Shown piece by piece: positions 1 to 64,000 of a stretch of 64,000 nucleotides of DNA. The DNA is from Candidatus Aenigmatarchaeota archaeon (lineage in GTDB: Archaea > Aenigmatarchaeota > Aenigmatarchaeia > CG10238-14 > SCSR01). A program made the translations under genes and the position numbers. The first letter of the stretch is position 1; the number at the start of each line of letters is the position of its first letter. Below the pieces are notes generated by a model. The model was not told the origin of the DNA and did no database searches. It worked only from the letters and a program-made list of their open reading frames with translations. The DNA is taken from assembly GCA_038998335.1 (NCBI GenBank), contig JAVZHQ010000002.1, positions 64,001-128,000 of the forward strand. Direction: 5' to 3'.

Positions 1-315
1 AAGAGGAGAGCCTGACCTTAAAGCTTCAATAACATCTCTTAAGAAGAACGGAAACTTTTCTTCCATTTCTTTTATTTCTCTAGTTTTCATATACCTAAAG
101 AAAAACAAAGGACCTGCTATTGCAAAAGCTGAAAGAATTATCGAATTTCCCAAAACTGCTCTATCATTACTGACTATTCCTACTATCAAGAAAAAACCAG
201 AGGCTGCTAAAGAAGCTAATAAAACTTTTGTGTTTGTTGTAAGTTCAAACTTTTCAACATAAACCTTAGCTTTTTTTTCTTTTGTTTTAGCTTTTTTTTC
301 TTCTTTAACCTTCAT
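1..315 (-). CDS. Type II secretion system F / TadC-like pilus platform protein, N-terminal part (truncated by window edge)
   Basis: Manual translation from ATG at 315: two TM segments then 'EMEEKFPFFLRDVIEALRSGSPL', typical of T2SSF domains; follows another T2SSF gene. Confidence 0.8.
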   Translation of the reverse strand, partial: MKVKEEKKAKTKEKKAKVYVEKFELTTNTKVLLASLAASGFFLIVGIVSNDRAVLGNSIILSAFAIAGPLFFFRYMKTREIKEMEEKFPFFLRDVIEALRSGSPL

Positions 316-1184
316 TATTCTCCGCCTGGACTTATGCTTTTAACGAAAATTATGAAAGCTACAGAAACAATTGGTAAGAAAATAAATATTATCACAAACT
401 GAAGGAAAATTATGTTACTTCCTATCCCTGCCAAACCACTAAAAATTGCTGAAAGAATTGTGAAGAAAACTGCACCAAGAATTATTGCTGTTATGTAAAT
501 CTCTATAAACATGGTTAACTGATGGGAAAACTCATAAAGCTTTCTTCTGTATTCTGTCATAAAAGTTCTTGCTTTTTCTCTTAAGAACAGGTTAATGTCA
601 CCTCCTGTTCTGTTCATGGATAATAAACCCCAGAAAAGTTCTCTGAGATTTTTTGAAGGAGCTCTTTCTACTCCTCTTTCTAGTGCTGTATTTATATCCA
701 TACCAAAAGTTTCTGTATCGTTAACTATTGAGTTTATTTCTTCCGTAAAATAACCATACTCGCTGTAAGTAGAGAATATTTTAAAAACTTTATGTAAAGG
801 TACTTTTGAGCCTGCGATTGTTGATAAATAAACAGAAGCGAAGGGTAAAATCTTATCTATTTCTTTTGCTCTTTCTCTTATCACAAGTTTTGGGTAGCTC
901 ATCATGGAATAAAAGAATGTCAAGGAAAAAAACACAGAAATAGTAAAAGAAAAAATAAAGCTAAACAAAGGGTTTTGAGAAAGTATGACAAAAATAAGGC
1001 AAAGCATGGGAAATTCTGCACAAAAAACTATTAAGCTTGTTAAAATTGCAACGCTTATGTATTCTTGAAGGGAATACCCCATTCTTGCTCTTTTTAAGTC
1101 TATTTTTACTTCTGTATAATAGGGAAGAAGCTTTTCTCCCCACTCACCAAAGTATTTCATAGCCAAGCTTGTGTAAAAACCCAC
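315..1184 (-). CDS. Type II secretion system F / TadC-like type IV pilus membrane platform protein
   Basis: 289 aa with TM segments and T2SSF-like 'EIDKILPFASVYLSTIAGS...GMDINTALE'; downstream of the pilus ATPase. Confidence 0.85.
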   Translation of the reverse strand: MGFYTSLAMKYFGEWGEKLLPYYTEVKIDLKRARMGYSLQEYISVAILTSLIVFCAEFPMLCLIFVILSQNPLFSFIFSFTISVFFSLTFFYSMMSYPKLVIRERAKEIDKILPFASVYLSTIAGSKVPLHKVFKIFSTYSEYGYFTEEINSIVNDTETFGMDINTALERGVERAPSKNLRELFWGLLSMNRTGGDINLFLREKARTFMTEYRRKLYEFSHQLTMFIEIYITAIILGAVFFTILSAIFSGLAGIGSNIIFLQFVIIFIFLPIVSVAFIIFVKSISPGGE

Positions 1185-2977
1185 TATTTTCCACCCATTA
1201 TAGAAGCTAAAACTTTTTCTGGAGAAGTGTAGTACATGTTAAAAACATTATAAACATCTTTATATCGAGTTATATTCTTTTCCATCATCCAGTTTAAAAC
1301 AACCATTCTTCTTTCTAGTTCTTCCTTTACTTGTTGCTCAGTTAGTCCCATAAATTCAGCAATTTTCTTCAGAGTCATGCTTTTGTTAACAACAACAATT
1401 TTATCTCTACTGGCATCCCACTTGAAAACTTCATTAACTATAGGCTCTTTTGTTTCAGGGTCTATTCCGATTATCTCTACAATCTGATTAACTTTCCTGA
1501 CATGTTTTTCTCTATACCTTACTCTTAATAGGAAAACGACTAAATCTAAACTTCCTATCAAGCTAGCAGGTAGAGAAATTGGAGGAGTTGTCAACCTATC
1601 TATAAGCTTATTAATATTTTCTGCATGGATAGTTGCTAAAGAAGGATGTCCAGTTGCCATTTCTTGGAAAAGAACATAAGCTTCTCTTCCTCTTACTTCG
1701 CCAACAACTATGAAATCGGGTCTTTGTCTTAAGCTCTCTTTTAACAAATCGAACAAATCTATCTCTCCTCTTAACTTTCTATCTTCAGTTCCTATAGCAG
1801 TTCTCGCAACGTAAGGAACCCAGTGCGGATGAGGAAGTTTAAGCTCAGGAGTATCCTCTATTGAAACTATTCTTTTTTCTGGTCTAATGAAAAGCGAAAG
1901 CACGTTAAGTAAAGTTGTTTTTCCTGAGGCAGTTCCACCAGCAACTAGAATACTTCTTCCAAAGTCAACAGCAAGCCAAAGAAAAGCTAAGGATGGGATA
2001 TCAATAGTATTATACTTAAGAAGATGGATTGGTGTTAAAGGTTCTATCGTAAACTTTCTTATGGTAAAGTTTGAGCCTCTTCTTGCTATATCCGTAGCCA
2101 AAGCTGCCTGAACTCTACTTCCGTCAGGAAGTGAGCCACCAACGAGTGGAGTAGCTACTGATATAGATTTTCCACAAAGCTGAGCAAGTCGATGAATAAA
2201 GGAATCTAGCTCGTCAGGGTCTTCAAAAACAATATTAGTTACTATCGAACCTAGCTTGGGGTTTCTGTGAAAAACAAATATAGGAATTCCTACCCCATCA
2301 CAACTTATATCTTCTATGTTTTCATCTTCCATCAAGGGCTCGATTCTTCCTAAACCTATAAAGTCTCTTTCTATGTAATACCTGATGATAAGTTTTTCTT
2401 TTTCGCTTACTTCTATTTTATAATAACTTAGCAAATCGTCTATAGTTTTATAAAGATAATTCTTCATTTCAAATTTTTTCAACTTTCCAAACTCTATATC
2501 AAGCTTTTCTTGGATTAGCTCTTTAAGCTTTTTAATTGTTTCTTTCAATCTATCGGTTAGCTCAGGTTCGATGACTTGATAAATGTATTTGTTTAAAGAA
2601 GAGTCCCAAAAAATTTTTGCATAGGCAAAAACAAGTTCGTCCTTTTGAGGCTTTCTTGGTATTAAAGGATAAGCTAAAGTGATTTTTCTCCTTTCTTCTT
2701 CTGTTAAAGGAATTTCCCCTATTTCAATCTTTTCTGGTATAAACTCTGGGATTTCTATTCCGTCTAAAAGTTTTGGTTTTTCCACAGGTTTTTTCTCTTC
2801 CTTTTCTTCAACTTTCTCTTCCTTTTCTTCAACTTTCTCTATCTTTATTGGAATTGTGATTGGAGCTAAGCCTTGCAAACCTAGTTGAGAGGGCAAAACC
2901 TGAATTCCTTGTTTACTCATGTATTTTTTATAACCTTCTCTTGCCCTTCTTAAAAAGTTTCTTAAAAGCTCGACCAT
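1184..2977 (-). CDS. Type IV pilus assembly ATPase (VirB11/ArlI/TadA family)
   Basis: Walker A GGTASGKT, 'IEDTPEL', 'LRQRPDFIVVGEVRG', 'TGHPSLATIHA'. Confidence 0.95.
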   Translation of the reverse strand: MVELLRNFLRRAREGYKKYMSKQGIQVLPSQLGLQGLAPITIPIKIEKVEEKEEKVEEKEEKKPVEKPKLLDGIEIPEFIPEKIEIGEIPLTEEERRKITLAYPLIPRKPQKDELVFAYAKIFWDSSLNKYIYQVIEPELTDRLKETIKKLKELIQEKLDIEFGKLKKFEMKNYLYKTIDDLLSYYKIEVSEKEKLIIRYYIERDFIGLGRIEPLMEDENIEDISCDGVGIPIFVFHRNPKLGSIVTNIVFEDPDELDSFIHRLAQLCGKSISVATPLVGGSLPDGSRVQAALATDIARRGSNFTIRKFTIEPLTPIHLLKYNTIDIPSLAFLWLAVDFGRSILVAGGTASGKTTLLNVLSLFIRPEKRIVSIEDTPELKLPHPHWVPYVARTAIGTEDRKLRGEIDLFDLLKESLRQRPDFIVVGEVRGREAYVLFQEMATGHPSLATIHAENINKLIDRLTTPPISLPASLIGSLDLVVFLLRVRYREKHVRKVNQIVEIIGIDPETKEPIVNEVFKWDASRDKIVVVNKSMTLKKIAEFMGLTEQQVKEELERRMVVLNWMMEKNITRYKDVYNVFNMYYTSPEKVLASIMGGK

Positions 2978-2978
2978 A

Positions 2979-3389
2979 TTATTCTACCATTAATTTATTT
3001 TCTATTTTGCTAAATGTTAAAGTTAATGGTTTTGTTGATATAGCACTACCTTCTGAATCAATAGAAGAGTTCAAGTTATGTAAGGAAAAAAGGTACCTTC
3101 TTCCGTCTACTAAAATTATCTCCCAAACTCTGCCTGCTTTAATTATAAACTCATAGCTTGTCTTTGAGCTAGTTACTATTCTAGAATAATCACATTCCTT
3201 ACAGGAATTTTTCAAAGTTATGGCTACAGAAGAAATGTAATCGCTTGTTAACTTTGCGTTTCTATAAGCTAATTCGCTAGTAAAATAATCTGATTGTGCT
3301 CTGAAAAGACTGCCTATGCCTAGAAATACTATAAAACCTACGACAAAAAATATAACAAACTGAAGTATGTAAGTCTGGGCTTTTTTCAT
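2979..3389 (-). CDS. Putative type IV pilin-like protein
   Basis: Class III signal peptide-like start MKKAQ followed by a hydrophobic helix; pilus operon context. Confidence 0.7.
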   Translation of the reverse strand: MKKAQTYILQFVIFFVVGFIVFLGIGSLFRAQSDYFTSELAYRNAKLTSDYISSVAITLKNSCKECDYSRIVTSSKTSYEFIIKAGRVWEIILVDGRRYLFSLHNLNSSIDSEGSAISTKPLTLTFSKIENKLMVE

Positions 3390-3391
3390 TT

Positions 3392-4024
3392 CTACCCAAA
3401 AAGTATTTGGACTTCTGTGATAATCAATTTATTGGTTTGATCAAGCTTTGGCTCGCCTAACCTTGAGATTCTTATGGCATTACCAGTAGAAGTAGTAGAA
3501 GAAGGGTCCCTTGGTAGAAGTCTTATTTGATGAATTTTCCCGTCTTCTGTAAGGTTTCTAAACCATATTCTGTAGGTAATAGTAAAACCGTCTCCTGAGC
3601 TATCAGCCTTAGCTAGAACAACACTTGCATCGTCTAAACCCAAGTACCCTGGAGAAATAGTGCTTGAAGTCTTAAAAGGTATCCAGCCTATGTCAGGAGC
3701 TATGTTTGTTTCTTTGCTCCAGAAAGCAAATTCGATGGAATTGTTTTGAGGCCCAGAATAATCGTAAGGATAAAGTCTCCATGAACCACTAACCTCAGAA
3801 TTGAAAGTTTCTTCCCCACCATTTCTTGCTATATTTTCAATTTTTTTAACTAAGGAATTTGAATTTTCTCTATCGAAATAGCTAGCAACTTTTTCCACAT
3901 TTGCAACTCCTTGCTGTTTTTGGATGATTGGCATTCCCCATAAGTAAGCTGAGGTTGTTAGAGCTGCTGCTAAAAGAATGATAATGACAGCAGTAACCAC
4001 ATCTGTTTGGGCTTTTAATCCCAT
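3392..4024 (-). CDS. Putative type IV pilin-like protein
   Basis: MGLKAQ followed by a hydrophobic helix ending YLWGMP; pilus operon context. Confidence 0.75.
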   Translation of the reverse strand: MGLKAQTDVVTAVIIILLAAALTTSAYLWGMPIIQKQQGVANVEKVASYFDRENSNSLVKKIENIARNGGEETFNSEVSGSWRLYPYDYSGPQNNSIEFAFWSKETNIAPDIGWIPFKTSSTISPGYLGLDDASVVLAKADSSGDGFTITYRIWFRNLTEDGKIHQIRLLPRDPSSTTSTGNAIRISRLGEPKLDQTNKLIITEVQILFG

Positions 4025-4027
4025 AAT

Positions 4028-4492
4028 TTACACTTTTACAGGCTTAGTGTATAAAGCTGGTCTAGTTATTACCGGTCTCTTAAGCTTTTCGCTTATTTCA
4101 CTTAGAACATTTAATACTGACTGATTATTTTCTATAATTTTTTGGTTTTGCTCTATGAGTTTTTCTATTTTTTCAGTTAAAGGCTTAAAGGAAGGTTGAG
4201 TTTCTTCTGGAGCAGAAGCTTTTATGTAATTCAAAAGCTCGTTTAAATTCTCTATTAGTTCGTCCATTCTTGCTGGTAGTTTAGAAATTTCTATTCTTAG
4301 AGCATCATTAGCCTTTGCAAGCTCATCTACTAGCTGCTGATTTATTCTAACTATTTCTATTATCTCTTTAAGCATTCCTTTACTGTCAGTAACTCCTATC
4401 GAGCTTTCTAATTGCTCGATTCTTCTTTCTAGCCTTCTTAAGGGAGATAAAGGAACTATTTCAACTTCTTCTGTAGCCTCATCGCTAACCAT
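4028..4492 (-). CDS. Coiled-coil hypothetical protein
   Basis: 154 aa heptad-rich ORF with GGTGA RBS, first gene of the pilus cluster. Confidence 0.7.
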   Translation of the reverse strand: MVSDEATEEVEIVPLSPLRRLERRIEQLESSIGVTDSKGMLKEIIEIVRINQQLVDELAKANDALRIEISKLPARMDELIENLNELLNYIKASAPEETQPSFKPLTEKIEKLIEQNQKIIENNQSVLNVLSEISEKLKRPVITRPALYTKPVKV

Positions 4493-4545
4493 TAATTCAC
4501 CTAACTAAATATTTCTTTTAGAAATTAATAAAAGTTATCTTAAGC

Positions 4546-6195
4546 TTATACTTCTTCTTCACTGGGCGTTGGTGTTGAAGGTGCAGCTTTCTCAAGCTTG
4601 CTTGCTGCTATAACATCATCTATTCTCAATATCATCTCTGCAGCTTCTGCAGCTGATTTTATAGCTTGTAGCTTTACTTTTAATGGTTCTATAACTTCCA
4701 TCTCTTCCGCATCCCTTACCTTTCCGTTGAAAATATCTAGGCCATAATAAGTTTTTCCTTGCTCGTGAGCTGCTCTTAGCTCGACAAGCATGTCTATCGG
4801 ATCCAAACCTGCATTTTCTGCTAAGCTTCTTGGTATAACTTCCATAGCATCTGCAAAAGCAAGTATTGCTAATTGCTCTCTACCAGAAAACTTTTCTGCA
4901 AACTTTCTTAACCTTCTTGCAATCTCTGCTTCTGGTGCTCCAGCCCCAGGGATCACTTTCCCTAGCTCAAGAGCAGAGGCTACTGCTCCTACTGCATCTT
5001 CCACACTTCTGTCAACCTCGTCAACAACATGCTCTGTACTTCCCCTTACTAGAATTGTTACTGCTTTTGGATCTTTGCATTCGCGAACAAAGGTCATGGC
5101 TTCTCCTGCAATTTTCTTTTCTTCAACAATCTTTGCAAAACCTAAATCTTCTGGAGTCAAGTCATCTAAGTTAGTGACAATTCTTCCTCCTGTAGCTTTT
5201 GCTAGAGCTTCCATGTCTGAGCGTTTAACTCTCCTGCAAGCTAAAATTCCTTCTTTCGCAAGATAATGTTGAGCTAAATCATCTATTCCTTTCTGGCAAA
5301 AAACAACGTTTGCTCCACTTGCAACTATTTTCTTTACCATATCTTTTAGCATTTTCTGCTCTTGCTCTAGAAAAGCTTGCATTTGCTCAGGAGAGGTTAT
5401 CCTAATCTCAGCATCAGTTTCTGTTTCCTTTATTTCTAGAGCACAATCTAGTAAAGCTATCTTAGCATTTTTAACTACTTTTGGCATTCCTGGATGAACT
5501 ACTTCTTTATCTATAACAATTCCTTTTATAAGTTCTGTATCTTCTGAAGAGCCTCCATGCTTCTTTTCTCTTTTTATATTTTCCCTGTTAACAACAATCT
5601 TTCCGTTTTGCACTTCTGCTACTGTTCTTACTGCTTCAACAACAAGCTCAGCTATTTTTGGTGAAGCTTTTTCCATCGATTTCCCAGACATTGCTGTGAT
5701 TGCAATTTTTTTCAAAATTTCTTTATCTTCGAGGGAAACGGGTTTTGCTATTTCTTCAAGAATCCTTAAGGCTTCGTCTTTAGCGATTCTAAAACCCTTT
5801 GTTATAACTGTTGGATGAATTTCTTGGTCTAAAAGCTCTTCTGCTTTTTTTAGAAGTTCGCCAGCAAGAACTACTGAAGTTGTTGTACCGTCGCCTACCT
5901 CTTCATTTTGCGTTTTTGCAACTTCTACCATCATCTTTGCTGAAGGATGCTCTATTTCCATTTCTTCAAGTATAGTTACTCCATCGTTTGTTATTACTAT
6001 ATCTCCAACAGAATCCACTAGCATCTTGTCCATTCCTTTTGGGCCTAATGTAGTTCTTACAGCATCTGCAACTGCCTTAGCTGCAGCTATATTATTTCTT
6101 TGAGCATCTCTTCCAACAGTCCTTAAAGTGCCTTCAGGCAATATCAAGACTGGTTGCCCACCCAACTGACCAATTAAAGCTTTTCCGTTAGTCAT
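4546..6195 (-). CDS. ths: Thermosome subunit (group II chaperonin)
   Basis: [36 protein letters not shown] motifs. Confidence 0.98.
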
Positions 6196-6223
6196 ATCAT
6201 CCCTCCTATTGAATCAGAAATCT

Positions 6224-6247
6224 TAAATGTGTATGTGGGTATACAAG
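6224..6247. promoter_or_regulatory. Palindromic operator-like motif, copy 1 (TGTAT-N6-ATACA)
   Basis: TAAATGTGTATGTGGGTATACAAG, 21/24 identical to 7200-7223; lies between a minus-strand TTAAATA box and the thermosome start. Confidence 0.55.
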
Positions 6248-6257
6248 TATTTAAGCT

Positions 6258-7169
6258 TTACTCTACCTTTTCTTCCATTAATTTTTCTAATTCTTTTACA
6301 CTCTCTATTTCAGGAATTTCTGATTCTAAGATTATTGGCACTTCTTCCACAGATTTTTTTTCACATTTTTTCGCAACAAAAGCACATCTTGAAGAAAAAA
6401 GAAAAGACATTCTTTTAATAGAGATAGCATCTTTCTCTATTTTTTTTGTATTTTTAGAAAGGCTTACTATCATTGAAAATTTTTCTCTTCCAACAATCTC
6501 AAAAGGAGCAGAATAAGTTGGGCTGTTAGTTAAACCTATTCTTGAAAACTCTTTAGAAACTTTTTCTTGAAATTCATTTTTTGGCTTAAGATAGGCTGGT
6601 TCGCAAGCTTTAAGCTTGAAAGGAGATTTTAAATCAACTTTAAGAACTCTTTCCAAACTTCTTACAGTCTCTAAGGAAGGGTTAACTTTTTTGTTCTCTA
6701 TTTCATATAAAGCCTTTTTTGTTACTCCAACTAACTTTGAAAGTTCTTCAAGAGTAAAACCTAATTCTTTCCTTCTGCTTTTCAAAATTTCAGCATCTAT
6801 CGGAACTACGTGCTTTCCTTTTGTAGCTTCTATTTCTGGAACTTCTTCTTCTAGAAATTTTTCAAAAAAATAAGGGGTAATGACCGGTAAGTTAAACCTT
6901 GAATAGATTATTTCTTTTTTCAAGAATTCTCTGTTTGTTTTTAATGAAATTACTAAAGGGTAAGCAGAGAGAAAGTATGAAATTGTTTTTAAGCTTAAGG
7001 CTTGCTCTTTTGTTAGACCATCTATATTGATTAAAGCTTTTATTAGAAGTAAAAACTCTTTTTTTGCTGCTATGTCAAAAGCTCCCTCACTAACCAAAAC
7101 TTGAAATCTACGAGAAAGCAAAGAATTAACTATTTTTTCAATCAAAAAAGATTTATTAAACATTTGCAT
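6258..7169 (-). CDS. Archaeal HTH transcriptional regulator (COG1395-like, central XRE HTH)
   Basis: N-terminal 'FDIAAKK...LLIKALINID' and central Cro/XRE HTH 'RRKELGFTLEELSKLVGVTKKALYEIEN'. Confidence 0.85.
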   Translation of the reverse strand: MQMFNKSFLIEKIVNSLLSRRFQVLVSEGAFDIAAKKEFLLLIKALINIDGLTKEQALSLKTISYFLSAYPLVISLKTNREFLKKEIIYSRFNLPVITPYFFEKFLEEEVPEIEATKGKHVVPIDAEILKSRRKELGFTLEELSKLVGVTKKALYEIENKKVNPSLETVRSLERVLKVDLKSPFKLKACEPAYLKPKNEFQEKVSKEFSRIGLTNSPTYSAPFEIVGREKFSMIVSLSKNTKKIEKDAISIKRMSFLFSSRCAFVAKKCEKKSVEEVPIILESEIPEIESVKELEKLMEEKVE

Positions 7170-7199
7170 CCAAATAATTATTGATAAAGAAAAGGTTAA

Positions 7200-7223
7200 T
7201 AAATGTGCATGTAAGTATACAAG
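7200..7223. promoter_or_regulatory. Palindromic operator-like motif, copy 2 (TGCAT-N6-ATACA)
   Basis: TAAATGTGCATGTAAGTATACAAG in the divergent gap between the HTH regulator and tRNA-Ile. Confidence 0.55.
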
Positions 7224-7316
7224 GGCCTATAGCTCAGCCTGGTTAGAGCAATCGCCTTATATGGCTCGCTTTCGTGAGAAAGCGATAGGTCGAGGGTTCA
7301 AATCCCTCTAGGCCCA
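7223..7316 (+). tRNA. tRNA-Ile(UAU) with 19-nt intron at 37/38 (7262-7280)
   Basis: Cloverleaf: acceptor GGGCCTA/TAGGCCC, anticodon stem ATCGC/GCGAT, loop CT-TAT-A|A, T-arm GAGGG-TTCAAAT-CCCTC; central helix CTTA/TGAG and 3-nt bulge AA|A. Confidence 0.88.
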
Positions 7317-7356
7317 TAAATTAACCTATAAATCTCTTTTCCTTAGTAATTTAATT

Positions 7357-7608
7357 ATGGTAAAAATAAAAATGAATTGGTCTGGAGTTTTATATGGTGG
7401 TTTCGGATGTGAACTTGCTTTGTGCGGTGCGATTGCTGCTTCTTCGTCAAATGACATCTTATGTAAAATAGCTGGCATTACTCTTGTTGTTTCAGGTTCC
7501 ATGATTGCGTATGCTGGTTTTGTTGAAGACACTATGTATGAAAAGTATAAACTACATGAAGCACTTTATAAAGGCTTAAAAAATTTATATAAAAAGTTGA
7601 TAAGATAA
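7357..7608 (+). CDS. Small membrane protein, hypothetical
   Basis: 83 aa, two hydrophobic segments. Confidence 0.55.
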   Translation: MVKIKMNWSGVLYGGFGCELALCGAIAASSSNDILCKIAGITLVVSGSMIAYAGFVEDTMYEKYKLHEALYKGLKNLYKKLIR

Positions 7609-7643
7609 CAGTGTAACTATTTTTACTTCTCTTATATTTTCTT

Positions 7644-8660
7644 TCAGACTACAATGCTCATAAATCCTTCTGCTATTAGAAAGTAAATTGCTAAAGTTAA
7701 TATATCGCTTAGCAAGGTTGCTAAAGGTCCGGTTGCTATTGCCGGGTCTTTCCCAATTTTTTTGAAGAAAAGGGGTAAAAGACTTGAAACCAAAACTCCA
7801 GCAAACATCCCAACAAATAATGCTGTTCCAACTATACAGCTTAATAAAAAATTTCTCCACCCTACTAAAGCGATTAAAGCAAGTGTTAGAGAACAAACAG
7901 AAGAAAGAGCAAGAGTAACTTTAAGCTCTCTTATCATGTAAGACTTAACAGAAAACTTTGGGTCTAAAGCTATACTCCTTACTATCAAAGTTTCTGATTG
8001 GGTTCCTATGGAATCTGTTATGTAAACCATAACTGGAATGAAAGAAGCCAAAGCAAGGAAAACGCTTAAAACACTCTCAAAAAAAGTTACTATTGAAGCT
8101 GCTATAATTCCGCCAAAAATTCCTACTAAAAGCCATGGAAGCCTTGATTTAACCATGTGCTTAGCAGGAGATTTTATTGTTGTATATTCCTTCCCTACTT
8201 TGTGAAACAAACCGCCAAACTTAAAAATATCTTCTCTTACTTCCTGATTAAAAATTGTTAGAATTGTATCATAAGGAACTACTCCAAGCAAATGATTTTT
8301 CTCGTCTACTACAGGAACTGCTTTTATTCCTTTTGAAAGAGCAAGATAAACTATCCTTTCCTGATGAGTTCTTGGATGAACAAAAACCAAATCTTTTTTC
8401 ATGATGTCTTTAGCTTTCAGTCTTTTATTTTTAGCTTTCATAAGTTCTTTAATGGAAAAAACTCCACAGAGGACTTTTTCTTTATCTACAACGTATATAT
8501 AATCCAAAACCTCAAATTTTTCTGCATCCTTAGTTAAAATTTTCTTAACCTCTTCTAAAGAAGAATCAACGCTAACTATAGGAACTTCTTTTATCATTAA
8601 AGATTCTGCAGTTTTTAAACTTTTTTGCTCCATTAAACTCTTCAAAAATAATTTCTTCAA
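7644..8660 (-). CDS. mgtE: Magnesium transporter MgtE (CBS pair plus membrane domain)
   Basis: CBS domains, 'RLPWLL', 'GTQSETLIVRSIA', 'DPAIATGPLATLLSDI'. Confidence 0.92.
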   Translation of the reverse strand: MKKLFLKSLMEQKSLKTAESLMIKEVPIVSVDSSLEEVKKILTKDAEKFEVLDYIYVVDKEKVLCGVFSIKELMKAKNKRLKAKDIMKKDLVFVHPRTHQERIVYLALSKGIKAVPVVDEKNHLLGVVPYDTILTIFNQEVREDIFKFGGLFHKVGKEYTTIKSPAKHMVKSRLPWLLVGIFGGIIAASIVTFFESVLSVFLALASFIPVMVYITDSIGTQSETLIVRSIALDPKFSVKSYMIRELKVTLALSSVCSLTLALIALVGWRNFLLSCIVGTALFVGMFAGVLVSSLLPLFFKKIGKDPAIATGPLATLLSDILTLAIYFLIAEGFMSIVV

Positions 8661-8713
8661 TCTTACTTAAAAACTTGCTTAAATTAATAAAAGCAAAAGA
8701 ATAAAAAGAGAGT

Positions 8714-9088
8714 ATGGAAATAAAAGAAGCTTTTGGAAAAGTTGTTAACCTTTCTCACAAGAGTTTGGAAAAAGCGCTTGAGGTTTTAGAGTTAACCAAA
8801 GATAAACTTGAGAAAAACATAAAAAATAAGAAATTCCTAATTCCTCATAAAAACTTTGACTTAATAATCGATTACAAACCAAACTCAAAACAAATCGTTC
8901 TTTATTTAACTCCAAAAAAATGGAGTAAAAAGTTGTTAAAAAGCTTAAAAGAAGGGAACGAATTTAAGTCTATGGTTGTTCTTTTAGGAAATACAAAAAT
9001 TCTTAAAAGTGATTTTGACATAAGAATAGGTGCTTTTGGTATTCCTAGCTCTGAACTCGTAAGAGCAGTGATTCAGCATAAATCATAA
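8714..9088 (+). CDS. Hypothetical protein
   Basis: 124 aa ORF with host-like codon usage. Confidence 0.6.
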   Translation: MEIKEAFGKVVNLSHKSLEKALEVLELTKDKLEKNIKNKKFLIPHKNFDLIIDYKPNSKQIVLYLTPKKWSKKLLKSLKEGNEFKSMVVLLGNTKILKSDFDIRIGAFGIPSSELVRAVIQHKS

Positions 9089-9595
9089 AGATTTTTCTAT
9101 TAGCTCTAAAATTGTTTTAGGCAGCAAATCTCTATTTTTCTCTGTAACTTCTATAATTTCACCAAAATCTTTAAATTTCCCAACAAAATTTCTATGCAAT
9201 ACTGCAACTAAAGGTTTTTCTGAAAGAAGAACTTGCGTGAGTTTTTCTCTAAACTTTTGACTGAAAAATTCCATCTTCCCTATTTCGTCTATTGCTATTA
9301 TATCACATTCTTTAAGTGCAAAATCAACTGCTTTTAAAGCGATTCTCTCGAATTCTTCTAAGTTTATCCCATAACTTCCAAGCATCGGACCAATTTTTAT
9401 GTCTTTGCTTGCTAGAATTCCAACTTCATTAGAGTAAATATCTTTGACGCAAAAGCCAACTCTTCTTCCCCCTTCCCTTATTTCAGGAGTAATGAAACCA
9501 CCAACTCTTCTTCCTTTTTCTTTAAGTGCAGATACAACTTTCTCTAAAACAGCTGACTTTCCACTTCCAGATTTTCCTGTTAGAAAAATTTTCAT
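9083..9595 (-). CDS. Nucleoside triphosphatase (THEP1/COG1618 family)
   Basis: 'IFLTGKSGSGKS', 'GGFITPEIREGGRRVGF', 'IDEIGKME'. Confidence 0.93.
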   Translation of the reverse strand: MKIFLTGKSGSGKSAVLEKVVSALKEKGRRVGGFITPEIREGGRRVGFCVKDIYSNEVGILASKDIKIGPMLGSYGINLEEFERIALKAVDFALKECDIIAIDEIGKMEFFSQKFREKLTQVLLSEKPLVAVLHRNFVGKFKDFGEIIEVTEKNRDLLPKTILELIEKSL

Positions 9596-9651
9596 AATTA
9601 TTTTCTAATAGGTTGATTATTTTAAATATTTCACAGAACTAACAATAGGAT

Positions 9652-10236
9652 ATGATTAAAAAAATGTTCTTAGTTATTTTCCTACTAATTTTTTTATTGT
9701 TAGCTTTAAACTATTCTAACACAGGCCTTGCTTTTTATAGTCAAAGTTTTAGTTTAAGCTTATTCTTGGGATTTTTCTTTTCTGTTGTTTTATTGTTTTT
9801 AATTTTCAGAAGAAGGGAAAGAAAAATTCTTGAAAAAACTGGCATAAAGGAGCAAGTTGAAAAAAATGAAATAGTTCAAAAGTATAGCTTAACAAGCTAT
9901 GTTGAAAAATTAAGAAAAAGTATAGACTACGTTAGCAAAATTTACAATAACATGAAGGATAGACTTAATTCACTTGGGTATTTGGAATCCGAAGAGACGA
10001 AACATTTAGAAGAAAAGAGCAAGATTGTTGAAGAAATTCTGGATAGCTTGTACGATGCTTTAGAAAACCTCAAAAAAGGAAAAGAATACAACTCTGTTAG
10101 TAGTGTAGAATATGCTCTAGGTATAGCACAAGATTTAGCTTATTCTGATTTGACCGAAAACCTTCAAGCTCTTGCTACAAAAATGAGGGAAGCTTATACT
10201 TTGAAAAGTATCAAATTAAGAGAGCTTAAAAAATAG
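9652..10236 (+). CDS. Membrane-anchored helical protein, paralog A
   Basis: Two N-terminal TM segments; shares ERKxxEKxGI and LxYSDxxExLxxLxxKMxxxY with the next gene. Confidence 0.7.
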   Translation: MIKKMFLVIFLLIFLLLALNYSNTGLAFYSQSFSLSLFLGFFFSVVLLFLIFRRRERKILEKTGIKEQVEKNEIVQKYSLTSYVEKLRKSIDYVSKIYNNMKDRLNSLGYLESEETKHLEEKSKIVEEILDSLYDALENLKKGKEYNSVSSVEYALGIAQDLAYSDLTENLQALATKMREAYTLKSIKLRELKK

Positions 10237-10276
10237 CAACTTGAATTTAAATATTTAGAGCAAACAATTTTAAATT

Positions 10277-10906
10277 ATGCTCAAGAAATTTTTGGTAATT
10301 TTTGGAATATTTCTTTTTTCTTTTATTTCTTACTTGTTCTTAAGTAGTCCTACAGCTATGAGTGTTTCACAAACAAACCCAAACTTTTGGTTTCCTCTCA
10401 GCATTTCTATAACTTTTTTAATTGTTCTTTTGCTTCTTTTAAACATAGACGAAAGAAAACTAGCAGAAAAAGTAGGAATTCTGAAAAAAATAGAGGAGCA
10501 GGAAGCTATAGAAAGAGTAAGAGAGGTTAGAAAACAGTTTGGTCTTGAGAAATATTACGAAGAACTTAGAAGAGCTAGGGAGAAGGCTGAATCAATTTAT
10601 CATAATATAAAGAAAGAGTTTGAAAAAAATGAAATTAGTGGTTTAAAAGGTGATGAAGTTAAATTATTCTACGCAAAATCCATGGTTGACGAGCTTTATG
10701 GAGCTATGCACTATTTAAAACTTAAAAAACCGAACAAAGTAATAAGATACTTGGAAGATGCTAGAAGAGCTTGTGAAGAGTTAGGCTATTCTGACTTTGC
10801 TGAAGAACTCTGGCTTTTGCAAGGAAAGATGGAAGTAACTTATAATCAACAGAAAAAAATGCTAAAAGATATTCAAGAAAAAATGTGGAAACCCTTTAAT
10901 GAATAA
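10277..10906 (+). CDS. Membrane-anchored helical protein, paralog B
   Basis: Same architecture and motifs as 9652-10236. Confidence 0.7.
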   Translation: MLKKFLVIFGIFLFSFISYLFLSSPTAMSVSQTNPNFWFPLSISITFLIVLLLLLNIDERKLAEKVGILKKIEEQEAIERVREVRKQFGLEKYYEELRRAREKAESIYHNIKKEFEKNEISGLKGDEVKLFYAKSMVDELYGAMHYLKLKKPNKVIRYLEDARRACEELGYSDFAEELWLLQGKMEVTYNQQKKMLKDIQEKMWKPFNE

Positions 10907-11031
10907 TAGCGGGGGCACGATTTGAACGTGCGACCTTTACCCCAGACTTAAGTCTGTCCGGGTGTCACAAGAGCAGCCTTATGAGCCATTCGCAAAACTT
11001 CGGCGAGCACTCCAGGCTGCTCTACCCCGCT
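10907..11031 (-). tRNA. Initiator tRNA-Met(CAU) with three introns (29/30: 10988-11000; 37/38 or 38/39: about 10964-10979; 43/44: 10937-10957)
   Basis: A1:U72 acceptor AGCGGGG/CCCCGCT; removing 13+16+21 nt gives a 75-nt tRNA with anticodon arm CCGGG-CTCATAA-CCCGG; BHB helices TCGC/GCGA and ACCC/GGGT. Confidence 0.9.
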
Positions 11032-11161
11032 TTTACAACTTATATTAAATTTGATAGAAACATAATTTAAATACTTTTACCAATAGAGTGGTAATTTTTG
11101 CTTTATTTTTAACTTTGAAAGTTGTAAACCTAATTATTTACCCAAAAAACACTTTTTCATC

Positions 11162-11476
11162 ATGTACCAAGAAAAAGGTGTTCTGAAAAGAGTGAAGGAC
11201 TACATAAAAAGTTATTTTACTTTACCTTCTTTACTTGGTGGTGCTACGGGAACTGCCATAGGTTATTGGGGATCTTTAACCGCAATCTCTCTTTACGATA
11301 TAATAACAAATAAATTACCGCAAGCGATCCAAACAGGCAATTTAAACGTTTTTCTTTATTCAAGTTATTGGGAACCGGCAGGAAAGATTGCTTTTGTTAG
11401 TGGAATCGCAGGCTTAATTCTAGCAAGAAGAGTAGAAAGGTCAACAATTTCTTTTCTCAAAAAAATCTTAAGGTGA
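11162..11476 (+). CDS. Small membrane protein, hypothetical
   Basis: 104 aa with two hydrophobic Gly-rich helices. Confidence 0.6.
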   Translation: MYQEKGVLKRVKDYIKSYFTLPSLLGGATGTAIGYWGSLTAISLYDIITNKLPQAIQTGNLNVFLYSSYWEPAGKIAFVSGIAGLILARRVERSTISFLKKILR

Positions 11477-11480
11477 TTAA

Positions 11481-12299
11481 ATGCTTCCGCTCTTTAACGA
11501 GCTAGAAGAAAAAACAATAAAAAAAGAGGAGCTTTTGGAAATTTTCAAAGAATTTGGACTAAGTGAATATGAAACAAAGGTTTATTCCGCTTTACTATTT
11601 CTTGGTTCCTCAAAAGTTGGGAAAATAAGCAAAGTGTCGAAAGTACCACAATCAAAAATTTATGGCGTGCTAGAAGAGCTTACTCAAAAGGAGTTAGTTG
11701 AGATTTTTGACGGTAGACCAAAGGAGTTCAAAGCAGTACCACCAAAAATAGCTTTTAAGAACCTTTTAGAGAGGAAGGAAGAAGAAGTTAAAATTCTTAA
11801 GAGTAGGATAGAGTTTTTGATAAAAGCTTTTAAACCTTTTGAAGTTAACGAAGAATTTGGTCAAGGAATTTGGGTACAAAAAAACGAAAAGAGTTGGGAA
11901 GTTCTAAACAGATTTTCTAGCATGTTAGAAAATTGCAAGAACTATGCTTTTGACATAACAAAAGATTTTTCCTTAACCTCTTCTTTTAGAGATTCTTTAA
12001 GAAAATGTGCAAGAAACGGCGCAAAGCTTATGGCAATAAGCACAACAAAAATTACCAGAGAAAATTTTCCCAAGGTTAAGTGGTTTTGTGATAATGGCTT
12101 AAAAATAAAAATTTTTGAAACCGAAAATCATCCAAGAGTCTTGGTAATAGATGGAAAAGAAGTTGGGGTAAAGCTCGAAAGCGATTCAAAAAAATTTTAC
12201 TTCCAATTCCTTTGGTCAAAAAATAAGTCTTTAGTTAGAATTTTTGACAATTATGCAAAAACTTTATGGAGAATTGCAAAGCCTTTAAGAGTTACATAA
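11481..12299 (+). CDS. TrmB-family transcriptional regulator
   Basis: 'FGLSEYETKVYSALL...SKVPQSKIYGVLEEL...GRPKEFKAVPP' plus C-terminal PLD-like effector domain. Confidence 0.9.
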   Translation: MLPLFNELEEKTIKKEELLEIFKEFGLSEYETKVYSALLFLGSSKVGKISKVSKVPQSKIYGVLEELTQKELVEIFDGRPKEFKAVPPKIAFKNLLERKEEEVKILKSRIEFLIKAFKPFEVNEEFGQGIWVQKNEKSWEVLNRFSSMLENCKNYAFDITKDFSLTSSFRDSLRKCARNGAKLMAISTTKITRENFPKVKWFCDNGLKIKIFETENHPRVLVIDGKEVGVKLESDSKKFYFQFLWSKNKSLVRIFDNYAKTLWRIAKPLRVT

Positions 12300-13370
12300 T
12301 AACTTGGAGATTGAAATCATTCTAGTTTTTCCTTTCATCCCTTTTTTTACTTCTTTTACTTTTATTAACTTAACTTGGTTAAGATGATTTATCAAATCTC
12401 TAAAGGCTCTATCACTTATCGGCCTTTCAACTCTCTTGCAATATTCTTCGTACAATTCACCTGAAGTCAAGCTTTTTCTCTCCTTCAATATTTCAAGAAT
12501 AATTTTCTCATTTCCGCTTACGCTTTCTTCCAAGATTTTTGGTTTTGCAGGCTTAATCTCAGGCAGAACTTCCTTAACATGCGAAACTTTAAGTTTGTTA
12601 GAATTTTCACTTTCTGCCAACCTACCTGCTTTTAACAAGCATTCTAACCCAACTCTCACATCACTTCCTTTTTGAACTGCAAAATTTGCTACCAGAATGG
12701 CTACCCCTTCTTCCACAGAATGAAAAGCATTCTTAATTCTTTCCTCAAGAATATCTTTCATCTCTTGCAAGCTGTACGGCTTAAATTCGATTTCCTCTAT
12801 TCTCAGGCTACTTTTTATTCTTGGGTCAAGCTTAACAAAAACATCTTTAAAGTTTGAAATAAAAACAAGACAAACTGGGTTTTTTAAGTACTGATTTATT
12901 CTTAACAAATCGTAAAGAACTTCTTCACTTTTGAAGATTAGTTGGTCGACCTCATCTAAACAAACTACTAAACCTTTTTTCGTCTTCCCTAAAAATTCAA
13001 TTAACCTTTCGAGAACTTCATCTTTGCTTATCCCTCTTCTTGGAACAAATATTTCCAACTCGTTTGCTATTTTTGTGAGAATAGAAAGAGCAGTATTATA
13101 GCTCCAACAATTTATGTAAATTGTTTTCACACTTTCGCTAAACTCTTCAAACTCCCGAAAAACAAATTTAACAACATGAGTTTTTCCTATTCCTGGTGGA
13201 CCAAAAATGAAGGTGTTTTGTCCTGCTAAGCCTTTTGCTACTGGCATTAAATTTCTTGCTATTTGTTTTATCTTATCTTCTCGATGAGGCAAAAACTCTG
13301 GTAAGTAATCTGGAGATAAAACTTCCTCATTTTTAAAAATTTTTGATTCAATTTCTGAAAAAGTATTCAT
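12285..13370 (-). CDS. cdc6: Orc1/Cdc6 replication initiation protein
   Basis: 'LSPDYLPEFLPHRE', Walker A GPPGIGKT, Walker B LDEVD, 'FKPYS', C-terminal wHTH. Confidence 0.93.
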   Translation of the reverse strand: MNTFSEIESKIFKNEEVLSPDYLPEFLPHREDKIKQIARNLMPVAKGLAGQNTFIFGPPGIGKTHVVKFVFREFEEFSESVKTIYINCWSYNTALSILTKIANELEIFVPRRGISKDEVLERLIEFLGKTKKGLVVCLDEVDQLIFKSEEVLYDLLRINQYLKNPVCLVFISNFKDVFVKLDPRIKSSLRIEEIEFKPYSLQEMKDILEERIKNAFHSVEEGVAILVANFAVQKGSDVRVGLECLLKAGRLAESENSNKLKVSHVKEVLPEIKPAKPKILEESVSGNEKIILEILKERKSLTSGELYEEYCKRVERPISDRAFRDLINHLNQVKLIKVKEVKKGMKGKTRMISISKLLCNS

Positions 13371-14971
13371 AAAACTTCCTTCAATTTTTTAATCGATTCC
13401 TCTTTTGTTTCTATCAAATAAGGTCCTAGTCTTGGACCTTTCTCTACTTTTAAGAGAATTTTGTAGAGAAGTTTGAAGAAACTTGCTGGTTTAATTCCAT
13501 AACTTCTTGAAATTTCAAAAATTTTTGTCTGTACTTTTTCTCCGTCTTCTTCTTTTTCTAGATTTTCAACAAGCTCTTTTATTGCTTTCTTTTCCTCTTC
13601 AGAAATTTCTACTTCAGCTTCTATCTTTTCGTCTTCAACCCAATTCTTAGCAAACTCGAGTTTTTTCTTCAGATCTTCTATTAATTCTTTATCAACTTCT
13701 CTTACAAGTTTCATTTTCTTTAGCTTTTCTAAAGCAAATTCAAGCTGATTTTTTTCTGGTAGTATCCTTGCAATCTCAACAAGCCTTAAGTAAGGAATGC
13801 TTAAAGACGGTTTTTTAGGCGGACTGAGAAAATAAACATACTCAAAAAGTCTTTTTGCGTTCGTCAAGTCTCTTTCGTTTTCAACTTTTTCTAGCCCAAA
13901 ATAAATTCTCTCAAGCTTGCTAAGTTCGTCCATATACTTTGGGATATCCGTAACATCAAGCTCTCTTGTTCCTTCAAATCTTTTGAACATTAAAAGAATC
14001 AAGCTTTGAACGCTGCCATACCGAAACCAAACTTGGGGAGTAAAAACATTTCCATAAGATTTTGAAATTTTTTTACCTCCTTTTTCTAGAAACATTTCGT
14101 ATACTATGTGAAGAGGCGGTTCAAAACCTAGAACTTCTCTACAAATTGTGTCGTTAACTCTAACCGAGTCATGAATGTCTTTCCCATAAGCTTCAAAAAC
14201 AATTCCTAAGGTTTTCCATCTTGCTGCAAACTCTCCTTTCCAACTTAGTTTTCCGTTTCCCTTAAAGTAGCTTGCCTCACCTTTATAACCACAGCCCTTA
14301 ACTATAATTTCTTTTCCGGTGTTCAAGTTTTTTCCCACAAATTGTTGGTCGCAAACATAAAGCACTTTATGCTCTTCAGGAATAAGCTGATAAGCTCGGG
14401 TTGTGTAGATTTTTCCACATTTTTCACAAACAGGAAAATAAGGAAGCATTTCCACAAATTTTTCTTGCCCAAGTAAATCTTTCACTATTCTTCCAATTTT
14501 TTCCGCGTTCAAAAGAATTTGCTCTATTTCCTTGTCTAAAACTCCTTTTCTATAGTTTTCTGTTCCAGATTGGAAAGTGTAATCTATCCCAGCCTTTTCT
14601 ATAGCTTCTATAAGCAAGGAGCTCATATGCTCGCCATAACTTGAATGACATTTAAAAGGATCTGGAATGTCAGTAACAGGCACTCCTATATAATCTTCGA
14701 GCCAGTTTGGCATGGTTAAAGGAACCTTTCTTAAGCCATCTCTATCATCAGAGTAAGCAATAAACTCTGATTTAAAGCCTAAATCTCTCAAACCCAAAGT
14801 TACCCCATACTGTCTAATAACATCACCAAAACTACCTAGATGAGGAAAACCGGAAGCTCCTAAGCCTGATTCTGTCCTTAAAACTTTTAACTTCCTTTTT
14901 AATTTCTCTTCTCTTTCAACTATTTGCCTTGCTATTCTATCAATCCAGAACTCATACTTTTTCTTTTCCAT
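13367..14971 (-). CDS. lysS: Lysyl-tRNA synthetase, class I
   Basis: 'SGFPHLGS' (HIGH-like), 'KISKSYGN' (KMSKS-like), 'GPRLG'. Confidence 0.96.
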   Translation of the reverse strand: MEKKKYEFWIDRIARQIVEREEKLKRKLKVLRTESGLGASGFPHLGSFGDVIRQYGVTLGLRDLGFKSEFIAYSDDRDGLRKVPLTMPNWLEDYIGVPVTDIPDPFKCHSSYGEHMSSLLIEAIEKAGIDYTFQSGTENYRKGVLDKEIEQILLNAEKIGRIVKDLLGQEKFVEMLPYFPVCEKCGKIYTTRAYQLIPEEHKVLYVCDQQFVGKNLNTGKEIIVKGCGYKGEASYFKGNGKLSWKGEFAARWKTLGIVFEAYGKDIHDSVRVNDTICREVLGFEPPLHIVYEMFLEKGGKKISKSYGNVFTPQVWFRYGSVQSLILLMFKRFEGTRELDVTDIPKYMDELSKLERIYFGLEKVENERDLTNAKRLFEYVYFLSPPKKPSLSIPYLRLVEIARILPEKNQLEFALEKLKKMKLVREVDKELIEDLKKKLEFAKNWVEDEKIEAEVEISEEEKKAIKELVENLEKEEDGEKVQTKIFEISRSYGIKPASFFKLLYKILLKVEKGPRLGPYLIETKEESIKKLKEVL

Positions 14972-14995
14972 TTCTCTCAACTTTTAAAAAGTTTG

Positions 14996-15066
14996 TGGGC
15001 CTGCCAGGAATTGAACCTGGTTCTTGGCGTTGTAAGCGCCACGTCCTACCGTTAGACTACAGGCCC
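14996..15066 (-). tRNA. tRNA-Val(UAC), no intron
   Basis: GGGCCTG...CAGGCCC-A; anticodon arm TGGCG-CTTACAA-CGCCA; T-arm CCAGG-TTCAATT-CCTGG. Confidence 0.95.
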
Positions 15067-15113
15067 TTATGCCAATATTTATTTGTATCGAGTAAACTAA
15101 TAAATTATTTTTC

Positions 15114-15596
15114 TCAAAGCTTAAGAGAATGTTCAATCCTTATAGGTATTTCCTTTGATTTTTTATTTTTATCGTCTTCTAAAATTTTATAAGCTTTGAT
15201 TAAACCATAGCTAACGTAAGAAACATTTCTTCTAAAGAACTTTTCTTCAAATTCAGCTCTTGCCCATAAAACTATCTCCAAGTCTTTTGCCACATCTAAA
15301 TCATCCGGAGATAAATCTATTTTGCCGTTCGGATGTGAATGATACTGAAAAAACAAATAGCTTGGATTAAATTTCTTAAACATTCTAACGTACATTTCTG
15401 TTCTTTGATTGTCAACTTCATTGTAGCTAGCCTTTTCAAAGACAGGAACTACACCCTTCAAGTAGAATTTTTTATCTTTCTCCATTCCATAAACAAAACC
15501 ACTAAATTCTGTTCTAGCAAGAGCCGATATTCTTGCCAGCTCTGTTAATCTAATAGCATCTACTGTTGACAAACAAATCTCTTCTATTTCTACCAT
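15114..15596 (-). CDS. JAB/MPN (JAMM) domain protein
   Basis: 'TEFSGFVYG' and 'YHSHP...LSPDD' JAMM-like motif. Confidence 0.75.
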   Translation of the reverse strand: MVEIEEICLSTVDAIRLTELARISALARTEFSGFVYGMEKDKKFYLKGVVPVFEKASYNEVDNQRTEMYVRMFKKFNPSYLFFQYHSHPNGKIDLSPDDLDVAKDLEIVLWARAEFEEKFFRRNVSYVSYGLIKAYKILEDDKNKKSKEIPIRIEHSLKL

Positions 15597-15628
15597 AAGA
15601 ATTAAAAACAATCTTAAAGTTTAAATTT

Positions 15629-16105
15629 CTAATTTCTAACCTTAAGAAAATCAGAATATTCAAGAATTAACTCTTCTGGAACAAGTATTTTCTTGTAGCT
15701 TAGAATTCCTTTTTCAGCAAGCTTTTTATCAGAAGTTAGAAGAGTTAATTTTTCTCTTTTTGAAATGAACAAGTGTAAAGCATCTTTTGCTTCTAAACCA
15801 AAATTTTTTACTAAGTTAGCAATTGAAGAATTTAGACTAAACTCTTCTATTATTTCTGCCTTACTTTCTTCTAGAAACTTTTTAAGGAGGAGTGAAATTT
15901 TATTTTTATCTAATTTAAATTCCTTTTGCATTACTTCAAAAACCTCTGCCAAAACCCAAGAAGAAACAAAAATCTTAAAGTTATTGTTTAAACTTAAAGC
16001 CTTGATTATAAACGGGACTTTTCTTTTGTTGATCATGTTTTTAAAGTATCTTAAAAGTATGTTTGAGTCAAGGTATAGCTTTTCAATTTCTATAAATTTA
16101 TGCAT
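15629..16105 (-). CDS. PIN domain protein (VapC-like)
   Basis: 'LYLDSNIL', 'VLAEV', 'DALHL', 'LLTSDKKL'. Confidence 0.88.
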   Translation of the reverse strand: MHKFIEIEKLYLDSNILLRYFKNMINKRKVPFIIKALSLNNNFKIFVSSWVLAEVFEVMQKEFKLDKNKISLLLKKFLEESKAEIIEEFSLNSSIANLVKNFGLEAKDALHLFISKREKLTLLTSDKKLAEKGILSYKKILVPEELILEYSDFLKVRN

Positions 16106-16164
16106 AGAAAAATTTATATACTAATAATATTTAAATATTTTGGGAGTTCACTTCCGGTGATCTA

Positions 16165-16620
16165 ATGAAAATAAAAAATGTAGAATACGATACAAAAAAT
16201 GCACAAAAAATATTTGAACTGCTTGAAAAAAACCCTAGAGGGTTAACAATTAGTGAGATTTCTAGAGAGCTTAGACTAAACCGCCATACTGTAACAAAAC
16301 TTTTAGAAAGAATGCTTATAGAAAAAAAAGTAAACTATGAGGAAAAAGGCCCAGCAAAAATTTTTTACTCAGTTGGAACAAGCAAGTTTGTTGGAAGAAT
16401 TGACCAAGAAAAAGATACGCTTTGGTTTAACGTTTTTAAACCAAAGTATCCTGGGGAAGAAGAATTTTTAAGAATAAACCAGACAAAGCACGATTATCTT
16501 ATTAGGTCTTCTACTAAGTTTAAGTCTGTTGGTGCAGTTGCTATTAAAAAAAGTAGTTTAGTAAGTGTGATTAAGTTATTAAAAGAAGTAGCAAAAAGAG
16601 AGTTTGGTTTAGAAGTTTAA
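16165..16620 (+). CDS. Winged-helix DNA-binding protein with extra C-terminal domain
   Basis: 'NPRGLTISEISRELRLNRHTVTKLLERM...EEKGPAKIFY' wHTH. Confidence 0.8.
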   Translation: MKIKNVEYDTKNAQKIFELLEKNPRGLTISEISRELRLNRHTVTKLLERMLIEKKVNYEEKGPAKIFYSVGTSKFVGRIDQEKDTLWFNVFKPKYPGEEEFLRINQTKHDYLIRSSTKFKSVGAVAIKKSSLVSVIKLLKEVAKREFGLEV

Positions 16621-17339
16621 GACGCTACCAATCCTAGAGTTGCTGCAATTATAAATACAATTTGTCTTATCTCAAACCTTGGTCTCCAGTTAAAATAGTT
16701 AGAAGAAAGTTTAATTGTACCCTTATCACCGTTTATAGTTACTTGATATTTACTAGAATTCAGGAATTTTATCTTTGGCCTAAAGCTTATAACTCTTAAG
16801 CAGCTAGGAAACTTTGCCAAATAAAAATTAAACTTTCTATTTTTTTCCAAATAATTCCCTTTTAAAACTTCATAAATTAAACCTTCTATATTTCTAAACA
16901 TAGCTTGTTTAAGTTCTATCGCATGTTTTGAATAAATTTCCTTAAGTTTTTGTGAATCGAGCTTAAGAGGATGGAACTTTACCTTAAGCAAACTTTCAAG
17001 AAGAAGAACTATTTCTTCAGTTTTTTTGTCAGGACCTCGATAAACTTCAAGAGTTTTAGTTAAAGTGTTAATAAAGCAATAAGTTCTTTTCAAGATTTTG
17101 TTTTTGCCGTTTTGTTTCAAAAAACTAACTATTTCATAAATATCTTCTTCTGAAAAAGCCTTTTTTAAAGCATCCTCTAAACTTTCATAGTAAAAATATT
17201 GAACAAAAACTTCATTCTTATCATACCTGCTAACCTTTGCTTCTATCCAGCTATCTTTGAATTTTTTGTTGTTCAAAATTCCGCATATTTCAAAAGGACT
17301 AGGAAGTTTTTCAAAAAGAAAAACTGTTATGGTTGGCAT
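16617..17339 (-). CDS. Hypothetical protein
   Basis: 240 aa ORF, no recognised motif. Confidence 0.65.
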   Translation of the reverse strand: MPTITVFLFEKLPSPFEICGILNNKKFKDSWIEAKVSRYDKNEVFVQYFYYESLEDALKKAFSEEDIYEIVSFLKQNGKNKILKRTYCFINTLTKTLEVYRGPDKKTEEIVLLLESLLKVKFHPLKLDSQKLKEIYSKHAIELKQAMFRNIEGLIYEVLKGNYLEKNRKFNFYLAKFPSCLRVISFRPKIKFLNSSKYQVTINGDKGTIKLSSNYFNWRPRFEIRQIVFIIAATLGLVAS

Positions 17340-17395
17340 GATTAAGAAAATGAAAAATAAGACTGATAAAAATTTTTAACTTAAGGAAGTGGTAA

Positions 17396-17842
17396 CTACC
17401 AGACAATTACTCTTAACCAAACTCTTTTAATTTTTCCGTTCAAATCTTGAATCAACATTGGTTCTTCATAAGCTATTCTGTTAGTTGAGCTGGCAATTTT
17501 TCCATAATAAGGAGAAACTTTTAAAAATGTAAAATTAGAAATTCCACTAATATTAACAAAAATTTGATGGTTTTTAATTTCTTCGGGGGCATTAAAAACA
17601 CAAGACCAATGACCTGTTGAATTTGTATTGGGACAAGTTATTTCTCTATCAACAAAAATTTTTACTTCAGCGTTTTGAATTGGCATACCATTAAAATCTT
17701 TTGCTTCGCCATAAGCTAGAATAGTATCCTGCCACCAAGAAACTGAAGAATTTAAGTTTAAAGTTACTATTCCTTCTTCAGAAGCATAAGCAAAGACTAA
17801 AAAAATTAGTAGAAAAATTAAAAAAGGTAATAAGAGCTTCAT
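17396..17842 (-). CDS. Secreted Ig-like protein, hypothetical
   Basis: Signal peptide and beta-rich 'NGMPIQNAEVKI...TNSTGHW' pattern. Confidence 0.65.
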   Translation of the reverse strand: MKLLLPFLIFLLIFLVFAYASEEGIVTLNLNSSVSWWQDTILAYGEAKDFNGMPIQNAEVKIFVDREITCPNTNSTGHWSCVFNAPEEIKNHQIFVNISGISNFTFLKVSPYYGKIASSTNRIAYEEPMLIQDLNGKIKRVWLRVIVW

Positions 17843-17881
17843 GTTTAATATTAAGTTACTTTAAATTAAAATTGTGATTGT

Positions 17882-18283
17882 ATGGAAGAAAAAGAGCTTC
17901 AAGAAAAAATATTTGTTTACAGGCTTTTGGAAGCTAGACTAAATTCTTTACTTAAAGAAAGAGAATTGTTAATAGCAAAAATTGTAGAAATTCAAACAAC
18001 TTTACAAAGTATAGAGGAAATTAAGAAAGGCGAGGAAGTACTTTTTGCCTTAGGCTCAGAAGCTTATGCTTTTGGAAAGTTGAAAGAAAAAAATAGGATT
18101 ATAGTTGAGGTTGGTAGCAATATAGCCTTGGAGAAAAATTTTGAAGACGCAAAAAAAACTTTAGAAAAAAGAAGAATCGAAATGGAAAAAACTTTAAACG
18201 AAGTAGAGAAAAGTATTGTTGAAGTTTCTTCAAGACTCCAAGAGCTCGCTCCAGAAATAGAGAAACTAGCTAAAGGGAGTTGA
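17882..18283 (+). CDS. pfdA: Prefoldin alpha subunit
   Basis: Coiled coil with central beta-hairpins 'LFALGSEAY...IIVEVGSNIALEK'; upstream of ftsY. Confidence 0.93.
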   Translation: MEEKELQEKIFVYRLLEARLNSLLKERELLIAKIVEIQTTLQSIEEIKKGEEVLFALGSEAYAFGKLKEKNRIIVEVGSNIALEKNFEDAKKTLEKRRIEMEKTLNEVEKSIVEVSSRLQELAPEIEKLAKGS

Positions 18284-19411
18284 ATGTTTGGGGTTCTTAA
18301 GAAAAAAATTTCAAAAGCAATAGAAGCTATCTCTGAGAAATTTAAGAAAAAAGAAGAAGTTAGCGAAAAAATTGAGAAAAAAATTGAAGAAATAGAAGAG
18401 AAAGAACCTGAAAAAGTTATCGAAGAAATAAAAAAAGAAAGCCCAAGCGAAGAATTTAAGAAAATTCTCGAAGAAAGCGAAAAGGAAATAAAAGAAGCTA
18501 AGCCAAAAGAGAGAAAAAGTCTTATAAAAAAAGTGAAGGAGAAGATAATAAAGAAAATAAGAGAAAAAAAGTTAGAAGAAAAAGATTTGCTTCCTGTTCT
18601 TAATGAAATGAAGTTTGATTTAATAGAGGCTGACGTTACCTTAGAAGTTGCAGAAAAAATAATAAACGAACTTAAAAATAGCCTTTTAGGAAAAGAAGTC
18701 AAGAAAGGTGAGGAAGAAAAAGTTATAAAAGAAGCTTTAAGGAAAAGCTTGTTTGAGATCCTCTCTGTTCCAAAAATAAGTCTTGAGGAAACAATAGAAA
18801 AAGCGAAAAGAGAAAATAGACCTGCACTTTTTGTTTTTCTTGGGTTTAACGGTGTAGGCAAATCTTTGAACCTAGCAAAAGTAGCTCTTTGGCTCAAGAA
18901 TAAAGGTTACAAACCTTTGATAGCTGCAGGTGATACTTTTAGAGCTGCTGCAATAGACCAAATAGAAGAATACGCAAAAATTGTTAACGTGCCAGTAATC
19001 AAACAAAAGTATGGAGCTGATTCTTGTGCAGTAATTTATGATGCAAGAAAGGCTGCAGAAGCCAGAGGTTTTGACGTAGTTTTAGCTGACACTGCGGGAA
19101 GAAGCCATACAAACAAGAATTTGATGGAAGAACTGAACAAGATTTGCAGAGTTAACAAGCCAGACTTAAAAATTTTGGTTTTAGATAGTTTAAGTGGGAG
19201 TGATGTTATTAATCAATTTAATTTTTTTGATAAAACTGTAGGTGTTGATGCAATTATATTCTCTAAGGTTGATGTAAACGAAAAAGGAGGAAACATCCTT
19301 TCTGTTTGCCATACTTTCAAAAGACCCATTTTGTTTATTGGTACTGGCCAAGGTTCTAAAGACTTAAAAGAATATGAACCAAACTTTTTTGTCTCAAACT
19401 TGGTTGATTAA
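18284..19411 (+). CDS. ftsY: SRP receptor FtsY
   Basis: Acidic N-terminus, GFNGVGKS, DTFRAAA, DTAGR, KVD..KGG. Confidence 0.96.
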   Translation: MFGVLKKKISKAIEAISEKFKKKEEVSEKIEKKIEEIEEKEPEKVIEEIKKESPSEEFKKILEESEKEIKEAKPKERKSLIKKVKEKIIKKIREKKLEEKDLLPVLNEMKFDLIEADVTLEVAEKIINELKNSLLGKEVKKGEEEKVIKEALRKSLFEILSVPKISLEETIEKAKRENRPALFVFLGFNGVGKSLNLAKVALWLKNKGYKPLIAAGDTFRAAAIDQIEEYAKIVNVPVIKQKYGADSCAVIYDARKAAEARGFDVVLADTAGRSHTNKNLMEELNKICRVNKPDLKILVLDSLSGSDVINQFNFFDKTVGVDAIIFSKVDVNEKGGNILSVCHTFKRPILFIGTGQGSKDLKEYEPNFFVSNLVD

Positions 19412-19463
19412 TAATCAGTTAATGGTTAAAAATTTTAATTTGAAAAAAAGTCAAATAATAAAT

Positions 19464-20273
19464 ATGAACGAAACCCTAATCATAGTTTTCATTGCAATAT
19501 TTATTGTAGGTTTAATAGTTGGTTATATTCCAAGCTTGGCTGTTCCTATTCCTAATGGTGGTGGTAGTTCAGGAGCTCCTAGCCCAGGGCATACAGCAAG
19601 TCAAATAGGAGGGGGTACTGACGCAGAAAGAACCTTTGCCTCTTCTGGAAAGTATACTTTTCTTGGAGCATTAGACGTAAGAGGAGGGTTAACTGTAGTA
19701 GGGGATATCTCTTCATCAAATTATGTAAGAGGCACAACTGGTCTTTGTATCGGAAGTGATTGCAGAACTTCTTGGCCGTCTGGAATTAGTGGAAGTGGAA
19801 CAGCAAACTATATCGTCAAATTCACCAGCTCCAATACTATTAACACTTCTCTAATATATGAGAGTGGAGGTAATATTGGTATTGGCACAACAACACCAAA
19901 TTATAAACTTCACGTAAAGGGAAACGCCTATTTTGATGGCCCTGTTGGTATAGGAGGGCAAGCATACAATCCAGGCGAACTAAAAGTAACTGGCTGGGCC
20001 TACTTAGGTCGTGCGAATGTAGCAGCATCAGGCCAAACTAGCTGTACAAATTATGGAACTAGCTATTGTCTTGTTGATGATGCTAACGATTGGATTGTGG
20101 CGTATTGCCCTTCAGGTAAGAGTATGGTGATAGGTGGAGGTTGTTCAAGCGATAAACCTGCTCCACTCTGGAAAAATGCACCTCTAGGCGACACTGGTTG
20201 GGAGTGCGACTGGAATGGAGATGCAGGCAAAATGACAGTTTATTTAATTTGTGCAAGAATAGCAGGTGATTAA
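19464..20273 (+). CDS. Membrane-anchored surface/fibre-like protein
   Basis: N-terminal TM, Gly/Ser/Thr-rich body, 'GNIGIGTTTPNYKLHVKG' repeat unit, Cys-rich C-terminus. Confidence 0.75.
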   Translation: MNETLIIVFIAIFIVGLIVGYIPSLAVPIPNGGGSSGAPSPGHTASQIGGGTDAERTFASSGKYTFLGALDVRGGLTVVGDISSSNYVRGTTGLCIGSDCRTSWPSGISGSGTANYIVKFTSSNTINTSLIYESGGNIGIGTTTPNYKLHVKGNAYFDGPVGIGGQAYNPGELKVTGWAYLGRANVAASGQTSCTNYGTSYCLVDDANDWIVAYCPSGKSMVIGGGCSSDKPAPLWKNAPLGDTGWECDWNGDAGKMTVYLICARIAGD

Positions 20274-20469
20274 AAGTTATAATCGAGAATCTGAAATTTT
20301 TCAACCATGTAAATACAAAAAACTTATCTAATTCTTTTAGCAACAGTCTTATTATTAAATCTGGTTCAACCTCTAAACAATTTATAAACACTTTTTAAGT
20401 CTTTGTTAGCTTGATAAAAAAGAATTTAATAGATTTAAAAAACGAATAAATTAACAATAAGTGAGAAAA

Positions 20470-21792
20470 ATGTTCGACAGTCTAGGAAAAAACCTTAGCA
20501 ATTTGATAAGAAGAATAATAACAGGCGTTACTATAGACAAAAAAGCAGTAGAAGAAATTCTAGAAAATTTAAAAGTAATTCTTTTGCAAGCTGATGTCGA
20601 TGCCAAGCTTGTAGAAGAGCTAACAGCAAAAATAAGGAAAAAGTGTTTAGAAGAGAAAATTCCTGCTGGTTTGACTCTCAGAGAACATGTTTTGAAAGTA
20701 ATTTATGAAGAACTGGTAAACCTGCTTGGAGGAAAACCTTCAGCCTTGATAGGAAAGAAAAAAATAATGGTAGTTGGTTTATTTGGCTCAGGAAAAACAA
20801 CAAGCATAGTAAAAATTGCAAAATATTTTCAAAAACAAGGTTTAAAACCAGCCTTAGTTGCTTTAGATTATCATAGGCCTGCTGCTGTTGAACAACTTTT
20901 ACAATTGGGAAAGCAAATCAATATCCCTGTCTACTTTGATGAAGGTAAAGACCCTTATAAATGCGCAAAAAATGCTTTAGAAAAATTCAAGAATTACGAT
21001 ACAATAATTTTTGATACAGCAGGAAGAGACGCTTTAGATAAAGAGCTAGCGGAAGAACTAAAAAAGCTGGGAGAAATAATTAAACCTGATGAAGTTTTAT
21101 TAACAATTCCTGCAGACATAGGAAAAATTGCTGGCCCTCAAGCTAGTGAATTTAACAAGCTGGTAGGAATTAGTGGAGTAATAGTAACTAAAATGGATGG
21201 CACTGCAAAAGGAGGAGGAGCCTTAACTTCTTGTTTTGCAACAGGAGCAAAAGTTAAGTTTATTGGTATAGGAGAAAAAATAGAAGATTTAGAAGTTTAC
21301 AACCCAGAAAGGTTTGTTTCTAGATTGCTTGGCTTAGGCGACTTACAAACTCTTTTAGAAAAAGCAAAAGAAGCAGAAATAAAACCTGAAAAAGTTGAGA
21401 AAATAGTTGAAGGGAAGTTTACACTTCAAGACTTTTATGAGCAAATTCAAGCCATGCAAAAAATGGGGCCACTTTCAAAAGTTGTACAAATGATTCCAGG
21501 CTTGGGAATGCAACTTCCTGAAGAGCTTTTGGAAAAACAAGAAGAGAAATTAAAGAGTTATAAGTATATTATTGATAGCATGACAAAAGAAGAAAGAGAA
21601 AATCCTGAGATAATAAACTCAAGTAGAATTTCAAGGATTGCTAAAGGGAGCGGAAGACCTGAAGCTGAAGTTAGGGAATTGCTTAGTCAATATGAGAAAA
21701 TGAAAAAACTACTGAAAACTTTTGGAGGAAAAGCTGGGCTTGAAAGAGGAAACTTAAAAAAGCTTGCAAAACAATTTGGATTTAGGTTTTAA
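20470..21792 (+). CDS. srp54: Signal recognition particle protein SRP54
   Basis: GLFGSGKTT, DTAGR, TKMDGTAKGGGA, M domain 'IIDSMTKEERENP...SRISRIAKGSG'. Confidence 0.97.
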   Translation: MFDSLGKNLSNLIRRIITGVTIDKKAVEEILENLKVILLQADVDAKLVEELTAKIRKKCLEEKIPAGLTLREHVLKVIYEELVNLLGGKPSALIGKKKIMVVGLFGSGKTTSIVKIAKYFQKQGLKPALVALDYHRPAAVEQLLQLGKQINIPVYFDEGKDPYKCAKNALEKFKNYDTIIFDTAGRDALDKELAEELKKLGEIIKPDEVLLTIPADIGKIAGPQASEFNKLVGISGVIVTKMDGTAKGGGALTSCFATGAKVKFIGIGEKIEDLEVYNPERFVSRLLGLGDLQTLLEKAKEAEIKPEKVEKIVEGKFTLQDFYEQIQAMQKMGPLSKVVQMIPGLGMQLPEELLEKQEEKLKSYKYIIDSMTKEERENPEIINSSRISRIAKGSGRPEAEVRELLSQYEKMKKLLKTFGGKAGLERGNLKKLAKQFGFRF

Positions 21793-21793
21793 A

Positions 21794-22648
21794 ATGGAAG
21801 GAAAGAAAGTAGTTTTGTTTTTTGCTGGAATTTTTCTTTTAACTCAGATTTTAGGGCTTTATATTGGTAATGAATACATTCAACTAATAAAAGCTGGTGA
21901 AGCAGAACCTGCTTTTGAAAATCCAGAAAGCGTTGAAAATTCTATTCTTTTAATTTTTTACATGCTTCTGATGACAGGCTTGATAATACTAATAATCAAA
22001 TACAGAAAAACTCTTATAAGAGTTTTAGAAGCTGTAGCTGTGTTTTTCGCTTCTATGATAACTTTTGACTTTCTTTTTCCAGTTGTAATACTTTTTGTTC
22101 CTGTATCTTTGATTCTTGCTTTTATTTTGACAGCTTGGAAAATTTTAAGGCCAAGTGTCTTAAACCAAAATCTAGCCATTATTTTCTCTATTGCTGGAGC
22201 TGGAGCAGTAATAGGTGCTTCGCTCGGAGTTCTCCCTGTTTTGGTTTTCATAGCTCTAATTGCAATTTATGATTTTATTTCTGTTTTTTTAACCAAACAT
22301 ATGGTTTATATAGCAAAAGAAATAACAAAAACTCCAACTGCTTTTACCGCTGCCTTTCCCTATAAATTTGAAAAACCAAAAAAAGTTGCTGTTAGAGGAA
22401 GAAAAATAACGAAAAAGTTTCATGTTTTTCAGCTTGGAGGTGGTGATATAGCCTTACCTTTAATCTTTTCTGTTTCTGTGCTCAGAAGCTTTGGTTTAAT
22501 CCAAGCAATTTTCTCTATGATTGGGGCTTTAATCTTCCTTTCCATTCTTATTTATTACGTTACAAAAAAACCTGGCATGGCTTTACCAGGAATTCCATGG
22601 ATAAGTTGTGGGATGCTTTCTTTCTTTATAATTTCCATGTTGATTTAA
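21794..22648 (+). CDS. Presenilin/signal peptide peptidase-like intramembrane aspartyl protease
   Basis: Multi-TM with YD, LGGGD and 'ALPG' (PAL-like) motifs. Confidence 0.88.
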   Translation: MEGKKVVLFFAGIFLLTQILGLYIGNEYIQLIKAGEAEPAFENPESVENSILLIFYMLLMTGLIILIIKYRKTLIRVLEAVAVFFASMITFDFLFPVVILFVPVSLILAFILTAWKILRPSVLNQNLAIIFSIAGAGAVIGASLGVLPVLVFIALIAIYDFISVFLTKHMVYIAKEITKTPTAFTAAFPYKFEKPKKVAVRGRKITKKFHVFQLGGGDIALPLIFSVSVLRSFGLIQAIFSMIGALIFLSILIYYVTKKPGMALPGIPWISCGMLSFFIISMLI

Positions 22649-23343
22649 ACTTTTCCTGCAAAAATTTGCTCTTTCGGAAAAACTACCAAACCATTCTTTG
22701 TTATTTGAATAGGATGTACTCCAGAATCATGATCTGTAGCTCTCATTTTTCTTACGCACAAGCCTCTAGTGTAAAACCCTGCCTCTTTTATGTAGTAAAG
22801 AATTATTATTCCATCAGCAACAAATTCTTCCACTCCTAAACCAGAAATTTTCCCTGAACCTTCCTCTATTTCTGAGACAAGAATTGTTGTACATCCCAAA
22901 CGCTTAACAAGCCTTGTTAAATCTAAAATGCTTTTTCTTACTTGCAAGGCTTTTTCAAAGTACAAGCCTAGAATTGTTGACGGATCTATAACAAGTCTTT
23001 TTGCTTTTAATTTTGTTACTTCAGTTTCTATCAAATCTCTTAACTTTTCAAAACTGTACATTTCTGCAGAAACGAAAGAAACCATTTTTTTCTCTATAAG
23101 TTCTTTAAAATTCCAGTTAAATTCTTCAACAGCATAGCTAATAAGCCTTTCAGGCTCTTCCTCAAGAGAAATATAAACTCCAGGCTCGTTATAAACATAA
23201 GCTCCATTATAGATAAATTGTAAGCAAAATATTGTTTTCCCAGCACCAGCAACACCAGAAAGAAGTATGGTAGAAGACTGGGGAAAACCTCCACCTATCA
23301 AATCATCCAAACCAGGAATTCCTGTCTTTATTCTTTCTACCAT
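22645..23343 (-). CDS. KaiC/RAD55-like RecA-superfamily ATPase
   Basis: 'RIKTGIPGLDDLIGGG', GVAGAGKT, 'ADGIIIL', 'KMRATDH'. Confidence 0.92.
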   Translation of the reverse strand: MVERIKTGIPGLDDLIGGGFPQSSTILLSGVAGAGKTIFCLQFIYNGAYVYNEPGVYISLEEEPERLISYAVEEFNWNFKELIEKKMVSFVSAEMYSFEKLRDLIETEVTKLKAKRLVIDPSTILGLYFEKALQVRKSILDLTRLVKRLGCTTILVSEIEEGSGKISGLGVEEFVADGIIILYYIKEAGFYTRGLCVRKMRATDHDSGVHPIQITKNGLVVFPKEQIFAGKV

Positions 23344-23397
23344 AATAAAGAGTTGAATTTCTATTAAATTAAATTTTAAATTACATAAACTTGATTT

Positions 23398-24000
23398 ATG
23401 AGAGAATTCATTTTAAGAGCTTCAAAAGCTGTAACTAGACCAGATTTTAATCTAAATGATTTACCGGGCTCAGCAGGAAGAATGGATTTAGTTTGTAGAT
23501 GCATTTCTAGTGCTTTGTGGATATCTAACGATTTAAGAAGAGATACAAGAATTTCTGTGATTCTTGAAGGACCTCCAGCTCCACCAAAAATGTTAGTTTT
23601 TGAAGGAAGCTCTTTAAAGGGAGTTAACCCTGACGAAAGAAACATAGCCTCACATATAAGAAAAGCTTTAAAGCTAGGTGCTAACTTGAAACTTAACGAA
23701 GAATTAGAAATTTCGCCTGGGATAAAAGTTGCAAAGAAAAGTTTTGAAAGTTTGATAAGAGAAAAAATAGGAAAGATGCAAGTTCTATACTTACATCCAA
23801 AAGGAAAAGATATAAGGGAAATGGAAATAGAAGAAAACGTAGCTTTCATTTTAGGCGACCATATAGGAATTGCTAGAAAAACTGAAAAACTAATGGAAAG
23901 ACTTAACGTAGAAAAAGTTTCTTTAGGGAAAACGATTTATTTGGCAAGCCATGCTATAGTTATAGTAAATTATGAGTTAGACAAAAGATGGTTAAAATGA
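23398..24000 (+). CDS. trmY: tRNA (pseudouridine54-N1)-methyltransferase
   Basis: 'LNDLPGSAGRMDLVCRC', 'PDERNIA', SPOUT 'FILGDHIG...VSLG...YLASH'. Confidence 0.95.
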   Translation: MREFILRASKAVTRPDFNLNDLPGSAGRMDLVCRCISSALWISNDLRRDTRISVILEGPPAPPKMLVFEGSSLKGVNPDERNIASHIRKALKLGANLKLNEELEISPGIKVAKKSFESLIREKIGKMQVLYLHPKGKDIREMEIEENVAFILGDHIGIARKTEKLMERLNVEKVSLGKTIYLASHAIVIVNYELDKRWLK

Positions 24001-25277
24001 AGATAGAAGAAACTGCCTCAAAAATTTTGAAGAATTGGGTTTTATGCGACCATTGTCTAGGCAGACTATTTGCACAAATTTTAACTGGTCTTTCAAACGA
24101 GGAAAGAGGGAGAGTTATTAGATTGTTTATGGCTTTCTTGCTAGATTCAGGAGAAAAAATTGATTTAAACCCATCGAACTTTTATGGTATAAAATTCAGG
24201 AACATAAAGTTAGAAACAAAACCAGAAAAATGCTTTATTTGTAAAAATATTTTTGAAAAGAAAGAAGAGCTAGCTAAAAAAATAAACGAGAAATTAAAAG
24301 GAATAGAGTTTGAAACGTTTGTTATAGGATCGAAAATTCCTGCAGAAATTGAAAAAGCAGAAGAAAAAGTTTGGGAGGAAACAGGAATAGAGTTTGTTGA
24401 ATCTATTAAATCAGAAATCAACAGAGAAATCGGTAAAGAAGTAGAAAAAATAACAAAAAAAAGGTTTGAGCCAAGAAATCCAGATGTTACTATTCTTGTT
24501 GATGCAGAAAAAGGAAAAGTTAAAGTTGAAATAAGAAGTTTATACATTTTTGGAGGTTATAAAAAGCTTGTTAGAAATATTCCTCAATCTAAATGGATTT
24601 GTAGTAGATGTAAAGGAAAAGGTTGCAGCTATTGCAAAGGAAAAGGAAAGTTATATCCAACTTCTGTTCAAGAGATAATAGAAAAACCTTTGCTTAAAAC
24701 TACTAATGGAAAAAGAAGTTTTATGCATGCAACAGGTAGAGAAGACATTGACGCAAGATGCCTAGACTACAGGCCTTTTATAATAGAGATTGAAAACCCA
24801 ATAAAAAGGAAAATTGACTTAAAAAAAGTTGAAAAAGAAATTAACCAGTCAAAAAAAGTTAAGGTTAAAGGTTTAAGAATAACTGAAAAAGAATTTGTAA
24901 AAATTTTAAAGGCTGCAAGATTAGATAAAACTTACTTAGCTGAAGTTGAGTTTGAAAAAGCTATAGACAAAAACAAGTTGAAAGATTTAAAAGTCTTGAA
25001 AGAGCAACATATACTTCAAAAAACTCCTCTAAGAGTGTTGCACAGAAGAGCCGACAAGTTTAGGAAAAGAAAGGTGAAAAGTATCTCTTACAAGCTTTTG
25101 GGGAGGAAAAAGCTTCTTTTAAGAATTAAAGCTGAAGCTGGGCTCTATATAAAAGAATTGATAACTGGAGATGAAGGAAGAACTAAGCCAAGCGTACAGG
25201 AAATTTTAGGAAATAAAGTTAAAAAGATAAATTTAGATGTTATAAAAATACATGTAAAAAAACTAAAAGTTTGGTGA
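23997..25277 (+). CDS. pus10: tRNA pseudouridine(54/55) synthase Pus10
   Basis: 'LCDHCLGR', 'GREDIDAR', 'QKTPLRVLHRRAD', 'AGLYIKELITGD.GRT.PS'. Confidence 0.96.
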   Translation: MKIEETASKILKNWVLCDHCLGRLFAQILTGLSNEERGRVIRLFMAFLLDSGEKIDLNPSNFYGIKFRNIKLETKPEKCFICKNIFEKKEELAKKINEKLKGIEFETFVIGSKIPAEIEKAEEKVWEETGIEFVESIKSEINREIGKEVEKITKKRFEPRNPDVTILVDAEKGKVKVEIRSLYIFGGYKKLVRNIPQSKWICSRCKGKGCSYCKGKGKLYPTSVQEIIEKPLLKTTNGKRSFMHATGREDIDARCLDYRPFIIEIENPIKRKIDLKKVEKEINQSKKVKVKGLRITEKEFVKILKAARLDKTYLAEVEFEKAIDKNKLKDLKVLKEQHILQKTPLRVLHRRADKFRKRKVKSISYKLLGRKKLLLRIKAEAGLYIKELITGDEGRTKPSVQEILGNKVKKINLDVIKIHVKKLKVW

Positions 25278-25281
25278 AGCT

Positions 25282-25566
25282 ATGGTCAAGAAATCAAGAG
25301 GAATAAGGGCAAAAACAAGAGAAAAATTGAGACAAAAACCAGGCTATAGGCCAGCGATAACAAAATTTTTGCAGGAATTTAAGGAAGGGCAAAAAGTTGC
25401 TATACTGCAAGAACCTTCTTCTCATTCAGGAATGCCGCACCCAAGGTTTAAAGGAAGGATAGGAAAAGTTATAGGGAAAAGAGGAAAAAGTTATATTGTT
25501 GAAATCACAGATGGAAATAAGGTTAAAAAGATAATATCAAGACCTGAACACTTAAAGGCGATATAA
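25282..25566 (+). CDS. rpl21e: 50S ribosomal protein eL21
   Basis: 'GMPHPRFKGRIG', 'RPEHLK'. Confidence 0.97.
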   Translation: MVKKSRGIRAKTREKLRQKPGYRPAITKFLQEFKEGQKVAILQEPSSHSGMPHPRFKGRIGKVIGKRGKSYIVEITDGNKVKKIISRPEHLKAI

Positions 25567-25893
25567 ATGAAAATAATAGCAGAAGAAACAATAACTAATA
25601 GCGAAGCAAAAGAAATACTCGAAAATAGAGCGAAAGAAATCGAGCTTAAGTATGAACAAAAGAATGCTCTAGAAATTTTAAGGAAATTTGTCAAGCTTGA
25701 TTCTGAAAAGGCAAAAAAGCTTGCTGAAGAACTTAAAAAAATTGAAAAATTAAGAGAAAAACAAATAGTTGAAATAATCAACTTTTTACCGGAAGATAAA
25801 GATGAACTTAGAGTTGTACTTCATAAAGAATACAACAGCTTTACACCCGAAGAAATCGACATGATTTTAGAAACAGTTAAAAAATATATCTAA
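25567..25893 (+). CDS. rpoF: RNA polymerase subunit Rpo4 (RpoF)
   Basis: 'LKYEQKNALE', 'LPEDKDELR'; conserved eL21-rpoF-DUF655 order. Confidence 0.92.
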   Translation: MKIIAEETITNSEAKEILENRAKEIELKYEQKNALEILRKFVKLDSEKAKKLAEELKKIEKLREKQIVEIINFLPEDKDELRVVLHKEYNSFTPEEIDMILETVKKYI

Positions 25894-25912
25894 ATCCTTT
25901 CTGGTGGTTTAA

Positions 25913-26461
25913 ATGATGAAAGATGAATACGCAATAGTTTTAGATTTTCTTCCTCATGGTAAGCCTGGAGATAGAAAAGCTGAACCTGTAGCTCAAGCTA
26001 TAGGAGAAAAATTCTTCAACCTTTTAGAGTTAGCTATAAGAGAAAGCACAGAAGTTAAACCAAAGGAAAGAGTTTATATCGGCGAGGATAAAAGGGATAA
26101 GGTAAAGTATATAAGAGGGAGAATAAGCTATAACGAGCTTACAAATTTTGCAAAAAGCGAACTAGAGGAAGTTTTGCTAGAACAAATAACAAAAGATGAA
26201 AAAAGATTTGTTAATGTTTTCAACAAAGCTGGACCTATATCGACAAGAATGCACGCCTTAGAATTACTTCCTGGAATAGGTAAAAAGCATCTTTGGGACA
26301 TAATAAACGAAAGAAAGAAAAAGCCATTTGAAAGTTTTAAAGAATTGCAAGAAAGAATAGAAATGCTTCCTGACCCAAAGAAAATGGTCTTAAAAAGAAT
26401 TTTAAATGAATTAGAAGGAAAGGATAGGCACAGGCTTTTTGTTGGTTTTTCATTTACTTAA
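25913..26461 (+). CDS. DUF655 family putative RNA-binding protein
   Basis: 'AIVLDFLPHG', 'RMHALELLPGIGKK'. Confidence 0.92.
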   Translation: MMKDEYAIVLDFLPHGKPGDRKAEPVAQAIGEKFFNLLELAIRESTEVKPKERVYIGEDKRDKVKYIRGRISYNELTNFAKSELEEVLLEQITKDEKRFVNVFNKAGPISTRMHALELLPGIGKKHLWDIINERKKKPFESFKELQERIEMLPDPKKMVLKRILNELEGKDRHRLFVGFSFT

Positions 26462-26676
26462 CTTTCTTCTCCTATTTCTTTCACTGCTACTGCAACAGAA
26501 ATCCAAAGTAATCCGCCAACTAAAAAGAGGACAAAAGCAATTAGCAAAGCCAAAGAAAAGCTTAAGTCACTAACTCCCAAACCTTTTTCCAAATGCCCAG
26601 CAATCATAGAAGCAAAAAGTATGCAGGCAGTACCTAAAACCCAAAAAGTTACTATTTTCCAATTCTTCTTTACCAT
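26458..26676 (-). CDS. Small membrane protein, hypothetical
   Basis: 72 aa, two TM helices. Confidence 0.65.
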   Translation of the reverse strand: MVKKNWKIVTFWVLGTACILFASMIAGHLEKGLGVSDLSFSLALLIAFVLFLVGGLLWISVAVAVKEIGEES

Positions 26677-26707
26677 TTTCTCTAAAATTAGATAAGTTTT
26701 TTAAAGC

Positions 26708-26965
26708 TTATAAACTTCTTGTTATTCCTGTAACTTCAACTTCCCCTACTTCTTCAATTTCTTTCAGTTTTTTCTCTAGATTTTCTACCTCTCCTCCTGC
26801 GTCTGGAACTATTTTAACAACATGAATAGCAACTAAACCAAAAGCAATAGGCTCGCGGGAAATTTTTTCTGGTTTTATCGCATTCTCTATTTTTTCTTCT
26901 AACTTATCTAAGTCAACTTCAACAGTTTTTGGAAGAACCTTTAATCCAACTATTACTTCCCCCAT
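26708..26965 (-). CDS. ef1b: Elongation factor 1-beta
   Basis: 'MGEVIVGLKVLP', 'EPIAFGL'. Confidence 0.95.
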   Translation of the reverse strand: MGEVIVGLKVLPKTVEVDLDKLEEKIENAIKPEKISREPIAFGLVAIHVVKIVPDAGGEVENLEKKLKEIEEVGEVEVTGITRSL

Positions 26966-26967
26966 CT

Positions 26968-27129
26968 TTACGGCCCCGTAAACCCACATTTTGGGCAAGT
27001 ATACTTATTGCTTAAAGCTTTACAAGTTGAGCATCTAACTATTAAAGCTTCCCCGCAACTTGGACATTCAAACTTAACGAAATTTTCTTTTGCTAAGATG
27101 TTAACCTTACAAGTTAAGCATTTAAACAT
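26968..27129 (-). CDS. Zn-ribbon RNA-binding protein (DUF1610/HVO_2753-like), 53 aa; absent from ORF track
   Basis: Manual translation MFKCLTC...FECPSCG...RCSTCK...YTCPKCGFTGP; usual partner upstream of EF-1beta. Confidence 0.92.
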   Translation of the reverse strand: MFKCLTCKVNILAKENFVKFECPSCGEALIVRCSTCKALSNKYTCPKCGFTGP

Positions 27130-27168
27130 TATTTAAGCTTAGTATTAATAATTTTTATAGGTTACGCT

Positions 27169-27253
27169 GCCCCTGTAGTCTAGCCTGGACAGGATAGAAG
27201 CTTGCGGTAAGAGTGAAAAGCTTCTGGCCCGGGTTCGAATCCCGGCAGGGGCA
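27169..27253 (+). tRNA. tRNA-Arg(GCG) with 11-nt intron at 37/38 (27208-27218)
   Basis: GCCCCTG/CAGGGGC acceptor; GAAGC-TT-GCG-G|A-GCTTC; T-arm CCGGG-TTCGAAT-CCCGG. Confidence 0.92.
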
Positions 27254-27282
27254 TTAAAAATTTAAAATACCAGTATTAAAAA

Positions 27283-27477
27283 TTGTTAGAGAAAATGCCA
27301 AATTTAATTCTTATAATCATCTTACTAATCCTAATTTTTCTTCTTTTCCTAAACTTAGACTGTATAATGGAGGGAATAAGCAGAGAAAATAAGGCTTTTT
27401 GCTTTCATCAAGACTTTGGCTTAAGTAGAGTTGGTTTAAGAATTTCTTCAAGCCAAGGCTGTACTTGCTACCCTTAA
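27283..27477 (+). CDS. Small secreted Cys-containing peptide, hypothetical
   Basis: Hydrophobic N-terminus and four Cys; short, could be spurious. Confidence 0.4.
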   Translation: MLEKMPNLILIIILLILIFLLFLNLDCIMEGISRENKAFCFHQDFGLSRVGLRISSSQGCTCYP

Positions 27478-28383
27478 TCATTTCAAAATGATTTTCATAA
27501 AATCATGAGCAACTTTCGTGTTCTCAAAAATCTTTTTCGCATTTTCTTCTAAATCTTTTACATCAGTATACCTTCTACTTATGTGAGTTAAAATTAATTG
27601 CTTAACGTTAGCTTTTTTTGCTATTCTTGCTGCTTGCTTAACGTCAGCATGAGCTTTTCCACTTTCTTCTTCAAGAAAAGTTCCGTCATGAATTAGCAAA
27701 TCAGCGTCTTCAGAAATTTTTACAATATTGTCGCAAGGTTTGGTATCACCTGTATAAACAACCTTTAAACCTTTTTTCAAGTTAGCAACTTCTTCAATTC
27801 TAATTTCCTTTCCCTTATACTCAGCTTTCCCATATTTTTTTAGTTTCTTAAGCCAATAACCCCTTTTCAACCCAAGCTCTTTAATTTTTTTCGAATCAAT
27901 ACTCCATCTATCCTTTTCCTTAAAAGCATAAGCTACAGAAGGAATAGAATGAAAAGCTGGAATAGAAAAAATTTGGTAATCTTCTGTTTCATCTATTAAA
28001 GTGACTTTATCGCCATGAAAAGGAACGTTTACAGCAACAACAGGAAACCTGCAACCAAAATAGCCTAAGCTTAAAATGTTTGTCACAAACTTTTCAGCTT
28101 CTGGAGCAAAAATTTTTAACTCTTTTTTTCTTTTTTCCAAGCTCATGGTTTGAAGTAAAGGAATTAAACCAGCAAAATGGTCTGCATGCCAATGGGTTAT
28201 GAAAATCTTGTCTATTTTCATAAAGCTAATTCCAGCAAGCATTAATTGCTTTTGAGTTCCTTCTCCACAATCAAAGAGCAAAGTTTCTTTTTTCTCGCTA
28301 TAGTATTCTAAAGCTATTGCTGGATGACTCCTTTCTTTGCTCGGTATACCAGAAACTGTGCCCAAAAAAGTTATTACTATCAC
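27478..28383 (-). CDS. rnz: Ribonuclease Z
   Basis: 'FLGT...P', 'LFDCGEGTQ', 'THWHADH', 'YTGDT', 'LTHISRRY'. Confidence 0.97.
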   Translation of the reverse strand: MIVITFLGTVSGIPSKERSHPAIALEYYSEKKETLLFDCGEGTQKQLMLAGISFMKIDKIFITHWHADHFAGLIPLLQTMSLEKRKKELKIFAPEAEKFVTNILSLGYFGCRFPVVAVNVPFHGDKVTLIDETEDYQIFSIPAFHSIPSVAYAFKEKDRWSIDSKKIKELGLKRGYWLKKLKKYGKAEYKGKEIRIEEVANLKKGLKVVYTGDTKPCDNIVKISEDADLLIHDGTFLEEESGKAHADVKQAARIAKKANVKQLILTHISRRYTDVKDLEENAKKIFENTKVAHDFMKIILK

Positions 28384-28405
28384 AATCCTAATTATAGGAA
28401 AATCT

Positions 28406-29836
28406 TTATATTAGGCTTTCCTTTTCAAAGTATTTTCTCAAGAATATACCAAAATTTTCATCTTTTTTAACTAATTCCATTATTTTTTCATTCTCGTAAA
28501 TTAGCTCAAAACCTTTTGCTAGCTGCTCTGCAATATGGTTTGGTATGCCTTTGGCTTTTAATACTTCCAGGCTTTTACTCAAGCTGTCAAGAATTTTCTC
28601 TCTTGCTGTCAAGAATTTTCTTCTAACTTCAACGCACCAAAAATTGTTTTCTATAAAAGGTCCGGTAATTGCTTGACCCTTATACTTTTCTAGAAATCTT
28701 TCAGAATCGTCTAAATCAAAAATTTTCGGCCCAACTCTTTTTTGAACTAAAGGCAGTTTAGAAATTTCCATCTCAAGCAAAACTATAGCTAAATCTTTCT
28801 CGTTAGTGTAAACATCTTTTCTTAAAACTTTAAACTCATACTTTACTTCTTCCAAAATGCTTTGAAGCCTGTCGGCAAACTTTCTTAGCTGAGGCCAAAG
28901 AATATCTGGAACAACTTTTGGCGGCAAAAACTTAACAAGTATTAGCTCAGTCCTTCTTTTCATCTGATAAACTATTAGCTCGTTTTCTGTTATTGGTTCA
29001 AGCTTCCTTTTAAAGAAAAGCTCCTCTCTTGGGTTTTCCAAAAATTCTTTTGCAAGTTTTTTAAACTTGAAGAAGTTCGTGGAAGATAAAGCAGCACAAG
29101 TATTCCTGTTTTTATCTGTTGGGTCAATAAGAATCAAGGCTTGATTTTTAAACATTTTTATAAGTTTTGGGTAATCTTTCTGCGAATAATAATTTTTAAC
29201 CTGAATTATTTCTCCCGGCTTCCAGTTAACAGCTTTTTTCATAAGGTTGAGAAAACTTTTATACTTTATTATAAGCAACTCGCAAACATAACCAGAAAAA
29301 CCTTCTGTTTTAGCGTCAGCCCCATAAATTTCGTTCGCTTCACAAAACTTCTTTAAAAGCCTTACTTCTTTTGCCATGTTTTTGGTTAAATTTTTTTCTA
29401 TAAACCTAACATGAAAAGGAGTTCTGTCAACTGCAGACTTAATTTTTTCAGGACTTTCTACCTCATAGCAAGGAACTATGTCAACGCTTATTCCTTTGAT
29501 TTTCCCAGAAACATAAGGATGTTGAGCATATTCTATGTTGTATTCACCTTTCATTCTTTCTATAACTTTCTTTCCAATTTCTAAGCCAAACCTTTCAAGC
29601 TCTTTTTCCTTCAAGCTAGGAGAAAAAAGAACAAAAATGTCAAATTCCATCTTTTCTGGAAGCCAAGTATCTCTTGTTATGCTTCCGGCAAGCATAGCTT
29701 TTGCATTGTACTTTTTTGCTTCATCATTCGCAACCTTGAGAACATGCCTAGCTAAAGATTTCAGTTTTCTTTCTTCCTCTTTTTTTGGCTTTATTTTTTC
29801 AAGTACTTCTTTCAGTACTTTAGTATACTTATCCAT
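28406..29836 (-). CDS. cca: CCA-adding enzyme (archaeal class I)
   Basis: 'AGSITRDTWL...EFDIF', 'YAQHPY', 'SAVDRTPFH', 'GFSGYVCELL'. Confidence 0.96.
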   Translation of the reverse strand: MDKYTKVLKEVLEKIKPKKEEERKLKSLARHVLKVANDEAKKYNAKAMLAGSITRDTWLPEKMEFDIFVLFSPSLKEKELERFGLEIGKKVIERMKGEYNIEYAQHPYVSGKIKGISVDIVPCYEVESPEKIKSAVDRTPFHVRFIEKNLTKNMAKEVRLLKKFCEANEIYGADAKTEGFSGYVCELLIIKYKSFLNLMKKAVNWKPGEIIQVKNYYSQKDYPKLIKMFKNQALILIDPTDKNRNTCAALSSTNFFKFKKLAKEFLENPREELFFKRKLEPITENELIVYQMKRRTELILVKFLPPKVVPDILWPQLRKFADRLQSILEEVKYEFKVLRKDVYTNEKDLAIVLLEMEISKLPLVQKRVGPKIFDLDDSERFLEKYKGQAITGPFIENNFWCVEVRRKFLTAREKILDSLSKSLEVLKAKGIPNHIAEQLAKGFELIYENEKIMELVKKDENFGIFLRKYFEKESLI

Positions 29837-29840
29837 TCTT

Positions 29841-30836
29841 TCACTTTATTTCAAACTCTTTCTCCACGCATCTTACTTTTCCTACTACTTCGCATCCTCC
29901 GTATTGAAGGCTTCCTTTGTAGGAAGTGTAATAGCAAAACATTGCTTTATACTTTCCTGGTTCTGCCAATTTTTCTTCCATACAATTTTTCGAGAAGGTT
30001 CTGTTTCCAGAAGTGCAATTTATAGTTTTAGGCTCATAAACTTTTTGGTTCCAACTGTAAGTAAAAATGCTAAGAGGTTTAATTTCTGTGCACAATTTTG
30101 CTTTTGCTGGACAAATCGGACAAGCTAAGCAATCGCAAGGGCATGGACAATAAGGATTAATTTCTTGCTCTATCCATTCACCATTTTTATAGAAATACAG
30201 AAAACGCTCGTCCCAGTCATAAAAGTCTAGATAGATTGAGGAATTAAGGTTGTTTATTATCTTAAACTCTATTTCTTCTCCTTGCTTGTAATAATCCTTG
30301 AGAATAAAGTTTATCCCAGGCTCAAGACCACAAATATCCTCTATTTCTATTCTCTTGTTTTCAACTTCTATATAGCTACAAGAAAACTCACCTTTCTGTC
30401 CAACTAGACCAAAAAGATAATAAACCTTGCAGTTGGGTAGAGAAATGCTACAGCCTTCAGGTTCTTTTTTCCAGACTTTTGAAGCTTGGAATAATTCTAC
30501 TGTTGTGTTAGGTTTAATGTTTTCTATACCCTCGCAACTTTTCTTTAGGAAATTGAACAAAGACTCGTCTATAAATAATGATTTTTTGTTTACTTCTTCA
30601 AAAACTGTTCCACATTTTTCTACTTTTTTGTTCAAAATCTCTAACGCTTCCTCGCTTGTTATTTCAATAGAAACAGGTTTTTGCAGGTAGTATAAGACTA
30701 GTATTACTGCAACTAAAAGAATTATCGGTATCAATAAACTTTTTACACTTATTTTTTTCTTAACTTTTTCTTTTTTCTCTCCTACTTTCTTTTCTTCCTT
30801 TTTCTCTTCCTCTTTTTTTCTTTCTTTTTTTGCCAT
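29841..30836 (-). CDS. Membrane-anchored Cys-rich extracellular protein
   Basis: Lys/Glu-rich N-tail, one TM, 'YCPCPCDCLACPICP', Ig-like C-terminus. Confidence 0.7.
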   Translation of the reverse strand: MAKKERKKEEEKKEEKKVGEKKEKVKKKISVKSLLIPIILLVAVILVLYYLQKPVSIEITSEEALEILNKKVEKCGTVFEEVNKKSLFIDESLFNFLKKSCEGIENIKPNTTVELFQASKVWKKEPEGCSISLPNCKVYYLFGLVGQKGEFSCSYIEVENKRIEIEDICGLEPGINFILKDYYKQGEEIEFKIINNLNSSIYLDFYDWDERFLYFYKNGEWIEQEINPYCPCPCDCLACPICPAKAKLCTEIKPLSIFTYSWNQKVYEPKTINCTSGNRTFSKNCMEEKLAEPGKYKAMFCYYTSYKGSLQYGGCEVVGKVRCVEKEFEIK

Positions 30837-30870
30837 AATTATTTTTTGTTGTTTTATAGTTTTAAATCTA

Positions 30871-31494
30871 CTAGAAAAAGAAAAGAAAAAGCAACAAAAG
30901 AACAGCTAAAGAAAATAGAAAGATTAAAGGAGAAAGTTCTGTATAGGGTAAATAAACTAGGCCGGTAGTTGAGCTTGAGAAAAAGAAGATTAATGAAAAG
31001 AAAATTAACAAAGGAATAAACTTAATTAACTCCCTTTTTTGAAGATCTTGCTGAGTTTTTTCTTTTTTTACGAGTAAATAATCTATACTACTTTTAAGCA
31101 TTTGGTAAACTTTTTCACCAAAACCAATCTTCAGCAAAATTTCTTCAGGAAGAAGCAAACCTTTTTTAACATAAGTAATAAACCTTGAATAATTTCCAGT
31201 TCTGCGGAAATCTTGTAAAATACTTTCAGCTTCTTTCTTTAAACTTATTTCCATTCTTCTCCTTAACTCAGAATAATCTTTCTTACTATACTCCATAAGT
31301 TCAACAGAAGTTTTTGGTAAGTATTCGAGAATCAAAACATTTTCATAACTTTTAAAAACAACCCTTTTTCTCTTTTCCAAAGGCAATTTCTCCCAATAAA
31401 GTTCTGCAATTTTAGCTAAACCTTTAGTAATTTCAAAAGTAAAGCTTAAATTTTCGTCGTATAAACGATTGTAAAGATTAGAAAAAATCTCCAT
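30871..31494 (-). CDS. Hypothetical protein with two C-terminal TM helices
   Basis: 207 aa ORF. Confidence 0.65.
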   Translation of the reverse strand: MEIFSNLYNRLYDENLSFTFEITKGLAKIAELYWEKLPLEKRKRVVFKSYENVLILEYLPKTSVELMEYSKKDYSELRRRMEISLKKEAESILQDFRRTGNYSRFITYVKKGLLLPEEILLKIGFGEKVYQMLKSSIDYLLVKKEKTQQDLQKRELIKFIPLLIFFSLIFFFSSSTTGLVYLPYTELSPLIFLFSLAVLLLLFLFFF

Positions 31495-31525
31495 TATTTA
31501 ATTTTTCTCTTTGAACAGCTTAACT

Positions 31526-31762
31526 CTAACCCTTCGCTAAATGCTTTTCCATCTCTGTTATAACTTCTTCGTAAAATGGCTTTTCATATTTTTGAGAATT
31601 GCTTTTCAAGTAATTGTAAAGAGCTAATGCTTTCTCTTTCGTTAAAGTTTTAAACTCGTTTATTGCTTCTCTTATGCTACTTAACCTTAAAATACTATAA
31701 GGGCATGGAGAGCTACAAGGTTTAAGTAGTAAGTCAAAAGTTTCAGCTAAAGCGTCTGCCAT
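31526..31762 (-). CDS. Small hypothetical protein
   Basis: 78 aa ORF with ATG start. Confidence 0.55.
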   Translation of the reverse strand: MADALAETFDLLLKPCSSPCPYSILRLSSIREAINEFKTLTKEKALALYNYLKSNSQKYEKPFYEEVITEMEKHLAKG

Positions 31763-31784
31763 AGTTTATAAAATAAAGTTAAAA

Positions 31785-33344
31785 CTATAAAAGTTTTGAG
31801 ACATAAGCTCCTTCTTTTTTATAACCAAGCTTATAGTAATATTTTTTAACACCAGCTCCGCTTATTACCACAATTTTTTTCTTATCAAATTCTTCCTTAG
31901 CAATTCTTTCAGCCTCTTCTAAAAGTCTTCTCCCAAAACCTTTATGTTGAAAAGCCTCTTTCTTAAATTCACCTACAGGAACCAAAGGGCCATAAACATG
32001 GAGCTCTCTTACCAAAGCAGTTTTTTCTGTTATTTCTTTCCTAAAAGGTTTGAAAGGAATTCTTAACCTTAGGAAAGCAATTAAAACATCATTCTTAATA
32101 TCCTCAAAACTTAAAAAAATTTCTTTTCCCTTAGAAGCTAAGTAATCAAGTCTACAAAGTTTTATTTTATTAAAATCGATTTTAACTCCTTTTTCAAGCT
32201 TATGCCCCACTTCTCTATACCTTATTTCTTTTATACTTATCCCAAGTTCTTCTGCTCTTTTCTCCACAAACTCTCTCAAATTACTTTTCTTAACTCCAGC
32301 AACTATGTGGCTTGCTGGTATATCTCTTTGAACCCTTATTATCCTGCAATACTTTGGAATGTACTTTAAAGCTCTTGCTATTAGTTCTATTGCTTCCTTT
32401 TCTTCCAAAGGTCTATACTCACCTTTCTTCCACATTTCATAAAGTTTTGTCCCCTTAATCACAAGAGTAGGGTAAATCTTAAGTGAGTCTGGTCTAAAGT
32501 CAGGGTTTTCAAAAATTTCTTTAAATTGATTTAAATCTTCTTCAAAACTTGTAAACAGGCCTGGCATAACATGCCAAGTAATTTTTAAGCAAGAGTCTTT
32601 TGCTAGTTGCGTTGCTTTAATAACATCTTCTAAAGAATGAATTCTTTGTGCTTTCTTTAAAATTTCCGGATAAATAGACTGAACCCCAATTTCAACTCTT
32701 GTAGTAGCTAGTTTAAGCATTTGATTTATATGCTTCTTAAAACAAAAATCAGGTCTTGTTTCTATGGTTAAACCAGAACACCTTATTCTTCCTTCCTCGT
32801 TTAGTCTTATAGCTTCTTCTAAGTTTTTTGCCTCGCTTCCGTTCAAAGCATCAAAAAGTCTTTTGACAAACCATTCTTGATATTCTTTTTCTAAAGCAAG
32901 AAAGGTTCCACCTATTATTATAAGCTCAACCTTATCGATGCTGTGACCCATTAAACCATACTGATTTATTCTACAATTCACCTGAAGAAAAGGGTCATAA
33001 TTATTCTGTATAGCTCTTTGAATCGCAGGTTCTAAGCCAACGTAGCTTTGTGGTGCATTCTCACCTTTTGGGCAATAAATACATATACCAGGACATTTTG
33101 CAGGTTTAGGTACAACAGTGATAACTGAAACTCCAGAAATTGTTCTTCCTGGTTTCATAACTAAAAAATCTTTAAGCTTTTCCTTTTCTTCTTTTGTGCA
33201 AGCTTGAAGAATTTGAATGCTTGTTGGAATTTTCTTTGCATTATATTTTTTACAAACTCTTTTAACTATTGACCAAGCTTTTTCTCTTGTAAGCTTTTCT
33301 TTTTTTAGTTCCTCGATTATCTCTCTTAGCAGTTTTTCTTCCAT
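31785..33344 (-). CDS. elp3: tRNA uridine(34) acetyltransferase Elp3 (radical SAM plus KAT)
   Basis: 'RTISGV', 'CPGICIYCP', 'ETRPD', 'LKIYPTLV', 'VRELHVYG', 'QHKGFG'. Confidence 0.97.
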   Translation of the reverse strand: MEEKLLREIIEELKKEKLTREKAWSIVKRVCKKYNAKKIPTSIQILQACTKEEKEKLKDFLVMKPGRTISGVSVITVVPKPAKCPGICIYCPKGENAPQSYVGLEPAIQRAIQNNYDPFLQVNCRINQYGLMGHSIDKVELIIIGGTFLALEKEYQEWFVKRLFDALNGSEAKNLEEAIRLNEEGRIRCSGLTIETRPDFCFKKHINQMLKLATTRVEIGVQSIYPEILKKAQRIHSLEDVIKATQLAKDSCLKITWHVMPGLFTSFEEDLNQFKEIFENPDFRPDSLKIYPTLVIKGTKLYEMWKKGEYRPLEEKEAIELIARALKYIPKYCRIIRVQRDIPASHIVAGVKKSNLREFVEKRAEELGISIKEIRYREVGHKLEKGVKIDFNKIKLCRLDYLASKGKEIFLSFEDIKNDVLIAFLRLRIPFKPFRKEITEKTALVRELHVYGPLVPVGEFKKEAFQHKGFGRRLLEEAERIAKEEFDKKKIVVISGAGVKKYYYKLGYKKEGAYVSKLL

Positions 33345-33463
33345 AATTTCATGGTTAGCAAAAGGTTATAAAAAGCTTGATTTTTTCAGTTTTTTTGAGC
33401 AATTTCAATCACTATTCTTTAGTAGCGAAATCTTTAAATAGTATCACTTATAAATAGTAACAC

Positions 33464-33619
33464 ATGAGAAAAAATACAGAAGAAATAGCATTGATAGAAG
33501 AGCAATTATACGAGGCACAAATGGCTTTGTTCAAAGCAAAAACAGTAAGAGAAGCAAAGTTCTTACAAAATAAAATAGAATACTTAAAGAAAAGAGCAAA
33601 AGAATTAGGAATAATTTAG
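33464..33619 (+). CDS. Small coiled-coil protein, 51 aa; absent from ORF track
   Basis: Manual translation MRKNTEEIALIEEQLYEAQMALFKAKTVREAKFLQNKIEYLKKRAKELGII; TATA-like box upstream, T-tract downstream. Confidence 0.6.
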   Translation: MRKNTEEIALIEEQLYEAQMALFKAKTVREAKFLQNKIEYLKKRAKELGII

Positions 33620-33641
33620 CTTTTTTAATTAGCTTTCTTGT

Positions 33642-34145
33642 TTATGAAAAATAAAAAAGAAGAAGGATGTAAAAAGGAAGTAAGGATATTATGACGTCTA
33701 ACAAAAGTGTTATCAAAGCTATACTCATTGCTATTTTTGTGCTCGCCACAAAAATTTTCTTGATAATTAGGTGAACTATTCCAATTATCAAAATAATACT
33801 AACAAAAACCCCTAAGATGAAGTAGGGAAATTCAAGAAGTTCTTCAACAATAGTTAAGATCAAAAACTGCGTTACTTCGTAAGCACTTGTCAAGAAAAGA
33901 GCAATTAAGAAAAACGTGTACTTTTTGTACCTTGCTATAAACCTGTTAAAAGATTTTCTCAAGGTTAAATTATAAGCTTTTGGTAGTAAGTAAAATGCTA
34001 AAAAAGAAATGAAATAGCTTTCTAAATTTTCGACTACAATTGCTAGAGGGATGTTCCCAACCAACATCATGTTGATAGGAATGCTTATTAAAATAAGAAA
34101 GAAGCTAACCAAAAGGAGAATAAACATTATTCTTAATTTTCTCAT
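33642..34145 (-). CDS. Multi-pass membrane protein, hypothetical
   Basis: 167 aa, about five hydrophobic segments; directly downstream of tRNA-Gln. Confidence 0.65.
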   Translation of the reverse strand: MRKLRIMFILLLVSFFLILISIPINMMLVGNIPLAIVVENLESYFISFLAFYLLPKAYNLTLRKSFNRFIARYKKYTFFLIALFLTSAYEVTQFLILTIVEELLEFPYFILGVFVSIILIIGIVHLIIKKIFVASTKIAMSIALITLLLDVIISLLPFYILLLFYFS

Positions 34146-34147
34146 AA

Positions 34148-34244
34148 TAGCCCCGAGCGGATTCGAACCGCTGTCACGAGGTTTCTTCCAGGCGACCAGA
34201 GCCTTCTACTCTTTTCGTATGCTTGGCCGCTACACCACGGGGCT
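34148..34244 (-). tRNA. tRNA-Gln(CUG) with two introns (29/30: 34204-34214; 37/38: 34183-34195)
   Basis: AGCCCCG/CGGGGCT acceptor; removing 11+13 nt gives CGAGG-CTCTGGA-CCTCG and a 73-nt tRNA. Confidence 0.88.
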
Positions 34245-34610
34245 ATATGTAATAATTGAATGAGAAAAATTAAAAATGTGACATTCAGAAAAATATTTTA
34301 ATTTATTTTCTTCAAATATTTTTAAGTGAAAGGGATGAAAGGTGAGTTAGAAACAACTTGTAATTTCTTCTTATTCCGATTTGTTTAAAGCTTCTTGTTT
34401 AGTTAATTCTTTACATTTTAGAAAATTCTTGAGCAAAAAAATGCTAAACCTTGTGCTTAAAAACTATAAAAACATAAAAATTATTTCAATGTCAAATTAT
34501 GCGTATCGAAGATGTGATAGAAAAATAATAGAATTAATAGAAAAGCATGGTATAAAATTAATTGTTAGACAAAACTTAGGAAGACCAAGTATGATAGAGA
34601 GGCGAATAAA

Positions 34611-36467
34611 ATGAGAATTTTACAGTTGCATGTAGATTTTATAGAGTATGAACCAATAAAAAAAGAAATTGCCCAAGCAGAAGAGGCTGAAAAGAAAAAG
34701 TATAGACTTGAAGAAATTCTTGTTTTGTTCACTTGTGTGGAAGAAGGAGATGATCAAGAAGTTGCAAGGGAAGCAATAGAAGAAACTAAAGATTTTCTCC
34801 AGAAATTAAAATTAAACAGAATTTTAATCTACCCTTTTGCTCATTTAAGCTCAAACATAGCAAAGCCTGGTGAAGCCTTAAAAATAATAAAAAAGATGGA
34901 AGAATTTGCAAGAAAAAATGGAATAGAAACTTTTAGGGCTCCTTTTGGCTGGAACAAAGCATTACAAATAAAAGTTAAAGGTCATCCTTTGGCTGAACAA
35001 TCAAGACACATTTCTCCAAAGGAAAAGGAGGAAAAAGTTTCAGAAGCAATAAAAGCAGAAGAAAAGATTAAATCCTACTGGTTTATTCTTTCACCAGACG
35101 GAAAACTAACAGAAGTGGAAAAGTTTGATTTTTCAAAACATCCTAACTTAAAGAAACTTGCTGATTATGAAATTAGTAAAGTGAGAGCAGTTCAGCAAGT
35201 TCCTCCTCATGTTACTCTAATGAAAAAACTAGAAATAGCAGATTATGAAGAAGGTTCAGACCCTGGAAACTTGAGATGGTATCCAAAAGGAAGACTAATA
35301 AAATCTTTACTTGAAAATTTTGTTACTCAAAAAGTTTTAGAATATGGTGGAATGGAAGTCGAAACTCCTGTAATGTATGATTTTAACCATCCTGCCTTAG
35401 CAAACTATCTAAACAGATTTCCTGCAAGACAGTATGTTGTTAAATCAGAAGATAAAGAGCTTTTCCTTAGGTTTTCTGCATGCTTTGGCCAGTTTTTAAT
35501 GAGTAAGGATGCTCAAATCTCTTACAAAAATCTGCCTTTTAGAATATACGAGCTAACAAGATATAGCTTCAGAAGAGAAAAAAGTGGAGAAGTTGTTGGG
35601 CTTAAGAGGTTGAGAGCTTTTACTATGCCTGATGTTCATGCTTTCTGTCAAGATATGGAACAAGCTAAGCAAGAATTTTTAGTCAGGTTTAAGCTTTGCA
35701 TGGAAGTTTTAAAAGAAATCGGTTTAGAAAAAGAGGATTATGAGCTTGCGATAAGGTTTACTAAAGATTTTTACGAGAAGAACAAGAGCTTTGTTCTTTC
35801 TCTAGTTAAGCTTTTTGGAAAACCTGTCTTAGTTGAAGCATGGACCGAAAGATTTTTCTACTTTGTTTTAAAGTGGGAATTCAATTTCATCGATAACTTA
35901 AACAAAGCAGCTGCTCTTTCTACAGACCAAATTGATGTTGAAAATGCAGAAAGATATGGAATAACTTATACTGATAAAAAAGGCAAGAAAAAGCATCCTA
36001 TAATACTGCATTGTTCGCCTAGTGGAGCAATAGAAAGATGTATTTATGCTCTTTTGGAAAAAGCTTATTCAGAACAGCAAAAAGGAAATGTTCCAAAACT
36101 TCCTTTATGGCTTTCTCCTACTCAAGTAAGACTCATTCCTGTCTCGAACAAGTTTTTAGAGTATGTAGAAAAAATAGCCGAAACTTTGGAAAAAAATTGT
36201 ATAAGAGTTGATGTTGATGATAGAGAAGAAACAGTAAACAAAAAAATAAGAGAAGCCGAAATAGAGTGGGTTCCTTTTATTTGTGTTATTGGGGCTAAAG
36301 AGGTTAAAGGGAAAACTTTGGCTGTTAGAATAAGGGAGAAAAAGGAAGTTAAGGAAATGGAAGTAGAAAAATTGATAGAAATGATTAAAGATGAGGTTAG
36401 AGGAAAACCCTTCAAAGTTCTTTCTTTGCCAAAATACTTGTCGAAGCGTGCTTTTTTCACTGGCTAA
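34611..36467 (+). CDS. thrS: Threonyl-tRNA synthetase (archaeal type with N-terminal editing domain)
   Basis: 'IYPFAHLS', 'RAPFGWNK', 'GHPLAE', 'LRAFTMPDVH', 'LHCSPSGAIER'. Confidence 0.97.
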   Translation: MRILQLHVDFIEYEPIKKEIAQAEEAEKKKYRLEEILVLFTCVEEGDDQEVAREAIEETKDFLQKLKLNRILIYPFAHLSSNIAKPGEALKIIKKMEEFARKNGIETFRAPFGWNKALQIKVKGHPLAEQSRHISPKEKEEKVSEAIKAEEKIKSYWFILSPDGKLTEVEKFDFSKHPNLKKLADYEISKVRAVQQVPPHVTLMKKLEIADYEEGSDPGNLRWYPKGRLIKSLLENFVTQKVLEYGGMEVETPVMYDFNHPALANYLNRFPARQYVVKSEDKELFLRFSACFGQFLMSKDAQISYKNLPFRIYELTRYSFRREKSGEVVGLKRLRAFTMPDVHAFCQDMEQAKQEFLVRFKLCMEVLKEIGLEKEDYELAIRFTKDFYEKNKSFVLSLVKLFGKPVLVEAWTERFFYFVLKWEFNFIDNLNKAAALSTDQIDVENAERYGITYTDKKGKKKHPIILHCSPSGAIERCIYALLEKAYSEQQKGNVPKLPLWLSPTQVRLIPVSNKFLEYVEKIAETLEKNCIRVDVDDREETVNKKIREAEIEWVPFICVIGAKEVKGKTLAVRIREKKEVKEMEVEKLIEMIKDEVRGKPFKVLSLPKYLSKRAFFTG

Positions 36468-37278
36468 CAGCTTTTGAATGGTTCCAAACCAAGTTGAACA
36501 AAGGCTCAAGCATTTGGCTTGCTGCATGCTCACTTTTACTCCAAACAACTAAGTCTTGAGTCGAATGCACACTCTTAGGATCAGTTAAACCAAAGATTAG
36601 CTGGCTACCATCAACAACTGCAAACCTTCCGCTTATTGGTACTTCCTTTTCATTAGCAACTCTTATCTCTGCTATGCTACCCAAAGATTTTATTGCTTCA
36701 GAGCATCTTTCTGTACTGCTTGTCACGATTTTAATCTCTACTCCCTTTTCTTTCGCTTTTCTCAAAGCTTCAAAATGGTTAGAAAACAAATCGTTTAAAC
36801 CTTCAGGAGTAGTTACTATGTTAATTTTTTGGTTTGCACTTCTTATCATTGAATCAAGCTGTTGAAAAACAGAAAACTTCCCTTTTAAAGTACCTGTAAC
36901 TTCTTCGGGAGAAATGACTTTAAGCCCTTGAGAATAAATGTCCATAAGCTCCCTCATCACTGGTGATTCTTTAAGTGCGTTAATTCTTTCAACTGTAGCC
37001 TTAAAATCTTCTTCTAACTTTTTCTTTGCCCTTTCAAGAGCTTCGTCTGGAGAAATCGCTACATAGCGAATGGGTTTTCCTGTTTGAACAACAACAAAAC
37101 CTTTTTCTGCTAAGGTTTGAAGAACATCATAAGCTCTACTTCTTGGCACACCAGCAATCTCAGAAAGTTCGCCTGCAGTTGAGTTTCCTCTTGCTAAAAG
37201 AGCTATCCAAAGCTTTCTTTCGTATAAGTTTAAACCTATTCCTTTCAAAGCGTCTAAAACTTTTGTTGAAGCTATCAT
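36457..37278 (-). CDS. TrmB-family transcriptional regulator (TrmBL2-like)
   Basis: 'GLNLYERK...ELSEIAGVPRSRAYDVL...GKPIRYVAISP'. Confidence 0.92.
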   Translation of the reverse strand: MIASTKVLDALKGIGLNLYERKLWIALLARGNSTAGELSEIAGVPRSRAYDVLQTLAEKGFVVVQTGKPIRYVAISPDEALERAKKKLEEDFKATVERINALKESPVMRELMDIYSQGLKVISPEEVTGTLKGKFSVFQQLDSMIRSANQKINIVTTPEGLNDLFSNHFEALRKAKEKGVEIKIVTSSTERCSEAIKSLGSIAEIRVANEKEVPISGRFAVVDGSQLIFGLTDPKSVHSTQDLVVWSKSEHAASQMLEPLFNLVWNHSKAVSQ

Positions 37279-37359
37279 TTTCTCCCTTGTTACTATGTAG
37301 TGATTTAATATATAAATTATTAAACTTAACTATTTTGGAACAGATAATTTTAAATAGTT

Positions 37360-39066
37360 TTAGCCTCTTAAGCCTTGTGATTTGTATAACTCTACTAACC
37401 TATCAATAGTGTCAGCTTCCTCTGGACCCTTATCTTCCCTTATTCTTACCAAACGAGGAAATCTCAAAGCATAACCTGAAGAGTAGTTTGGTGATTTTTG
37501 AATCTCTTGAAAGGCAACTTCTACAACAATTTTTGGTCTTATCCTTACTTCCCTTCCTTTTTCCTCAACTATTAAGTCTTTTAAAGTATCTGTCATTAGT
37601 TGAAATTGCTCTTCTGTTAAACCTGTGCCCATCATACCGCAAGGTAAAAACTCTCCGGTATCAGGATCTCTGCAAGCTAAAACATAAGAGCTTAACCATT
37701 TTGCTCTTAGGCCTTCACCATAAGTCGCACCAACTATTACCAAATCTAAAGTTTCCATTATAGGCTTTATCTTATACATAGTTCCTACATGCCTTCCAAA
37801 AACGTAAGGAGAGTCTAAAATTTTAAGCATTAAACCTTCTTGTTTTGCGTTTAAAGCTTCTTGGTAGAATTCTTCTGCTGTTTTTAAGTCAGAAGTGATT
37901 ATTTGTTTTGCAAGCTCAACCTTTCCAGGAATAATTCTAACTATTTTCTCCAAAATCTTCCTTCTTTCCTTAAAAGGTTTATCAAAAAGTTGTTTTCCTT
38001 CAAGGTAAACTACATCAAACAGATGAATTTGAACTGGAATTTCTTTTATCATTTTCTCTATATCATACTTTCTATGAATTCTTTGAGAAAGAACCTGAAA
38101 AGGTAAAGGTAATTTAGTTTTTGGGTTTATCGCTAAAGCTTCACCTTCCACTATACACTCTTTTGGTTTTAAGGCTTCTCTAAGGTATTGAACTAAGTCT
38201 GGGAATTGTTTTGTAACTTCCTCTTCTCTTCTAGTAAAAAGCCAAATCTTATCTCCCTGCTTATGGGCTTGAACTCTTGCGCCATCATACTTGTACTCAG
38301 CTGCAATTTTTTTGAATTCGTCTAAAACTTCCTTAATACTCTCTGCCTTTTCCCCAAGCATCACTTGTATCGGTCTACCAAGCTTAACTTTCACGCTTTT
38401 TAACCCTTCTACTCCCTTTTCCTTAGCAATTCTTGCAACTTCACCAAAATCAGAAAGTATGTTCCAAGCATACTCCACAGCTTCTGTTAATTTCTCTTTT
38501 TCTTCTTTGCTCATATTCTTTTTAAAAAGAAAAGCATCAACTATAGCATCTCTTATTATTCCTTCAGCAACCCCAATTCTTAACTCTTGAAGAATTGTTC
38601 TTACTATATACCTTGCTTCTTCTGGCTTTGCTGAAGCAAGAAGCTCTGCTATAATCTTTAACTTTTTTTCTTGCGAACCTTTACCAGTAACTACAGCTAA
38701 CTCTTGCAAATTTTTAAAAACATAACTTACCGTTAACTTTTTTGTGAATAGAGTAACCTGTTTTTTGCTTTTAACACATTGCTCTGCTGCAAGACCCAAA
38801 TCTCCAGTTTCCTTAAACTTTTCTTCTACTAACTCAGGTTTAACCCCTGTTGCCTTAGATATTGCTCTTATCATCATTTGAGTTGCAATACCAAGCTCTA
38901 AACCTGTGTACTTAGGATAAACCAAACCCTGAGCAAGCAAAACCACTTTTTCTAAATCTTCTATCGGAGCTTGGGAAAATAGTTTTGCAAGTATCTCTGT
39001 CTTTTTCAGTTTTGCTGAAACATTTTCTAATTCTTTATAAACTTCAACTAGTGTCGAGTAATCCAT
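37360..39066 (-). CDS. lig: ATP-dependent DNA ligase
   Basis: EYKYDG, EGLMLK, 'YALRFPRLVRIREDK'. Confidence 0.97.
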   Translation of the reverse strand: MDYSTLVEVYKELENVSAKLKKTEILAKLFSQAPIEDLEKVVLLAQGLVYPKYTGLELGIATQMMIRAISKATGVKPELVEEKFKETGDLGLAAEQCVKSKKQVTLFTKKLTVSYVFKNLQELAVVTGKGSQEKKLKIIAELLASAKPEEARYIVRTILQELRIGVAEGIIRDAIVDAFLFKKNMSKEEKEKLTEAVEYAWNILSDFGEVARIAKEKGVEGLKSVKVKLGRPIQVMLGEKAESIKEVLDEFKKIAAEYKYDGARVQAHKQGDKIWLFTRREEEVTKQFPDLVQYLREALKPKECIVEGEALAINPKTKLPLPFQVLSQRIHRKYDIEKMIKEIPVQIHLFDVVYLEGKQLFDKPFKERRKILEKIVRIIPGKVELAKQIITSDLKTAEEFYQEALNAKQEGLMLKILDSPYVFGRHVGTMYKIKPIMETLDLVIVGATYGEGLRAKWLSSYVLACRDPDTGEFLPCGMMGTGLTEEQFQLMTDTLKDLIVEEKGREVRIRPKIVVEVAFQEIQKSPNYSSGYALRFPRLVRIREDKGPEEADTIDRLVELYKSQGLRG

Positions 39067-39097
39067 AACATTAAATTATTGTAAGTTTAAATATTTT

Positions 39098-39271
39098 ATG
39101 AATGGAATGACAGGCTGGACTTGGACCTTTGGTTTTTGCGAGACTTGTTTGAAAAATTCGCATGAAAAAGTAAAACTTGTTAAAAGAAAAATTGTTTCTG
39201 GTGATTTAGAAGGTAAATATTCAAAAGAGTTTTGGGTTTGCCCTGTTTGTGGAGCAACAAAAAGGTTATAA
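39098..39271 (+). CDS. Small zinc-finger protein, 57 aa; absent from ORF track
   Basis: Manual translation with CETC and WVCPVCG. Confidence 0.65.
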   Translation: MNGMTGWTWTFGFCETCLKNSHEKVKLVKRKIVSGDLEGKYSKEFWVCPVCGATKRL

Positions 39272-39272
39272 T

Positions 39273-39767
39273 TTATGGAGTATAGTTTTTAAGAAACTCA
39301 AAAGCTTTTGAGAAAACAGGGTTTTTATTCTCAGAAACTAAGGCTATATAGAAGCGCTTATAACGACTAGCTCTAGGATTTTTAATTTTTTTCTCCCAAC
39401 TTTTTGAAGTACTGCCCCCACTTATTTTCTCTAATTCAAAATTAGTCGCATAATTAAGTGAAAAAGGTAAAAAAGGCTTGAAGTTTTTATAATTCCCAAA
39501 AAACATAACAAGCTCTATAATTGTAAAATCAAGAACTAATTCTTTTTCTTTAAGATAATTTAAATGATTAAGAGTAACTTGAGGATAAGATTCACATAAA
39601 TCTAAAACTGTTGGGAACTTACCTTTTCTGTTAAAATCTATAACTTTAAACAAAACCTTTTTTTTATTTTCCCTCAAACCCATCTCTTCTACTTCATAAA
39701 CCTCTTTAATGTATTTAGAAATGTTTCCATCTTTTATGCGTTCTAGCAACTCGCTAACTTCTACCAC
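39273..39767 (-). CDS. Hypothetical protein, possible wHTH
   Basis: 164 aa; 'PTVLDL...NHLNYLKEKELV' resembles a wHTH. Confidence 0.55.
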   Translation of the reverse strand: MVEVSELLERIKDGNISKYIKEVYEVEEMGLRENKKKVLFKVIDFNRKGKFPTVLDLCESYPQVTLNHLNYLKEKELVLDFTIIELVMFFGNYKNFKPFLPFSLNYATNFELEKISGGSTSKSWEKKIKNPRASRYKRFYIALVSENKNPVFSKAFEFLKNYTP

Positions 39768-39826
39768 AAAAATTATTTAAGACCCAAAAGCTTTAATCGT
39801 TAAAACAAAAATTTATTTAGATAAAA

Positions 39827-40480
39827 ATGAACGTTTTTGAAGCGATTTTTGGAAGGAGAAGTGTAAGAAGTTTTAAAAAGGAAGAGATTGACGATAGACT
39901 TATTGGTTTAATGCTTTATTGTGCTACGCAAGCACCTTCAGCTGGAAACACTCAAGACTGGGTTTTTATCGTGGTAAAAAATGAAGAGATAAAAAGAAAA
40001 TTAGCAAAAGCTGCTTTAGACCAAGATTTTATAATAGAAGCTCCTGTAGTTGTAGTTGTTTGCTCAGACTTGAAAAAAATAAGTTTGAGATATGAAGAGA
40101 GAGGAGAAAGATTGTATTCGATTCAAGATGTTGCAGCAGCAACTCAAAACATGTTATTAGCGGCTTATGCCTTAGGCCTAAGCTCTTGTTGGGTTGGTGC
40201 TTTTGATGAAGAAGAAGTAAAGTTTATTCTAGAACTACCAGAGCATATAAGACCTTTAGCAATAATTCCTGTTGGCTATTCGGAAGAAAAACCAGAAGCT
40301 CCACCAAGGATTCCTTTCGAAAACCTAACTTATTTAGACAGGTTTGGTGGGAAATATCAAATTGAGTTTAAACCTTTAGAAACCTATTTGAGAGAAGCTT
40401 TAAAAAAGCTTAAAACCGTGGAGAAAAAACCAACTAAAAAAATTAGCTTTGAAGAGTTTATCAAAAGGTTAGTTAAATAA
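39827..40480 (+). CDS. Nitroreductase family protein
   Basis: 'RRSVRSF', 'APSAGNTQ', 'QNMLLAAYALGLSSCWVGAF'. Confidence 0.95.
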   Translation: MNVFEAIFGRRSVRSFKKEEIDDRLIGLMLYCATQAPSAGNTQDWVFIVVKNEEIKRKLAKAALDQDFIIEAPVVVVVCSDLKKISLRYEERGERLYSIQDVAAATQNMLLAAYALGLSSCWVGAFDEEEVKFILELPEHIRPLAIIPVGYSEEKPEAPPRIPFENLTYLDRFGGKYQIEFKPLETYLREALKKLKTVEKKPTKKISFEEFIKRLVK

Positions 40481-40514
40481 ATATTAAATTCAAAAATATA
40501 ATAAGGTCGAGTAA

Positions 40515-41939
40515 ATGAAAAAGTTAATCTTCTTTATTACCATAGCACTACTCTTGCTAGCTAAGTCAGCTTTTGCCCAAGATTTAGAGCTTTACTTTGA
40601 AACTGCGCAATTAAAAATGTACGCAGGAAAATCTGGCTCGATAGAAGTAACTGTTTTTAACAACCAAAACTTTACTGACACTTTTTCTTTGACTATATGG
40701 CCTACGCAATTTGCTGATGTTCTAACATCCATAGAAAACCCTAACTTGAGAATAAACGCAAAAAGTAACGCAAGCACAAAAATTTATTTTTTTGCTCCTG
40801 AGTGTGCAGACGAATCTACGATCCAATTTGAAATCACAGCAAGTTCTACAACTACAAACGTTTCAAAAGCAAAGAATATTTTGCTTACTGTTTTAAGAAC
40901 TTTCATAGTTTGCATTTCTGATTTCAAACTTGATAAGTATGGTGAAATCGACCCAAACGAATCTTTAAAGATAACAACATACCTTACAAATCCAACTTAT
41001 AAAGTATCGCCCCAATTTTTTGTTCAGACTAACATTAAGTTTGAAAACAGAACTATTGAAAGTTTTGACGAAACCATCCAACCAATGGCACAAAAGTCAA
41101 CAAAAATTTTGAGTTTGACCTATAATTTTAGTGAGTACGCAAGTCCAGGAATATATAGAATAGAGGTTTTGCTTAAAGATGAATTAAACAATCTAGTAAC
41201 AAAAAAAGAAGAAACAATTAGGATAAAAATAGTAAACAAAACTTCTACTCAAAGCTGGACTGACATAGGAATTCTTTCTGCAGTAACAACAGTAAAAATA
41301 AAAAACGAGGGAAACGTGCCAGTCCCTATAAAAATAACAACTTCAATTCCAAGCTTTATTAAAAATCTTTTCTTCCCAGAAATTCAACCTACTAGCGAGA
41401 AAGCACAAGATGGATGGATAGAATATGAATGGAATTTTGAAAACGTTAAGCCAGGAGAAGAAGTTACAATAAGGTATGAAATAAAGCTTCTTTATGTTTG
41501 GCTTTTCTGCTTGGGAGTAGTGATTGTGGTAATTCTTGCTTTTAAGTTTGTTTATGGTCCTACTGTTGTTAAGAAATACAAACCAATAGTTCCAACCTTA
41601 GGAAAAGAAATTACTATTGCCTTAGAGGTTAAGAATAGGAGCAGACATGAAATAGAAAACATTGAAATTAAAGACTTTGTTCCTACATTGTTTGAGGTTA
41701 GTGGGAAGTTTGACACTGTTAGACCAGATTCAATTAAAAAAATTAAAGGTGGAACAGTATTAACATGGAAATTTGCCTCACTTAAACCACTAGAAGAAAG
41801 AGTTTTAACTTACAAGATTAAACCAAAGATGGAAATAAGTGGAACTTTTAAATTGCCGAATGCTTATATGAAATACTTGGATAAGAAAAAAGAAGTTAAA
41901 AGTATAGTTTCCAAATCTATTTTAATCAAACCAGAATAA
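40515..41939 (+). CDS. Cell-surface/S-layer-associated Ig-domain membrane protein
   Basis: Signal peptide, repeated beta-sandwich units, internal TM, C-terminal 'ITIALEVKN...IKDFVP...LTW...YKIKP' domain. Confidence 0.7.
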   Translation: MKKLIFFITIALLLLAKSAFAQDLELYFETAQLKMYAGKSGSIEVTVFNNQNFTDTFSLTIWPTQFADVLTSIENPNLRINAKSNASTKIYFFAPECADESTIQFEITASSTTTNVSKAKNILLTVLRTFIVCISDFKLDKYGEIDPNESLKITTYLTNPTYKVSPQFFVQTNIKFENRTIESFDETIQPMAQKSTKILSLTYNFSEYASPGIYRIEVLLKDELNNLVTKKEETIRIKIVNKTSTQSWTDIGILSAVTTVKIKNEGNVPVPIKITTSIPSFIKNLFFPEIQPTSEKAQDGWIEYEWNFENVKPGEEVTIRYEIKLLYVWLFCLGVVIVVILAFKFVYGPTVVKKYKPIVPTLGKEITIALEVKNRSRHEIENIEIKDFVPTLFEVSGKFDTVRPDSIKKIKGGTVLTWKFASLKPLEERVLTYKIKPKMEISGTFKLPNAYMKYLDKKKEVKSIVSKSILIKPE

Positions 41940-41973
41940 GATTTAAAAAATCTTGTTGCAATTTTTTATATAT

Positions 41974-42087
41974 CCCCGCTTAGCTCAACGGTAGAGCGAC
42001 CGGCTGTAGGCGAGCGCTTTGGCGCCTGCTAGTAGCCATCGCTCGGTTAATACCGGTAGGTTGGGAGTTCAACTCTCCCAGCGGGGA
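41974..42087 (+). tRNA. tRNA-Tyr(GUA) with 42-nt intron at 37/38 (42010-42051)
   Basis: C1:G72 acceptor CCCCGCT/AGCGGGG; ACCGG-CT-GTA-G|A-CCGGT; intron stem CGAGCG/CGCTCG. Confidence 0.9.
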
Positions 42088-42157
42088 CTATTATTTTTAA
42101 GGTACAAAAACCAAAAACTTTAAAAGTTTTTAAATTCCAAATATCATAAATATATTC

Positions 42158-42273
42158 GTTGGCGGCCAAAGCGGGGAGGAAACATCTGTTCCCATTCCGA
42201 ACACAGTAATTAAGCTCCCCAGCGATCTGGGTTGTACTTTCCGAAAGGAAGGGAACTCCAGGACGCCGCCAAC
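42158..42273 (+). rRNA. rrf: 5S rRNA
   Basis: 116 nt; terminal helix GTTGGCGGC/GCCGCCAAC; conserved CCCATTCCGAACAC and TAAGC. Confidence 0.93.
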
Positions 42274-42348
42274 AATTTAAATTGGTGTCTGTATTAAAAG
42301 AAAAATAGAGAATGATGACTTTTCCTTAGAATTCAATGAGATAAGAAT

Positions 42349-42434
42349 GCCTCGGTGGTGTAGGGGCCTAATGGATAGGCTAAGCATACGAGCCTGTCAC
42401 GCTCGTGACACGGGTTCAAATCCCGTCCGAGGCG
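42349..42434 (+). tRNA. tRNA-Asp(GUC) with 13-nt D-arm intron at about 21/22 (42371-42383)
   Basis: GCCTCGG/CCGAGGC-G; CGAGC-CTGTCAC-GCTCG; oversized D-loop folds as GGCC[TA|A]T..A GGCT[AA|G]. Confidence 0.9.
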
Positions 42435-42446
42435 TATGGTGAAAAT

Positions 42447-42683
42447 ATGGAATTTGAAATAGAAAACCATAGGCTTGTACCAAAACATATTTTATTAAAC
42501 GAAAAAGAGAAAGAAGAACTTTTGAGAAAGTACGGCATAACGCTTAAAGAACTACCAAGGATTTTATCTTCAGACCCTATGGTAAAAGCTTTAAACGCAA
42601 AAGTAGGAGATGTCATTAAAATTATAAGGAAGAGCCCTACTGCTGAGGCAACTGAATATTATAGGGTAGTTGTAAAGGGGTGA
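42447..42683 (+). CDS. rpoH: RNA polymerase subunit Rpo5 (RpoH)
   Basis: 'HRLVPKH', 'LPRILSSDP', '[13 protein letters not shown]...YYRVV'; start at ATG 42447 after a GGTGA RBS. Confidence 0.97.
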
Positions 42684-42687
42684 ACTC

Positions 42688-44166
42688 TTGAACGAAACCT
42701 TCCTTACACTTTTAGATGTTTTCACCAACGAAAAAGGTTTTGTAAGATTCCAGATAGATTCATACAACGACTTTATAACAAGAAGAATACCAAAAGTACT
42801 TTCAGAGATAGGAGTAATTAAACCAGAAGTTCCTGAGCTTGGTGAGTTTAAGATAAAGCTTGGTGAGTTTAAGATAGGGGAACCAACAGTTAAAGAAGCT
42901 GATGGTTCAACTAGGCCGATATTGCCGATGGAAGCTAGAATAAGAAACCTTACTTATGCTGCTCCTATGTACGTTGAAATGACACCAATTCTAAATAATA
43001 TAGAAAGTGAAAGTGTTGTTGTTAATTTTGGCGATATGCCTGTAATGGTAAAATCAAAAATTTGTCCTTTGTCTTTCATGTCAAAACAAGAACTTATAGA
43101 AGCCGGAGAAGACCCAGAAGACCCAGGAGGATATTTTATAATCAACGGAACGGAGAGAATTCTAGTACTAGTTGAAGAAATTGCTCCAAACAGAATAATT
43201 GTCTCAAAAGTTGATACAGGAAACATTTCAGAAATTGCAAGAATTCACTCTGAAAAAGATGGTTATGTTCAAAGACATTTACTTGAGAGAAAAAATGATG
43301 GTTTAATATTTATCAGTTTTGCCAATATAACAAGGCTTCCTCTTGTTATCCTTCTGAAGGCATTAGGCTTGGAGTCTGACAGAGATATAGTAACTGCTAT
43401 TTCTACCGATTCAGAAGTTCAGGAAGAATTTTATGTTAATCTCTACGAAGCTGGAATTTCTACAAGAAACGAGGCTTTAGATGAAATAGGAAAACACTTA
43501 AAAATACCTCAAAAAGAGTACAGGATAGATAGAGCAACAAAGTTAATAGACAAATACTTACTTCCTCACTTAGGCCAAAATCCTGAGAACAGAATGGAAA
43601 AAGCTGTTTTCCTGGCAAAAGCTGCTGGCAAGCTTATCAAGTTGCATTTAGGAAAAATTGAAGAAGACGATTTAGACCATTATTCAAACAAAAGAATCAG
43701 ATTAGCTGGTGATTTGCTAGAGATTTTACTTAGGTCTATACTGCTTGGAAAATGGGGATTAATAACAAGAATTACTTACAATTATCAAAAATTAACAAAA
43801 AGAGGTAGACTACCTCCTTTGCAGGCAATAGTAGAATCTAATGTTTTAACAAACCAGATCGTTTCTGCTTTAGCAATAGGTTCATGGGTTGGTGGAAGAA
43901 CTGGAGTAAGCCAAAGGTTAGAAAGGGGCAGCTATATAAAAACTTTATCTCACATGAGAAACGTGCTTTCACCTCTAACTTCAACTCAAGAGCATTTCGA
44001 AGCAAGAGAGCTTCATCCTACTCATTGGGGCAAGCTATGCACAAGCGAAACACCAGAAGGTGCAACGATAGGATTAAGGAAGTACTTAGCTTTAATGGCT
44101 GAAGTAACTAGTGGCTTAGGCGAAAAGGAAAGAAAAGCTGTTCTGAATATAATAAAAGGTGGTTGA
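42688..44166 (+). CDS. rpoB2: RNA polymerase subunit Rpo2N (RpoB'')
   Basis: 'QIDSYNDF', 'DPGGYFIINGTER', 'EARELHPTHWGKLC..ETPEG'. Confidence 0.97.
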   Translation: MNETFLTLLDVFTNEKGFVRFQIDSYNDFITRRIPKVLSEIGVIKPEVPELGEFKIKLGEFKIGEPTVKEADGSTRPILPMEARIRNLTYAAPMYVEMTPILNNIESESVVVNFGDMPVMVKSKICPLSFMSKQELIEAGEDPEDPGGYFIINGTERILVLVEEIAPNRIIVSKVDTGNISEIARIHSEKDGYVQRHLLERKNDGLIFISFANITRLPLVILLKALGLESDRDIVTAISTDSEVQEEFYVNLYEAGISTRNEALDEIGKHLKIPQKEYRIDRATKLIDKYLLPHLGQNPENRMEKAVFLAKAAGKLIKLHLGKIEEDDLDHYSNKRIRLAGDLLEILLRSILLGKWGLITRITYNYQKLTKRGRLPPLQAIVESNVLTNQIVSALAIGSWVGGRTGVSQRLERGSYIKTLSHMRNVLSPLTSTQEHFEARELHPTHWGKLCTSETPEGATIGLRKYLALMAEVTSGLGEKERKAVLNIIKGG

Positions 44167-45963
44167 ATGACTGACATATTTTTAGACGGAAAATATGTTG
44201 GTTCTACTAACGAACCAGAAAAGTTAGTTGAAAAAATCAGAAATGAAAGAAGAAACGGACTTATTTCAAGTCAAGTTAACGTTGTTTATTATAAAGAGCA
44301 TGATGAGATAAGAATTTTAACAGACCCTGGAAGAGTAAGAAGACCTTTAATAATTGTAGAAAATGGAAAACCAAAACTAACCCAAGAACATATAGAGAAG
44401 TTAAAGAAAGGTGAAATGAAATGGGACGATTTACTTAAAAATGGAATTATCGAATATTTGGACGCAGAAGAAGAAGAAAATGCCTACATAGCTCTTAAAC
44501 CAGAAGAGTTAACATCAGAGCATACTCACTTAGAGCTAGATTCTTCTTTGATTCTTGGCCTTTCTGCTTCTTTTATTCCATATCCAGAGTTTAACAGAGG
44601 TGATAGAGTAAACTATGGAGCAAAAATGATTGGTCAGTCGATTGGTCTATTTATAACAAATTATCTTAGCAGAGTAGACACAAAATCCAACTTTATGATT
44701 TATCCTCAAGTTCCAATTGTTCAAACTTATGCTCATAAAATTATAAACTATGAAAAGCATCCAAGTGGAAGTAATGTTATAGTTGCTATTGCTTCTTTCC
44801 AAGGTTACAACATGGAAGATGCTATTGTTATAAATGCTAGTTCATTACAAAGAGGTTTGTTCTGGTCCTATATGCTCAGAACTTATGAAGCTGAACAGAA
44901 GAGATACATGGGAGGACAAGAAGATATAATAGGTATTCCTGAACCAGGAGTAAGAGGATATGCAGGTGAAGATGCTTACAAACATTTGCCAGAAGACGGG
45001 ATAGTTAATCCTGAAACTCTTGTTAATTCAGATGATGTTCTTATAGGAAGAGTTTCACCATTAAGATTTTTAGGTTCAATGGACCAATTCGTCACAGGAA
45101 TAGAAAATATAAGAGAAACTTCTGTTAGACTAAGACATGGAGATTCAGGAATCGTTGATAGAGTATTTTTAACTGAAACAGTAGACGGAACCAAACTCGT
45201 AAAAGTTGTGGTTAGAGACTTGAAAATTCCAGAAATAGGTGATAAGTTTGCAAGCAGGCATGGACAGAAAGGGGTTATTGGATTAATACTTCCTCAAGAA
45301 GATATGCCATTTACAGAGGATGGAATAGTTCCTGATATAATTTTCAACCCGCATGGAATACCTTCAAGAATGACTATGGGGCAGCTTTTAGAAATTATCG
45401 CAGGAAAAGTTGGCGCACTTTCTGGAAGGTATATTTTCTCCCCACCATTTAACCCAACACCAGAAAAAGAATTAAGAAGTATGTTAGAAGCTTATGGTTT
45501 TAGAAATGATGGAAAAGAGACTATGTACGACGGAATAACAGGAAAGAAATTTGAAGCACAAATTTTTATAGGCAGTTGCTTTTACCAAAAATTGGACCAT
45601 CTAGTTTCAAACAAAATCCATGCAAGGTCAAGAGGACCTGTCACATTATTAACCAAACAACCAACAGAAGGAAGGAGCAAGGAAGGAGGTTTAAGATTAG
45701 GAGAGATGGAAAAAGATTGCTTAATTGCGCATGGCGCAGCGCTTGCTTTAAAAGAAAGGTTTGACTCTGATAAAACTACTGTATCTGTTTGTAGTGAGTG
45801 CGGTTTAGTTGCAATATTTGACAGAATAAAAAACAGAAAGTACTGCCCTGTTTGTAAAGAATCAAAAATTATTGATGTTGAAATGAGCTACGCCTTTAAA
45901 CTAATGTTAGATGAACTTAAAAGCATGCTTATATATCCAAGAATTGTTGTAAAGGAGGAGTAA
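44167..45963 (+). CDS. rpoB1: RNA polymerase subunit Rpo2C (RpoB')
   Basis: 'GYNMEDA', 'GDKFASRHGQKG', 'QPTEGRSKEGGLRLGEME'. Confidence 0.97.
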   Translation: MTDIFLDGKYVGSTNEPEKLVEKIRNERRNGLISSQVNVVYYKEHDEIRILTDPGRVRRPLIIVENGKPKLTQEHIEKLKKGEMKWDDLLKNGIIEYLDAEEEENAYIALKPEELTSEHTHLELDSSLILGLSASFIPYPEFNRGDRVNYGAKMIGQSIGLFITNYLSRVDTKSNFMIYPQVPIVQTYAHKIINYEKHPSGSNVIVAIASFQGYNMEDAIVINASSLQRGLFWSYMLRTYEAEQKRYMGGQEDIIGIPEPGVRGYAGEDAYKHLPEDGIVNPETLVNSDDVLIGRVSPLRFLGSMDQFVTGIENIRETSVRLRHGDSGIVDRVFLTETVDGTKLVKVVVRDLKIPEIGDKFASRHGQKGVIGLILPQEDMPFTEDGIVPDIIFNPHGIPSRMTMGQLLEIIAGKVGALSGRYIFSPPFNPTPEKELRSMLEAYGFRNDGKETMYDGITGKKFEAQIFIGSCFYQKLDHLVSNKIHARSRGPVTLLTKQPTEGRSKEGGLRLGEMEKDCLIAHGAALALKERFDSDKTTVSVCSECGLVAIFDRIKNRKYCPVCKESKIIDVEMSYAFKLMLDELKSMLIYPRIVVKEE

Positions 45964-45964
45964 A

Positions 45965-48496
45965 ATGCAAGTTGACAGAATAGAGTTCTCAATTTTGAGT
46001 CCAGAAATGATTAAAAAAATGAGTGTAGCAAAAATTACAAAAACTGAGCTTTACGATCAAGAAGGTTATCCGATAGAAGGAGGCCTAATGGACCCAAGGT
46101 TGGGAGTTGTTGATCCTGGAATAAGATGTAGAACATGCGGAGGAAGTGTTGGAGAATGCCACGGACATTTTGGTTATCTTGAGCTTACTCGTCCAGTAGT
46201 TCACGTACATTATGCAAAAATAATTTTAAGCCTTTTGAAAGTTTGTTGTAAAAAGTGCGGAAGAGTTTTGATAGCAGAAAAAGATGTACAAAAGATAAAA
46301 ACCAAAAAAGTACCTTTTAAAGAGATAGTAAAACTTGCAAAGAAAAAATGCCCTTACTGTAATGCTGAACAAGGAAAGATAAAGTTCATCAAACCTTATA
46401 CTTTTCTTGAAGATAATGAAATTTTGAACCCCATAAAATTAAGAGAAAGACTTGAGAAAATTCCTAGCGAAGATCTTGAGCTTTTAGGATTTAAAGGTAT
46501 GCGTCCAGAATGGCTTATCTTAACGCTTTTGCCCATTCCACCAGTTACTGTTAGGCCATCTATAACACTGGAAACAGGAGAAAGGTCTGAAGATGATTTA
46601 ACTCACAAGCTTGTTGATATAGTAAGAATTAACGAAAGGTTAAAAGAAAATATAGATTTAGGAGCGCCAGATTTTATTATCGAAGACCTTTGGGAGCTTT
46701 TGCAGTACCATGTTGCAACCTTTTTTGATAATGAAATAACTGGTGTTCCGCCAGCAAGGCATCGCTCTGGAAGAGTTCTCAAAACTCTTTCTCAAAGACT
46801 TAAGACAAAAGAAGGAAGGTTTAGAGGGAATTTAGCAGGCAAGAGAGTTAATTTCTCGGCAAGAACTGTTATAAGTCCAGATTCTATGATAGATATAGAT
46901 GAGGTGGGTGTTCCTGAAATTGTTGCTAAAGAATTGACTATTCCTGTAAGAGTGAATGAAAAAAATATAGAGGAGATGAGAAGACTAGTTCTCAACGGAA
47001 CAAACTGGCCTGGAGCAAATTATGTGATAAGACCTGACGGAAGAAGAAAGAAAGTGACAAACGAAAATAAGGAAGATTTAGCTAAAGAATTAGCTCCTGG
47101 CTATATTGTAGAAAGGCACATAAGAGATGGTGATATAGCACTTTTCAACAGACAACCAAGTTTGCATAGAATGAGCCTTATGGCCCATAGAGTAAGGGTA
47201 ATGCCATTCAAAACTTTTAGACTTAACTTATGTTCTTGCCCTCCTTATAATGCAGATTTTGACGGAGATGAGATGAATTTGCATATACCTCAAACAGAAG
47301 AGGCTCAAGTTGAAGCGCAAGAATTGATGATAGTCCCAAAACACATGAGAAGTCCAAGATTTTCTGGGCCAATAATAGGGGCAGTAAAAGATCATATTAC
47401 TGGATTATACTTGCTAACTCATGGAAATAAGAAGTTTAAGAGAGAAGAGTTTGTACAACTCATAAGAGCTGTTGACCAAGAAATAGAAATACCTGAAAAG
47501 GAGTACATGAGTGGAAAAGAAATATTCAGCCTTTTCTTACCAAAAGACTTTTCCATAGAGCATAAAGCAAAATGCTGTAAAGGATGTGAAAAATGTTTGA
47601 AAGAAAAATGTCCTTATGATGCTTATGTTGTTATAAAAAATGGAAAATTAATTTGTGGTACCATAGATAAAGCTGCTGTCGGCGACGAAGATGGAAAAGT
47701 TATAGATAAAATGGAAAAGGAATATGGGGCTATGTTCTTGAAGAAGTTCTTGTTCAACATAACCAGACTTTCTATTCAAGTTCTAATGAATTCTGGTTTT
47801 TCCTTAAGTATTTCAGATCAAGACCTAACAGAAGAAGAGACTAGAGAAATTAAAAAAGTTTTAGATAATGTAAGAAGAGAAGTTGATGAACTTATAGAAG
47901 CCTACGAAAAAGGAGAAATTAGAATTCTTGCCGGAAGAACCCCAAAAGAAAGTTTGGAGCATTTGATTAAAATAAAGTTAAGAAATGGGTTGAACGAAGT
48001 AGGAAAAATATTGGCTGAAAGGGCAAAAGAAAATCCAACAATAATAATGGCAAAAAGTGGGGCAAGAGGAAGTCTGGTAAATCTTGTACAGACTGCTGCA
48101 GTTATAGGACAGGAAACTGTTATGGGAGAAAGAATGGAAAGAGGTTACCAAGAAAGAACTTTCCCACATTTCAAAAGAGGCGATGTGAGCCTAGAGGCAA
48201 AAGGGTTTGTTGGTAGGGGATTTAGAAGCGGTTTAACTCCTTTTGAATTTTTCTTTGACGCAATAAACAGTAGAGAATCTTTGATGGATAAATCGCTCAA
48301 AACAAGACATTCGGGTTATATGGAAAGAAGATTAGTAGGAGCTTTACAAGATTTGAAAGTTGAGTATGACGGAAGTGTAAGAGATAGTGCCAAAAGAATT
48401 GTTCAATTCTTACCCGGAGAAGACGGGCTTGATCCTTCAAAAATTAAAAAGGTTGGTATAGATGTTAGAGGAATTGCAGAAAAATTATTTGGATGA
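45965..48496 (+). CDS. rpoA1: RNA polymerase subunit Rpo1N (RpoA')
   Basis: Catalytic [11 protein letters not shown], '[14 protein letters not shown]'. Confidence 0.98.
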
Positions 48497-49595
48497 AATA
48501 GTTTTACCTAAGAGAATTGTTAAAGAGATAGAAGAAGTTGCTAAAGAGAAAAAGCTAACAAAAGAACAACTAAAAAAATTGGAAGAAGAAGTAAAGAAAG
48601 AATATTTAAGATCAAGGTTTGAACCAGGTGAAGCAATAGGTATAATTGCTGCTCAAAGCATATCTGAACCAGCTACTCAAATGACAATGAGAACTTATCA
48701 CTTTGCTGGCTCTGCAGGTATAAAAGTTACTTATGGGTTACCTCGTCTAATTGAAATTTTTGACGCAAAGAAAAATCCAGAAACACCTATGATGACAATT
48801 TACCTTAAAAAAGAATTTAATAACAGAGAAGATGCAAAAAAAGTTGCAGAAAAAATCTTGGAGAAAAAAGTCCTTAAGCTAATGAAAAGAGCTTCTATAG
48901 ACTTAAGCGAAGGGTTAATAGAAATTGAACCAATAGATTTAAGAAAAATAAGCTCTATTGCTGAAGCTATAAAAGAAAATTTCAAAGATTTAAAAGTTCA
49001 AGTGAAAAAAGATGCAATAGTAATTAAACCAAAAAAAGAGATTGAGATAAGGGAATTGCAAAGAATAAGGGAAAAGATATTAAACACTAGAGTTAGTGGA
49101 ATTGAAGGCATTTCTAACGTGGTTGTTAGAAGAGAGGGTGATGACTGGATTATTAACACTATAGGTTCTAATTTGGAAGAAGTCCTTAAAATAAAGGAAG
49201 TTGATAGCACAAGAACTATTACTAATGACATTTATGAAACTGCGAGAGTTTTAGGAATAGAAGCTGCAAGGAACTTAATAATAAACGAAGCACAAAAAAC
49301 TTTGGAAGAACAAGGTTTAAATGTTGATGTTCGTCACTTAATGCTTGTGGGAGATATAATGACAAGAAGTGGAACGATAAAACCAATAGGAAGGTATGGA
49401 GTTGCTGGTGCAAAATCTTCAATCCTAGCAAGAGCAGCTTTTGAAGAGACTATTAAACATTTGGTTAAAGCTTCTGTTAGAAATGAAGTTGATAGTTTCC
49501 AAGGAATTTTCGAAAATGTTATGATTGGACAAGTAGTTCCAGCAGGAACTGGAATGTTTGAGCTAGTGGCAAGGTTTGAAGAGGAAGAAAAATGA
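48462..49595 (+). CDS. rpoA2: RNA polymerase subunit Rpo1C (RpoA''); exact start uncertain
   Basis: '[25 protein letters not shown]', 'LARAAFEET'. Confidence 0.97.
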
Positions 49596-49852
49596 GCCTA
49601 GCAAAAACAATTCAAGACGCAATAAAAAGTAAAAAAGCAATAATAGGTTATAGAGAATCGATTAAATATTTGAAGTTAAACAAAGCAGAATTAATTATAC
49701 TGGCAGAAAATTCACCAGAAAAGATAAAAAAAGAAATTGAACATATAGCAAAAATTGCAAACATTAAACTAGAAACTGTTAAAGAGAGTAAAGAATTAGG
49801 AGTTATGTGTGGGAAACCATTTCCAGTAACAACTGTAGTGATTAAAGGATAA
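49592..49852 (+). CDS. rpl30e: 50S ribosomal protein eL30
   Basis: '[10 protein letters not shown]'; operon position. Confidence 0.93.
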
Positions 49853-49854
49853 CT

Positions 49855-50277
49855 ATGAGTCTAACCTTCAACACAGAAACCATAAGACTTATAACACTCT
49901 TTGAAAACCTTACCGGAGCTAGAGTCAAGGATTGTGTAATAGATAAAGAAAGCAACACTGTTTATTTTCTGGTAGAAGAAGGAATGATTGGTATAGCTAT
50001 AGGAAAGAATGGAAGCGTTGTTAAAAATGCAGAAAAGTTAATAGGAAAAAACATTAAAATATTTGAATTTTCAAAAGACCTGAAAACTTTTGTAAAGAAA
50101 CTTATACCACAAGCTAATGAAATAAGAATAAAGAATGAAAACAACTCGATAATAGTTGAAGTAAAAGTAGACAAGAAAGAAAAGGCTTTAGTTATAGGAA
50201 GGGATGAGAAAAACTTAAAAATATTAAAGCAATTATTTCAAAGAAACCATAAAGTTAATGATTTAGTTGTAAGGTGA
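49855..50277 (+). CDS. nusA: Archaeal NusA (KH domains)
   Basis: 'AIGKNG' KH motif; operon position. Confidence 0.93.
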
Positions 50278-50281
50278 AAAA

Positions 50282-50707
50282 ATGGGAAGAGGCTTATTTG
50301 CAGCAAGGAAATTGAAAAAAACAAGAAAAAAAATGAAGTGGAAAGATATACACTACAAAAGAAGAATCTTGCAACTATGGAAAAAAGATCCTTTGGAAGG
50401 AGCCCCCCAAGCTAGAGGAATAGTTATCGATAAGCGTGGAGTAGAGCAAAGAAAACCAGCTTCAGGATTAATTAAGGCTGTAAGAGTTCAATTACTTAAA
50501 AATAACGTTCAAGTTACTGCTCATGTTCCTGGAGAAGGAGCGATAGACATAATTAACGAGCATGATGAGGTACTTATAGAAAGTATAGGCGGTGCGCAAG
50601 GCGGGCCAAAAGGAAGTATGTGGGGAATTAAGTATAAAGTTGTTAAGGTAAACGGAGTTGCTTTAAGTGAAATTTTAGCTGGAAAGAAACAAAAGCCTAC
50701 TAGGTAA
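50282..50707 (+). CDS. rps12: 30S ribosomal protein uS12 (divergent decoding motifs)
   Basis: 'GLFAARKL', '[13 protein letters not shown]', 'VRVQLLKN', 'EHDEVLI'; operon position. Confidence 0.96.
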
Positions 50708-50712
50708 AAAAT

Positions 50713-51312
50713 ATGGAATTAAAAATTTTTGGAAAATGGAGCACAGAAGGAGTAGAAGTTAAAGACCCTGGTTTAGCAAAATACATAAACCTCAAGCCAG
50801 TTATCGTCCCTCGCTCAGGAGGGAAGTATGCCAAACAACAATTTCATAAATCAAAAATGAATATTGTTGAAAGATTTATGAACAAACTTATGGTTCCTGG
50901 TCATAGAGGAAAAAAGCATGTTACTAGTTCTGGTCATTGTGTGGGAAAAACTTCTGTTCAGTACAAAATTGTTAAAGAAGTTTTTGAAAGAATCGAACAA
51001 ATAACTAAAAAAAATCCTATAGAAGTTTTAGTCGGAGCCATAGAAAACGCTGCCTTGAGAGAAGAAATAACCTCTTATCAGCTTGGAGGAATAATCGTTA
51101 GAAGAGCTGTGGTTACAAGCCCGCAGAGAAGGGTTGATTTAGCTTTAAGAAACATAGTCCAAGCAGCTTATAGAAAAGCTTTTGGGAAGAAGGAAAATAT
51201 GATTGATGCTTTGGTAAATGAAATAATTGCTGCATACAATAACGACGCTAGCAAAAGTGAAGCAATAAAGGAAAAGGAAAGGATAGAAAGGGAGGCAGAA
51301 GGTGCAAGATGA
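50713..51312 (+). CDS. rps7: 30S ribosomal protein uS7
   Basis: 'IVERFMNKLM', 'AIENAALREE', 'SPQRRVDLALR'. Confidence 0.97.
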   Translation: MELKIFGKWSTEGVEVKDPGLAKYINLKPVIVPRSGGKYAKQQFHKSKMNIVERFMNKLMVPGHRGKKHVTSSGHCVGKTSVQYKIVKEVFERIEQITKKNPIEVLVGAIENAALREEITSYQLGGIIVRRAVVTSPQRRVDLALRNIVQAAYRKAFGKKENMIDALVNEIIAAYNNDASKSEAIKEKERIEREAEGAR

Positions 51313-51407
51313 ATTTTTGAACCATTAATCTTTAAAACCATTTCTAAAGGATTAATAATAAATATGCGACTTTCCAAAATTTAGAAATTAACTTAAAGGT
51401 GAAAAAA

Positions 51408-53600
51408 ATGGCAAAGAAAGAGATGATTGAAAGGATCAAAGAAGCGATGAAAGATCCAGCAAGAATAAGAAATGTTGCAACAAGCTCTCATGTACATCAT
51501 GGGAAAACTGCTTTAACTGATAACTTGATGGCTGGAGCAGGAATGTTAGCAGAAGAAATGGCAGGAAAAGTAATGTACACTTGGTTTGATGAACAAGAGA
51601 GAAGAAGACAACTAACAATTTATGGAGCAAACGTTTCCATGGTTCATGAGTATGAAGGTAAAGATTATTTAATTAACTTAGTCGATACTCCTGGTCATGT
51701 GGATTTTGGTGGTGATGTTACTAGAGCAATGCGTGCTGTTGACGGCACAATAGTTCTTGTATGCGCAGTTGAGGGAATAATGCCGCAAACAGAAACAGTT
51801 TTCAGACAAGCTTTGAGAGAATACGTTAAGCCAGTTTTATTCATTAACAAGACCGACAGGCTGATAAAAGAGTTAAAATTATCACCAGAAGACATGCAAA
51901 AAAGGTTTGAAGAAATTATTCGTGATGTTAATATTCTGATTCAAAAGTATGCCCCTGAAGAGTTTAAGAATAAATGGTTAGTAAGCGTTGCAAATGGTAG
52001 TGTAGCGTTTGGTTCAGCAACTAAAAGATGGGCTATTTCTATCCCATACATGCAAAAAACTGGAATAACTTTTAAGGAGATTATTGAACTCACATTAGCT
52101 GGAAAGGAAGATGAGCTAGCAAAAAAAGCTCCTCTACATCAAGTTGTTTTAGACATGATTATTAAACATTTACCAAATCCTTTAGAAGCTCAGAGGTATA
52201 GGCTATCAAAAATTTGGAAAGGAGATTTAGAATCAGAAATAGGGAAGCAAATGTTAGCATGCGATGCAAACGGAAGACTTGCTGCAATAGTCACAAAAGT
52301 AGTTCCTGACCCACATGTAGGTTTTGTTGCAACAGCAAGAATTTTCTCAGGAAAAGTTTACAAAGGAAAGGACGTTTACTTGATAAACCAGCATAAACAA
52401 GAAAAAATTCAGCAAGTTGCTGTTTACAAAGGAATATTGAGAATTCCTGTTGAAGAAGTTACTGCAGGAAACATCGCTGCAATAGTTGGAATTCCTGAAG
52501 CTTTCACAGGAGAAACTGTTTGTGAACCAGACAATATAATAGAACCTTTTGAAGAAATAAAGCATCTGTTTGAGCCTGTAGTGACAAAAGCTATTGAGCC
52601 AAAAAATCCTATGGAATTACCAAAGCTTGTTGAAGCTTTAAAGAGAATTGGAAAGGAGGATGCTGTTTTGCAAGTGAAAATAAATCAAGAAACAGGAGAA
52701 TACCTTGTTTCTGGCTTAGGTGAACTTCATCTGGAGGCAAAAGTTGAGAATAAGCTTAAAGAAATGGGAATAGAAGTTGAGATGAGTAAGCCTATAGTTG
52801 TTTATAGAGAAACAATTTTTGATAAGTCTCCTACTATTGAAGGAAAAAGCCCAAACAAGCATAATAGATTTTACATAATGGTTGAACCTTTGGAAGAAAA
52901 AATATACCAAGCTATGAAAGAAGGAGAAATTCCAAGCACAGTAGAAGTTAAAACTAAAATGTTAGACTTGTTCAAAAAACTTTCTAACTTAGGAATGGAT
53001 TATGACGAGGCAAAAAGAATAGTTGTAATTTACAATAAAAACATGTTTATCGACTTAACAAAAGGTGTGCAATTTATGAATGAAGTTATAGAAATGGTTA
53101 AAGATGCTTTTAAGGAAGTTATGGATGATGGACCATTAGCAAGAGAACCTTGCACTAAAGTGAAAGTTAAGCTTGTAGATGCTGAGCTTCATGAAGACCC
53201 TGTGCATAGAGGCCCAGGACAAATAATGCCTGCTGTAAGGTATGCTATAAGGCAGGGAATGCTTAAAGCTAACGCTACCTTGCTTGAACCTAAACAAATA
53301 ATAAGGATTGATGTACCTACTGAGCTAATGGGCGAGGCTACAAGAGAAGTTGAGAACAGAAGAGGGCAAATTTTAGACATGAAAGAAGAGAGGGGGGCAA
53401 GCGTTATAATAGCAAAGGTTCCTGTTTCTGACATGTTTGGTTTTGATGCTAGCTTAAAATCTGCAACCTCAGGAAGAGGATTTTATAGCTTGATAGAAAC
53501 AGTTTTTGAAAAATTACCGAATGAACTAAGAGACGAAGTAATAAAAAGCATAAGGAAGAGAAAAGGTCTACCTGAAGAAATTCCTAAACCTGAAGTATAG
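51408..53600 (+). CDS. fusA: Elongation factor 2
   Basis: 'HVHHGKT', DTPGHVDF, NKTD, diphthamide loop 'HEDPVHRGPGQ'. Confidence 0.98.
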   Translation: MAKKEMIERIKEAMKDPARIRNVATSSHVHHGKTALTDNLMAGAGMLAEEMAGKVMYTWFDEQERRRQLTIYGANVSMVHEYEGKDYLINLVDTPGHVDFGGDVTRAMRAVDGTIVLVCAVEGIMPQTETVFRQALREYVKPVLFINKTDRLIKELKLSPEDMQKRFEEIIRDVNILIQKYAPEEFKNKWLVSVANGSVAFGSATKRWAISIPYMQKTGITFKEIIELTLAGKEDELAKKAPLHQVVLDMIIKHLPNPLEAQRYRLSKIWKGDLESEIGKQMLACDANGRLAAIVTKVVPDPHVGFVATARIFSGKVYKGKDVYLINQHKQEKIQQVAVYKGILRIPVEEVTAGNIAAIVGIPEAFTGETVCEPDNIIEPFEEIKHLFEPVVTKAIEPKNPMELPKLVEALKRIGKEDAVLQVKINQETGEYLVSGLGELHLEAKVENKLKEMGIEVEMSKPIVVYRETIFDKSPTIEGKSPNKHNRFYIMVEPLEEKIYQAMKEGEIPSTVEVKTKMLDLFKKLSNLGMDYDEAKRIVVIYNKNMFIDLTKGVQFMNEVIEMVKDAFKEVMDDGPLAREPCTKVKVKLVDAELHEDPVHRGPGQIMPAVRYAIRQGMLKANATLLEPKQIIRIDVPTELMGEATREVENRRGQILDMKEERGASVIIAKVPVSDMFGFDASLKSATSGRGFYSLIETVFEKLPNELRDEVIKSIRKRKGLPEEIPKPEV

Positions 53601-53685
53601 TATTCGCTGATTTCGTCTGTTAAAGTGAAAAAGTTTAAATATATTTAAATACTCAATTTAAATTTAAGTTAGTGGGGGTGAATTG

Positions 53686-54963
53686 ATGCCTGCAAAACCA
53701 CACATAAACATAATGACTGCAGGACATGTTGATGCTGGTAAATCAACTCTTATAGGAAGATTACTATACGAAACTGGAGCCATAAGAGATGAAGAATTAA
53801 GAAAGTTAAAGGAATTGGCTACTCAACTTAAGAAAGAAACTTTCGAATATGCTTTTGTTATGGACAAGCTTAAAGAGGAAAGAGAAAGAGGTTTAACAAT
53901 AGATATAATGCATCGCCCTTTTGAAACACAAAAATGGTTTTTCACTATAATCGACTGTCCTGGTCATAGAGATTTTGTTAAAAATATGATAACTGGAGCA
54001 AGCCAAGCAGATGCTGCCATTTTTGTTATTTCAGCAAAGGAAGGAGAAGGTGTGCAAGAACAAACAAAAGAGCATGCTTGGCTCATGAAAGTTCTTGGAA
54101 TTAAACAAATTATTGTTGTTTTGAACAAAATGGATACGGTAAACTATGACGAAAAAAGGTTTAACGAAGTAAAAGAGGAAGCAATAAAGTTGCTTAAAAC
54201 TATTGGTTACAAAGTTGAAGAAATTCCTTTCATTCCAATTTCAGCTTACCATGGAGATAATGTTACTAAGAAATCTGATAAAACGCCTTGGTATAAAGGT
54301 CCTACCTTAGTTGAAGCCTTAGACACTTACATAAAAGAGCCAGAAAAACCTGTTGGAAAGCCATTAAGAATTCCAATCCAAGATGTTTACAGCATAACAG
54401 GAGTTGGTACTGTTCCAGTAGGGAGGGTTGAAACAGGAGTTTTAAAAGTTGGCGACACTCTAGTTTTTGAACCACCAGGAGTAAAAGGTGAAGTTAAATC
54501 TATAGAAATTCACCATCAACCAATTCAAGAAGCTAAACCAGGAGATAATGTTGGGTTTAATGTAAGAGGAGTGAGCAAAACCGATATAAAGAGAGGGGAT
54601 GTAGCAGGCCATCCTGACAACCCTCCAACTGTAGCAAAAGAGTTTACTGCACAAATTGTTGTTTTGCAACATCCAACAGTAATTAGTGCTGGTTATACTC
54701 CAGTTTTTCACTGTCATACTGCTTCAGTAGCTTGTACTATTACTGAAATAATTGCAAAGATTGACCCAAGAACAGGTGCAGTAATTCAGGAAAAACCTGA
54801 TTTCATAAAAACTGGAGATGCAGCAAAGATTAGAGTTGTTCCTACCAAACCAATGGTTATTGAGAAGCAATCTGACTTTCCTGAGTTGGCAAGGTTTGCT
54901 ATTCGTGACATGGGAATTACAGTAGCTGCTGGAGTTTGCTTGGATGTAGTAAAGGCCAAGTAG
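53686..54963 (+). CDS. tuf: Elongation factor 1-alpha; last codons supplied by the integrated element
   Basis: [29 protein letters not shown], 'RFAIRDMG'. Confidence 0.98.
54944..54963 (+). repeat. attL direct repeat (replacement tuf 3' end)
   Basis: ATGTAGTAAAGGCCAAGTAG, 17/20 identical to 62202-62221; encodes VVKAK-stop. Confidence 0.9.
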
Positions 54964-54980
54964 TTATTTAGTATTATTTC
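54960..54980 (+). repeat. Left 21-bp inverted repeat of the element
   Basis: GTAGTTATTTAGTATTATTTC is the exact reverse complement of 62172-62192. Confidence 0.95.
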
Positions 54981-55049
54981 CCTGGCTCTTTTTTATTATT
55001 TTATTAGGCTGAGGCTTTATAAAGCTTGTGGTTAATTCTATTAATTGAT

Positions 55050-55421
55050 ATGGTTACATCTAAAAAAATACTAGAGATTAAAATAAAAAGAGATTGGTAT
55101 GATTATGTTATGCTAATCTTGGTGGGGATTGGTACCTTTAGCGCATTATTTGGCGTGACTATACAAGTTCCAAAAATACAAGGCGCATTAGAAAATATTA
55201 GCAAATCATATAATGCAAGTTTAAGTGAAAGATTATCAATCAAAGAAACTTTTACGACATGTGTCACGCATGCAAAAACACCACACATAACAGAATGCTA
55301 TACATGCAATGAATACCCCATAGAACAAATTAATGCAATTCTGCGTGTGTGCAATATAGAAATAACAGACTCTCTTACTAATACAACAAACAAAACACAA
55401 AAACTCGAATTAATAAAATAG
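55050..55421 (+). CDS. Element-encoded membrane-anchored hypothetical protein
   Basis: One TM near the N-terminus, four Cys in the soluble part. Confidence 0.6.
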   Translation: MVTSKKILEIKIKRDWYDYVMLILVGIGTFSALFGVTIQVPKIQGALENISKSYNASLSERLSIKETFTTCVTHAKTPHITECYTCNEYPIEQINAILRVCNIEITDSLTNTTNKTQKLELIK

Positions 55422-55505
55422 AAAAAATGTTTAAATTTCCATATTTTTTATTTCTCCTTTCCTTTATTATAAAATTATTTTTTTTCAGTCTTTTGGTTGA
55501 AGAAT

Positions 55506-55739
55506 CTAATACATTGAGCTTTGTTGAGTTGCTAAATATATGAAAACAACAACTACAATAAAAACTACAACTATACAAATAAATAGAAATATATTACCCG
55601 TAGATATGAAGAAATCACCGGTTCCGGGTAAAATAGCATTCATTGTCCTACCCAAAACATTGCCAAAATAAGCCAATAAACCTAACGCTAATATTATTGA
55701 ACCCATTATTCCTAGCACCACCCATATATTTATTTCCAT
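55506..55739 (-). CDS. Element-encoded small two-TM protein
   Basis: 77 aa, two hydrophobic helices. Confidence 0.6.
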   Translation of the reverse strand: MEINIWVVLGIMGSIILALGLLAYFGNVLGRTMNAILPGTGDFFISTGNIFLFICIVVVFIVVVVFIYLATQQSSMY

Positions 55740-55793
55740 ATCTCATGAGATGAAATCAAAAATATTTATTTTTATTCTTTGTTAATTGAATTA

Positions 55794-56210
55794 TTAACAC
55801 TTACCAATAGTAGTAGTAATAGTATATCCTCTTTCAATCATCTTGCTGACTAACTCTTCTAAACTTACCCACTTCCTTTTCTTATTGCCTACCAAAAGAT
55901 AGCACACGCACTCAACGATGTCTCTTGCTACACTATTATCTCTACTACTATTACTATCTACTATTACATTTGGCCCCATTATCTCTACTACTTTATCCAG
56001 CGCAAACTGAGGATTTCTCATGTAGCTTCTAAGAAAAGGTAAGGTTAATCTTATACCGGCTTCTGTCACTACTAAAACATTATTAAGGTATAACTCGTTT
56101 ACTATTTCTTCTATTTGTTGTAAACTTATTGAAATACTCATCGAATCACCGCATTGCTTAATAATCGCATCCTTAGAACGATGCCGTGAGAGGCTCTTCT
56201 TTCGCACCAA
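55794..56210 (-). CDS. Element-encoded hypothetical protein
   Basis: 138 aa ORF (true start may be MSISIS at 56141). Confidence 0.55.
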   Translation of the reverse strand: MVRKKSLSRHRSKDAIIKQCGDSMSISISLQQIEEIVNELYLNNVLVVTEAGIRLTLPFLRSYMRNPQFALDKVVEIMGPNVIVDSNSSRDNSVARDIVECVCYLLVGNKKRKWVSLEELVSKMIERGYTITTTIGKC

Positions 56211-56407
56211 CCGTTTTTAACCCATAATGAAAGAATTTGTCTACCTATTCTCCAACAAATCTTTCTGTGACTAAACCAGAATCTTATATAGCTATAATTT
56301 ATCACTTTGTTGGGTGTTGTGTAGAAAGCGGGCAACTCCTCTAAAAATTTCTCAAACAAATATTTGGCATATTTGTTCTCCATATGATTATTAACCATTA
56401 GAATCAC
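56138..56407 (-). CDS. Element-encoded small basic hypothetical protein
   Basis: 89 aa ORF in the same leftward run. Confidence 0.5.
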   Translation of the reverse strand: MILMVNNHMENKYAKYLFEKFLEELPAFYTTPNKVINYSYIRFWFSHRKICWRIGRQILSLWVKNGWCERRASHGIVLRMRLLSNAVIR

Positions 56408-56482
56408 CCCGATTTCCAGATGAAGGTGATTCCTTCCACCATTTTCTTAGGACCTTAACATATTCTGGCAGGTTGTCTTCAT

Positions 56483-56617
56483 TCATTTTCTCTCACCTTT
56501 TCGCAATTCTTTCTCAAGAAGAACTCTTATAAAACCTGAAAAAGTTGAACCTCGTTTGTAGGCTTTCTTTTTTGCTTTTTCCTTCAAACTTTTCGGTATT
56601 GAAATTGTAGCCCTCAT
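56483..56617 (-). CDS. Ribbon-helix-helix (CopG-like) protein, 44 aa; absent from ORF track
   Basis: Manual translation MRATISIPKSLKEKAKKKAYKRGSTFSGFIRVLLEKELRKGERK fits the RHH pattern. Confidence 0.8.
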   Translation of the reverse strand: MRATISIPKSLKEKAKKKAYKRGSTFSGFIRVLLEKELRKGERK

Positions 56618-56722
56618 GGCGCAAATTTAAGTAATCTAATGTTAAATTCGGGTAGGTATCAAAAAATGATACTACTTATCTCAACAATTATTTAAAAATA
56701 GTTACGCCGAAATTATTTTTAG

Positions 56723-57088
56723 ATGTTTAAAAAGTTTAAAATAAAAATATTAGAGTTGCTCGTAAAAAATTCTGTAAACTCTTTTGAAAAAGCAATTAGA
56801 ATGGATGTTTATGAAGAAAGGTTAATGAAAGAGATTGGAATTGAAAATAAAACTTACTTCTATAAGATATTGTACGAAATGGAGAGAGGAAAGGCTATAA
56901 CAAGAGTCGCTCACGGCCCAACGAACCGTGTTTATGTTTATATGACACCGAGTCAATACGAGCGGGTTAAAAAACTACTTCCTATTCTGAATGATTTAGA
57001 ACTTGTTTTAGGTCTTATTTTAGTTTCGAATAAAGACATTAATAGGATTGTGGATACACTATTGCAAAAAATTTACGAAAAGTCTTGA
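56723..57088 (+). CDS. Winged-helix (MarR-like) DNA-binding protein
   Basis: 'KTYFYKILYEMERGKAITRV...NRVYVYMT'; divergent from the RHH gene. Confidence 0.65.
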   Translation: MFKKFKIKILELLVKNSVNSFEKAIRMDVYEERLMKEIGIENKTYFYKILYEMERGKAITRVAHGPTNRVYVYMTPSQYERVKKLLPILNDLELVLGLILVSNKDINRIVDTLLQKIYEKS

Positions 57089-57283
57089 AATTCTGCAAAA
57101 GTGCTTTATTTTAAGTAGATATAATTTTTAAAGTAAGAATAAGAAATTTTTGAATCTTTTAACAAATCTTTAAGAGTAAATCTTTCTAAAATACCAAGTT
57201 TATCCAAATCTTTGACTTTTTCGAGAAATTCTTTAGATTTTGAGATAAATAGTATATAAAAATTTCATACCATAAATTAAATT

Positions 57284-57511
57284 ATGAGAGGCGAGCTCAT
57301 GGAATTAAGTTGTCCATTCTGTGACAGGGGGAAAATAGAAGTCTGGTATATTCCAAGCTATATTAAAATTAGAAGAATATCTGGCTCATTTGGTAAGGGT
57401 CACGCCTTTTCTAAAAGTGCTGATATTTGGATAGTAAAATCAGGTTGTCCTGTTTGTGGTAAATCACCAAATGAAGTAGAAAGAGAATTAAAACGAAAGA
57501 GAATAATTTAG
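57284..57511 (+). CDS. Small zinc-finger protein
   Basis: CPFC and CPVCG; likely start MELSC at 57299. Confidence 0.75.
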   Translation: MRGELMELSCPFCDRGKIEVWYIPSYIKIRRISGSFGKGHAFSKSADIWIVKSGCPVCGKSPNEVERELKRKRII

Positions 57512-57521
57512 GTTATAAATT

Positions 57522-58187
57522 ATGTCAGAAATTGACAAACAATCTAAAATAATTTTAAAAAATGGAGAAATTTTATGTTCTTTACCAATTACTGCTCATA
57601 CAAGTAAAATCAGAGTAAAGAGAAATGGAGAACCTTTAGCCACGCGTCAAAAAAATCTTCTTGATAGTGACTTGATAGAATGGCAAATTTCTTACTATAA
57701 ACCAAATACAAACAAAGAACTTTTTGAAATTGGGTTGATGTTAAAAATTGCTTATGAAAATGGAATTATTTCTAGAGAAGAATTAAAAAATATTAAGGAA
57801 TATGTCAAGAAAGTTGATAAAACTTTCTTTGAGAGTTATTCTTTTAGAGTTGAGAAGTTAGAAGAAAATTTTTATGATTTTATGGTGATGTTGAGAGAAT
57901 TTCCCTTTCTTCGTAAATTTTTTAGCGATGGTTGCTCTTTAGAAATAGAAATAAAACACAAGCAAAAAGCTGTCGGGTTTCAACCTATGCTTTATATTTT
58001 TATTCCTTTAAAAAATGTAGTTTCAGAAAATGAGAATAATTTAATCGGAAGAAAAGCAAGGCCAAAAGAAAGAGTGATTTGGAAACCTAATAAAATACAT
58101 ATAATTGAAACAATTAAGGCATTTGCTATAGCTTCTAAGACTCATCTGAATGATATCAAAGAAATTCTTAACAGGATTGAATCCTAA
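57522..58187 (+). CDS. R.PabI-family (HALFPIPE) restriction enzyme / restriction DNA glycosylase
   Basis: Motifs 'LPIT...KIRVKR', 'IEWQISY', 'KHKQKAVGFQPMLYIFIP' match my recollection of the PabI family; convergent with methyltransferases. Confidence 0.75.
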   Translation: MSEIDKQSKIILKNGEILCSLPITAHTSKIRVKRNGEPLATRQKNLLDSDLIEWQISYYKPNTNKELFEIGLMLKIAYENGIISREELKNIKEYVKKVDKTFFESYSFRVEKLEENFYDFMVMLREFPFLRKFFSDGCSLEIEIKHKQKAVGFQPMLYIFIPLKNVVSENENNLIGRKARPKERVIWKPNKIHIIETIKAFAIASKTHLNDIKEILNRIES

Positions 58188-59310
58188 ACTCTAAAATATC
58201 ACTTTTTTTAATTGATTTGCTACCAACCCTAAAAGTTAGGTTTTTGAAATGTTCTTGATTTTCATTTAGTATTCTGCATATTTTTTCCTTAAGTTCTTTA
58301 TCTTTGTCATATTTTTCTTTAAACTTAAACACATAAAACATGTCATTCAAAACATCTTTCTTTATGTTTATTAATCCAGCCCTACCGACACTTGTATTAC
58401 CAACTCTAACGATAGCTAGATAATAATCTGAGACATTTTCACCTACAGGGATTTCAATTTTTTCTGTTATGTTTGAACCAGAAACATTATTATTCGTGTA
58501 GGATTTTTTATAATAAACTTTTTCATTTGATAAAAACTCATATAATGGAATTCCCTTAAGGCATACATTTTTCTTGTATAAGAATGATTTTGGTATAAGC
58601 TCTTCAGTTAATAGATTGGACTTATCTAATATTTCCTCGACCTTCCTACCCTCTTCATAAATAAGAATTATTTTATCTTTAAACTTTTCAACATTAGTAA
58701 ATATGGCAAAACAGCATGGTATGGGCTCATCGACCCATTTTTTATTGTTTTGATACACTATAATGGTAGAAAATCTATTTAGAATTTCTCTTTTAACTTC
58801 CAAATTTTTTCCTTTTATAAAAAAGGAAATTGGTAGAACAAAACCAATAGTCGAATTTTCATCTTTTAAATGTTTAATAGACTTAAGAATAAAGACATTC
58901 TCTATTTGTATTTTCTCTTTTTTAACCAATTTTTTTGTTAGGTATTCTTTGGGGTGAATAGGACTATTAAAATATTTTTTTGGAAAGTAGTAGCTTTCCT
59001 TTATGTTATATTTCGTGAAAGGCGGGTTACCTATAATTAGGTCAAATTTTTTATCTAAAGGGTAAAGGAAAAAGTCACAAGGTTGCTTTGTGAATTGTGG
59101 GTCAATCTCACAACCTTCTATGTTATTAAATCCTTTCTTTTTAAGAATTTTTATAAAATTACCTGTTCCAAAGGAGGGCTCTAAAATCTGAATTTTTTTA
59201 TCATATTTTTTAAATTTCAGAATTAAATCTATAACTTTTTTTACTATTTCCTTTCTTGTAAAATATTGACCTAAAATGAATTTTTTATTTATTTTCAAAT
59301 TTATCACCAT
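58168..59310 (-). CDS. N6-adenine DNA methyltransferase, gamma class
   Basis: 'GQYFT', motif I 'LEPSFGTG' before motif IV 'GNPPF'. Confidence 0.9.
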   Translation of the reverse strand: MVINLKINKKFILGQYFTRKEIVKKVIDLILKFKKYDKKIQILEPSFGTGNFIKILKKKGFNNIEGCEIDPQFTKQPCDFFLYPLDKKFDLIIGNPPFTKYNIKESYYFPKKYFNSPIHPKEYLTKKLVKKEKIQIENVFILKSIKHLKDENSTIGFVLPISFFIKGKNLEVKREILNRFSTIIVYQNNKKWVDEPIPCCFAIFTNVEKFKDKIILIYEEGRKVEEILDKSNLLTEELIPKSFLYKKNVCLKGIPLYEFLSNEKVYYKKSYTNNNVSGSNITEKIEIPVGENVSDYYLAIVRVGNTSVGRAGLINIKKDVLNDMFYVFKFKEKYDKDKELKEKICRILNENQEHFKNLTFRVGSKSIKKSDILEFRIQSC

Positions 59311-59951
59311 ATATTAGCCAATCTTTTATTGGCAAGTTTAACATACTTTGGATTAATTTCAAATCCTATAAAATTTCGATTGAGTTGTTTACAGGCGATA
59401 GCTGTGCTTCCACTTCCAATAAAAGGGTCTAAGATTAAATCATTTTCTTTGGTGAACATTATCAGTATATCTCGAATAAAATGCTTGGGTTTAGGTGTAG
59501 GGTGGTCTATATAGCCTTCATCAGGTTCGATCATCTTTGTTCCAGCTATATGCTCAAATAAATCTTTATTAGGTTGAATAATTTTCGGGTTTCCTTTCTT
59601 GAAAATGAAGCAAGACATATATTTTGTAATTCCTATTGGAGATTTAACATTTGCTTTTGGAGAATAAAAAATTATTTGCCAAAAGTAGACAAATGGGTTG
59701 TTTATAAATAGTTTTGGTAGAAATTTTGTGCTAAAAAATGTAATGAAGAAACTATTATTTTTTAAAACCCTATAACATTCGGGTAAAATTTTATAGAATG
59801 TGGTTAAATCCTCGTCGTTACGAATTCCCTCTTTTTTCAAGCCGTAAGGTGGGTCTGTGATAATTGCATCTATGGTTTCATCCGGTATCTCTTTAATTAA
59901 TTTTAAAGCATCGCCCAATACTATTTTGTTAATAAATTTGTCGATTGTCAT
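59304..59951 (-). CDS. N4-cytosine/N6-adenine DNA methyltransferase, beta class
   Basis: 'TDPPY', 'HPTPKP', 'LDPFIGSGST'. Confidence 0.92.
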   Translation of the reverse strand: MTIDKFINKIVLGDALKLIKEIPDETIDAIITDPPYGLKKEGIRNDEDLTTFYKILPECYRVLKNNSFFITFFSTKFLPKLFINNPFVYFWQIIFYSPKANVKSPIGITKYMSCFIFKKGNPKIIQPNKDLFEHIAGTKMIEPDEGYIDHPTPKPKHFIRDILIMFTKENDLILDPFIGSGSTAIACKQLNRNFIGFEINPKYVKLANKRLANIW

Positions 59952-60104
59952 TATTCACACCATTTAAACTATGTTATTATCTTTTGATATCCATTTTTTT
60001 CTCAGTTAGCATTATAGTAATATATAACACTACCTATATTTAAAATTTAATAACCCTAACACTAAGGTTATAGATTTATATACTACTAAACACTTAAAGA
60101 ATAT

Positions 60105-60239
60105 ATGGCCAAACGAATTTCTACAAGTATAAAAATAGACCCGGAAATCCTTAAACAAGCAAAACATTATGCAATTGATGAGGGTATTACTTTTTCTGAA
60201 TTGGTAGAAAGAGCATTAAAAAATGAAATAAAAAAATAA
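60105..60239 (+). CDS. Ribbon-helix-helix protein, 44 aa; absent from ORF track
   Basis: Manual translation MAKRISTSIKIDPEILKQAKHYAIDEGITFSELVERALKNEIKK; divergent from the methyltransferases. Confidence 0.8.
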   Translation: MAKRISTSIKIDPEILKQAKHYAIDEGITFSELVERALKNEIKK

Positions 60240-60393
60240 ATTATCCGAAAAAATAGTTCGATTCTTATTTGAATTTTAATATTATCCAAACATTCAAAGA
60301 TGTTCCAAAAGATTTGAGTAGAGAAGCTAAAATCGTTATTGGAACTGCATGGGTTTTATGGAATGAAATACCATATGAGTTTACGATTTGATT

Positions 60394-60969
60394 TTAATTT
60401 TTTTCTAAACTCCTTCTTTTCATCTCTTCTTCCTTCTTTTTCATATAAGCTTCATAAATTATGTCAAATTTTTCCAAAATAGCTGATTGATGGGGTTTTT
60501 CGATTTTTTGAATAATTGTAGGAGATTGGTACATTTCTCCTAAAACTTTCATTAAATGAATTTTTACAAGTAAAAGCCTGTCTATATTCTTATCCAACCT
60601 TCCTCCATCCTTTACTTCATACCACTTAGCCACTTCAAGTCTTCTATCTATATCTTCAAGCTCATTCCACATTAAATTTATTAATTGCTCCACATTTCTT
60701 GTGTTATATTTTTTGATTATAATTTTTTTGAAAGCACAAATCGCTCCTGTCTGATAAAAGCTACACCTATCTCTTATATAGCAACTATCACAATCAATTA
60801 TTTTAAATCTTCTCGCTCTCATCCCATGCTTAAATGCTGCCAAATTTCCTTTTACAAACCTTCCTGTTTTAGGGTCTCTGTCAATCTGCTTTACAACTGT
60901 TTCTCTGCTATCCTTAATTTTATTTTCACCGTTTGTGTTTTCTTGACCAACGGTGACCATAAACATCAC
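60394..60969 (-). CDS. Terminase small subunit-like protein with Cys cluster
   Basis: 'RDPKTGRFVKGNLAAFKHG' resembles the GN..A.KHG motif of viral TerS; CxxC-x4-C-x8-C; helical C-terminus. Confidence 0.55.
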   Translation of the reverse strand: MMFMVTVGQENTNGENKIKDSRETVVKQIDRDPKTGRFVKGNLAAFKHGMRARRFKIIDCDSCYIRDRCSFYQTGAICAFKKIIIKKYNTRNVEQLINLMWNELEDIDRRLEVAKWYEVKDGGRLDKNIDRLLLVKIHLMKVLGEMYQSPTIIQKIEKPHQSAILEKFDIIYEAYMKKKEEEMKRRSLEKN

Positions 60970-62132
60970 TCCTCAAACAAATATTCCAAACCTCTCTCCT
61001 TGACCATTTGCCTAAAAACCTCTTTTACACTTTCGTCCCTATTTGCCAACACCAAAAGAAAATCTTTAACAAAATCATCAAAATCTTTCCTCACCTTTTC
61101 AGCTTCCAAAATCATTTTAATATCCAAAGGAGAGCCACACCTTTTACAAAAACTAAAAGATGATGGGTTGACTTCACCACATTTAAAACATTTCTTAACT
61201 TCCTTGTTCATAACTTCTAAGAGCTTTTCATCTATCTCCTTTCCTGATAAATGATAATAAACAGAAGCCATCTTGCTATCTTTAGTCCAACCGAATATTT
61301 CCTTCATCACAGCTTCTGGTAAATGTTTTGCTAAATGAGTAGCTCTTGCGTGTCTGAAAGCATGAGGATTCACTCTTTTTTTAATTCCAACTTTCTCAGC
61401 CAACTTTTTTAAAATAGATTCAACTTGCACATAGGTTATTAATCCTCGTTTGTTTTTGCCCAAAGATATCCACACATAAGCTTCTGGGTCGTTTCTTAAA
61501 GGATGTACATCTAACCAATTTTCTAATTCCTTAACATACTCTATTATTCTCACTCTTCTCATTCCAGTTTTTCCGTCAACTATTAACACACAGCCATGCT
61601 CATCAAAAATTATATTTTTAATTTTTAGGGAAAGCAACTCTCCTACTCTGCAACCCGATTCATAAAGTACGAGAACTAGGGCTTTATCTCTAAGATTGTT
61701 TGCTACTTTAGCCATCCTTTCTATTTCTTCTTTAGTCAAAATCTCTTCTGGTAAGAACTTGTTTTTCAACTTATGATTTAACTTAATCCATTCTACTTCT
61801 TCAGGATAAGTATTTGAGTTTCTCAACCATTTATAAAACCTCTTTAGCTCGCATTTAATCGCAGTTTTAGATTTCTCACTTCCGTACCTATTCTCTACTT
61901 CACTAACAACAGCTATGATATCCTCTTTTGTAGCTTCTGTAAATGGTTTGTTGAGAATTTTTGCTATCGTGGACAAAGCCCAAAGAACATTCCTCAAAGT
62001 AGCTTTTCTGAAGCCGTTTGCATTAAGAAGATTGAAGAACTTGAAGATAAGCTGTTTGTTCTCTTCGCATATAGAAGAGTTTTTAATTCTCTCAATATCT
62101 TTTTCCAAGCTTCTGGCAGTATTTAAGCTCAT
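60966..62132 (-). CDS. Tyrosine recombinase/integrase with C-terminal double zinc ribbon
   Basis: Catalytic set R (SGCRVGE), K (GKTG), HxxR (HAFRH), W (FGW), Y (SVYYH); CxxC...CxxC tail. Confidence 0.95.
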   Translation of the reverse strand: MSLNTARSLEKDIERIKNSSICEENKQLIFKFFNLLNANGFRKATLRNVLWALSTIAKILNKPFTEATKEDIIAVVSEVENRYGSEKSKTAIKCELKRFYKWLRNSNTYPEEVEWIKLNHKLKNKFLPEEILTKEEIERMAKVANNLRDKALVLVLYESGCRVGELLSLKIKNIIFDEHGCVLIVDGKTGMRRVRIIEYVKELENWLDVHPLRNDPEAYVWISLGKNKRGLITYVQVESILKKLAEKVGIKKRVNPHAFRHARATHLAKHLPEAVMKEIFGWTKDSKMASVYYHLSGKEIDEKLLEVMNKEVKKCFKCGEVNPSSFSFCKRCGSPLDIKMILEAEKVRKDFDDFVKDFLLVLANRDESVKEVFRQMVKERGLEYLFEE

Positions 62133-62171
62133 AATTTTGCCTACCTTCTTTTTAGCCTAAATATGCCAGAA

Positions 62172-62192
62172 GAAATAATACTAAATAACTAC
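62172..62192 (-). repeat. Right 21-bp inverted repeat of the element
   Basis: GAAATAATACTAAATAACTAC, exact reverse complement of 54960-54980. Confidence 0.95.
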
Positions 62193-62201
62193 CATAGCTT
62201 T

Positions 62202-62221
62202 ATGTAGTTAAGGCAAAGTAA
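62202..62221 (+). repeat. attR direct repeat (displaced original tuf 3' end)
   Basis: ATGTAGTTAAGGCAAAGTAA reads GTA GTT AAG GCA AAG TAA = VVKAK-stop. Confidence 0.9.
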
Positions 62222-62240
62222 TTCTTTTATTTTTTCTTTG
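62222..62240 (+). terminator. T-rich putative terminator of the pre-insertion tuf gene
   Basis: TTCTTTTATTTTTTCTTTG directly after the displaced stop codon. Confidence 0.5.
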
Positions 62241-62284
62241 TTGTTTATAATAAAAATTAGTAAAATTAAGATTTTCTCAAAAAA

Positions 62285-62461
62285 TTATTTCTGCTTGCTT
62301 GCAAAATAAGCTACCCCAATTCCTAGAAGTGCAAAAGCAAAAGCTATTACACCCAAAACCCAAGCTTGCTCTTTTGCGAATATCAAGAAGAAAAAAACTA
62401 TTGGTATAAATATACCTGCAAGAGCAGGAGCAATTCCAGTTATATCATGTTCTTTTTTCAT
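62285..62461 (-). CDS. Small two-TM protein, 58 aa; absent from ORF track
   Basis: Manual translation MKKEHDITGIAPALAGIFIPIVFFFLIFAKEQAWVLGVIAFAFALLGIGVAYFASKQK; outside the element. Confidence 0.7.
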   Translation of the reverse strand: MKKEHDITGIAPALAGIFIPIVFFFLIFAKEQAWVLGVIAFAFALLGIGVAYFASKQK

Positions 62462-62629
62462 ACTTAATGCTTGTTTTACAAGCTTATAAGCATTGTTTAA
62501 CTATCAAAAGTTCAAAACAAACTTGTAAGAATTAATCAAGATTCCCTAAAATATTTAAATAAGCTTTACAAATCAAAATTCTAGAAAAGTTTAAATAATT
62601 TAACTCAATAACACAAGAGAAGTGGTATT

Positions 62630-63763
62630 ATGAAAATTGATTTAGAAAACATAGCAAAAGAAGTTTTTAAGAAAAAACCTTTGGTAATAAAAAAAATAGA
62701 CAAAAATCTAATTAAAGTTTTCTATAAAGGTAAAAGTCCAAGAAACACACCAAAACCAATAATTCTTCCAAAAATAATAAATTTGGATGAAGAAATTATT
62801 GAGAATGTTGGAATGTACATTGGTGATGGAACTCTCTCACCAACCAGAAAACATCAAATAGAATTTACTACTATAGATGTAGACATGGCAAAAAAATTCC
62901 TCGATTTTTTAACGAAAAGATGGTGTGTTAAAATACAAAATATAACCTTTATTTTAAAGTACAACAAAGGAAACAAAAAAACAATAAAAGAAAAATGGAA
63001 AAAATATCTAAATGTCCCAAGTGAAAAACTTCTAGTTAAAAAAGAAACTAAATATAATGCTCGAGATTCTCTGACAATTATTGTTAACAGCTTGATTTTT
63101 ACTCAAGTATTCAAAAAATTTATTAAAAAATCACTACCATTAATTAAACTAAATTCTAAATTAATAAAAGCATTTCTAAGAGGAGAATTTGCAGCTGATG
63201 GAAAATTTATAGTAGAAAAAGATACCAATACCTACTATATCTCTGAAATAACCTTCTGTTATAACTATCCTAAAGAGTTATGGTTACGGAATTACTTAGT
63301 CGAATGCCTAACGAAAGAAGGAATAACAAAAATCAATGAAAACCGAAAAGGCTTTATTAGAATTACCGGCTGGAATAATTATTTTAAATTATGGAAGATG
63401 GGAATTTTTAACTGTTGTAAGAGAAAAAAAGAAAAATTTCTATCAACGATTAAACAATCAAAAATTCATCTTATGGTAGATGTTGAAACAATTAAACAAA
63501 TTATAAATTCTTCGAGTCTGACCAAAAAGGCCATAGCAAATAAAGTTGGTATAAATAGATCAAATCTTTTTAGAGTTCTAAATGGTAAACAACTTATGAC
63601 AATTGAACAATTTAATGCACTTACTCAATTAATTGATAATCATTTAAATACTTATCAAAATCAAATAAGTAAAATTAGGATTGGTAAACTTACTTATTTG
63701 CCATTTTCCCGAGAATTTATAAATTTTGTTGCAAAAGAAAAATTGATAAAAGGTGATAGGTAA
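62630..63763 (+). CDS. Free-standing double-motif LAGLIDADG endonuclease with C-terminal HTH
   Basis: Motifs 'ENVGMYIGDG' and 'AFLRGEFAADG'; XRE-like HTH 'LTKKAIANKVGINRSNLFRVLNGK'. Confidence 0.85.
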   Translation: MKIDLENIAKEVFKKKPLVIKKIDKNLIKVFYKGKSPRNTPKPIILPKIINLDEEIIENVGMYIGDGTLSPTRKHQIEFTTIDVDMAKKFLDFLTKRWCVKIQNITFILKYNKGNKKTIKEKWKKYLNVPSEKLLVKKETKYNARDSLTIIVNSLIFTQVFKKFIKKSLPLIKLNSKLIKAFLRGEFAADGKFIVEKDTNTYYISEITFCYNYPKELWLRNYLVECLTKEGITKINENRKGFIRITGWNNYFKLWKMGIFNCCKRKKEKFLSTIKQSKIHLMVDVETIKQIINSSSLTKKAIANKVGINRSNLFRVLNGKQLMTIEQFNALTQLIDNHLNTYQNQISKIRIGKLTYLPFSREFINFVAKEKLIKGDR

Positions 63764-64000
63764 ATGCAAATAGCAAGAATAAAACTTTTAGGAAGAGACC
63801 CAAAAGAATTGGATAGCATTTGCAATGAAATAAAGGAAATAGCAAAAAAATTAGGTGTAGATTATAGAGGACCGATTCCCTTACCAACAAAAAAATTGAA
63901 AGTAGTAACTATGAAAACTCCTTGTGGCGACGGGACACTAAACTAGACATCTAGTTTAGCCCGAAAGGCCATGGAAATGCTACTTTTGATAGATGGGAGA
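63764..64000 (+). CDS. rpsJ: 30S ribosomal protein uS10, interrupted by a putative intron; runs off the window end
   Basis: 'MQIARIKL...[10 protein letters not shown]...TPCGDGT'; after removing 63937-63965 the frame continues [11 protein letters not shown]. Confidence 0.93.
63937..63965 (+). other. Putative 29-nt BHB/BHL-type mRNA intron in rpsJ
   Basis: CGGG[AC|A]CTAAACTAG-ACAT-CTAGTTTAG-CCCG[AA|A]; contains an in-frame TAG; excision restores the frame. Confidence 0.85.

Follow-up and report, generated by a model that had tools for sequence, protein, structure and literature searches.

An intron-containing tRNA-Ile(UAU) gene as the probable AUA decoder of Aenigmatarchaeota, a phylum in which no TiaS is found and where the intron appears to follow the D arm of its own tRNA

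Introduction

How does an archaeon in which no TiaS is found read the isoleucine codon AUA, and how is isoleucine kept from AUG positions? The question is raised by a tRNA gene with the anticodon TAT in a 64,000-nt stretch of DNA (the window) from an uncultivated hot-spring Aenigmatarchaeota (DPANN) archaeon. The genome (G000; contigs are given as C1, C2 and C5) is 1.009 Mb in 9 contigs, with 33% G+C, 90.4% completeness and 0.33% contamination.

UAU-based AUA decoding without TiaS is already published for ARMAN, Nanoarchaeum and Korarchaeum. Fujishima et al. 2011 (PMC3239211) report tRNA-Ile(UAU), and neither tRNA-Ile(CAU) nor TiaS, for ARMAN-2, -4 and -5; in ARMAN-2 the gene has a 25-nt intron at 37/38, and the ARMAN endonuclease is described as cutting pre-tRNA-Ile(UAU) (PMC3239211). 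N. equitans and K. cryptofilum are likewise reported to have tRNA-Ile3(UAU) without tRNA-Ile2(CAU) (PMC6000648; bioRxiv 10.1101/614032). In the literature that we searched, no paper linked Aenigmatarchaeota with TiaS or agmatidine. An earlier note on this DNA had proposed that the intron of the gene still complements a former CAU anticodon, and thereby marks a change of C34 to U.

Results and Discussion

A tRNA-Ile(UAU) gene with an intron at position 37/38

Rfam matched RF00005 to 7223-7316 on the plus strand with 65.0 bits (gathering threshold 29, E 7.6e-12), and the alignment covers the full model (positions 1-71) with a single insertion, in the anticodon loop. The parts of the gene, read from the sequence and the Rfam alignment, are:

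7223..7316, plus strand: tRNA-Ile(UAU) gene, pre-tRNA of 94 nt (RF00005; read from the sequence)
7223..7261, plus strand: 5' exon, nt 1-37 (sequence and Rfam alignment)
7258..7260, plus strand: anticodon TAT, U34 A35 U36 (sequence, Rfam alignment and contigs)
7262..7280, plus strand: 19-nt intron TGGCTCGCTTTCGTGAGAA at the canonical position 37/38 (sequence and Rfam alignment)
7275..7278, plus strand: TGAG, intron strand of the BHB central helix with C32-A35 (sequence)
7281..7316, plus strand: 3' exon, nt 38-73, with A38 at 7281 (sequence and Rfam alignment)

The acceptor stem has GGGCCTA, the D arm runs T8 A9 G10 C11 T12 C13 A14 G15 C16, and the anticodon stem is formed by ATCGC (7251-7255) and GCGAT (7282-7286), 5 bp, enclosing a loop of C32 T33 T34 A35 T36 A37 (7256-7261), the 19-nt intron and A38. 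TGAG occupies n-5 to n-2 of the intron, the canonical place for pairing with nt 32-35; its pairs are C32-G, U33-A, U34.G and A35-U, followed by a 3' bulge of A-A and then A38. The earlier note had described the gene, the anticodon TAT at 7258-7260, the intron and the TGAG pairing with its U-G wobble at position 34, and this description proved correct in every detail.

For splicing at a bulge-helix-bulge (BHB), helix h (5 bp), a central helix of four pairs and the 3' bulge AA next to A38 are all present, and h' has at best 2 bp, offset, with G-G at i2:i13. Because intron nt 2 cannot pair with n-6, the BHB is relaxed or BHL-like. RNAfold did not predict the splicing-competent BHB for this gene, and across 39 complete UAU tRNA genes the pair probability of U34 with the purine of the motif was ~0. 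We treat this failure as a probable limit of the method combined with an alternative pairing (see below), and not as evidence against splicing. The genome has a single homologue of the splicing endonuclease EndA, a PF01974 match of 95.1 bits in a 193-aa ORF (C1:649574-649852). The interval 7223-7316 is confirmed as a real intron-containing tRNA-Ile(UAU) gene.

For the same interval ARAGORN in bacterial mode gave the anticodons 'tta' and 'aga', which are miscalls caused by the intron. With or without its intron mode this program miscalled many tRNAs and gave no Met tRNA, and the tRNA set of the genome was built instead from the Rfam matches, parsed by hand, and our own cloverleaf scan.

The anticodon and the codon that it would read

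The T at 7258 is no artefact of assembly. Two other species of the genus (G001 and G002) have exactly the same 94 nt, and four more genomes are 97-98% identical over the gene, one of them from a different genus of the family and the rest from three additional species of the genus itself. Contigs of hot-spring metagenome DNA from the runs X2 and X3, and two from X4, span 7258 without a difference, and these runs come from two studies, neither of which is the probable source study. The earlier note had asked for T7258 to be confirmed in reads, and T is what the contigs of X2, X3 and X4 have, as do G001 and G002. Within the gene the sole variant is a G>A change of the unpaired intron base 7274, seen in a single X4 contig of low depth. 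Among the 22 runs listed for the locus, hot-spring metagenomes throughout, there was no RNA run.

Some close relatives have additional introns in their tRNA-Ile(UAU) (G003, G004 and G005, loci L005-L007; G013, L009; G022, L008; G023, L016). These lie at 7/8, in the D arm or at 26/27, with the 37/38 intron unchanged, and therefore intron gain has been recent and frequent in the family.

AUA is far from rare in this organism. The abundance of ATA remarked upon in the earlier note holds for the window, where 735 of the 1526 Ile codons in 49 ORFs are ATA, and it extends to the genome: in 689 long ORFs there are 11,099 ATA, 9,811 ATT and 2,383 ATC codons, so that ATA is the commonest of the three (11,099/23,293, 47.6%) and is used 41.9 times per 1000 codons. 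To see which residue these codons stand for, we used the protein gene next to the tRNA, which is also discussed below:

6258..7169, minus strand: HTH_3 (COG1395-like) regulator gene, divergent neighbour of the tRNA (Pfam HTH_3, 1.2e-13)

When this gene was compared with five orthologues, its ATA codons (59 instances) were aligned with ATA 47 times, with ATT or ATC 5 times, with GTN 5 times and with ATG and TTG once each, while its ATG was aligned with ATG in 20 of 21 instances. The codon counts and the alignment therefore show AUA to be an ordinary, heavily used Ile codon.

These data also bear on the most sceptical view of the locus, namely that it results from an assembly error, is a pseudogene, or encodes a tRNA with a role other than reading AUA as Ile (AUA could mean Met, for example). 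An error or a pseudogene is hard to reconcile with the same sequence in two other species and in independent contigs, and with an Rfam match that spans the full model. AUA as Met is contradicted by ATA codons that align to Ile and Val codons and only once in 59 to ATG, and by the near-constant match of ATG with ATG. We consider any of these explanations hardly credible.

CAU tRNAs and TiaS

If AUA were read by a TiaS-dependent tRNA-Ile2, a third tRNA with a CAU anticodon and a tiaS gene should be found, and the earlier note had asked for a search for both. Rfam gave 45 tRNA matches in the genome, many of them with introns at canonical and non-canonical places; about half of the tRNAs have introns. 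Two CAU tRNAs were identified. One is elongator-like and has a 36-nt intron (C1:405024-405132), and the other, which was missed by Rfam and came from our own cloverleaf scan, lies in the window:

10907..11031 (C2:74907-75031), minus strand: initiator tRNA-Met(CAU) with several introns

The initiator has A1:U72, the sequence AGCGGGG... and the loop CTCATAA, and its anticodon arm is apparently interrupted by three short introns; ARAGORN called it a Lys tRNA with one intron. A near-identical multi-intron initiator gene is located near the UAU tRNA in G002 (L001) and in G015 (L017). Rfam and the cloverleaf scan, applied to a 90.4%-complete genome with many intron-disrupted tRNA genes, gave no third CAU tRNA, and the search thus ended with the initiator and the elongator Met tRNAs only. 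The exons of the UAU tRNA are identical to tRNA-Ile(GAU) of the same genome (C1:220599-220673) at 61 of 75 positions and to the Met-like CAU tRNA at 50 of 75, and the former value suggests that its identity is Ile.

Neither TiaS_FLD (PF08489) nor TiaS_TCKD (PF22641) had a match in the genome, even at E<=1, whereas both were above cut-off in all four archaeal control genomes. TiaS_FLD was over cut-off in 0 of the 41 genomes of the order (40 relatives and the genome studied here). It was also the domain used for the phylum-wide search, which covered 274 genomes from 141 genera and 34 families, each at least 80% complete, and the result was 0/274. One sub-threshold TiaS_FLD match (G123, 18.6 bits, with internal stop codons) falls within genes for RNA polymerase subunit B and is spurious. 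That a tiaS gene or a third CAU tRNA is located in the missing part of the genome is made unlikely by the phylum-wide result.

Spread over the phylum

A strict pattern for the intron-bearing UAU tRNA (CTTATA, 19-49 nt, GGTC NNNN GTTCRAAT) was found in 119 of the 274 genomes, from 21 of the 34 families, and the reversed pattern, used as a control, gave one match. A few of the strict matches are doubtful, since one spans a neighbouring tRNA and some are without a matching 5' stem strand. The pattern does not cover UAU tRNAs of other shape, and 155 genomes were without a match. The same 3' pattern without room for an intron was present in four of the 274 genomes.

The gene neighbourhood is conserved as well. 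When the locus was compared in relatives, as the earlier note had suggested, the UAU tRNA was upstream of the HTH_3 gene and on the opposite strand in all five related loci, one of which encodes a protein of 51% identity. The earlier note had mentioned that tiaS often neighbours the COG1395 regulator; in these relatives, from a phylum in which no TiaS is found, the conserved association is the one between the tRNA and the HTH gene.

Both the UAU tRNA and the absence of TiaS extend over the phylum as a whole, and the trait is old and lineage-wide. From 0/274 for TiaS and UAU tRNAs in 21 families it follows that any switch is ancient and predates the phylum. This adds a whole phylum to the archaea that read AUA without agmatidine, and UAU decoding looks like a stable, lineage-wide state and not like the oddity of a single species.

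The base opposite U34 appears to follow the D arm

The earlier note had explained the locus by a fairly recent C34-to-U change in a TiaS-dependent tRNA-Ile2(CAU), with TGAG as the surviving complement of CUCA. TGAG would indeed pair perfectly with CUCA, the tRNA body is Ile-like, and a C-to-U origin of UAU tRNAs has been proposed for bacteria (PMC3575796). A recent change is at odds with the phylum-wide distribution of the trait described above, and the intron motif behaves differently from what a relic would require.

From the pattern matches we extracted 125 anticodon arms, 121 of them intron-bearing. In 31 genes T[AG]AG is at the exact canonical place, and here the base opposite U34 is A in 21 and G in 10. 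Introns are very different from one family to the next, yet in f1, f5 and f18 members of a single family have either TGAG or TAAG, and G.U is an allowed pair in the helix. As A and G are exchanged freely opposite U34, the base therefore says nothing about a former cytidine.

The "CTCA" of the proposed lost loop is present in the same tRNA, in the D stem:

7233..7236, plus strand: D-stem 5' strand C11 U12 C13 A14 (CTCA), perfect complement of TGAG (sequence)

In this gene only the four-base core matches, and it does so exactly. We looked at D-arm nt 13 in 106 distinct genes with a parsed D arm. Of these, 40 are without T[AG]AG, 4 contain both forms and 2 differ from C and U at the D-arm position, and the other 60 enter the comparison:

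C13 in the D arm: G in T[G/A]AG in 28 genes, A in 7 genes
U13 in the D arm: G in T[G/A]AG in 1 gene, A in 24 genes

Fisher's test gives 1.6e-9 for this association, a value that ignores relatedness. The complementarity often extends into the flanks: in 40 of 107 genes at least 6 of the 8 flanking positions of the intron window agree with the reverse complement of D-arm nt 8-16, a level reached by shuffled introns in ~9% of cases. Among the 16 genes with at least 7 such matches, the pair of nt 13 with the purine is C-G in 7, U-A in 8 and U.G in 1.

As judged from these alignments, the G opposite U34 follows C13 of the D arm and appears to owe nothing to a lost C34. Since T[AG]AG is interchangeable in relatives and tracks nt 13, the interpretation of TGAG as a leftover of a CAU anticodon falls away, and we regard a recent C34-to-U change as very unlikely. 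With this the clue of the intron as a CAU fossil is removed, and it is replaced by a testable covariation of the intron with two exon segments, of which the second is described in the next section.

Many longer introns, in families f2, f3, f4, f8, f13, f24, f26, f27 and f30 (L032-L125), end in a conserved G(C/T)GTA(A/G)A directly before A38. This sequence can pair with U33-U36 in a register shifted by one, which places A opposite U34; the splice-site helix may thus differ between intron classes.

A second intron-exon pairing and a predicted alternative hairpin

The other exon segment with which the intron covaries is located on the 5' side of the anticodon:

7263..7265, plus strand: intron nt 2-4 (GGC), complementary to G30 C31 C32 at 7254-7256 (covariation in alignment A1; RNAfold MFE)

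Alignment A1 consists of 79 distinct UAU tRNA sequences, whose relatedness inflates all of the following pair counts:

32:i2, paired in 70/79: C-G only
31:i3, paired in 77/79: U.G 33, C-G 23, U-A 16, A-U 5
30:i4, paired in 70/79: G-C 66, G.U 4
29:i5, paired in 47/79: six pair types

Over the five pairs from 32:i2 to 28:i6, 76.5% of the cells are paired, compared with 68.3 +/- 1.2 after shuffling (0 of 500 shuffles reach the observed value), and registers in which the intron was slid against the exon have 23-57% of cells paired. The three pairs 32:i2 to 30:i4 occur in 0 of the 11 other tRNAs of the genome with an anticodon-loop intron. The minimum free energy fold of the gene by RNAfold includes the helix of i2-i4 with nt 30-32, and in the 39 complete genes the probability of 31:i3 exceeds 0.5 in 23, compared with 3 for the canonical pair 31:39.

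From the covariation of i2-i4 together with the D-arm pairing, a nested alternative hairpin with a six-base loop, U33-A37 plus i1, is therefore predicted. This hairpin would be incompatible with the splicing-competent fold and would hide both splice sites. The covariation of i2-i4 with exon nt 30-32 is a new detail, and the hairpin that it predicts is, as far as the compared sequences go, specific to tRNA-Ile(UAU).

One may ask whether the intron is more than a spacer to be removed. It could be a co-evolving structural partner of the exons, with i2-4(5) paired to exon nt 32-30(29) and T[G/A]AG, often with its flanks, to D-arm nt 11-14 (up to 8-16), and the resulting fold could gate a step at the anticodon before splicing, such as a modification of U34 or a quality check. 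We think this improbable, but if it is true, archaea would have an equivalent of the control that the yeast intron exerts over pseudouridine 34 versus ncm5U34, and AUG would be avoided in part by this route. We return to this below, together with the other safeguards.

How AUA may be read and AUG spared

Our reading, to which we give a probability of about 85%, is that 7223-7316 is a functional tRNA-Ile(UAU) and the AUA decoder of this organism, with splicing of a BHB by EndA, charging with Ile, and AUG misreading limited by competition, with or without a modification of U34. In this scheme the pre-tRNA would fold into the relaxed BHB, with the C32-A35/TGAG helix, the A-A bulge next to A38 and a weak intron-side helix; the EndA homologue would cut it, and the exons would then be ligated. 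IleRS would charge the tRNA with Ile, and U34 would pair with the A of AUA. Competition with tRNA-Met(CAU) is the most likely restraint on AUG misreading, and a modification of U34, or a property of the ribosome as in Mycoplasma mobile, could act as an added safeguard. That AUA is the commonest Ile codon here sharpens the question of how Ile is kept from AUG positions.

Several observations in other organisms are relevant to the choice of safeguard. As the earlier note had stated, Elp3 is encoded in the window:

31785..33344, minus strand: Elp3 (radical-SAM/GNAT) gene, candidate U34 modifier (Pfam ELP3_N, Radical_SAM, Radical_SAM_C, GNAT)

Elp3-dependent xm5U would be the best candidate for a modification of U34, a tentative assignment that we place somewhat below even odds. 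In Haloferax, a C34U variant of tRNA-Ile2 with cnm5U34 is reported to bind AUG as well as AUA and to be a poorer substrate of IleRS (PMC3895270), and therefore an Elp3-type modification alone would not explain the fidelity. For M. mobile the published account is of an unmodified U34, a Trp-to-Arg change in IleRS and a ribosome that itself rejects AUG (PMC3575796). Our best guess is competition with tRNA-Met, combined with an Elp3-type modification of U34 or with none.

In yeast the intron is described as allowing Pus1 to make pseudouridine 34/36 and as keeping Elongator off U34 (PMC11408192). By this precedent, the conserved intron could control U34 before splicing also in Aenigmatarchaeota, and AUG misreading would be avoided in this way. 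The intron is kept in 119 genomes as opposed to 4 without, it pairs with the anticodon, and the covariation of i2-4 with exon nt 30-32 is found in this tRNA and in none of the 11 others of the genome. On the other hand, the TruA/Pus1 family (PF01416) has no match in the genome, in a search with 13 of 14 controls positive, nor has the TruD/Pus7 family; among the TruA, TruD and TruB families, the sole pseudouridine synthase seen is of the Cbf5/TruB type. Moreover, with introns in about half of the tRNAs retention itself is not special, and four genomes manage with an intron-less gene. Control of U34 by the intron is an unlikely explanation of how AUG is spared.

The Cbf5/TruB_N match (C1:283826-284179, minus strand) contains a single in-frame TGA within a frame of 325 aa, for which a frameshift, an error or a short endonuclease-spliced mRNA intron may be responsible; the cbf5 gene of crenarchaea has a small mRNA intron that is spliced by the endonuclease.

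Relation to known systems and origin

The closest parallel is ARMAN-2, -4 and -5 (Micrarchaeota/Parvarchaeota), which are DPANN archaea too and are reported with a UAU anticodon, a 37/38 intron and neither tRNA-Ile(CAU) nor TiaS (PMC3239211). The phylum is a different one, the intron is 19 nt and not 25 nt long, and its motif is relaxed where a strict hBHBh' is described for ARMAN (PMC3239211). The endonucleases seem to differ also, as the only domain match here is in a 193-aa ORF, compared with the three-unit epsilon2 enzyme attributed to ARMAN (PMC3239211). With N. equitans and K. cryptofilum the system shares an encoded UAU anticodon that reads AUA and the lack of tRNA-Ile2(CAU), and the Korarchaeum gene is likewise given as intron-bearing (PMC6000648); the difference is one of scale, a gain in single species in what those papers describe and here a whole phylum with TiaS in 0/274 (PMC6000648; bioRxiv 10.1101/614032).

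In bacteria, tRNA-Ile2(UAU) of M. mobile is a similar case, where the enzyme that modifies C34 has been lost and a UAU anticodon reads AUA (Taniguchi et al. 2013, PMC3575796), but that tRNA is bacterial and is presented as intron-less (PMC3575796). Eukaryotic tRNA-Ile(UAU) resembles the gene studied here in that its 37/38 intron pairs with the anticodon and, by the published account, is almost always retained (PMC11408192). In contrast to eukaryotes, no Pus1/TruA-family gene was found in the genome, and archaea lack a nucleus that could impose an order on the steps. Any link of the archaeal intron to the eukaryotic Pus1 system would be one of analogy only.

The engineered haloarchaeal C34U tRNA-Ile2 shares with the natural gene an archaeal tRNA-Ile body that carries U34 (Mandal et al. 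2014, PMC3895270). There U34 is reported to become cnm5U, with binding in the order AUA > AUG > AUU, slowed growth and poor charging by IleRS (PMC3895270), and the natural system of Aenigmatarchaeota must differ from these mutants in some way.

As to its deep origin, which leaves the present function the same, the UAU tRNA could have come from a duplication of tRNA-Ile1(GAU), with G34 changed to U and an intron gained, as proposed for Korarchaeum. In favor of this are the 61/75 identical exon positions and the shared D loop, variable loop and T arm; likewise, tRNA-Ile(UAU) of K. cryptofilum is reported to have tRNA-Ile(GAU) of that genome as its best match (PMC6000648). Such similarity could instead reflect shared IleRS identity elements, and the comparison was with the GAU and Met-like CAU tRNAs of the same genome. 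We consider this origin plausible, a little short of an even chance.

Other tRNA genes of the genome

Other tRNA genes in the window also have insertions: a Gln(CUG) tRNA with a non-canonical intron (34147-34245, minus strand), an Asp(GUC) tRNA with a D-arm insertion (42348-42435, plus strand), and Arg(GCG) and Tyr(GUA) tRNAs with anticodon-loop introns (27168-27254 and 41974-42087, both plus strand). A 5S rRNA (42158-42274) lies between the Tyr and Asp tRNAs.

A shared intron design is seen in tRNA-Met (C1:405024-405132), Trp (C1:663524-663633), Leu(CAA) (C1:569471-569588), Leu(UAA) (C1:785188-785307) and Cys (C1:371541-371645), in which a loop of 5 nt precedes a 6-nt stretch complementary to nt 32-37, with (T)GATGA-like motifs after it. 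In Trp this pairing may serve a box C/D guide.

Two extra tRNA-Asn(GUU) genes were also observed. One, on a short contig (C5:8886-8958, minus strand), has an atypical acceptor stem, TCCCCGT..., and may be foreign or a contaminant. In the other (C1:653839-653934, minus strand), an insertion separates the acceptor stem from the D arm, and the 5' acceptor strand is duplicated.

Follow-up and report, generated by a model that had tools for sequence, protein, structure and literature searches.

The gene for ribosomal protein uS12 in a 64,000-nucleotide stretch of DNA from an Aenigmatarchaeota archaeon (the window) encodes a protein whose two decoding-centre loops depart from the wording usual in archaea and eukaryotes. 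This raised the questions of whether the protein is a genuine uS12, whether the change is peculiar to this genome, and what it may mean for decoding.

The uS12 gene and its two loops

The product of the gene (Table 1) passed the cut-off of the Ribosom_S12_S23 family profile PF00164 (118.7 bits, cut-off 22.3) and those of the two archaeal/eukaryotic equivalog models TIGR00982 (191.8 against 140.2) and NF003254 (196.4 against 196), and it could be aligned without gaps and over its full length with the nearest solved uS12, that of Pyrococcus (4v6u/6swc set; E 4e-50). The gene order around it, RpoA'' - L30e - NusA(KH) - uS12 - uS7 - aEF2, is the standard one. The open reading frame, the equivalog scores and the operon slot bear out the reading of an earlier first-pass annotation, made from the sequence alone, that this uS12 is intact and in its operon, and the protein is a genuine uS12 of an Aenigmatarchaeota archaeon. 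When the genome (1,009,365 bases in 9 contigs) was searched with the PF00164 profile, this gene was the single match, and the second, canonical uS12 that the first-pass annotation had named as a refutation was not found by this profile in an assembly that is 90.4% complete.

Table 1. Coordinates of the features discussed (window positions unless a contig or locus is named)
Feature	Position	Strand	Remarks
NusA-like KH-domain gene	49855..50277	+	immediately 5' of uS12, operon context
uS12 (rps12)	50282..50707	+	141-aa ORF; sole copy detected in genome
uS12 loop 1, [11 protein letters not shown]	50444..50476	+	residues 55-65; human RPS23 numbering E58-K68
uS12 loop 2, GSMWGI	50612..50629	+	residues 111-116; E. 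coli K87-V92 equivalent
uS7 gene	50713..51312	+	immediately 3' of uS12, operon context
aEF2 gene	51399..53600	+	operon context
tRNA read as tRNA-Ile(UAU)	7223..7316	+	19-nt intron after position 37; Rfam tRNA 65 bits; folded by eye
16S rRNA of the same genome	G000:C1:407647-409193 (locus L092 1501-3047)		1547 nt

The usual archaeal and eukaryotic wording of the two loops is EAKQPNSAIRK and GDIPGV, and the Pyrococcus protein reads EAKQPNSGMRK and GDIPGI at the same places. Compared with canonical uS12 (RPS23, PF00164, TIGR00982; Pyrococcus), with which it shares its length without gaps and its operon slot, the protein studied here carries in loop 1 the changes A59Q, K60R, Q61K, N63A, A65G, I66L and R67I (human RPS23 numbering) and retains P62, S64 and K68, so that PNSA reads PASG, with Pro and Ser kept and Asn and Ala replaced; Gly65 is also found in the otherwise canonical loop of Pyrococcus. 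In loop 2, Asp88 is replaced by Ser, Leu/Ile89 by Met and Pro90 by Trp (E. coli numbering), both glycines are retained, and the Pro90-Gly91 turn is Trp-Gly. The Pro and Ser of PNSA (Pro62 and Ser64) reportedly touch the codon-anticodon helix. The RPS23 numbering follows the K60, P62 and R67 of PMC8570412, PMC4396695 and PMC13568678, and that of loop 2 the D88, L89 and P90 of PMC3347575; the equivalents of E. coli R49 and P41 were deduced by counting from these residues.

The open reading frame and the Pyrococcus alignment confirmed that both usual wordings are replaced, as the first-pass annotation had reported for positions 50447-50626, which span both loops. Its statement that uS12 has lost both motifs holds in that the loops are remodelled, and it is overstated in view of the five residues retained. 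The same motifs recur in three other genomes of the same genus, and canonical loops are present in none of the best 120 database proteins (79-100% identical); therefore, a sequencing error does not account for them.

Distribution and coupling of the loop changes

The GTDB phylum sample of Aenigmatarchaeota comprised 201 genomes, 195 of them with a uS12 match, and 100 genomes, drawn from the 32 family codes available, were read. The loop-1 Arg and the loop-2 Asp were both absent from 95 of these 100, 94 having a residue other than Arg at position 67 together with Ser or Thr for Asp, and one (G042) having Lys at the Asp site. One of the remaining genomes (G020) combined Arg59 and Ala67 with Asp, and four had Arg67 with Asp, three of them from family f8, with the loops EAMQPNSALRK and GDIPGV (G058, G047 and G033; loci L078, L071 and L377), and one from family f31, with EAKQPNSGLRK and GDLSTV. 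The remodelling is thus carried by nearly all members of the phylum that were read and is not special to the genome studied here. Family f11 is intermediate, with EQKQPHSGMIK and either GSIPGV or GSLGGV. Arg60 occurs in part of the phylum, including the clade of the window (EQRKP), and Lys in most of it (EQKQP), and the Pro site is occupied by various residues (W in 48 of the 100 genomes, V in 22, H in 14, P in 7, S in 4, G in 3 and A in 2). Near-fixation is seen at Gln59, Gly65 and Ser/Thr88, and Met89 is frequent, among families that share only about 55-65% identity elsewhere in uS12. Taken together, these results indicate that the remodelled loops are a conserved lineage trait, nearly phylum-wide, and neither a peculiarity nor a defect of one genome, and we are highly confident in describing the protein as a uS12 with lineage-wide alternative loops.

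The placement of family f8 was analyzed with two trees. In a 16S rRNA tree built by a quick method from 41 rows, f8 was nested beside f16 (SH-aLRT 95), and in a uS12 tree of 113 rows and 138 columns, the loops included, it lay outside all other uS12 proteins of the phylum (support 87). The f8 family, the only one of the phylum with near-canonical uS12, has Met at position 60, a Lys that has been called nearly invariant.

Outside the phylum, the loops are EKRQPYSGMIK and GSIPGV in Nanopusillus acidilobi and Nanoarchaeota YN1, with the changes of loop 1 and of Asp and with Pro retained. Most of the 50 genomes read from a Nanoarchaeota-phylum sample (146 genomes with a match) are canonical, and seven of the 50 have [RK]KQPHSGLIK with Asp retained, position 59 being Arg in six and Lys in one. 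Iainarchaeum-labelled genomes combine a canonical loop 1 with GDLWG, that is, Trp for Pro with Asp retained. In a sample of 80 loci from GTDB species, 51 had fully canonical loops, and these 51 come from Hadarchaeota, methanogens, Thermoplasmata, Bathyarchaeia, Thermoprotei and other groups; the sample is biased because one of the two patterns used to collect it covered the loop-2 stretch and allowed the variant residues there. Most of the best 150 cluster representatives (50% identity), eukaryotes included, read EAKQPNSAIRK and GDIPGV. Some uS12 genes outside the window are about 650 codons long and hold an insertion of about 505 residues (P0121, P0129, P0133, P0136, P0138, P0130, P0151 and P0261), which one source labels 'intein/homing endonuclease'. 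It is placed exactly after Lys68 of loop 1, the next residue being Cys, and is common to Aenigmatarchaeota-type and canonical uS12; a second insertion site, after QPN, is present in P0200 and P0218.

The coupling of positions 59, 67 and 88 was analyzed in a pool, weighted towards Aenigmatarchaeota, of 494 unique uS12 sequences in which every position was aligned. Arg67 occurred with loop-2 Asp in 239 of the sequences and with Cys in one; Arg or Lys at position 59, in proteins lacking Arg67, occurred with Asp in eight and with Ser/Thr in two; and proteins with no basic residue at either position had Ser/Thr in 243 cases, Lys in one and Asp in none (0 of 244), the relatives among these sequences being non-independent and representing only about five or six changes that arose separately. 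Where Arg and Asp are lost, Gln59 appears and Asn63 is replaced as well. One module (A), the replacement of a charge network, comprises Ala to Gln at 59, Asn to Ala, His or Ser at 63, Arg to Ile, Thr, Val or Leu at 67, and loop-2 Asp to Ser or Thr. The change of loop-2 Pro to Trp (or Val or His) is a separate module (B) because each is found alone in other lineages, Ser with Pro retained in Nanopusillus, Nanoarchaeota YN1 and family f11, and Asp with Trp in the Iainarchaeum-labelled genomes.

The fact that Asp was never found without a basic partner at 67 or 59 suggests a charge pair that is lost together or re-made from position 59. Asp88 is described as buried in a pocket formed by nucleotides 522-528 of 16S rRNA and S12 residues 44-51 (PMC3347575), and because the latter contain the Arg, the covariation and this description from a review together point to Arg67 and Asp as a probable buried charge pair lost as a unit. 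Asp would normally sit in the pocket of loop 1 and 16S 522-528, paired with Arg67, and loss of the Arg would entail loss of the Asp unless a basic residue arose at position 59. The triad 59/67/88 thus behaves as one unit.

Decoding by the remodelled loops

Several of the residues replaced here are ones that the literature calls universal, in keeping with the first-pass annotation's description of the motifs as near-universal. Asp88 is stated to be present in 'all known S12 homologues' (PMC3347575), a universality that fails for this protein, with its Ser, and for the 94 of 100 phylum genomes with Ser or Thr. According to the same source, Asp88 mutants of E. coli were unobtainable, and changes of the neighbours K87, L89, P90, G91 and R93 lead to streptomycin resistance or dependence. 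PNSA is called universally conserved in PMC8177701. The Lys of KQPNSA (K60) is described as 'nearly invariant' in PMC8570412, with Arg only in (hyper)thermophilic archaea and as an isolated change, and its replacement by Arg is reported there to reduce readthrough and to be hyperaccurate in eukaryotes; neither DPANN nor Nanoarchae- occurs as a word in the main text of that paper. The Arg60 of the protein studied here comes together with other changes, and the 16S rRNA of the genome has a G+C content of 0.564 compared with 0.331 for the genome as a whole, a contrast of no use as an indicator of growth temperature. For position 67, a review associates RPS23 R67K with reduced fidelity (PMC13568678). 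With respect to Pro90, bulky substitutions including an engineered P90W are reported to make Thermus streptomycin-dependent, to distort h44 at A1492 and to stall the ternary complex before GTPase activation; P90W requires several base changes and never arose spontaneously, and P41, K43, P44 and N45 are given as further streptomycin-dependence sites (PMC3884664). By alignment with this list of sites, the equivalents of P90W, N45A and P41Q are all present here.

The altered positions (E. coli P41, K42, N45, D88, L89 and P90) are sites of restrictive or streptomycin-dependent bacterial mutants, which, together with the gain in accuracy from K60R in eukaryotes, is what leads to a reading in terms of stricter decoding. 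The remodelled loops may shift the balance of 30S domain closure and so give stricter and slower tRNA selection, with internal compensation keeping the ribosome viable, and such decoding might be affordable for a slow grower that has a 1-Mb genome and makes few tRNA modifications. We put forward stricter decoding as such only tentatively, its direction being extrapolated from bacteria and eukaryotes. Since P90W is harmful in Thermus, its natural carriers must be compensated, and that compensation could restore ordinary decoding. A further point against stricter decoding is family f8, which belongs to the same phylum, has no TiaS and carries G915 in its 16S rRNA, and has near-canonical loops, so that remodelled loops are not required by that background. 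The confinement of K60R to part of the phylum also speaks against it. As the best explanation overall we lean, by a little, towards a functional uS12 in which the proofreading face was rebuilt in a coupled manner and decoding was retuned, probably to be stricter.

The main rival of this explanation is neutral compensation, in which the Arg-Asp pair and the Pro would have disappeared through compensated, near-neutral drift from a fast-evolving DPANN lineage of small population size, which would now decode normally, locked into its new state. The variability of the Pro site across the phylum (W/V/H/S/A/G/P) is consistent with such drift, as are the separation of the two modules in other DPANN-labelled genomes, the viability of family f8 with canonical loops, and the changes of the same 16S rRNA at other archaeal-consensus positions (U957C, A1201C, A1499C and A915G/U20C). 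However, drift does not readily explain the near-fixation of Gln59, Gly65 and Ser/Thr88 and the frequent Met89 when uS12 identity between families has fallen so far, and few sites of the ribosome tolerate mutation as poorly as those affected (PMC3347575, PMC3884664). We therefore consider drift rather unlikely, and less so than the other alternatives.

AUA decoding, 16S rRNA and the meaning of the variant

The first-pass annotation had related the loops to an unusual UAU decoding and to loss of tiaS. More specifically, once TiaS was lost, the loops and the reading of AUA by tRNA-Ile(UAU) might have evolved together, a stricter wobble check preventing U34 from reading AUG. The background of this idea holds in the genome studied here, in which no match to the TiaS_FLD profile (PF08489) was found and a tRNA read as tRNA-Ile(UAU) is present (Table 1). 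Once spliced, this tRNA resembles the tRNA-Ile(GAU) of the genome; ARAGORN called it Stop(tta) or Ser(aga) with an intron, contrary to our reading, but its anticodon calls are unreliable for intron-bearing tRNAs, and the anticodon was read by eye. There is also a precedent in Mycoplasma mobile, whose ribosome is reported to reject AUG for tRNA-Ile(UAU), with S12 and 16S rRNA named as candidates (PMC3575796), and every lineage with remodelled loops considered here was without a TiaS match. The profile, which as a control matched exactly the four archaeal reference genomes, also had a match in each of two bins, one Hadarchaeum and one Bathyarchaeota. It was found in none of the 201 phylum genomes, all eight f8 genomes with their canonical loops included, and in none of eight other DPANN-labelled genomes, two of which branch inside Aenigmatarchaeota by uS12 and three of which (two Woesearchaeota- and one Altiarchaeales-labelled) have canonical uS12. 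These TiaS-less genomes with canonical uS12 indicate that cells can do without both TiaS and remodelled loops; loss of TiaS is at most a permissive background for the remodelling. A correlation between TiaS and the state of uS12 was thus rejected as specific, no TiaS match being found in the 201 phylum genomes whatever their loop type, and co-evolution with UAU decoding appears improbable.

The first-pass annotation had also proposed co-evolution with 16S rRNA and compensating changes in its helices. The 16S rRNA of the genome, with positions numbered from primer sites, has a canonical 530 loop in h18, canonical A1492/A1493 and canonical C1054, and no compensating change was found in its h18, h44 and h34. 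The pairs beside loop 2, A1409-U1491 and G1410-C1490, are identical in f8 and a Hadarchaeum bin, and because these canonical-uS12 relatives share them, no compensation in h44 is seen; compensating changes in h18 and h44 are thus not borne out. Compared with the upper-case positions of the Rfam archaeal consensus, the molecule carries U20C, A915G, U957C, A1201C and A1499C. Of the universal primer sites, 907/926 and 1492 each have one mismatch in this 16S rRNA, which would bias amplicon surveys against the group. The 16S genes of G020, G045, G024 and G091 (loci L348-L351) span 1644-1693 nt compared with 1547 nt here, an excess length that points to insertions or introns in some relatives' rRNA genes.

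The one phylum-typical change near the decoding site is A915G, here with U20C, in a base triple of the central pseudoknot near the streptomycin/S12 region, and it might have driven the changes of uS12 or compensated them. U20 hydrogen-bonds A915 in the Thermus 30S subunit (PMC3278836; also PMC3914948), and the exact G915 site pattern was present in at least 119 stretches; among the matches listed, 67 were named Aenigmat(arch)aeota, 37 were unnamed archaea and 15 had other names. Two of the differently named genomes listed carry a uS12 that branches inside Aenigmatarchaeota in the uS12 tree, and two more are bins with several 16S genes. In the phylum sample, G915 was found in 81 of 201 genomes and the canonical site in 15 of 201, two of these 15 looking foreign. 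However, position 915 is discordant with uS12 in both directions, G915 coexisting with canonical uS12 in family f8 (G058 and G033; the f8 genome G180 also has G915) and A915 with remodelled uS12 in five genomes (G148, G165, G052, G117 and G151), and it tracks position 20 instead, A915 occurring with U20 in 9 of 9 cases and G915 with U20 in 12 and with C20 in 6 of 18. Thus, A915G is near a phylum signature that covaries with position 20, and its link to uS12 is not strict; as a correlate of uS12 it was rejected despite a real association at the level of the phylum. Co-evolution with 16S rRNA is therefore not specifically supported, and a causal role of A915G seems even more improbable than one of UAU decoding. 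The variants proved common and largely uncorrelated with any rRNA or tRNA change, the outcome that the first-pass annotation had set against its own proposal.

As for A1499C, it was also rejected as a correlate: 113 titled matches included 38 Woesearchaeota-, 25 'Methanosarcinales'- and 21 Nanoarchaeota-labelled ones and only four from Aenigmatarchaeota, and a complete Woesearchaeota genome combines C1499 with canonical uS12. The 25 metagenome-assembled genomes labelled 'uncultured Methanosarcinales' that carry this DPANN-typical site (e.g. L095, L098 and L102) may have wrong labels or mis-binned contigs. Likewise, the Hadarchaeum bin G207, with five separate 16S matches, and the Bathyarchaeota bin G208, with two, are mixed bins, and the contigs in them that bear G915 are likely to be foreign.

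Selection for insensitivity to streptomycin-like aminoglycosides released by neighbouring microbes is very improbable. It is true that K42(K60)R, the K87-R93 loop and the U13-U20-A915 triple coincide with classical sites of streptomycin resistance (PMC3347575, PMC3884664), but no sign of exposure was seen, and the Asp/Arg module corresponds to no known resistance change. Streptomycin in any case has little effect on archaeal ribosomes. That the gene is a decaying or accessory copy, with a canonical uS12 in the unassembled 10% of a genome whose completeness is 90.4% only, can be dismissed as scarcely credible, given the intact frame, the equivalog cut-offs passed, the canonical operon slot, an S12 match in 195 of 201 phylum genomes that is single in nearly all (two matches in four) and remodelled in 95 of the 100 copies read.

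When the variant is compared with known systems, the restrictive and streptomycin-dependent S12 alleles obtained in the laboratory in Thermus and E. coli (P90W, P90L, N45, P41 and K43; PMC3884664) concern the same positions, including Pro90 to Trp; in contrast, the changes found here are natural, fixed in a phylum, archaeal, without any drug and joined by the loss of Asp88 and Arg49. The natural K60R of (hyper)thermophilic archaea (PMC8570412) likewise places Arg at the Lys of KQPNSA, as in the clade of the window, but is described there as isolated in a conserved protein, whereas here it is one of nine changes. Mycoplasma mobile, as described in PMC3575796, also lacks a C34-modifying enzyme, has a UAU anticodon, and has a proposed ribosomal adaptation with S12 as a candidate; it is, however, a bacterium in which that source does not pin down the ribosomal change, whereas here the change in uS12 is seen, with no specific correlation to UAU decoding. 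No earlier description of decoding-loop variants of Aenigmarchaeota or DPANN uS12 was found by title or abstract in the literature searched, within which the phylum-wide variant is apparently undescribed so far.

Four residues that textbooks present as invariant in the decoding centre are involved, namely Asp88 and Pro90 and, in the PNSA loop, Asn and Arg; almost any change to them in laboratory organisms is lethal or brings drug dependence or disease. A phylum in which such residues are replaced in a coupled and conserved manner, with intermediates in related lineages, represents a natural experiment on which parts of the proofreading face are required, and it offers ready-made sets of alleles (module A, module B, or both) for tests of the trade-off between accuracy and speed. 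Published statements on the universality of uS12 residues are corrected accordingly, and in annotation the remodelled proteins should be treated as ordinary uS12 and not flagged as defective. More speculatively, and in our opinion with a low probability, naturally 'restrictive' ribosomes might exist in Aenigmatarchaeota and, to some extent, in Nanopusillus-type Nanoarchaeota and Iainarchaeota; in these ribosomes the loss of the Asp88/Arg49 pair and the change of Pro90 to Trp would make tRNA selection more stringent and so let cells with stripped-down tRNA modification avoid wobble misreading. If this were so, uS12 would achieve at the level of protein what tRNA modification achieves in other organisms, in cells with no agmatidine that read AUA via a UAU anticodon.

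Follow-up and report, generated by a model that had tools for sequence, protein, structure and literature searches.

Why do the last 20 nucleotides of tuf, the EF-1alpha gene, which ranks among the most strongly expressed and best conserved genes, recur 7,258 bp downstream and close to the start of a tyrosine integrase gene? This question is raised by a stretch of 64,000 nucleotides from a Candidatus Aenigmatarchaeota archaeon (GCA_038998335.1, JAVZHQ010000002.1:64001-128000), the whole of which is referred to here as the window. The host is a tiny hot-spring archaeon; the Aenigmatarchaeota belong to the DPANN archaea, have genomes of about 1 Mb and, to our knowledge, their mobile elements have hardly been described. 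The evidence assembled below makes it highly probable that the intervening segment is a site-specific integrative element of ~7.26 kb, a mobile restriction-modification island, which resides in the last codons of tuf. The features of tuf, the two junctions, and the integrase module are the following.

53683..54963, plus strand: tuf (EF-1alpha), an ORF of 426 aa ending in VVKAK-stop, read as element-borne from 54951 on
54944..54950, plus strand: left core ATGTAGT, tuf codons Asp-Val-Val; proposed crossover region in attL
54951..55023, plus strand: putative element-borne tuf end (P'), with the last four codons and stop, the arm 54960-54980, and a T-rich tract; other hosts have homologous native tuf flanks
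54951..62208, no strand assigned: integrated element; its length of 7,258 bp, a single repeat unit, follows from the repeat spacing of 7258
54960..54980, plus strand: left 21-nt arm, the inverted counterpart of 62172-62192 without mismatch, separated from the core by 9 nt
60394..60969, minus strand: ORF of 191 aa without Pfam match, accompanying the integrase in each of the three module copies
60966..62132, minus strand: tyrosine integrase, XerA-like, 388 aa, with a C-terminal zinc-ribbon-like CxxC...CxxC (Pfam PF00589)
62172..62192, minus strand: right 21-nt arm, which also adjoins the integrase in L067 (G041) and L090
62202..62208, plus strand: right core ATGTAGT, attR, with the right arm 9 nt away
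62209..62240, plus strand: putative displaced native tuf end, with the last four codons and stop (to 62221) and its own T-rich tract

The 20-nt sequence at the end of tuf (54944-54963) recurs at 62202-62221 with three mismatches (17/20 nt), and a repeat search extends the pair to 22/26 nt (54944-54969 and 62202-62227). With up to three mismatches allowed, the 20-mer occurs twice in the 64-kb window against 0.02 occurrences expected by chance, and two matches were found in none of 100 shuffled sequences. The three mismatches, GTA/GTT, GCC/GCA, and TAG/TAA, are all located at third-codon positions in the tuf frame, so that both copies read VVKAK-stop, and T-rich runs are present on the 3' side of both stop codons. 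An earlier note, made from the sequence alone, had described the repeat with these coordinates, mismatches, and peptide, together with the shared 7-bp core ATGTAGT, the T-rich tracts, and an integrase start 70 nt inside the right copy; all of this was confirmed, the integrase ORF being 60966-62132 on the minus strand. The further proposal that selection on the element maintains the peptide and not the DNA sequence is plausible from the codon pattern, which comprises only three sites: the probability that three mismatches among 20 positions, seven of them third-codon positions, all hit third positions is 0.031.

Just inside the junctions there is also a perfect 21-nt inverted repeat, which is absent from the earlier note. 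Its two arms, 54960-54980 and 62172-62192, are complementary at 21/21 positions, for which 0.00 chance matches are expected and for which any match was found in 0 of 100 shuffles. The order is core-9-arm at the left junction and arm-9-core at the right one; with 9 nt between the 7-nt core and an arm on each side, the circular form would carry a symmetric 21-9-7-9-21 site. In the proposed mechanism, the XerA-like integrase would recombine the site of the circular element with the tuf end in a short identity block starting with ATGTAGT, and this block would be centred between the two perfect inverted arms on the element, which are likely integrase-binding sites. Integration would transfer the final 13 nt of the host tuf, together with the terminator, to the far junction, from 62209 onward, and would place the element-borne copy behind the core, from 54951 onward. 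As VKAK-stop is encoded by this copy too, with a T-rich tract of its own, the essential tuf gene would stay whole. In the window, the tuf ORF runs through the core into 54951-54963 and is completed there as VVKAK-stop, and the residues encoded by the displaced copy at 62209-62221 are those of the element-borne end. The integrase gene would also remain intact after integration. The exact crossover position and the present-day activity of the element are what we infer.

The integrase matches Pfam PF00589 over the full domain (profile positions 2-169 of 172, E 8.6e-27, 94.4 bits, cut-off 27.1), and the P. abyssi XerA structure 4a8e matches it at E 1.2e-21. Identical in the alignment with 4a8e are the Arg in RV(S/G)EL, the RH within PH..RH..ATH (H-x-x-R), and a Tyr near the end, which we take to be the catalytic residues of XerA. 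Its ORF is unsplit in the integrated state, with 70 nt between the start codon and the att core upstream of it, as in classical (non-suicidal, type II) integrases. Together, the direct att repeats at both junctions and the integrase inside give the segment the composition of a site-specific integrative element. An assignment of this protein as the XerA chromosome dimer resolvase was rejected, as it scores 121.5 bits with the NCBIfam model XerA_Arch (NF040815), below the cut-off of 220. A separate and shorter XerA-like gene of about 285-291 aa is found elsewhere in the same genome (G000) and in relatives, and the element integrase has an extra C-terminal zinc-ribbon-like tail.

Insertion into the 3' end of tuf with a replacement end, as the earlier note had claimed, is borne out by the symmetric arm-core-arm geometry and by a second host in which both the occupied and the empty site are available. 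The metagenome contig L090 encodes an identical integrase (100% aa), is 98% identical at the nucleotide level over 60602-62237, and carries the same arm, 9-nt spacer, and core, followed by a tuf end and S10. From the core onward, G143 is identical to L090 at 341/344 nt; before the core, it has tuf coding sequence and no element, which is the matching empty site. This pair also bears on an assembly artefact, in which a free circular element would have been stitched into the chromosome through shared tuf-like sequence. Such a mis-join would be favoured by the junction sequence common to element and host (the core, and the arm in some hosts), by the nature of the genome, a metagenome bin of 9 contigs, and by the origin of the sole contig spanning the whole stretch, which comes from the probable source run, X1; this assembly and X1 are the only sources that show the left junction. 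However, the independent contig L090 joins the same element end to the tuf end and S10 of a different host, and the junction identity of only 7-13 nt is short for a mis-join. Furthermore, the X1 depth is even over flanks and element, at 37-49 in 28 of 30 bins, with exceptions of 192 at 56303-56669 and 175 at 62909-63275. We consider an artefact of this kind extremely improbable.

The insertion is further supported by contigs of other sequencing runs that are joined or broken at the cores. One contig of run X2 terminates at 54950, exactly at the end of the left core, and another starts matching at 62202; the depth is 7.5-11.1 for the flank pieces versus 3.5-5.3 for the element pieces. These breaks may provide indirect support for an empty site in the window's own strain. 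In run X4, from another study, one contig with a depth of 2.9 joins 62209 to 54952, its shorter side being 53 nt. This joint has the look of a circle junction; an alternative is a right junction from a host that natively has this type of tuf flank. No empty-site or circle joint is listed among the contigs of X1, and contigs drop rare variants. The X1 result would be expected if the element were real but a fixed, immobile relic, that is, a domesticated restriction-modification island with fossil repeats, and the same can be said of the differences between the repeat copies at 3/20 positions and of the fact that no excisionase gene was recognised among the element ORFs. On the other hand, the integrase ORF is intact with the XerA-aligned residues present, the arms have kept 21/21 complementarity, and near-identical integrase modules (97.5-98% nt) are found in three hosts of different genera or families. 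In combination with the element depth below the flank depth in X2 and the end-to-end joint in X4, these data make an immobile relic highly improbable, and the segment is better read as a mobile element.

The origin of the two tuf ends could be addressed by comparison with relatives. Orthologues of tuf were found in 41/41 genomes searched, and the VVKAK terminus is present in 18 of the relatives' 29 tuf genes. At 16 of the 29 relatives' loci S10 follows tuf after 55-1158 nt, and the gap between the two genes in the window is 8.8 kb; at the other 13 loci S10 is absent from the retrieved DNA (<800 nt for L006, L008, L027, L028, and L030). The 20-nt copy at the right junction (62202-62221), consisting of the core and the first 13 displaced nucleotides, equals the tuf end of G012 (20/20), and the displaced end plus flank matches G012 at 31/34 nt. 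The element-borne end and flank are in turn close to the native ones of G001 (61/66 nt) and G003 (58/68), and to the displaced end in L090 (57/66 nt). Because related hosts have homologous native tuf ends with their flanks, capture from a former host, or co-evolution, is most likely; the element-borne end is probably a captured or co-evolving host fragment, as in e14/icd. The earlier note had spoken of a C-terminus rebuilt with synonymous codons, which stands as far as the same VKAK-stop is supplied but not as a free re-coding, in view of the close match to the native ends of G001, G003, and L090/G143.

The same comparison provides the grounds for a different explanation of the left junction. 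G001 and G003 are congeners that lack an integrase at tuf, and their tuf genes are also followed by sequence of the 54951-55023 type, up to window position 55021-55023; in genomes of genus g20 the 21-nt arm type is natively located behind tuf; from this window alone, the left copy is thus arguably native. Host sequence would then include the left tuf end and the adjoining flank as far as about 55023, the element would have entered about 60 nt downstream by another route, and the right copy would be due to chance or unrelated. This explanation leaves without a cause the right copy itself, in view of its 0.02 expected occurrences and its identity to the G012 end, as well as the 9-7-9 symmetry of arms and core and the contig breaks of other runs at exactly 54950 and 62202. 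In addition, the element end in L090/G143 abuts the tuf core and not a site 60 nt downstream. A native left end is very unlikely on these data, and insertion within the last codons of tuf is retained.

The earlier note had also proposed to check whether close integrase homologues sit at tuf, and the outcome is mixed. The 100%-identical copy in L090 does. G041 has its 99%-identical integrase between genes, in an AT-rich site on the upstream side of a gene for a PfkB-like kinase. The corresponding site is empty in G027 and G097, which indicates that the site specificity is not absolute. In the G041 copy, homology to the element stops at 62204, inside the right core; its integrase module is 97.5% identical to that of the window, while the tuf genes are only 73% identical. 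None of 12 more distant homologues (31-57% aa) is at tuf: eight are within 170 nt downstream of a tRNA gene, one has a tRNA about 670 nt away, and three are without a detected tRNA. A wider reading of these observations, which we offer tentatively and hold at somewhat less than an even chance, is that the 21-nt arm would be both the natural flank behind the tuf stop in several Aenigmatarchaeota genera and an integrase binding site. By adding an inverted copy of this host flank, the element would have produced the symmetric 21-9-7-9-21 site; the tuf end would be a recurrent landing pad in the family, and the lineage, once at tRNA genes, would have changed its target to an essential protein gene and would move between families. 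In line with this reading, G130 has a second and independent-looking duplication of the tuf end, around a 470-nt insert.

The remainder of the element carries the cargo, with the following ORFs.

55026..55421, plus strand: 131 aa, without family match
55506..55739, minus strand: 77 aa, hydrophobic, without family match
55794..56210, minus strand: 138 aa, without family match
56723..57088, plus strand: 121 aa, without family match
57284..57511, plus strand: 75 aa, CxxC pairs, weak matches only
57522..58187, plus strand: R.PabI-like restriction endonuclease, 221 aa (Pfam PF09522, E 2.1e-11, 44.4 bits, cut-off 25)
58168..59310, minus strand: N6-adenine DNA methyltransferase of the Eco57I/N6_Mtase type, 380 aa (Pfam PF02384, E 1.2e-9; PF07669, E 6.5e-9)
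59304..59951, minus strand: N4/N6 DNA methyltransferase, 215 aa (Pfam PF01555, E 1e-32; NCBIfam methyltransferase models below their cut-offs)

The GC content of the element is 30.0%, compared to 36.1% for the upstream EF-2 and tuf genes, 27.3% for the downstream part (62222-64000), and 32.8% for the whole window. A casposon or another transposon with terminal inverted repeats and a target-site duplication was considered and rejected, no Cas1 or transposase family being found in the ten ORFs scanned against Pfam, which were nine element ORFs and one LAGLIDADG-like ORF located outside the element, 55506-55739 and 56138-56407 being outside the scan. Moreover, the sequences just outside the 21-nt arms show no duplication; there is a shift of 9 nt between them and the direct repeat, which partly covers one of the arms. 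The element also provides an example of a restriction-modification island that moves between DPANN families, its cargo being swapped beside a conserved integrase module.

Bacterial elements that enter a protein gene at its 3' end and bring a replacement end are textbook knowledge (e14/icd), and phage 21 also inserts into icd of Escherichia coli. With e14, icd continues into the element, which supplies the replacement C-terminal end; a fragment with the displaced native end persists at the far junction, and most differences between the two ends are synonymous, as given in PMC13626634, citing Hill et al. 1989. The tuf element resembles e14 in that it occupies the 3' end of a protein gene with an essential or central role, supplies a replacement end, and retains the displaced fragment. 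It differs in that e14 is bacterial, replaces a much longer stretch, targets icd, and has an integrase of another lineage, whereas here four codons and the stop of tuf are replaced in a DPANN archaeon.

Among archaea, 14 of 68 integration sites of thaumarchaeal elements are in 3'-distal regions of protein genes, for example that of NitEve-E2, in which a stop codon from the element restores the reading frame, and the EF-2 gene is a recurrent target of casposons, which have Cas1, terminal inverted repeats, and a target-site duplication (available text of PMC6563490 and PMC4779613). These elements are likewise archaeal, use 3' ends of protein genes, and include an elongation factor gene among their targets; the EF-2 casposons differ from the element in the window, which has a tyrosine integrase and direct att repeats. 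EF-1alpha is not among the targets named in the available text of the same two papers. As gene-end replacement is known in bacteria and catalogued in Thaumarchaeota, the principle is not new. A literature search over titles and the beginnings of abstracts, with terms in PMC6563490, PMC4779613, and PMC5126054, and with subscription journals and supplementary tables outside its range, found no description of tuf as an att site. Gene-end replacement at tuf and in this archaeal group is apparently newly described here, the new aspects being the target, the Aenigmatarchaeota as host group, an unusually clear site anatomy, in which a 7-nt core is centred between two perfect 21-nt arms, and the existence of occupied and empty alleles at the strain level.

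In the classification of archaeal integrases in PMC8371274, which has 17 families, one of the closest known classes is the classical type II (pNOB8-like / XerA-related), with which the element shares a gene intact after integration, an att site just upstream of the integrase gene, and a XerA-like catalytic domain, as well as homologues in related genomes directly downstream of tRNA genes. The differences are the protein-gene target and the position of the intact target, which is at the element end away from the integrase, whereas the tRNA-linked homologues have the intact tRNA beside the integrase. According to section 19 of the same review on archaeal tyrosine recombinases, recombination at protein-gene att sites had never been tested, and the dyad symmetry of such sites is asked about there. 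The tuf element provides a compact, testable case. If the wider reading given above is right, the element would also answer the question on dyad symmetry and would constitute a natural site-specific integration system for DPANN archaea.

The terminal 20 nt of tuf (54944-54963) recur at 62202-62221 with three mismatches, and a repeat search of the window extends the pair to 22/26 nt. When up to three mismatches are allowed, the 20-mer has two matches in the window compared to 0.02 expected by chance, and two matches occurred in 0 of 100 shuffles. The earlier note had described a tuf-end repeat with synonymous differences, and this description holds: all three mismatches fall on third codon positions of the tuf frame and both copies encode VVKAK-stop. 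The chance of such a placement is 0.031, given three mismatches among 20 positions of which seven are third-codon. The further proposal that the element is selected to preserve the peptide is not shown by this pattern alone, which is also the expectation for two homologous gene ends each evolving under the same protein constraint. The genes concerned are as follows.

53683-54963, + strand: tuf, with 54944-54963 as its terminal 20 nt
60966-62132, - strand: tyrosine integrase of 388 aa (PF00589, E 8.6e-27, whole domain) with a zinc-ribbon-like tail
191-aa ORF, within the element: constant companion of the integrase
N4/N6 methyltransferase, within the element (PF01555, E 1e-32)
N6 methyltransferase, within the element, Eco57I-type
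R.PabI-like nuclease, within the element (PF09522, E 2.1e-11)

A perfect 21-nt inverted repeat, for which no match is expected by chance, places one arm just inside each junction (54960-54980 and 62172-62192), a feature that was missed in the first reading from the sequence. The right junction reads arm, 9 nt, and core ATGTAGT, and the left junction reads core, 9 nt, and arm. Joining the element ends at the core gives a 21-9-7-9-21 site in which the core centres a dyad, and the four nucleotides flanking the core on each side, read by eye, are mutually complementary. Tyrosine-recombinase sites are expected to have such a layout, and the arm geometry points independently to the same 7-nt core that had been proposed from the repeats. 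The integrase was also correctly placed close to the right junction, its ORF starting 70 nt inside the right copy. An inversion switch acting between the inverted arms was considered and dropped, since the direct repeats and the pair of occupied and empty sites described below account for the arms as the two halves of a single attP. A transposon or casposon reading was likewise rejected, there being neither a matching gene among the ORFs scanned against Pfam nor a duplication abutting the arms.

The DNA between the two copies is 7,258 bp long with a GC content of 30.0%, compared to 36.1% for EF-2 and tuf. The best solved relative of the integrase is P. abyssi XerA (E 1.2e-21), with which Arg, H-x-x-R, and Tyr are aligned; we take these to be the catalytic residues. 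The integrase scores under the NCBIfam XerA cut-off, and it can be distinguished from the chromosomal resolvase because a separate, shorter XerA-like gene is present elsewhere in the genome. A search of viral contigs with the integrase protein returned no relative. The 191-aa ORF has a weak PHROGs match to queuine tRNA-ribosyltransferase, covering only part of the family (E 7.4e-11), which was not accepted as its function. Five of the six smaller ORFs have no family match at cut-off in Pfam or PHROGs, and the sixth, 56138-56407, lay outside the scan. Taken as a whole, the element is a small integrative restriction-modification island.

Whether the left tuf end is native or brought in by the element could not be read simply from the window. 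Two congeners, G001 (tuf 98% identical in amino acids) and G003, have no integrase between tuf and S10, the gene often downstream of tuf, and the left-type tuf end of the window together with about 60-75 nt of its flank is also present in both (61/66 identical in G001 and 58/68 in G003). From the window alone, these flanks pointed to a native left copy, in which case the element-borne model would be wrong. The conflict was removed by a metagenome contig carrying the element end (L090) and by a search for the arm type, which includes the empty site of genome G143. The contig has the same integrase (100% identical in amino acids; 98% in nucleotides over 60602-62237), arm, 9 nt, and core as the window, and beyond the core come a tuf end and a variant 21-nt arm, with S10 about 125 nt further along. 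This S10 is only 79% identical to that of the window, and the host of the contig belongs to a different genus, because it is about 70-77% identical to five of the six relatives compared (the short locus of G005 gave no match). The arm type was found in 9/70 genomes and 4/27 genera by a pattern search of the family. Among these, G143 is the empty counterpart of the occupied contig: the two agree at 341/344 nt between the core and the point where the G143 contig ends, and 5′ of the core lies tuf coding sequence in G143 and the element end in L090. This pair therefore places the insertion point within tuf at the core or immediately 5′ of it.

The left-type flank also follows tuf natively in G139, G140, G143, and G144, with tuf-to-S10 spacers of about 125-230 nt. 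The stretch that the element carries behind its core is a homologue of a native left-type flank, the integrase-side arm is an inverted copy of that flank, and the window host's own tuf end is of the other type, now standing at the right junction, where a core crossover must leave it. The G001 and G003 flanks could be scars of an old integration, but this explanation is unnecessary, the flank type being native in genomes of the genus coded g20 with short tuf-to-S10 spacers. A side observation comes from another genus, where tuf of L101 (G130:C16) ends in EVVKSK-stop and a second tuf-end-like copy lies about 470 nt downstream, starting with the core, encoding VVKSK-stop, and continuing into a variant form of the 21-nt arm. 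The locus gave no integrase match, and the duplication may represent an element at the corresponding site that has decayed or is miniature.

The relatives are informative about the displaced end as well. The genome of the window comprises 1.0 Mb in nine contigs, and tuf is present in 41/41 genomes searched. Of the relatives' 29 loci, 16 have S10 at a distance of 55-1158 nt after tuf; in the other 13 it was not found in the compared DNA, which for five of them (L006, L008, L027, L028, and L030) is shorter than 800 nt. The gap in the window is 8.8 kb. Eighteen of the 29 relatives' tuf ends encode VVKAK-stop and 11 contain ATGTAGT. The right-hand copy matches the native tuf end of G012 at 20/20 positions, or 31/34 with flank, and looks as a displaced native end should. 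The original proposal of an element in the 3′ end of tuf with a replacement end is essentially right, and the feature is real.

The tuf-S10 spacer can be considered variable within the genus, because G005 and the window have other small ORFs there, unlike G001. In the window, a 377-aa ORF (62630-63763, + strand) with an HTH and a weak LAGLIDADG-like match that falls slightly short of the cut-off (E 2.2e-4) fits exactly between a promoter-like stretch of S10 (62540-62627) and position 63764, where S10 starts. G001, G003, and G005 lack this ORF, and one contig of metagenome run X4 skips it, joining 62616 to 63738. The ORF has the appearance of a second insertion into the spacer, independent of the first. 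The spacer of G001 (L063, G001:C17) has a 421-aa gene on the opposite strand (11984-13249), with a weak sugar isomerase match (sulfoquinovose isomerase model) of 83 bits against a cut-off of 700.

On the basis of the repeats, their geometry, an intact integrase, occupied and empty alleles, and displaced and replacement ends, a mechanism can be outlined. The integrase would bind both arms and exchange strands within an identity block starting at the core, which would be 7 nt between the two copies of the window and up to 13 nt if a contig from X4 represents the circular site. The element-borne end would preserve EF-1alpha and supply a T-rich terminator, and S10 would be served by its own conserved promoter-like stretch, 62540-62627 being common to the window, G001, G003, and G005.

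The principle of gene-end replacement is already known. The icd gene of E. coli runs into prophage e14, with the displaced C-terminal fragment icdC at the other end, and e14 excision alters several synonymous sites of icd (PMC13626634, from the part available). In the available parts of two further sources, 14/68 integrated elements of Thaumarchaeota lie in 3′-distal parts of protein genes, one of these elements rebuilding the frame with its own stop codon, and casposons favour the EF-2 gene (PMC6563490, PMC4779613). A review of archaeal tyrosine recombinases, as far as its accessible text goes, lists a few protein-gene att sites, states that none of them has been tested, and raises the question of whether they show dyad symmetry (PMC8371274). 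Neither tuf nor EF-1alpha is named as an att site in the open-access papers surveyed, judged mainly by title and abstract. What is new here are the target gene tuf, the host group, and the clean symmetric site.

Contigs from four hot-spring metagenome runs were aligned to 53000-64000. In X1, the probable source, one contig spans the stretch without differences, which is not independent evidence; neither a circle nor an empty-site joint was listed among the X1 contigs, which says little because contigs drop rare variants. Two X1 bins, 56303-56669 and 62909-63275, have summed contig depths of 192 and 175 compared to 37-49 elsewhere, probably reflecting matches of short pieces from other, deeper contigs. 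The X4 run belongs to another study; there, a contig of depth 2.9 runs from 62209 straight into 54952, its shorter side measuring 53 nt and 5 nt being assignable to either side. A circle junction would take this form, and so could a right junction in a host whose flank is left-type. In X2, one contig covers 54743-54950 without differences and ends at the final base of the left core, and another matches from 62202, where the right core starts, with 20-25 letters before it that do not fit the element. These letters could come from tuf at an empty site, and nothing is claimed from them. Flank pieces in X2 have depths of 7.5-11.1 and element pieces 3.5-5.3. At the contig level, the X4 and X2 contigs hint at a population with the element in only some genomes.

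The expectation that close integrase homologues also sit at tuf was borne out in part: the 100% identical protein of L090 is at tuf, but the 99% identical one of G041 is intergenic and none of 12 more distant homologues lies near tuf. The integrase module of G041 matches 60288-62204 (97.5% in nucleotides), and the homology ends at 62204, inside the core, the flank being an AT-rich spacer that precedes a PfkB-like kinase gene and is uninterrupted in G027 and G097. The tuf gene of G041, 45 kb away on the same contig, has 73% nucleotide identity and ends in VVPLKK. Without a tuf site, the element evidently can use, or ended up in, another site. The 21-nt arm is present once in G041, and the second junction is not visible because the contig ends inside the element. 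In L067 of G041, at 11871-14312, the module (integrase and 191-aa ORF) is joined to other cargo: a restriction-modification gene of the N6-methyltransferase type, which is large (at least 814 aa) and truncated where the contig ends. The homology stops at 60288, suggesting that defence cargo is exchanged as modules. In G041, tuf was the sole match of 53683-57200, which includes the left part of the element. A 28-nt word across arm and core occurs in 2/371 genomes of the phylum, namely the window's own and one with the contig and coordinates of G041.

Eight of the 12 distant homologues, all from related genomes (31-57% identical in amino acids), lie within 170 nt downstream of a same-strand tRNA gene; one of the other four has a tRNA about 670 nt off and three have none detected. 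The usual targets of the lineage are thus tRNA genes, with tuf as an exception. T-arm-like words (GGATTTGAACCC) stand upstream of the integrase homologue in L078 and L085, where no tRNA was called by ARAGORN or Rfam; they may represent tRNA genes that are split or contain an intron, or else pieces of tRNA that integration left behind. A 5S rRNA gene lies about 260 nt upstream in L085. In the window itself, ARAGORN called a 94-nt 'tRNA-Stop' with anticodon tta (7223-7316, + strand), which may be a misread intron-containing tRNA.

Follow-up and report, generated by a model that had tools for sequence, protein, structure and literature searches.

A probable tRNA-type intron in the only uS10 gene found in a Candidatus Aenigmatarchaeota genome

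How can an archaeon produce ribosomal protein uS10 when the reading frame of its rpsJ gene is broken in the middle? The question is raised by the gene at the end of a 64,000-nucleotide stretch of DNA (the window; positions 64001-128000 of contig C2) from a metagenome-assembled Candidatus Aenigmatarchaeota genome of 1.0 Mb, with 33% G+C and 90% completeness; matching DNA is present in hot-spring metagenomes. Read as it stands, the rpsJ frame is halted by a TAG at 63944-63946, that is, after 60 codons, and the remainder of the protein is encoded in the +2 frame up to a stop codon at 128111-128113 of contig C2, just past the window end. A first-pass annotation of the locus proposed that a tRNA-type intron interrupts the gene. 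Our findings suggest, with a probability of about 0.88, that the insert is a BHB-family intron of the archaeal endonuclease type, with the relaxed HBh' motif, within the sole uS10 gene, and that the rpsJ mRNA of this archaeon is very probably spliced. The features of the locus are collected in Table 1.

Table 1. Features of the rpsJ locus, in window coordinates, and insert lengths among related genomes
Feature	Position	Strand	Description
LAGLIDADG homing-endonuclease-like gene (putative)	62630..63763	+	377 aa; C-terminal HTH; stop abuts rpsJ start
rpsJ (uS10) exon 1	63764..63936	+	173 nt; ATG at 63764; Ribosomal_S10 positions 1-52, E 1.3e-14
Outer helix, 5' strand, exonic	63923..63928	+	Pairs with 63968-63973
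Central 4-bp helix H, 5' strand, exonic, CGGG	63931..63934	+	Pairs with 63960-63963
3-nt bulge ACA	63935..63937	+	Predicted 5' cut after its second base
Predicted intron	63937..63965	+	29 nt; holds in-frame TAG 63944-46; borders equally drawable as 63938-63966
Inner hairpin h'	63938..63959	+	9 bp; arms 63938-46 and 63951-59; 4-nt loop ACAT
Central helix H, 3' strand, intronic, CCCG	63960..63963	+	From predicted fold and covariation
3' loop AAAG	63964..63967	+	Faces GA 63929-30; predicted 3' cut after second A
rpsJ exon 2	63966..64000, on to contig C2 128110	+	Ribosomal_S10 positions 41-98, E 2.1e-11
Type I insert lengths			G000 29 nt (G002 identical), G004 28 nt, G019 30 nt, G044 30 nt, G054 32 nt
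Type II insert lengths			G061 33 nt, G062 32 nt, G064 35 nt; fifth genus (g6)

Exon 1 closes on the first two bases of a Thr codon, and removal of positions 63937-63965 joins 173 nt to 145 nt, giving 106 codons and a uS10 of 106 amino acids. The coordinates assigned at first pass to the start codon, TAG, helices, bulge, hairpin and AAA were each confirmed on the sequence, and the proposed removal of exactly 29 nt does restore uS10, with the same loop as in all 30 intact relatives examined. In these relatives the loop reads GDG(T/C)GHGN(A/T)(T/S)(F/Y/W) and is preceded by KTPC, with one GDS exception, and its GHG is invariant (30/30). The loop of the spliced product is identical to that of G001, an intron-less genome of the same genus.

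The insert also has the architecture expected of such an intron in most of its parts. Folding of a 71-nt stretch recovers precisely the proposed structure as the minimum-free-energy state, at -25.5 kcal/mol with a z-score of -5.49; none of 200 shuffled sequences was as stable. The outer helix is composed of four Watson-Crick and two G-U pairs, and the 5' bulge and 4-bp helix are canonical. At its 3' site, a 2x4 internal loop with GA opposite AAAG, the window intron departs from the canonical hBHBh' form. It shows instead the relaxed HBh' motif, in which a 4-bp helix is joined to a 3-nt bulge and an inner helix and the second predicted cut is symmetrically placed in a loop, as do all five distinct sequences of the type I inserts described below. 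The motif drawn in the first-pass annotation is retained for its helices, bulge and hairpin and revised at the 3' site.

The cleavage site of the archaeal splicing endonuclease lies immediately 3' of the second bulge nucleotide. In the mechanism that we propose, exon and intron bases of the pre-mRNA would form the 4-bp helix, flanked on its 5' side by the 3-nt bulge and the 9-bp hairpin and on its 3' side by the internal loop and the outer helix. EndA would cleave behind the second nucleotide of the bulge on one side and behind the second A of the AAAG loop on the other, RtcB would ligate the exons, and the 29-nt intron would probably be circularised. The ligated mRNA would yield the normal 106-residue uS10, and unspliced mRNA would stop at the TAG after 60 codons. 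Cleavage, ligation and the exact cut register are what we infer at this locus; the comparison cannot separate the register AC/A...AA/A from a one-base shift, and the product of both is identical.

The distribution of split genes among relatives provides a broader view. Of the 70 family f1 genomes searched, 67 had uS10; the gene is split near the loop in nine of these (G000, the genome studied here, and G002, G004, G019, G044, G054, G061, G062 and G064) and unsplit in 58. Across the other families of the order, none of the 46 uS10-bearing genomes has a split gene, and a search of 371 genomes of the phylum, with a match in 332, confined split uS10 to the same nine. Partial uS10 matches in G120, G138, G144, G175 and G259 proved to be contig ends and were not taken as splits, and those in G241 and G331 had weak scores and lay outside the set checked for contig ends. 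G080, at one point listed as split, was merely a contig end with an intron-less sequence and was removed from the count. Two full uS10 copies each were observed in G124 and G134.

The inserts occupy two sites. Type I inserts comprise five distinct sequences of 28-32 nt from four genera, and the insert of a JGI metagenome contig, L167, is identical to that of G044. This contig was the one real case among nine stretches returned by a pattern scan of metagenome contigs, the other eight being chance matches; the same kind of scan over genome contigs was too loose, returning at least 120 stretches, nearly all from GC-rich bacteria. Type II inserts lie 7 nt upstream of the type I site, after the first base of an Asp codon, and fold into the canonical hBHBh' form, with two 3-nt bulges 4 bp apart and 100% of cells paired (n = 3). 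Among type I alleles the bulge is ACA in four of five distinct sequences and ACT in G054, as it is in a strain variant from run X2, and the 3' loop is A(A/T)AG in all five.

In every one of the eight distinct alleles (28, 29, 30, 30, 32, 32, 33 and 35 nt), the insert length modulo 3 equals the frame offset of exon 2, and the three inserts that are in frame (G019, G044 and G061) each contain stop codons. Excision at the predicted cuts gives a 106-residue uS10 with the GHGN loop in 8/8.

Pairing is maintained while the sequences diverge. The paired fraction across the five distinct type I sequences is 95.8% of cells, versus 27-48% in slid controls; the outer helix and helix H reach 100%, and the inner hairpin 91%, where the alignment misplaces one bulged base of G019. 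Three pairs are changed on both sides, one in helix H (G-C to C-G in G044) and two in the inner hairpin, and two further pairs of helix H show G-U changes. One shuffle in 500 matched the observed paired fraction or covariation score, a modest statistic given a sample of five related sequences. Each type I sequence folds on its own into the same architecture, and at synonymous sites within the helix strands the intron-bearing alleles show no variation, in contrast to intact alleles. Among the three type II sequences all pairs are invariant, and this absence of covariation speaks neither for nor against the fold. The alignment of rpsJ across relatives that the first-pass annotation had recommended was thus informative on both of its points, presence or absence of the insert and compensatory changes.

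The enzymes that such an intron would need are encoded in the genome. EndA is represented by one gene (C1:649574-650095; 188 aa, with N and C domains), and no second EndA homolog was found in the genome even at E <= 10. The protein is closest to the alpha4 enzyme of M. jannaschii, a type classically held to require canonical BHB motifs. It carries an insert of six residues, located between the regions of the catalytic Tyr and His, that aligns without gaps with ARMAN-2 and the alpha subunit of N. equitans and is missing from the M. jannaschii and M. kandleri enzymes. Passages of Kaneta 2018 (PMC5829648) describe L3 as a C-terminal EndA insert and place alpha4 enzymes that bear L3 in DPANN lineages rich in disrupted tRNA genes. 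The insert seen here fits the L3 loop, and the link between L3 and disrupted tRNA genes is an association drawn from that one paper. RtcB is encoded intact at C1 ~120.6-122.1 kb; a flag of two internal TAA codons on this gene was rejected after the gene was checked.

Many tRNA genes of the same genome contain introns. Three breaks interrupt the initiator tRNA (window 10907-11031, minus strand), and one of its inserts, 21 nt at 10937-10957 (minus) after the 3' strand of the anticodon stem, has the layout of the rpsJ insert: 4-bp helix, 3-nt bulge, hairpin, 4 nt and AAA. The intron of matching layout that had been pointed out in this tRNA at first pass is therefore real as an insert, its position 43/44 deriving from a manual parse. 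Since the initiator tRNA has an HBh' insert, the same genome must presumably already process such a layout, and its non-canonical tRNA introns point to an EndA that may be able to cut relaxed motifs.

Several other explanations of the broken frame were weighed. Programmed translational bypassing, whose precedent and features are those of phage T4 gene 60, would have the ribosome take off from the AAC before the TAG and land on an AAT 35 nt downstream, giving a product with GDGTLN-ATF. The stop does lie right after this potential take-off codon and within a stable hairpin, AAC and AAT both encode Asn, and the same hop is feasible in G004; yet the product would be without the GHG found in 30/30 intact relatives, no in-frame landing codon matches the take-off codon of G019 (CGA before TGA) or of G044 (GAA before TAG), and the type II alleles differ again. 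It is the BHB helices and bulges that are conserved, and not the take-off and landing codons, which makes bypassing very unlikely. A slimmer chance still belongs to an insert that is tolerated without splicing, either as two separately translated pieces or through stop read-through in the in-frame alleles. The break is located in a surface loop of uS10 and three alleles (G019, G044 and G061) are in frame, but in the other five of the eight distinct alleles the insert shifts the frame. A separately translated exon 2 would find no in-frame start codon close to its 5' end (the first Met is within WEMR), and read-through would burden an invariant loop with 10-11 foreign residues.

A gene caller reads the locus as a premature stop plus a frameshift, in line with a decaying pseudogene broken by insertion, and in a 90% complete genome a second copy supplying uS10 might be unassembled. 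We regard this possibility as highly improbable, because a Pfam Ribosomal_S10 search of the genome returned the two halves as its sole matches, so that the intact second rpsJ named at first pass as a counter-indication was not found there. Both exons are under strong purifying selection among intron-bearing alleles (pS 0.47 and 0.48, pN 0.015 and 0.017 for the two exons, G000 versus G004), and in all eight distinct alleles, from five genera, the insert is structured and the frame can be restored exactly. The chance that assembly or sequencing errors created the insert, for example through a chimera or a duplication, is minimal: the source is a metagenome-assembled genome and the contigs of several relatives break at or beside the insert site, but contigs of runs X2 and X3, from two further studies, cross the insert with no indel. 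Three substitutions set the X2 strain apart, at intron base 1 and at two exon 2 bases. Contigs of X12 and X14, labelled metatranscriptomic, have zero cover across the intron and are uninformative either way. Furthermore, inserts occur in nine genomes and in L167, and the variants differ in sequence while keeping the structure. A self-splicing intron or intein is excluded by insert size and stop codons.

Taken together, the evidence from helices, frame, relatives, selection and machinery indicates that the mRNA almost certainly must be spliced. The tRNA-type intron proposed at first pass gains support from eight of eight frame-restoring alleles, helix covariation and the presence of EndA and RtcB genes, all of it drawn from sequence comparison.

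A genome-wide BHB scan, also recommended in the first-pass annotation, left the uS10 intron as the only compact and strong candidate. The scan of G000 for HBh'/BHB inserts that would mend frames passed from 46,084 motifs to 960 with a loose filter, 154 after codon scoring and nine after a final filter of at least two G-C pairs in the central helix; because candidates had to have a 5' bulge of exactly 3 nt and to be flanked on either side by 40 open codons, cases can be missed. The other eight candidates (67-106 nt, weak helices) look like gene boundaries and were set aside.

The evolutionary history of the insert was examined in a tree of 38 rpsJ coding sequences, from which the columns flanking the insert, the duplicates G002 and L167 and some family members were left out. 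Each intron-bearing allele groups with intron-less alleles of its own genus; G000, for instance, is sister to the intron-less G001 with support of 99/87. The eight intron-bearing rows require at least seven changes of intron state on this tree. The first and last bases of type I inserts are common across genera, which suggests that these inserts are probably homologous. Their very patchy distribution argues for a selfish or neutral element, often gained and lost, which would fit the turnover better than a conserved regulator. The suggestion that the intron couples ribosome biogenesis to EndA/RtcB activity is speculation, disfavoured as conserved regulation by the patchy distribution and the intron-less relatives of the same genus.

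The gene immediately upstream of rpsJ may bear on this turnover. Its product is a putative LAGLIDADG homing-endonuclease-like protein. All five family members share the motifs GxYxGDG and FLRGxFAA(D/E)G, and both the two motifs, with their terminal acidic residues, and the fold agree with this assignment. PF14528 matches 5/5 members (best E 5.6e-6), with the window copy scoring 21.9 bits against a cutoff of 22.5. The structural model has a pLDDT of 82, and its top Foldseek matches are I-DmoI, PI-SceI, E-DreI and I-AniI (TM to target ~0.5); a search of PDB sequences with the family profile returned HTH proteins only. The gene is the last in an 8.8-kb island between tuf and rpsJ that also holds restriction-modification genes and an integrase.

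G002 shares this gene, G064, which has a type II intron, carries a 44%-identical homolog at the same place, and the contig of G004 begins in an alignable, stop-ridden remnant. The endonuclease-like gene adjoins rpsJ only in intron-bearing genomes, of two genera, and no homolog was found on the rpsJ contigs of intron-less genomes. Speaking against a link, the intron is present without an endonuclease gene nearby in five of the nine genomes (G019, G044, G054, G061 and G062). Close homologs in G020, G055, G052 and G067 adjoin topoisomerase VI genes, named as such by reading of the sequence. The complete top6 ORFs beside those homologs show no break, with top6B truncated by the locus end in some, which indicates that the endonuclease family is not tied to introns generally.

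One tentative hypothesis, which we consider unlikely, is that the mini-intron is the immunity half of a mobile pair with the LAGLIDADG endonuclease, in the manner of collaborative homing. The free-standing endonuclease encoded upstream of rpsJ would cut intron-less alleles in the invariant stretch that encodes the loop. This target cannot mutate freely, and a BHB intron would split it while leaving the protein unchanged; repair would then copy the endonuclease gene together with the intron, 173 nt away. Homing of this kind would explain why two different introns lie 7 nt apart in one family, why the endonuclease is found beside rpsJ only with an intron (G000, G002, the G004 remnant and G064), the scatter of introns among close relatives, and orphan introns left after endonuclease loss. 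If true, it would provide a concrete route for tRNA-type introns into archaeal protein genes. A search for a duplicated stub of an old exon 1 beside the endonuclease gene was negative, which also counts against a link: the endonuclease N-terminus is unlike uS10 exon 1 (E 1.9), and the 9 kb upstream contain no rpsJ repeat.

If the rpsJ mRNA is spliced as proposed, an essential, universal ribosomal protein would depend on the tRNA-splicing machinery in DPANN archaea, through introns found at two positions and subject to rapid turnover. On the classical view, a relaxed mRNA motif would not be a substrate for an alpha4-like EndA. There are also practical consequences, as gene callers will list uS10 as absent or as a pseudogene in such genomes, and uS10 is a marker for completeness estimates and phylogenomics. 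The contig breaks at the rpsJ site in other assemblies hint that intron polymorphism may also fragment assemblies.

Among known systems, the closest is the BHB intron in cbf5 pre-mRNA, reportedly described by Watanabe in 2002. Like the rpsJ introns, it is a short endonuclease-type intron in a coding sequence, too small to be protein-coding, gained and lost among relatives and wrongly annotated as a frameshift. Passages of Yokobori 2009 (PMC2738675) place the cbf5 intron in Desulfurococcales and Sulfolobales with a size of 16-44 bp, compared with 28-35 nt in rpsJ, and state that splicing was unconfirmed for other archaeal protein genes. The two cases differ in their host genes, a pseudouridine synthase of Crenarchaeota versus an essential ribosomal protein of DPANN Aenigmatarchaeota, and in the enzyme, a heterotetramer for cbf5 and a single alpha4-like EndA with an L3-type insert for rpsJ. 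Within a single family, rpsJ has two insertion sites separated by 7 nt, unlike cbf5, and cbf5 splicing was shown experimentally, whereas that of rpsJ is derived from sequence comparison. In Haloferax volcanii, the HVO_1309 mRNA has a BHB intron in its 5'-UTR, confirmed in vivo and in vitro, and cbf5 is stated there to be the only other mRNA example, according to passages of Schwarz 2020 (PMC7714728). HVO_1309 and, by prediction, rpsJ both extend the substrates of the archaeal splicing endonuclease beyond tRNA and rRNA to mRNA; the former carries its intron in an untranslated leader, whereas the rpsJ intron, known by sequence comparison, breaks the reading frame.

Non-canonical archaeal tRNA introns with relaxed HBh'/hBH motifs were reportedly described by Marck and Grosjean in 2003. 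They share with the rpsJ intron a 4-bp helix, a 3-nt bulge, an inner helix and a second cut in a loop; relaxed motifs of this kind are also described in part of PMC5829648. Unlike these introns, that of rpsJ has no mature tRNA body to aid recognition, and its helix strands must also encode conserved amino acids.

In eukaryotes, IRE1 and RtcB splice HAC1/XBP1 mRNA as a regulated stress switch. This process resembles the one proposed for rpsJ in being spliceosome-independent mRNA splicing by protein enzymes, with RtcB-type ligation and a change of frame, but its endonuclease and RNA motif differ, and rpsJ shows no sign of regulation. For the hypothetical homing, the nearest parallel is the collaborative homing of T-even phages, in which, as Bonocora and Shub are said to have reported in 2009, a free-standing endonuclease acts with an endonuclease-less intron. 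There too a free-standing endonuclease gene lies beside a small intron in a highly conserved coding stretch. The T-even intron belongs to the self-splicing group I class and its partner endonuclease is reported to have been shown to cleave alleles without the intron, whereas the target of the rpsJ neighbour is hypothetical and, unlike the phage pair, five of the nine intron-bearing genomes are without such an endonuclease gene nearby.

A full-text search found no report of a BHB intron in a ribosomal protein gene. Passages of a 2026 review of non-canonical splicing (PMC13149111) name IRE1/RtcB splicing of HAC1/XBP1 and leave archaeal mRNA introns unmentioned. In the passages of the literature so searched, protein-coding BHB introns comprise cbf5 only, plus the one 5'-UTR case. 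Set beside these systems, the rpsJ locus very probably adds a new gene (the essential uS10), a new lineage (DPANN) and a new enzyme context (an alpha4-like EndA) for a BHB intron in mRNA.

Three small inserts appear to break the initiator tRNA gene: one lies in the 5' strand of the anticodon stem, one follows the anticodon loop and one follows the 3' strand of the stem. The gene was miscalled by ARAGORN as a tRNA-Lys with one intron, and its interval gave no match to the Rfam tRNA model at the gathering score. Inserts were also seen in other tRNA genes. The tRNA gene at window 7223-7316, which is interrupted by about 19-20 nt, was labeled "Stop (tta)" in one ARAGORN mode and Ser in another. 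Its anticodon loop, inspected by eye, reads UAU (Ile). Two intron-bearing tRNA genes flank the 5S rRNA gene, one with a 45-nt insert and the other tRNA-Asp-like and interrupted in the D-arm region. Outside the window, on contig C1 of the same genome (G000), ARAGORN proposed a tRNA-Leu(CAG) at 653838-654731 that would contain an 800-nt insert; this could be a gene-carrying intron or a false call.

Features of the window and contig ends near the rpsJ intron sites
Feature	Position	Strand	Context
Initiator tRNA gene	10907-11031	minus	
5S rRNA gene	42158-42274		within 41974-42434
tuf	about 53660-54957		
R.Pab1-like restriction endonuclease	57522-58187		tuf-rpsJ island
DNA methylase, first of two	58168-59310	minus	tuf-rpsJ island
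DNA methylase, second of two	59304-59951	minus	tuf-rpsJ island
Tyrosine integrase	60966-62132	minus	tuf-rpsJ island
LAGLIDADG-like gene			tuf-rpsJ island
Contig end, L165	G080:C3, end		
Contig end, L193	G175:C79, start		
Contig end, L194	G259:C29, start		
Contig end, L195	G120:C6, end		

At rpsJ, contigs of four other assemblies, belonging to families f1, f21, f33 and f8, end a few bases from the two intron sites, and polymorphism for presence or absence of the intron could have broken the assembly at these points. Upstream, an island of about 8.8 kb (window 54960-63763) separates tuf from rpsJ; the two genes adjoin each other in many relatives, and in many relatives the gap between them holds differing inserts.

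The LAGLIDADG-like protein encoded in this island has close homologs, with 32-37% identity, at four loci: L178 (G020), L179 (G055), L180 (G052) and L181 (G067). At all four, the homologs are adjoined by genes for the A and B subunits of topoisomerase VI, names that we assigned by reading the sequences. The topoisomerase VI locus is a second docking site for the LAGLIDADG-like endonuclease family.
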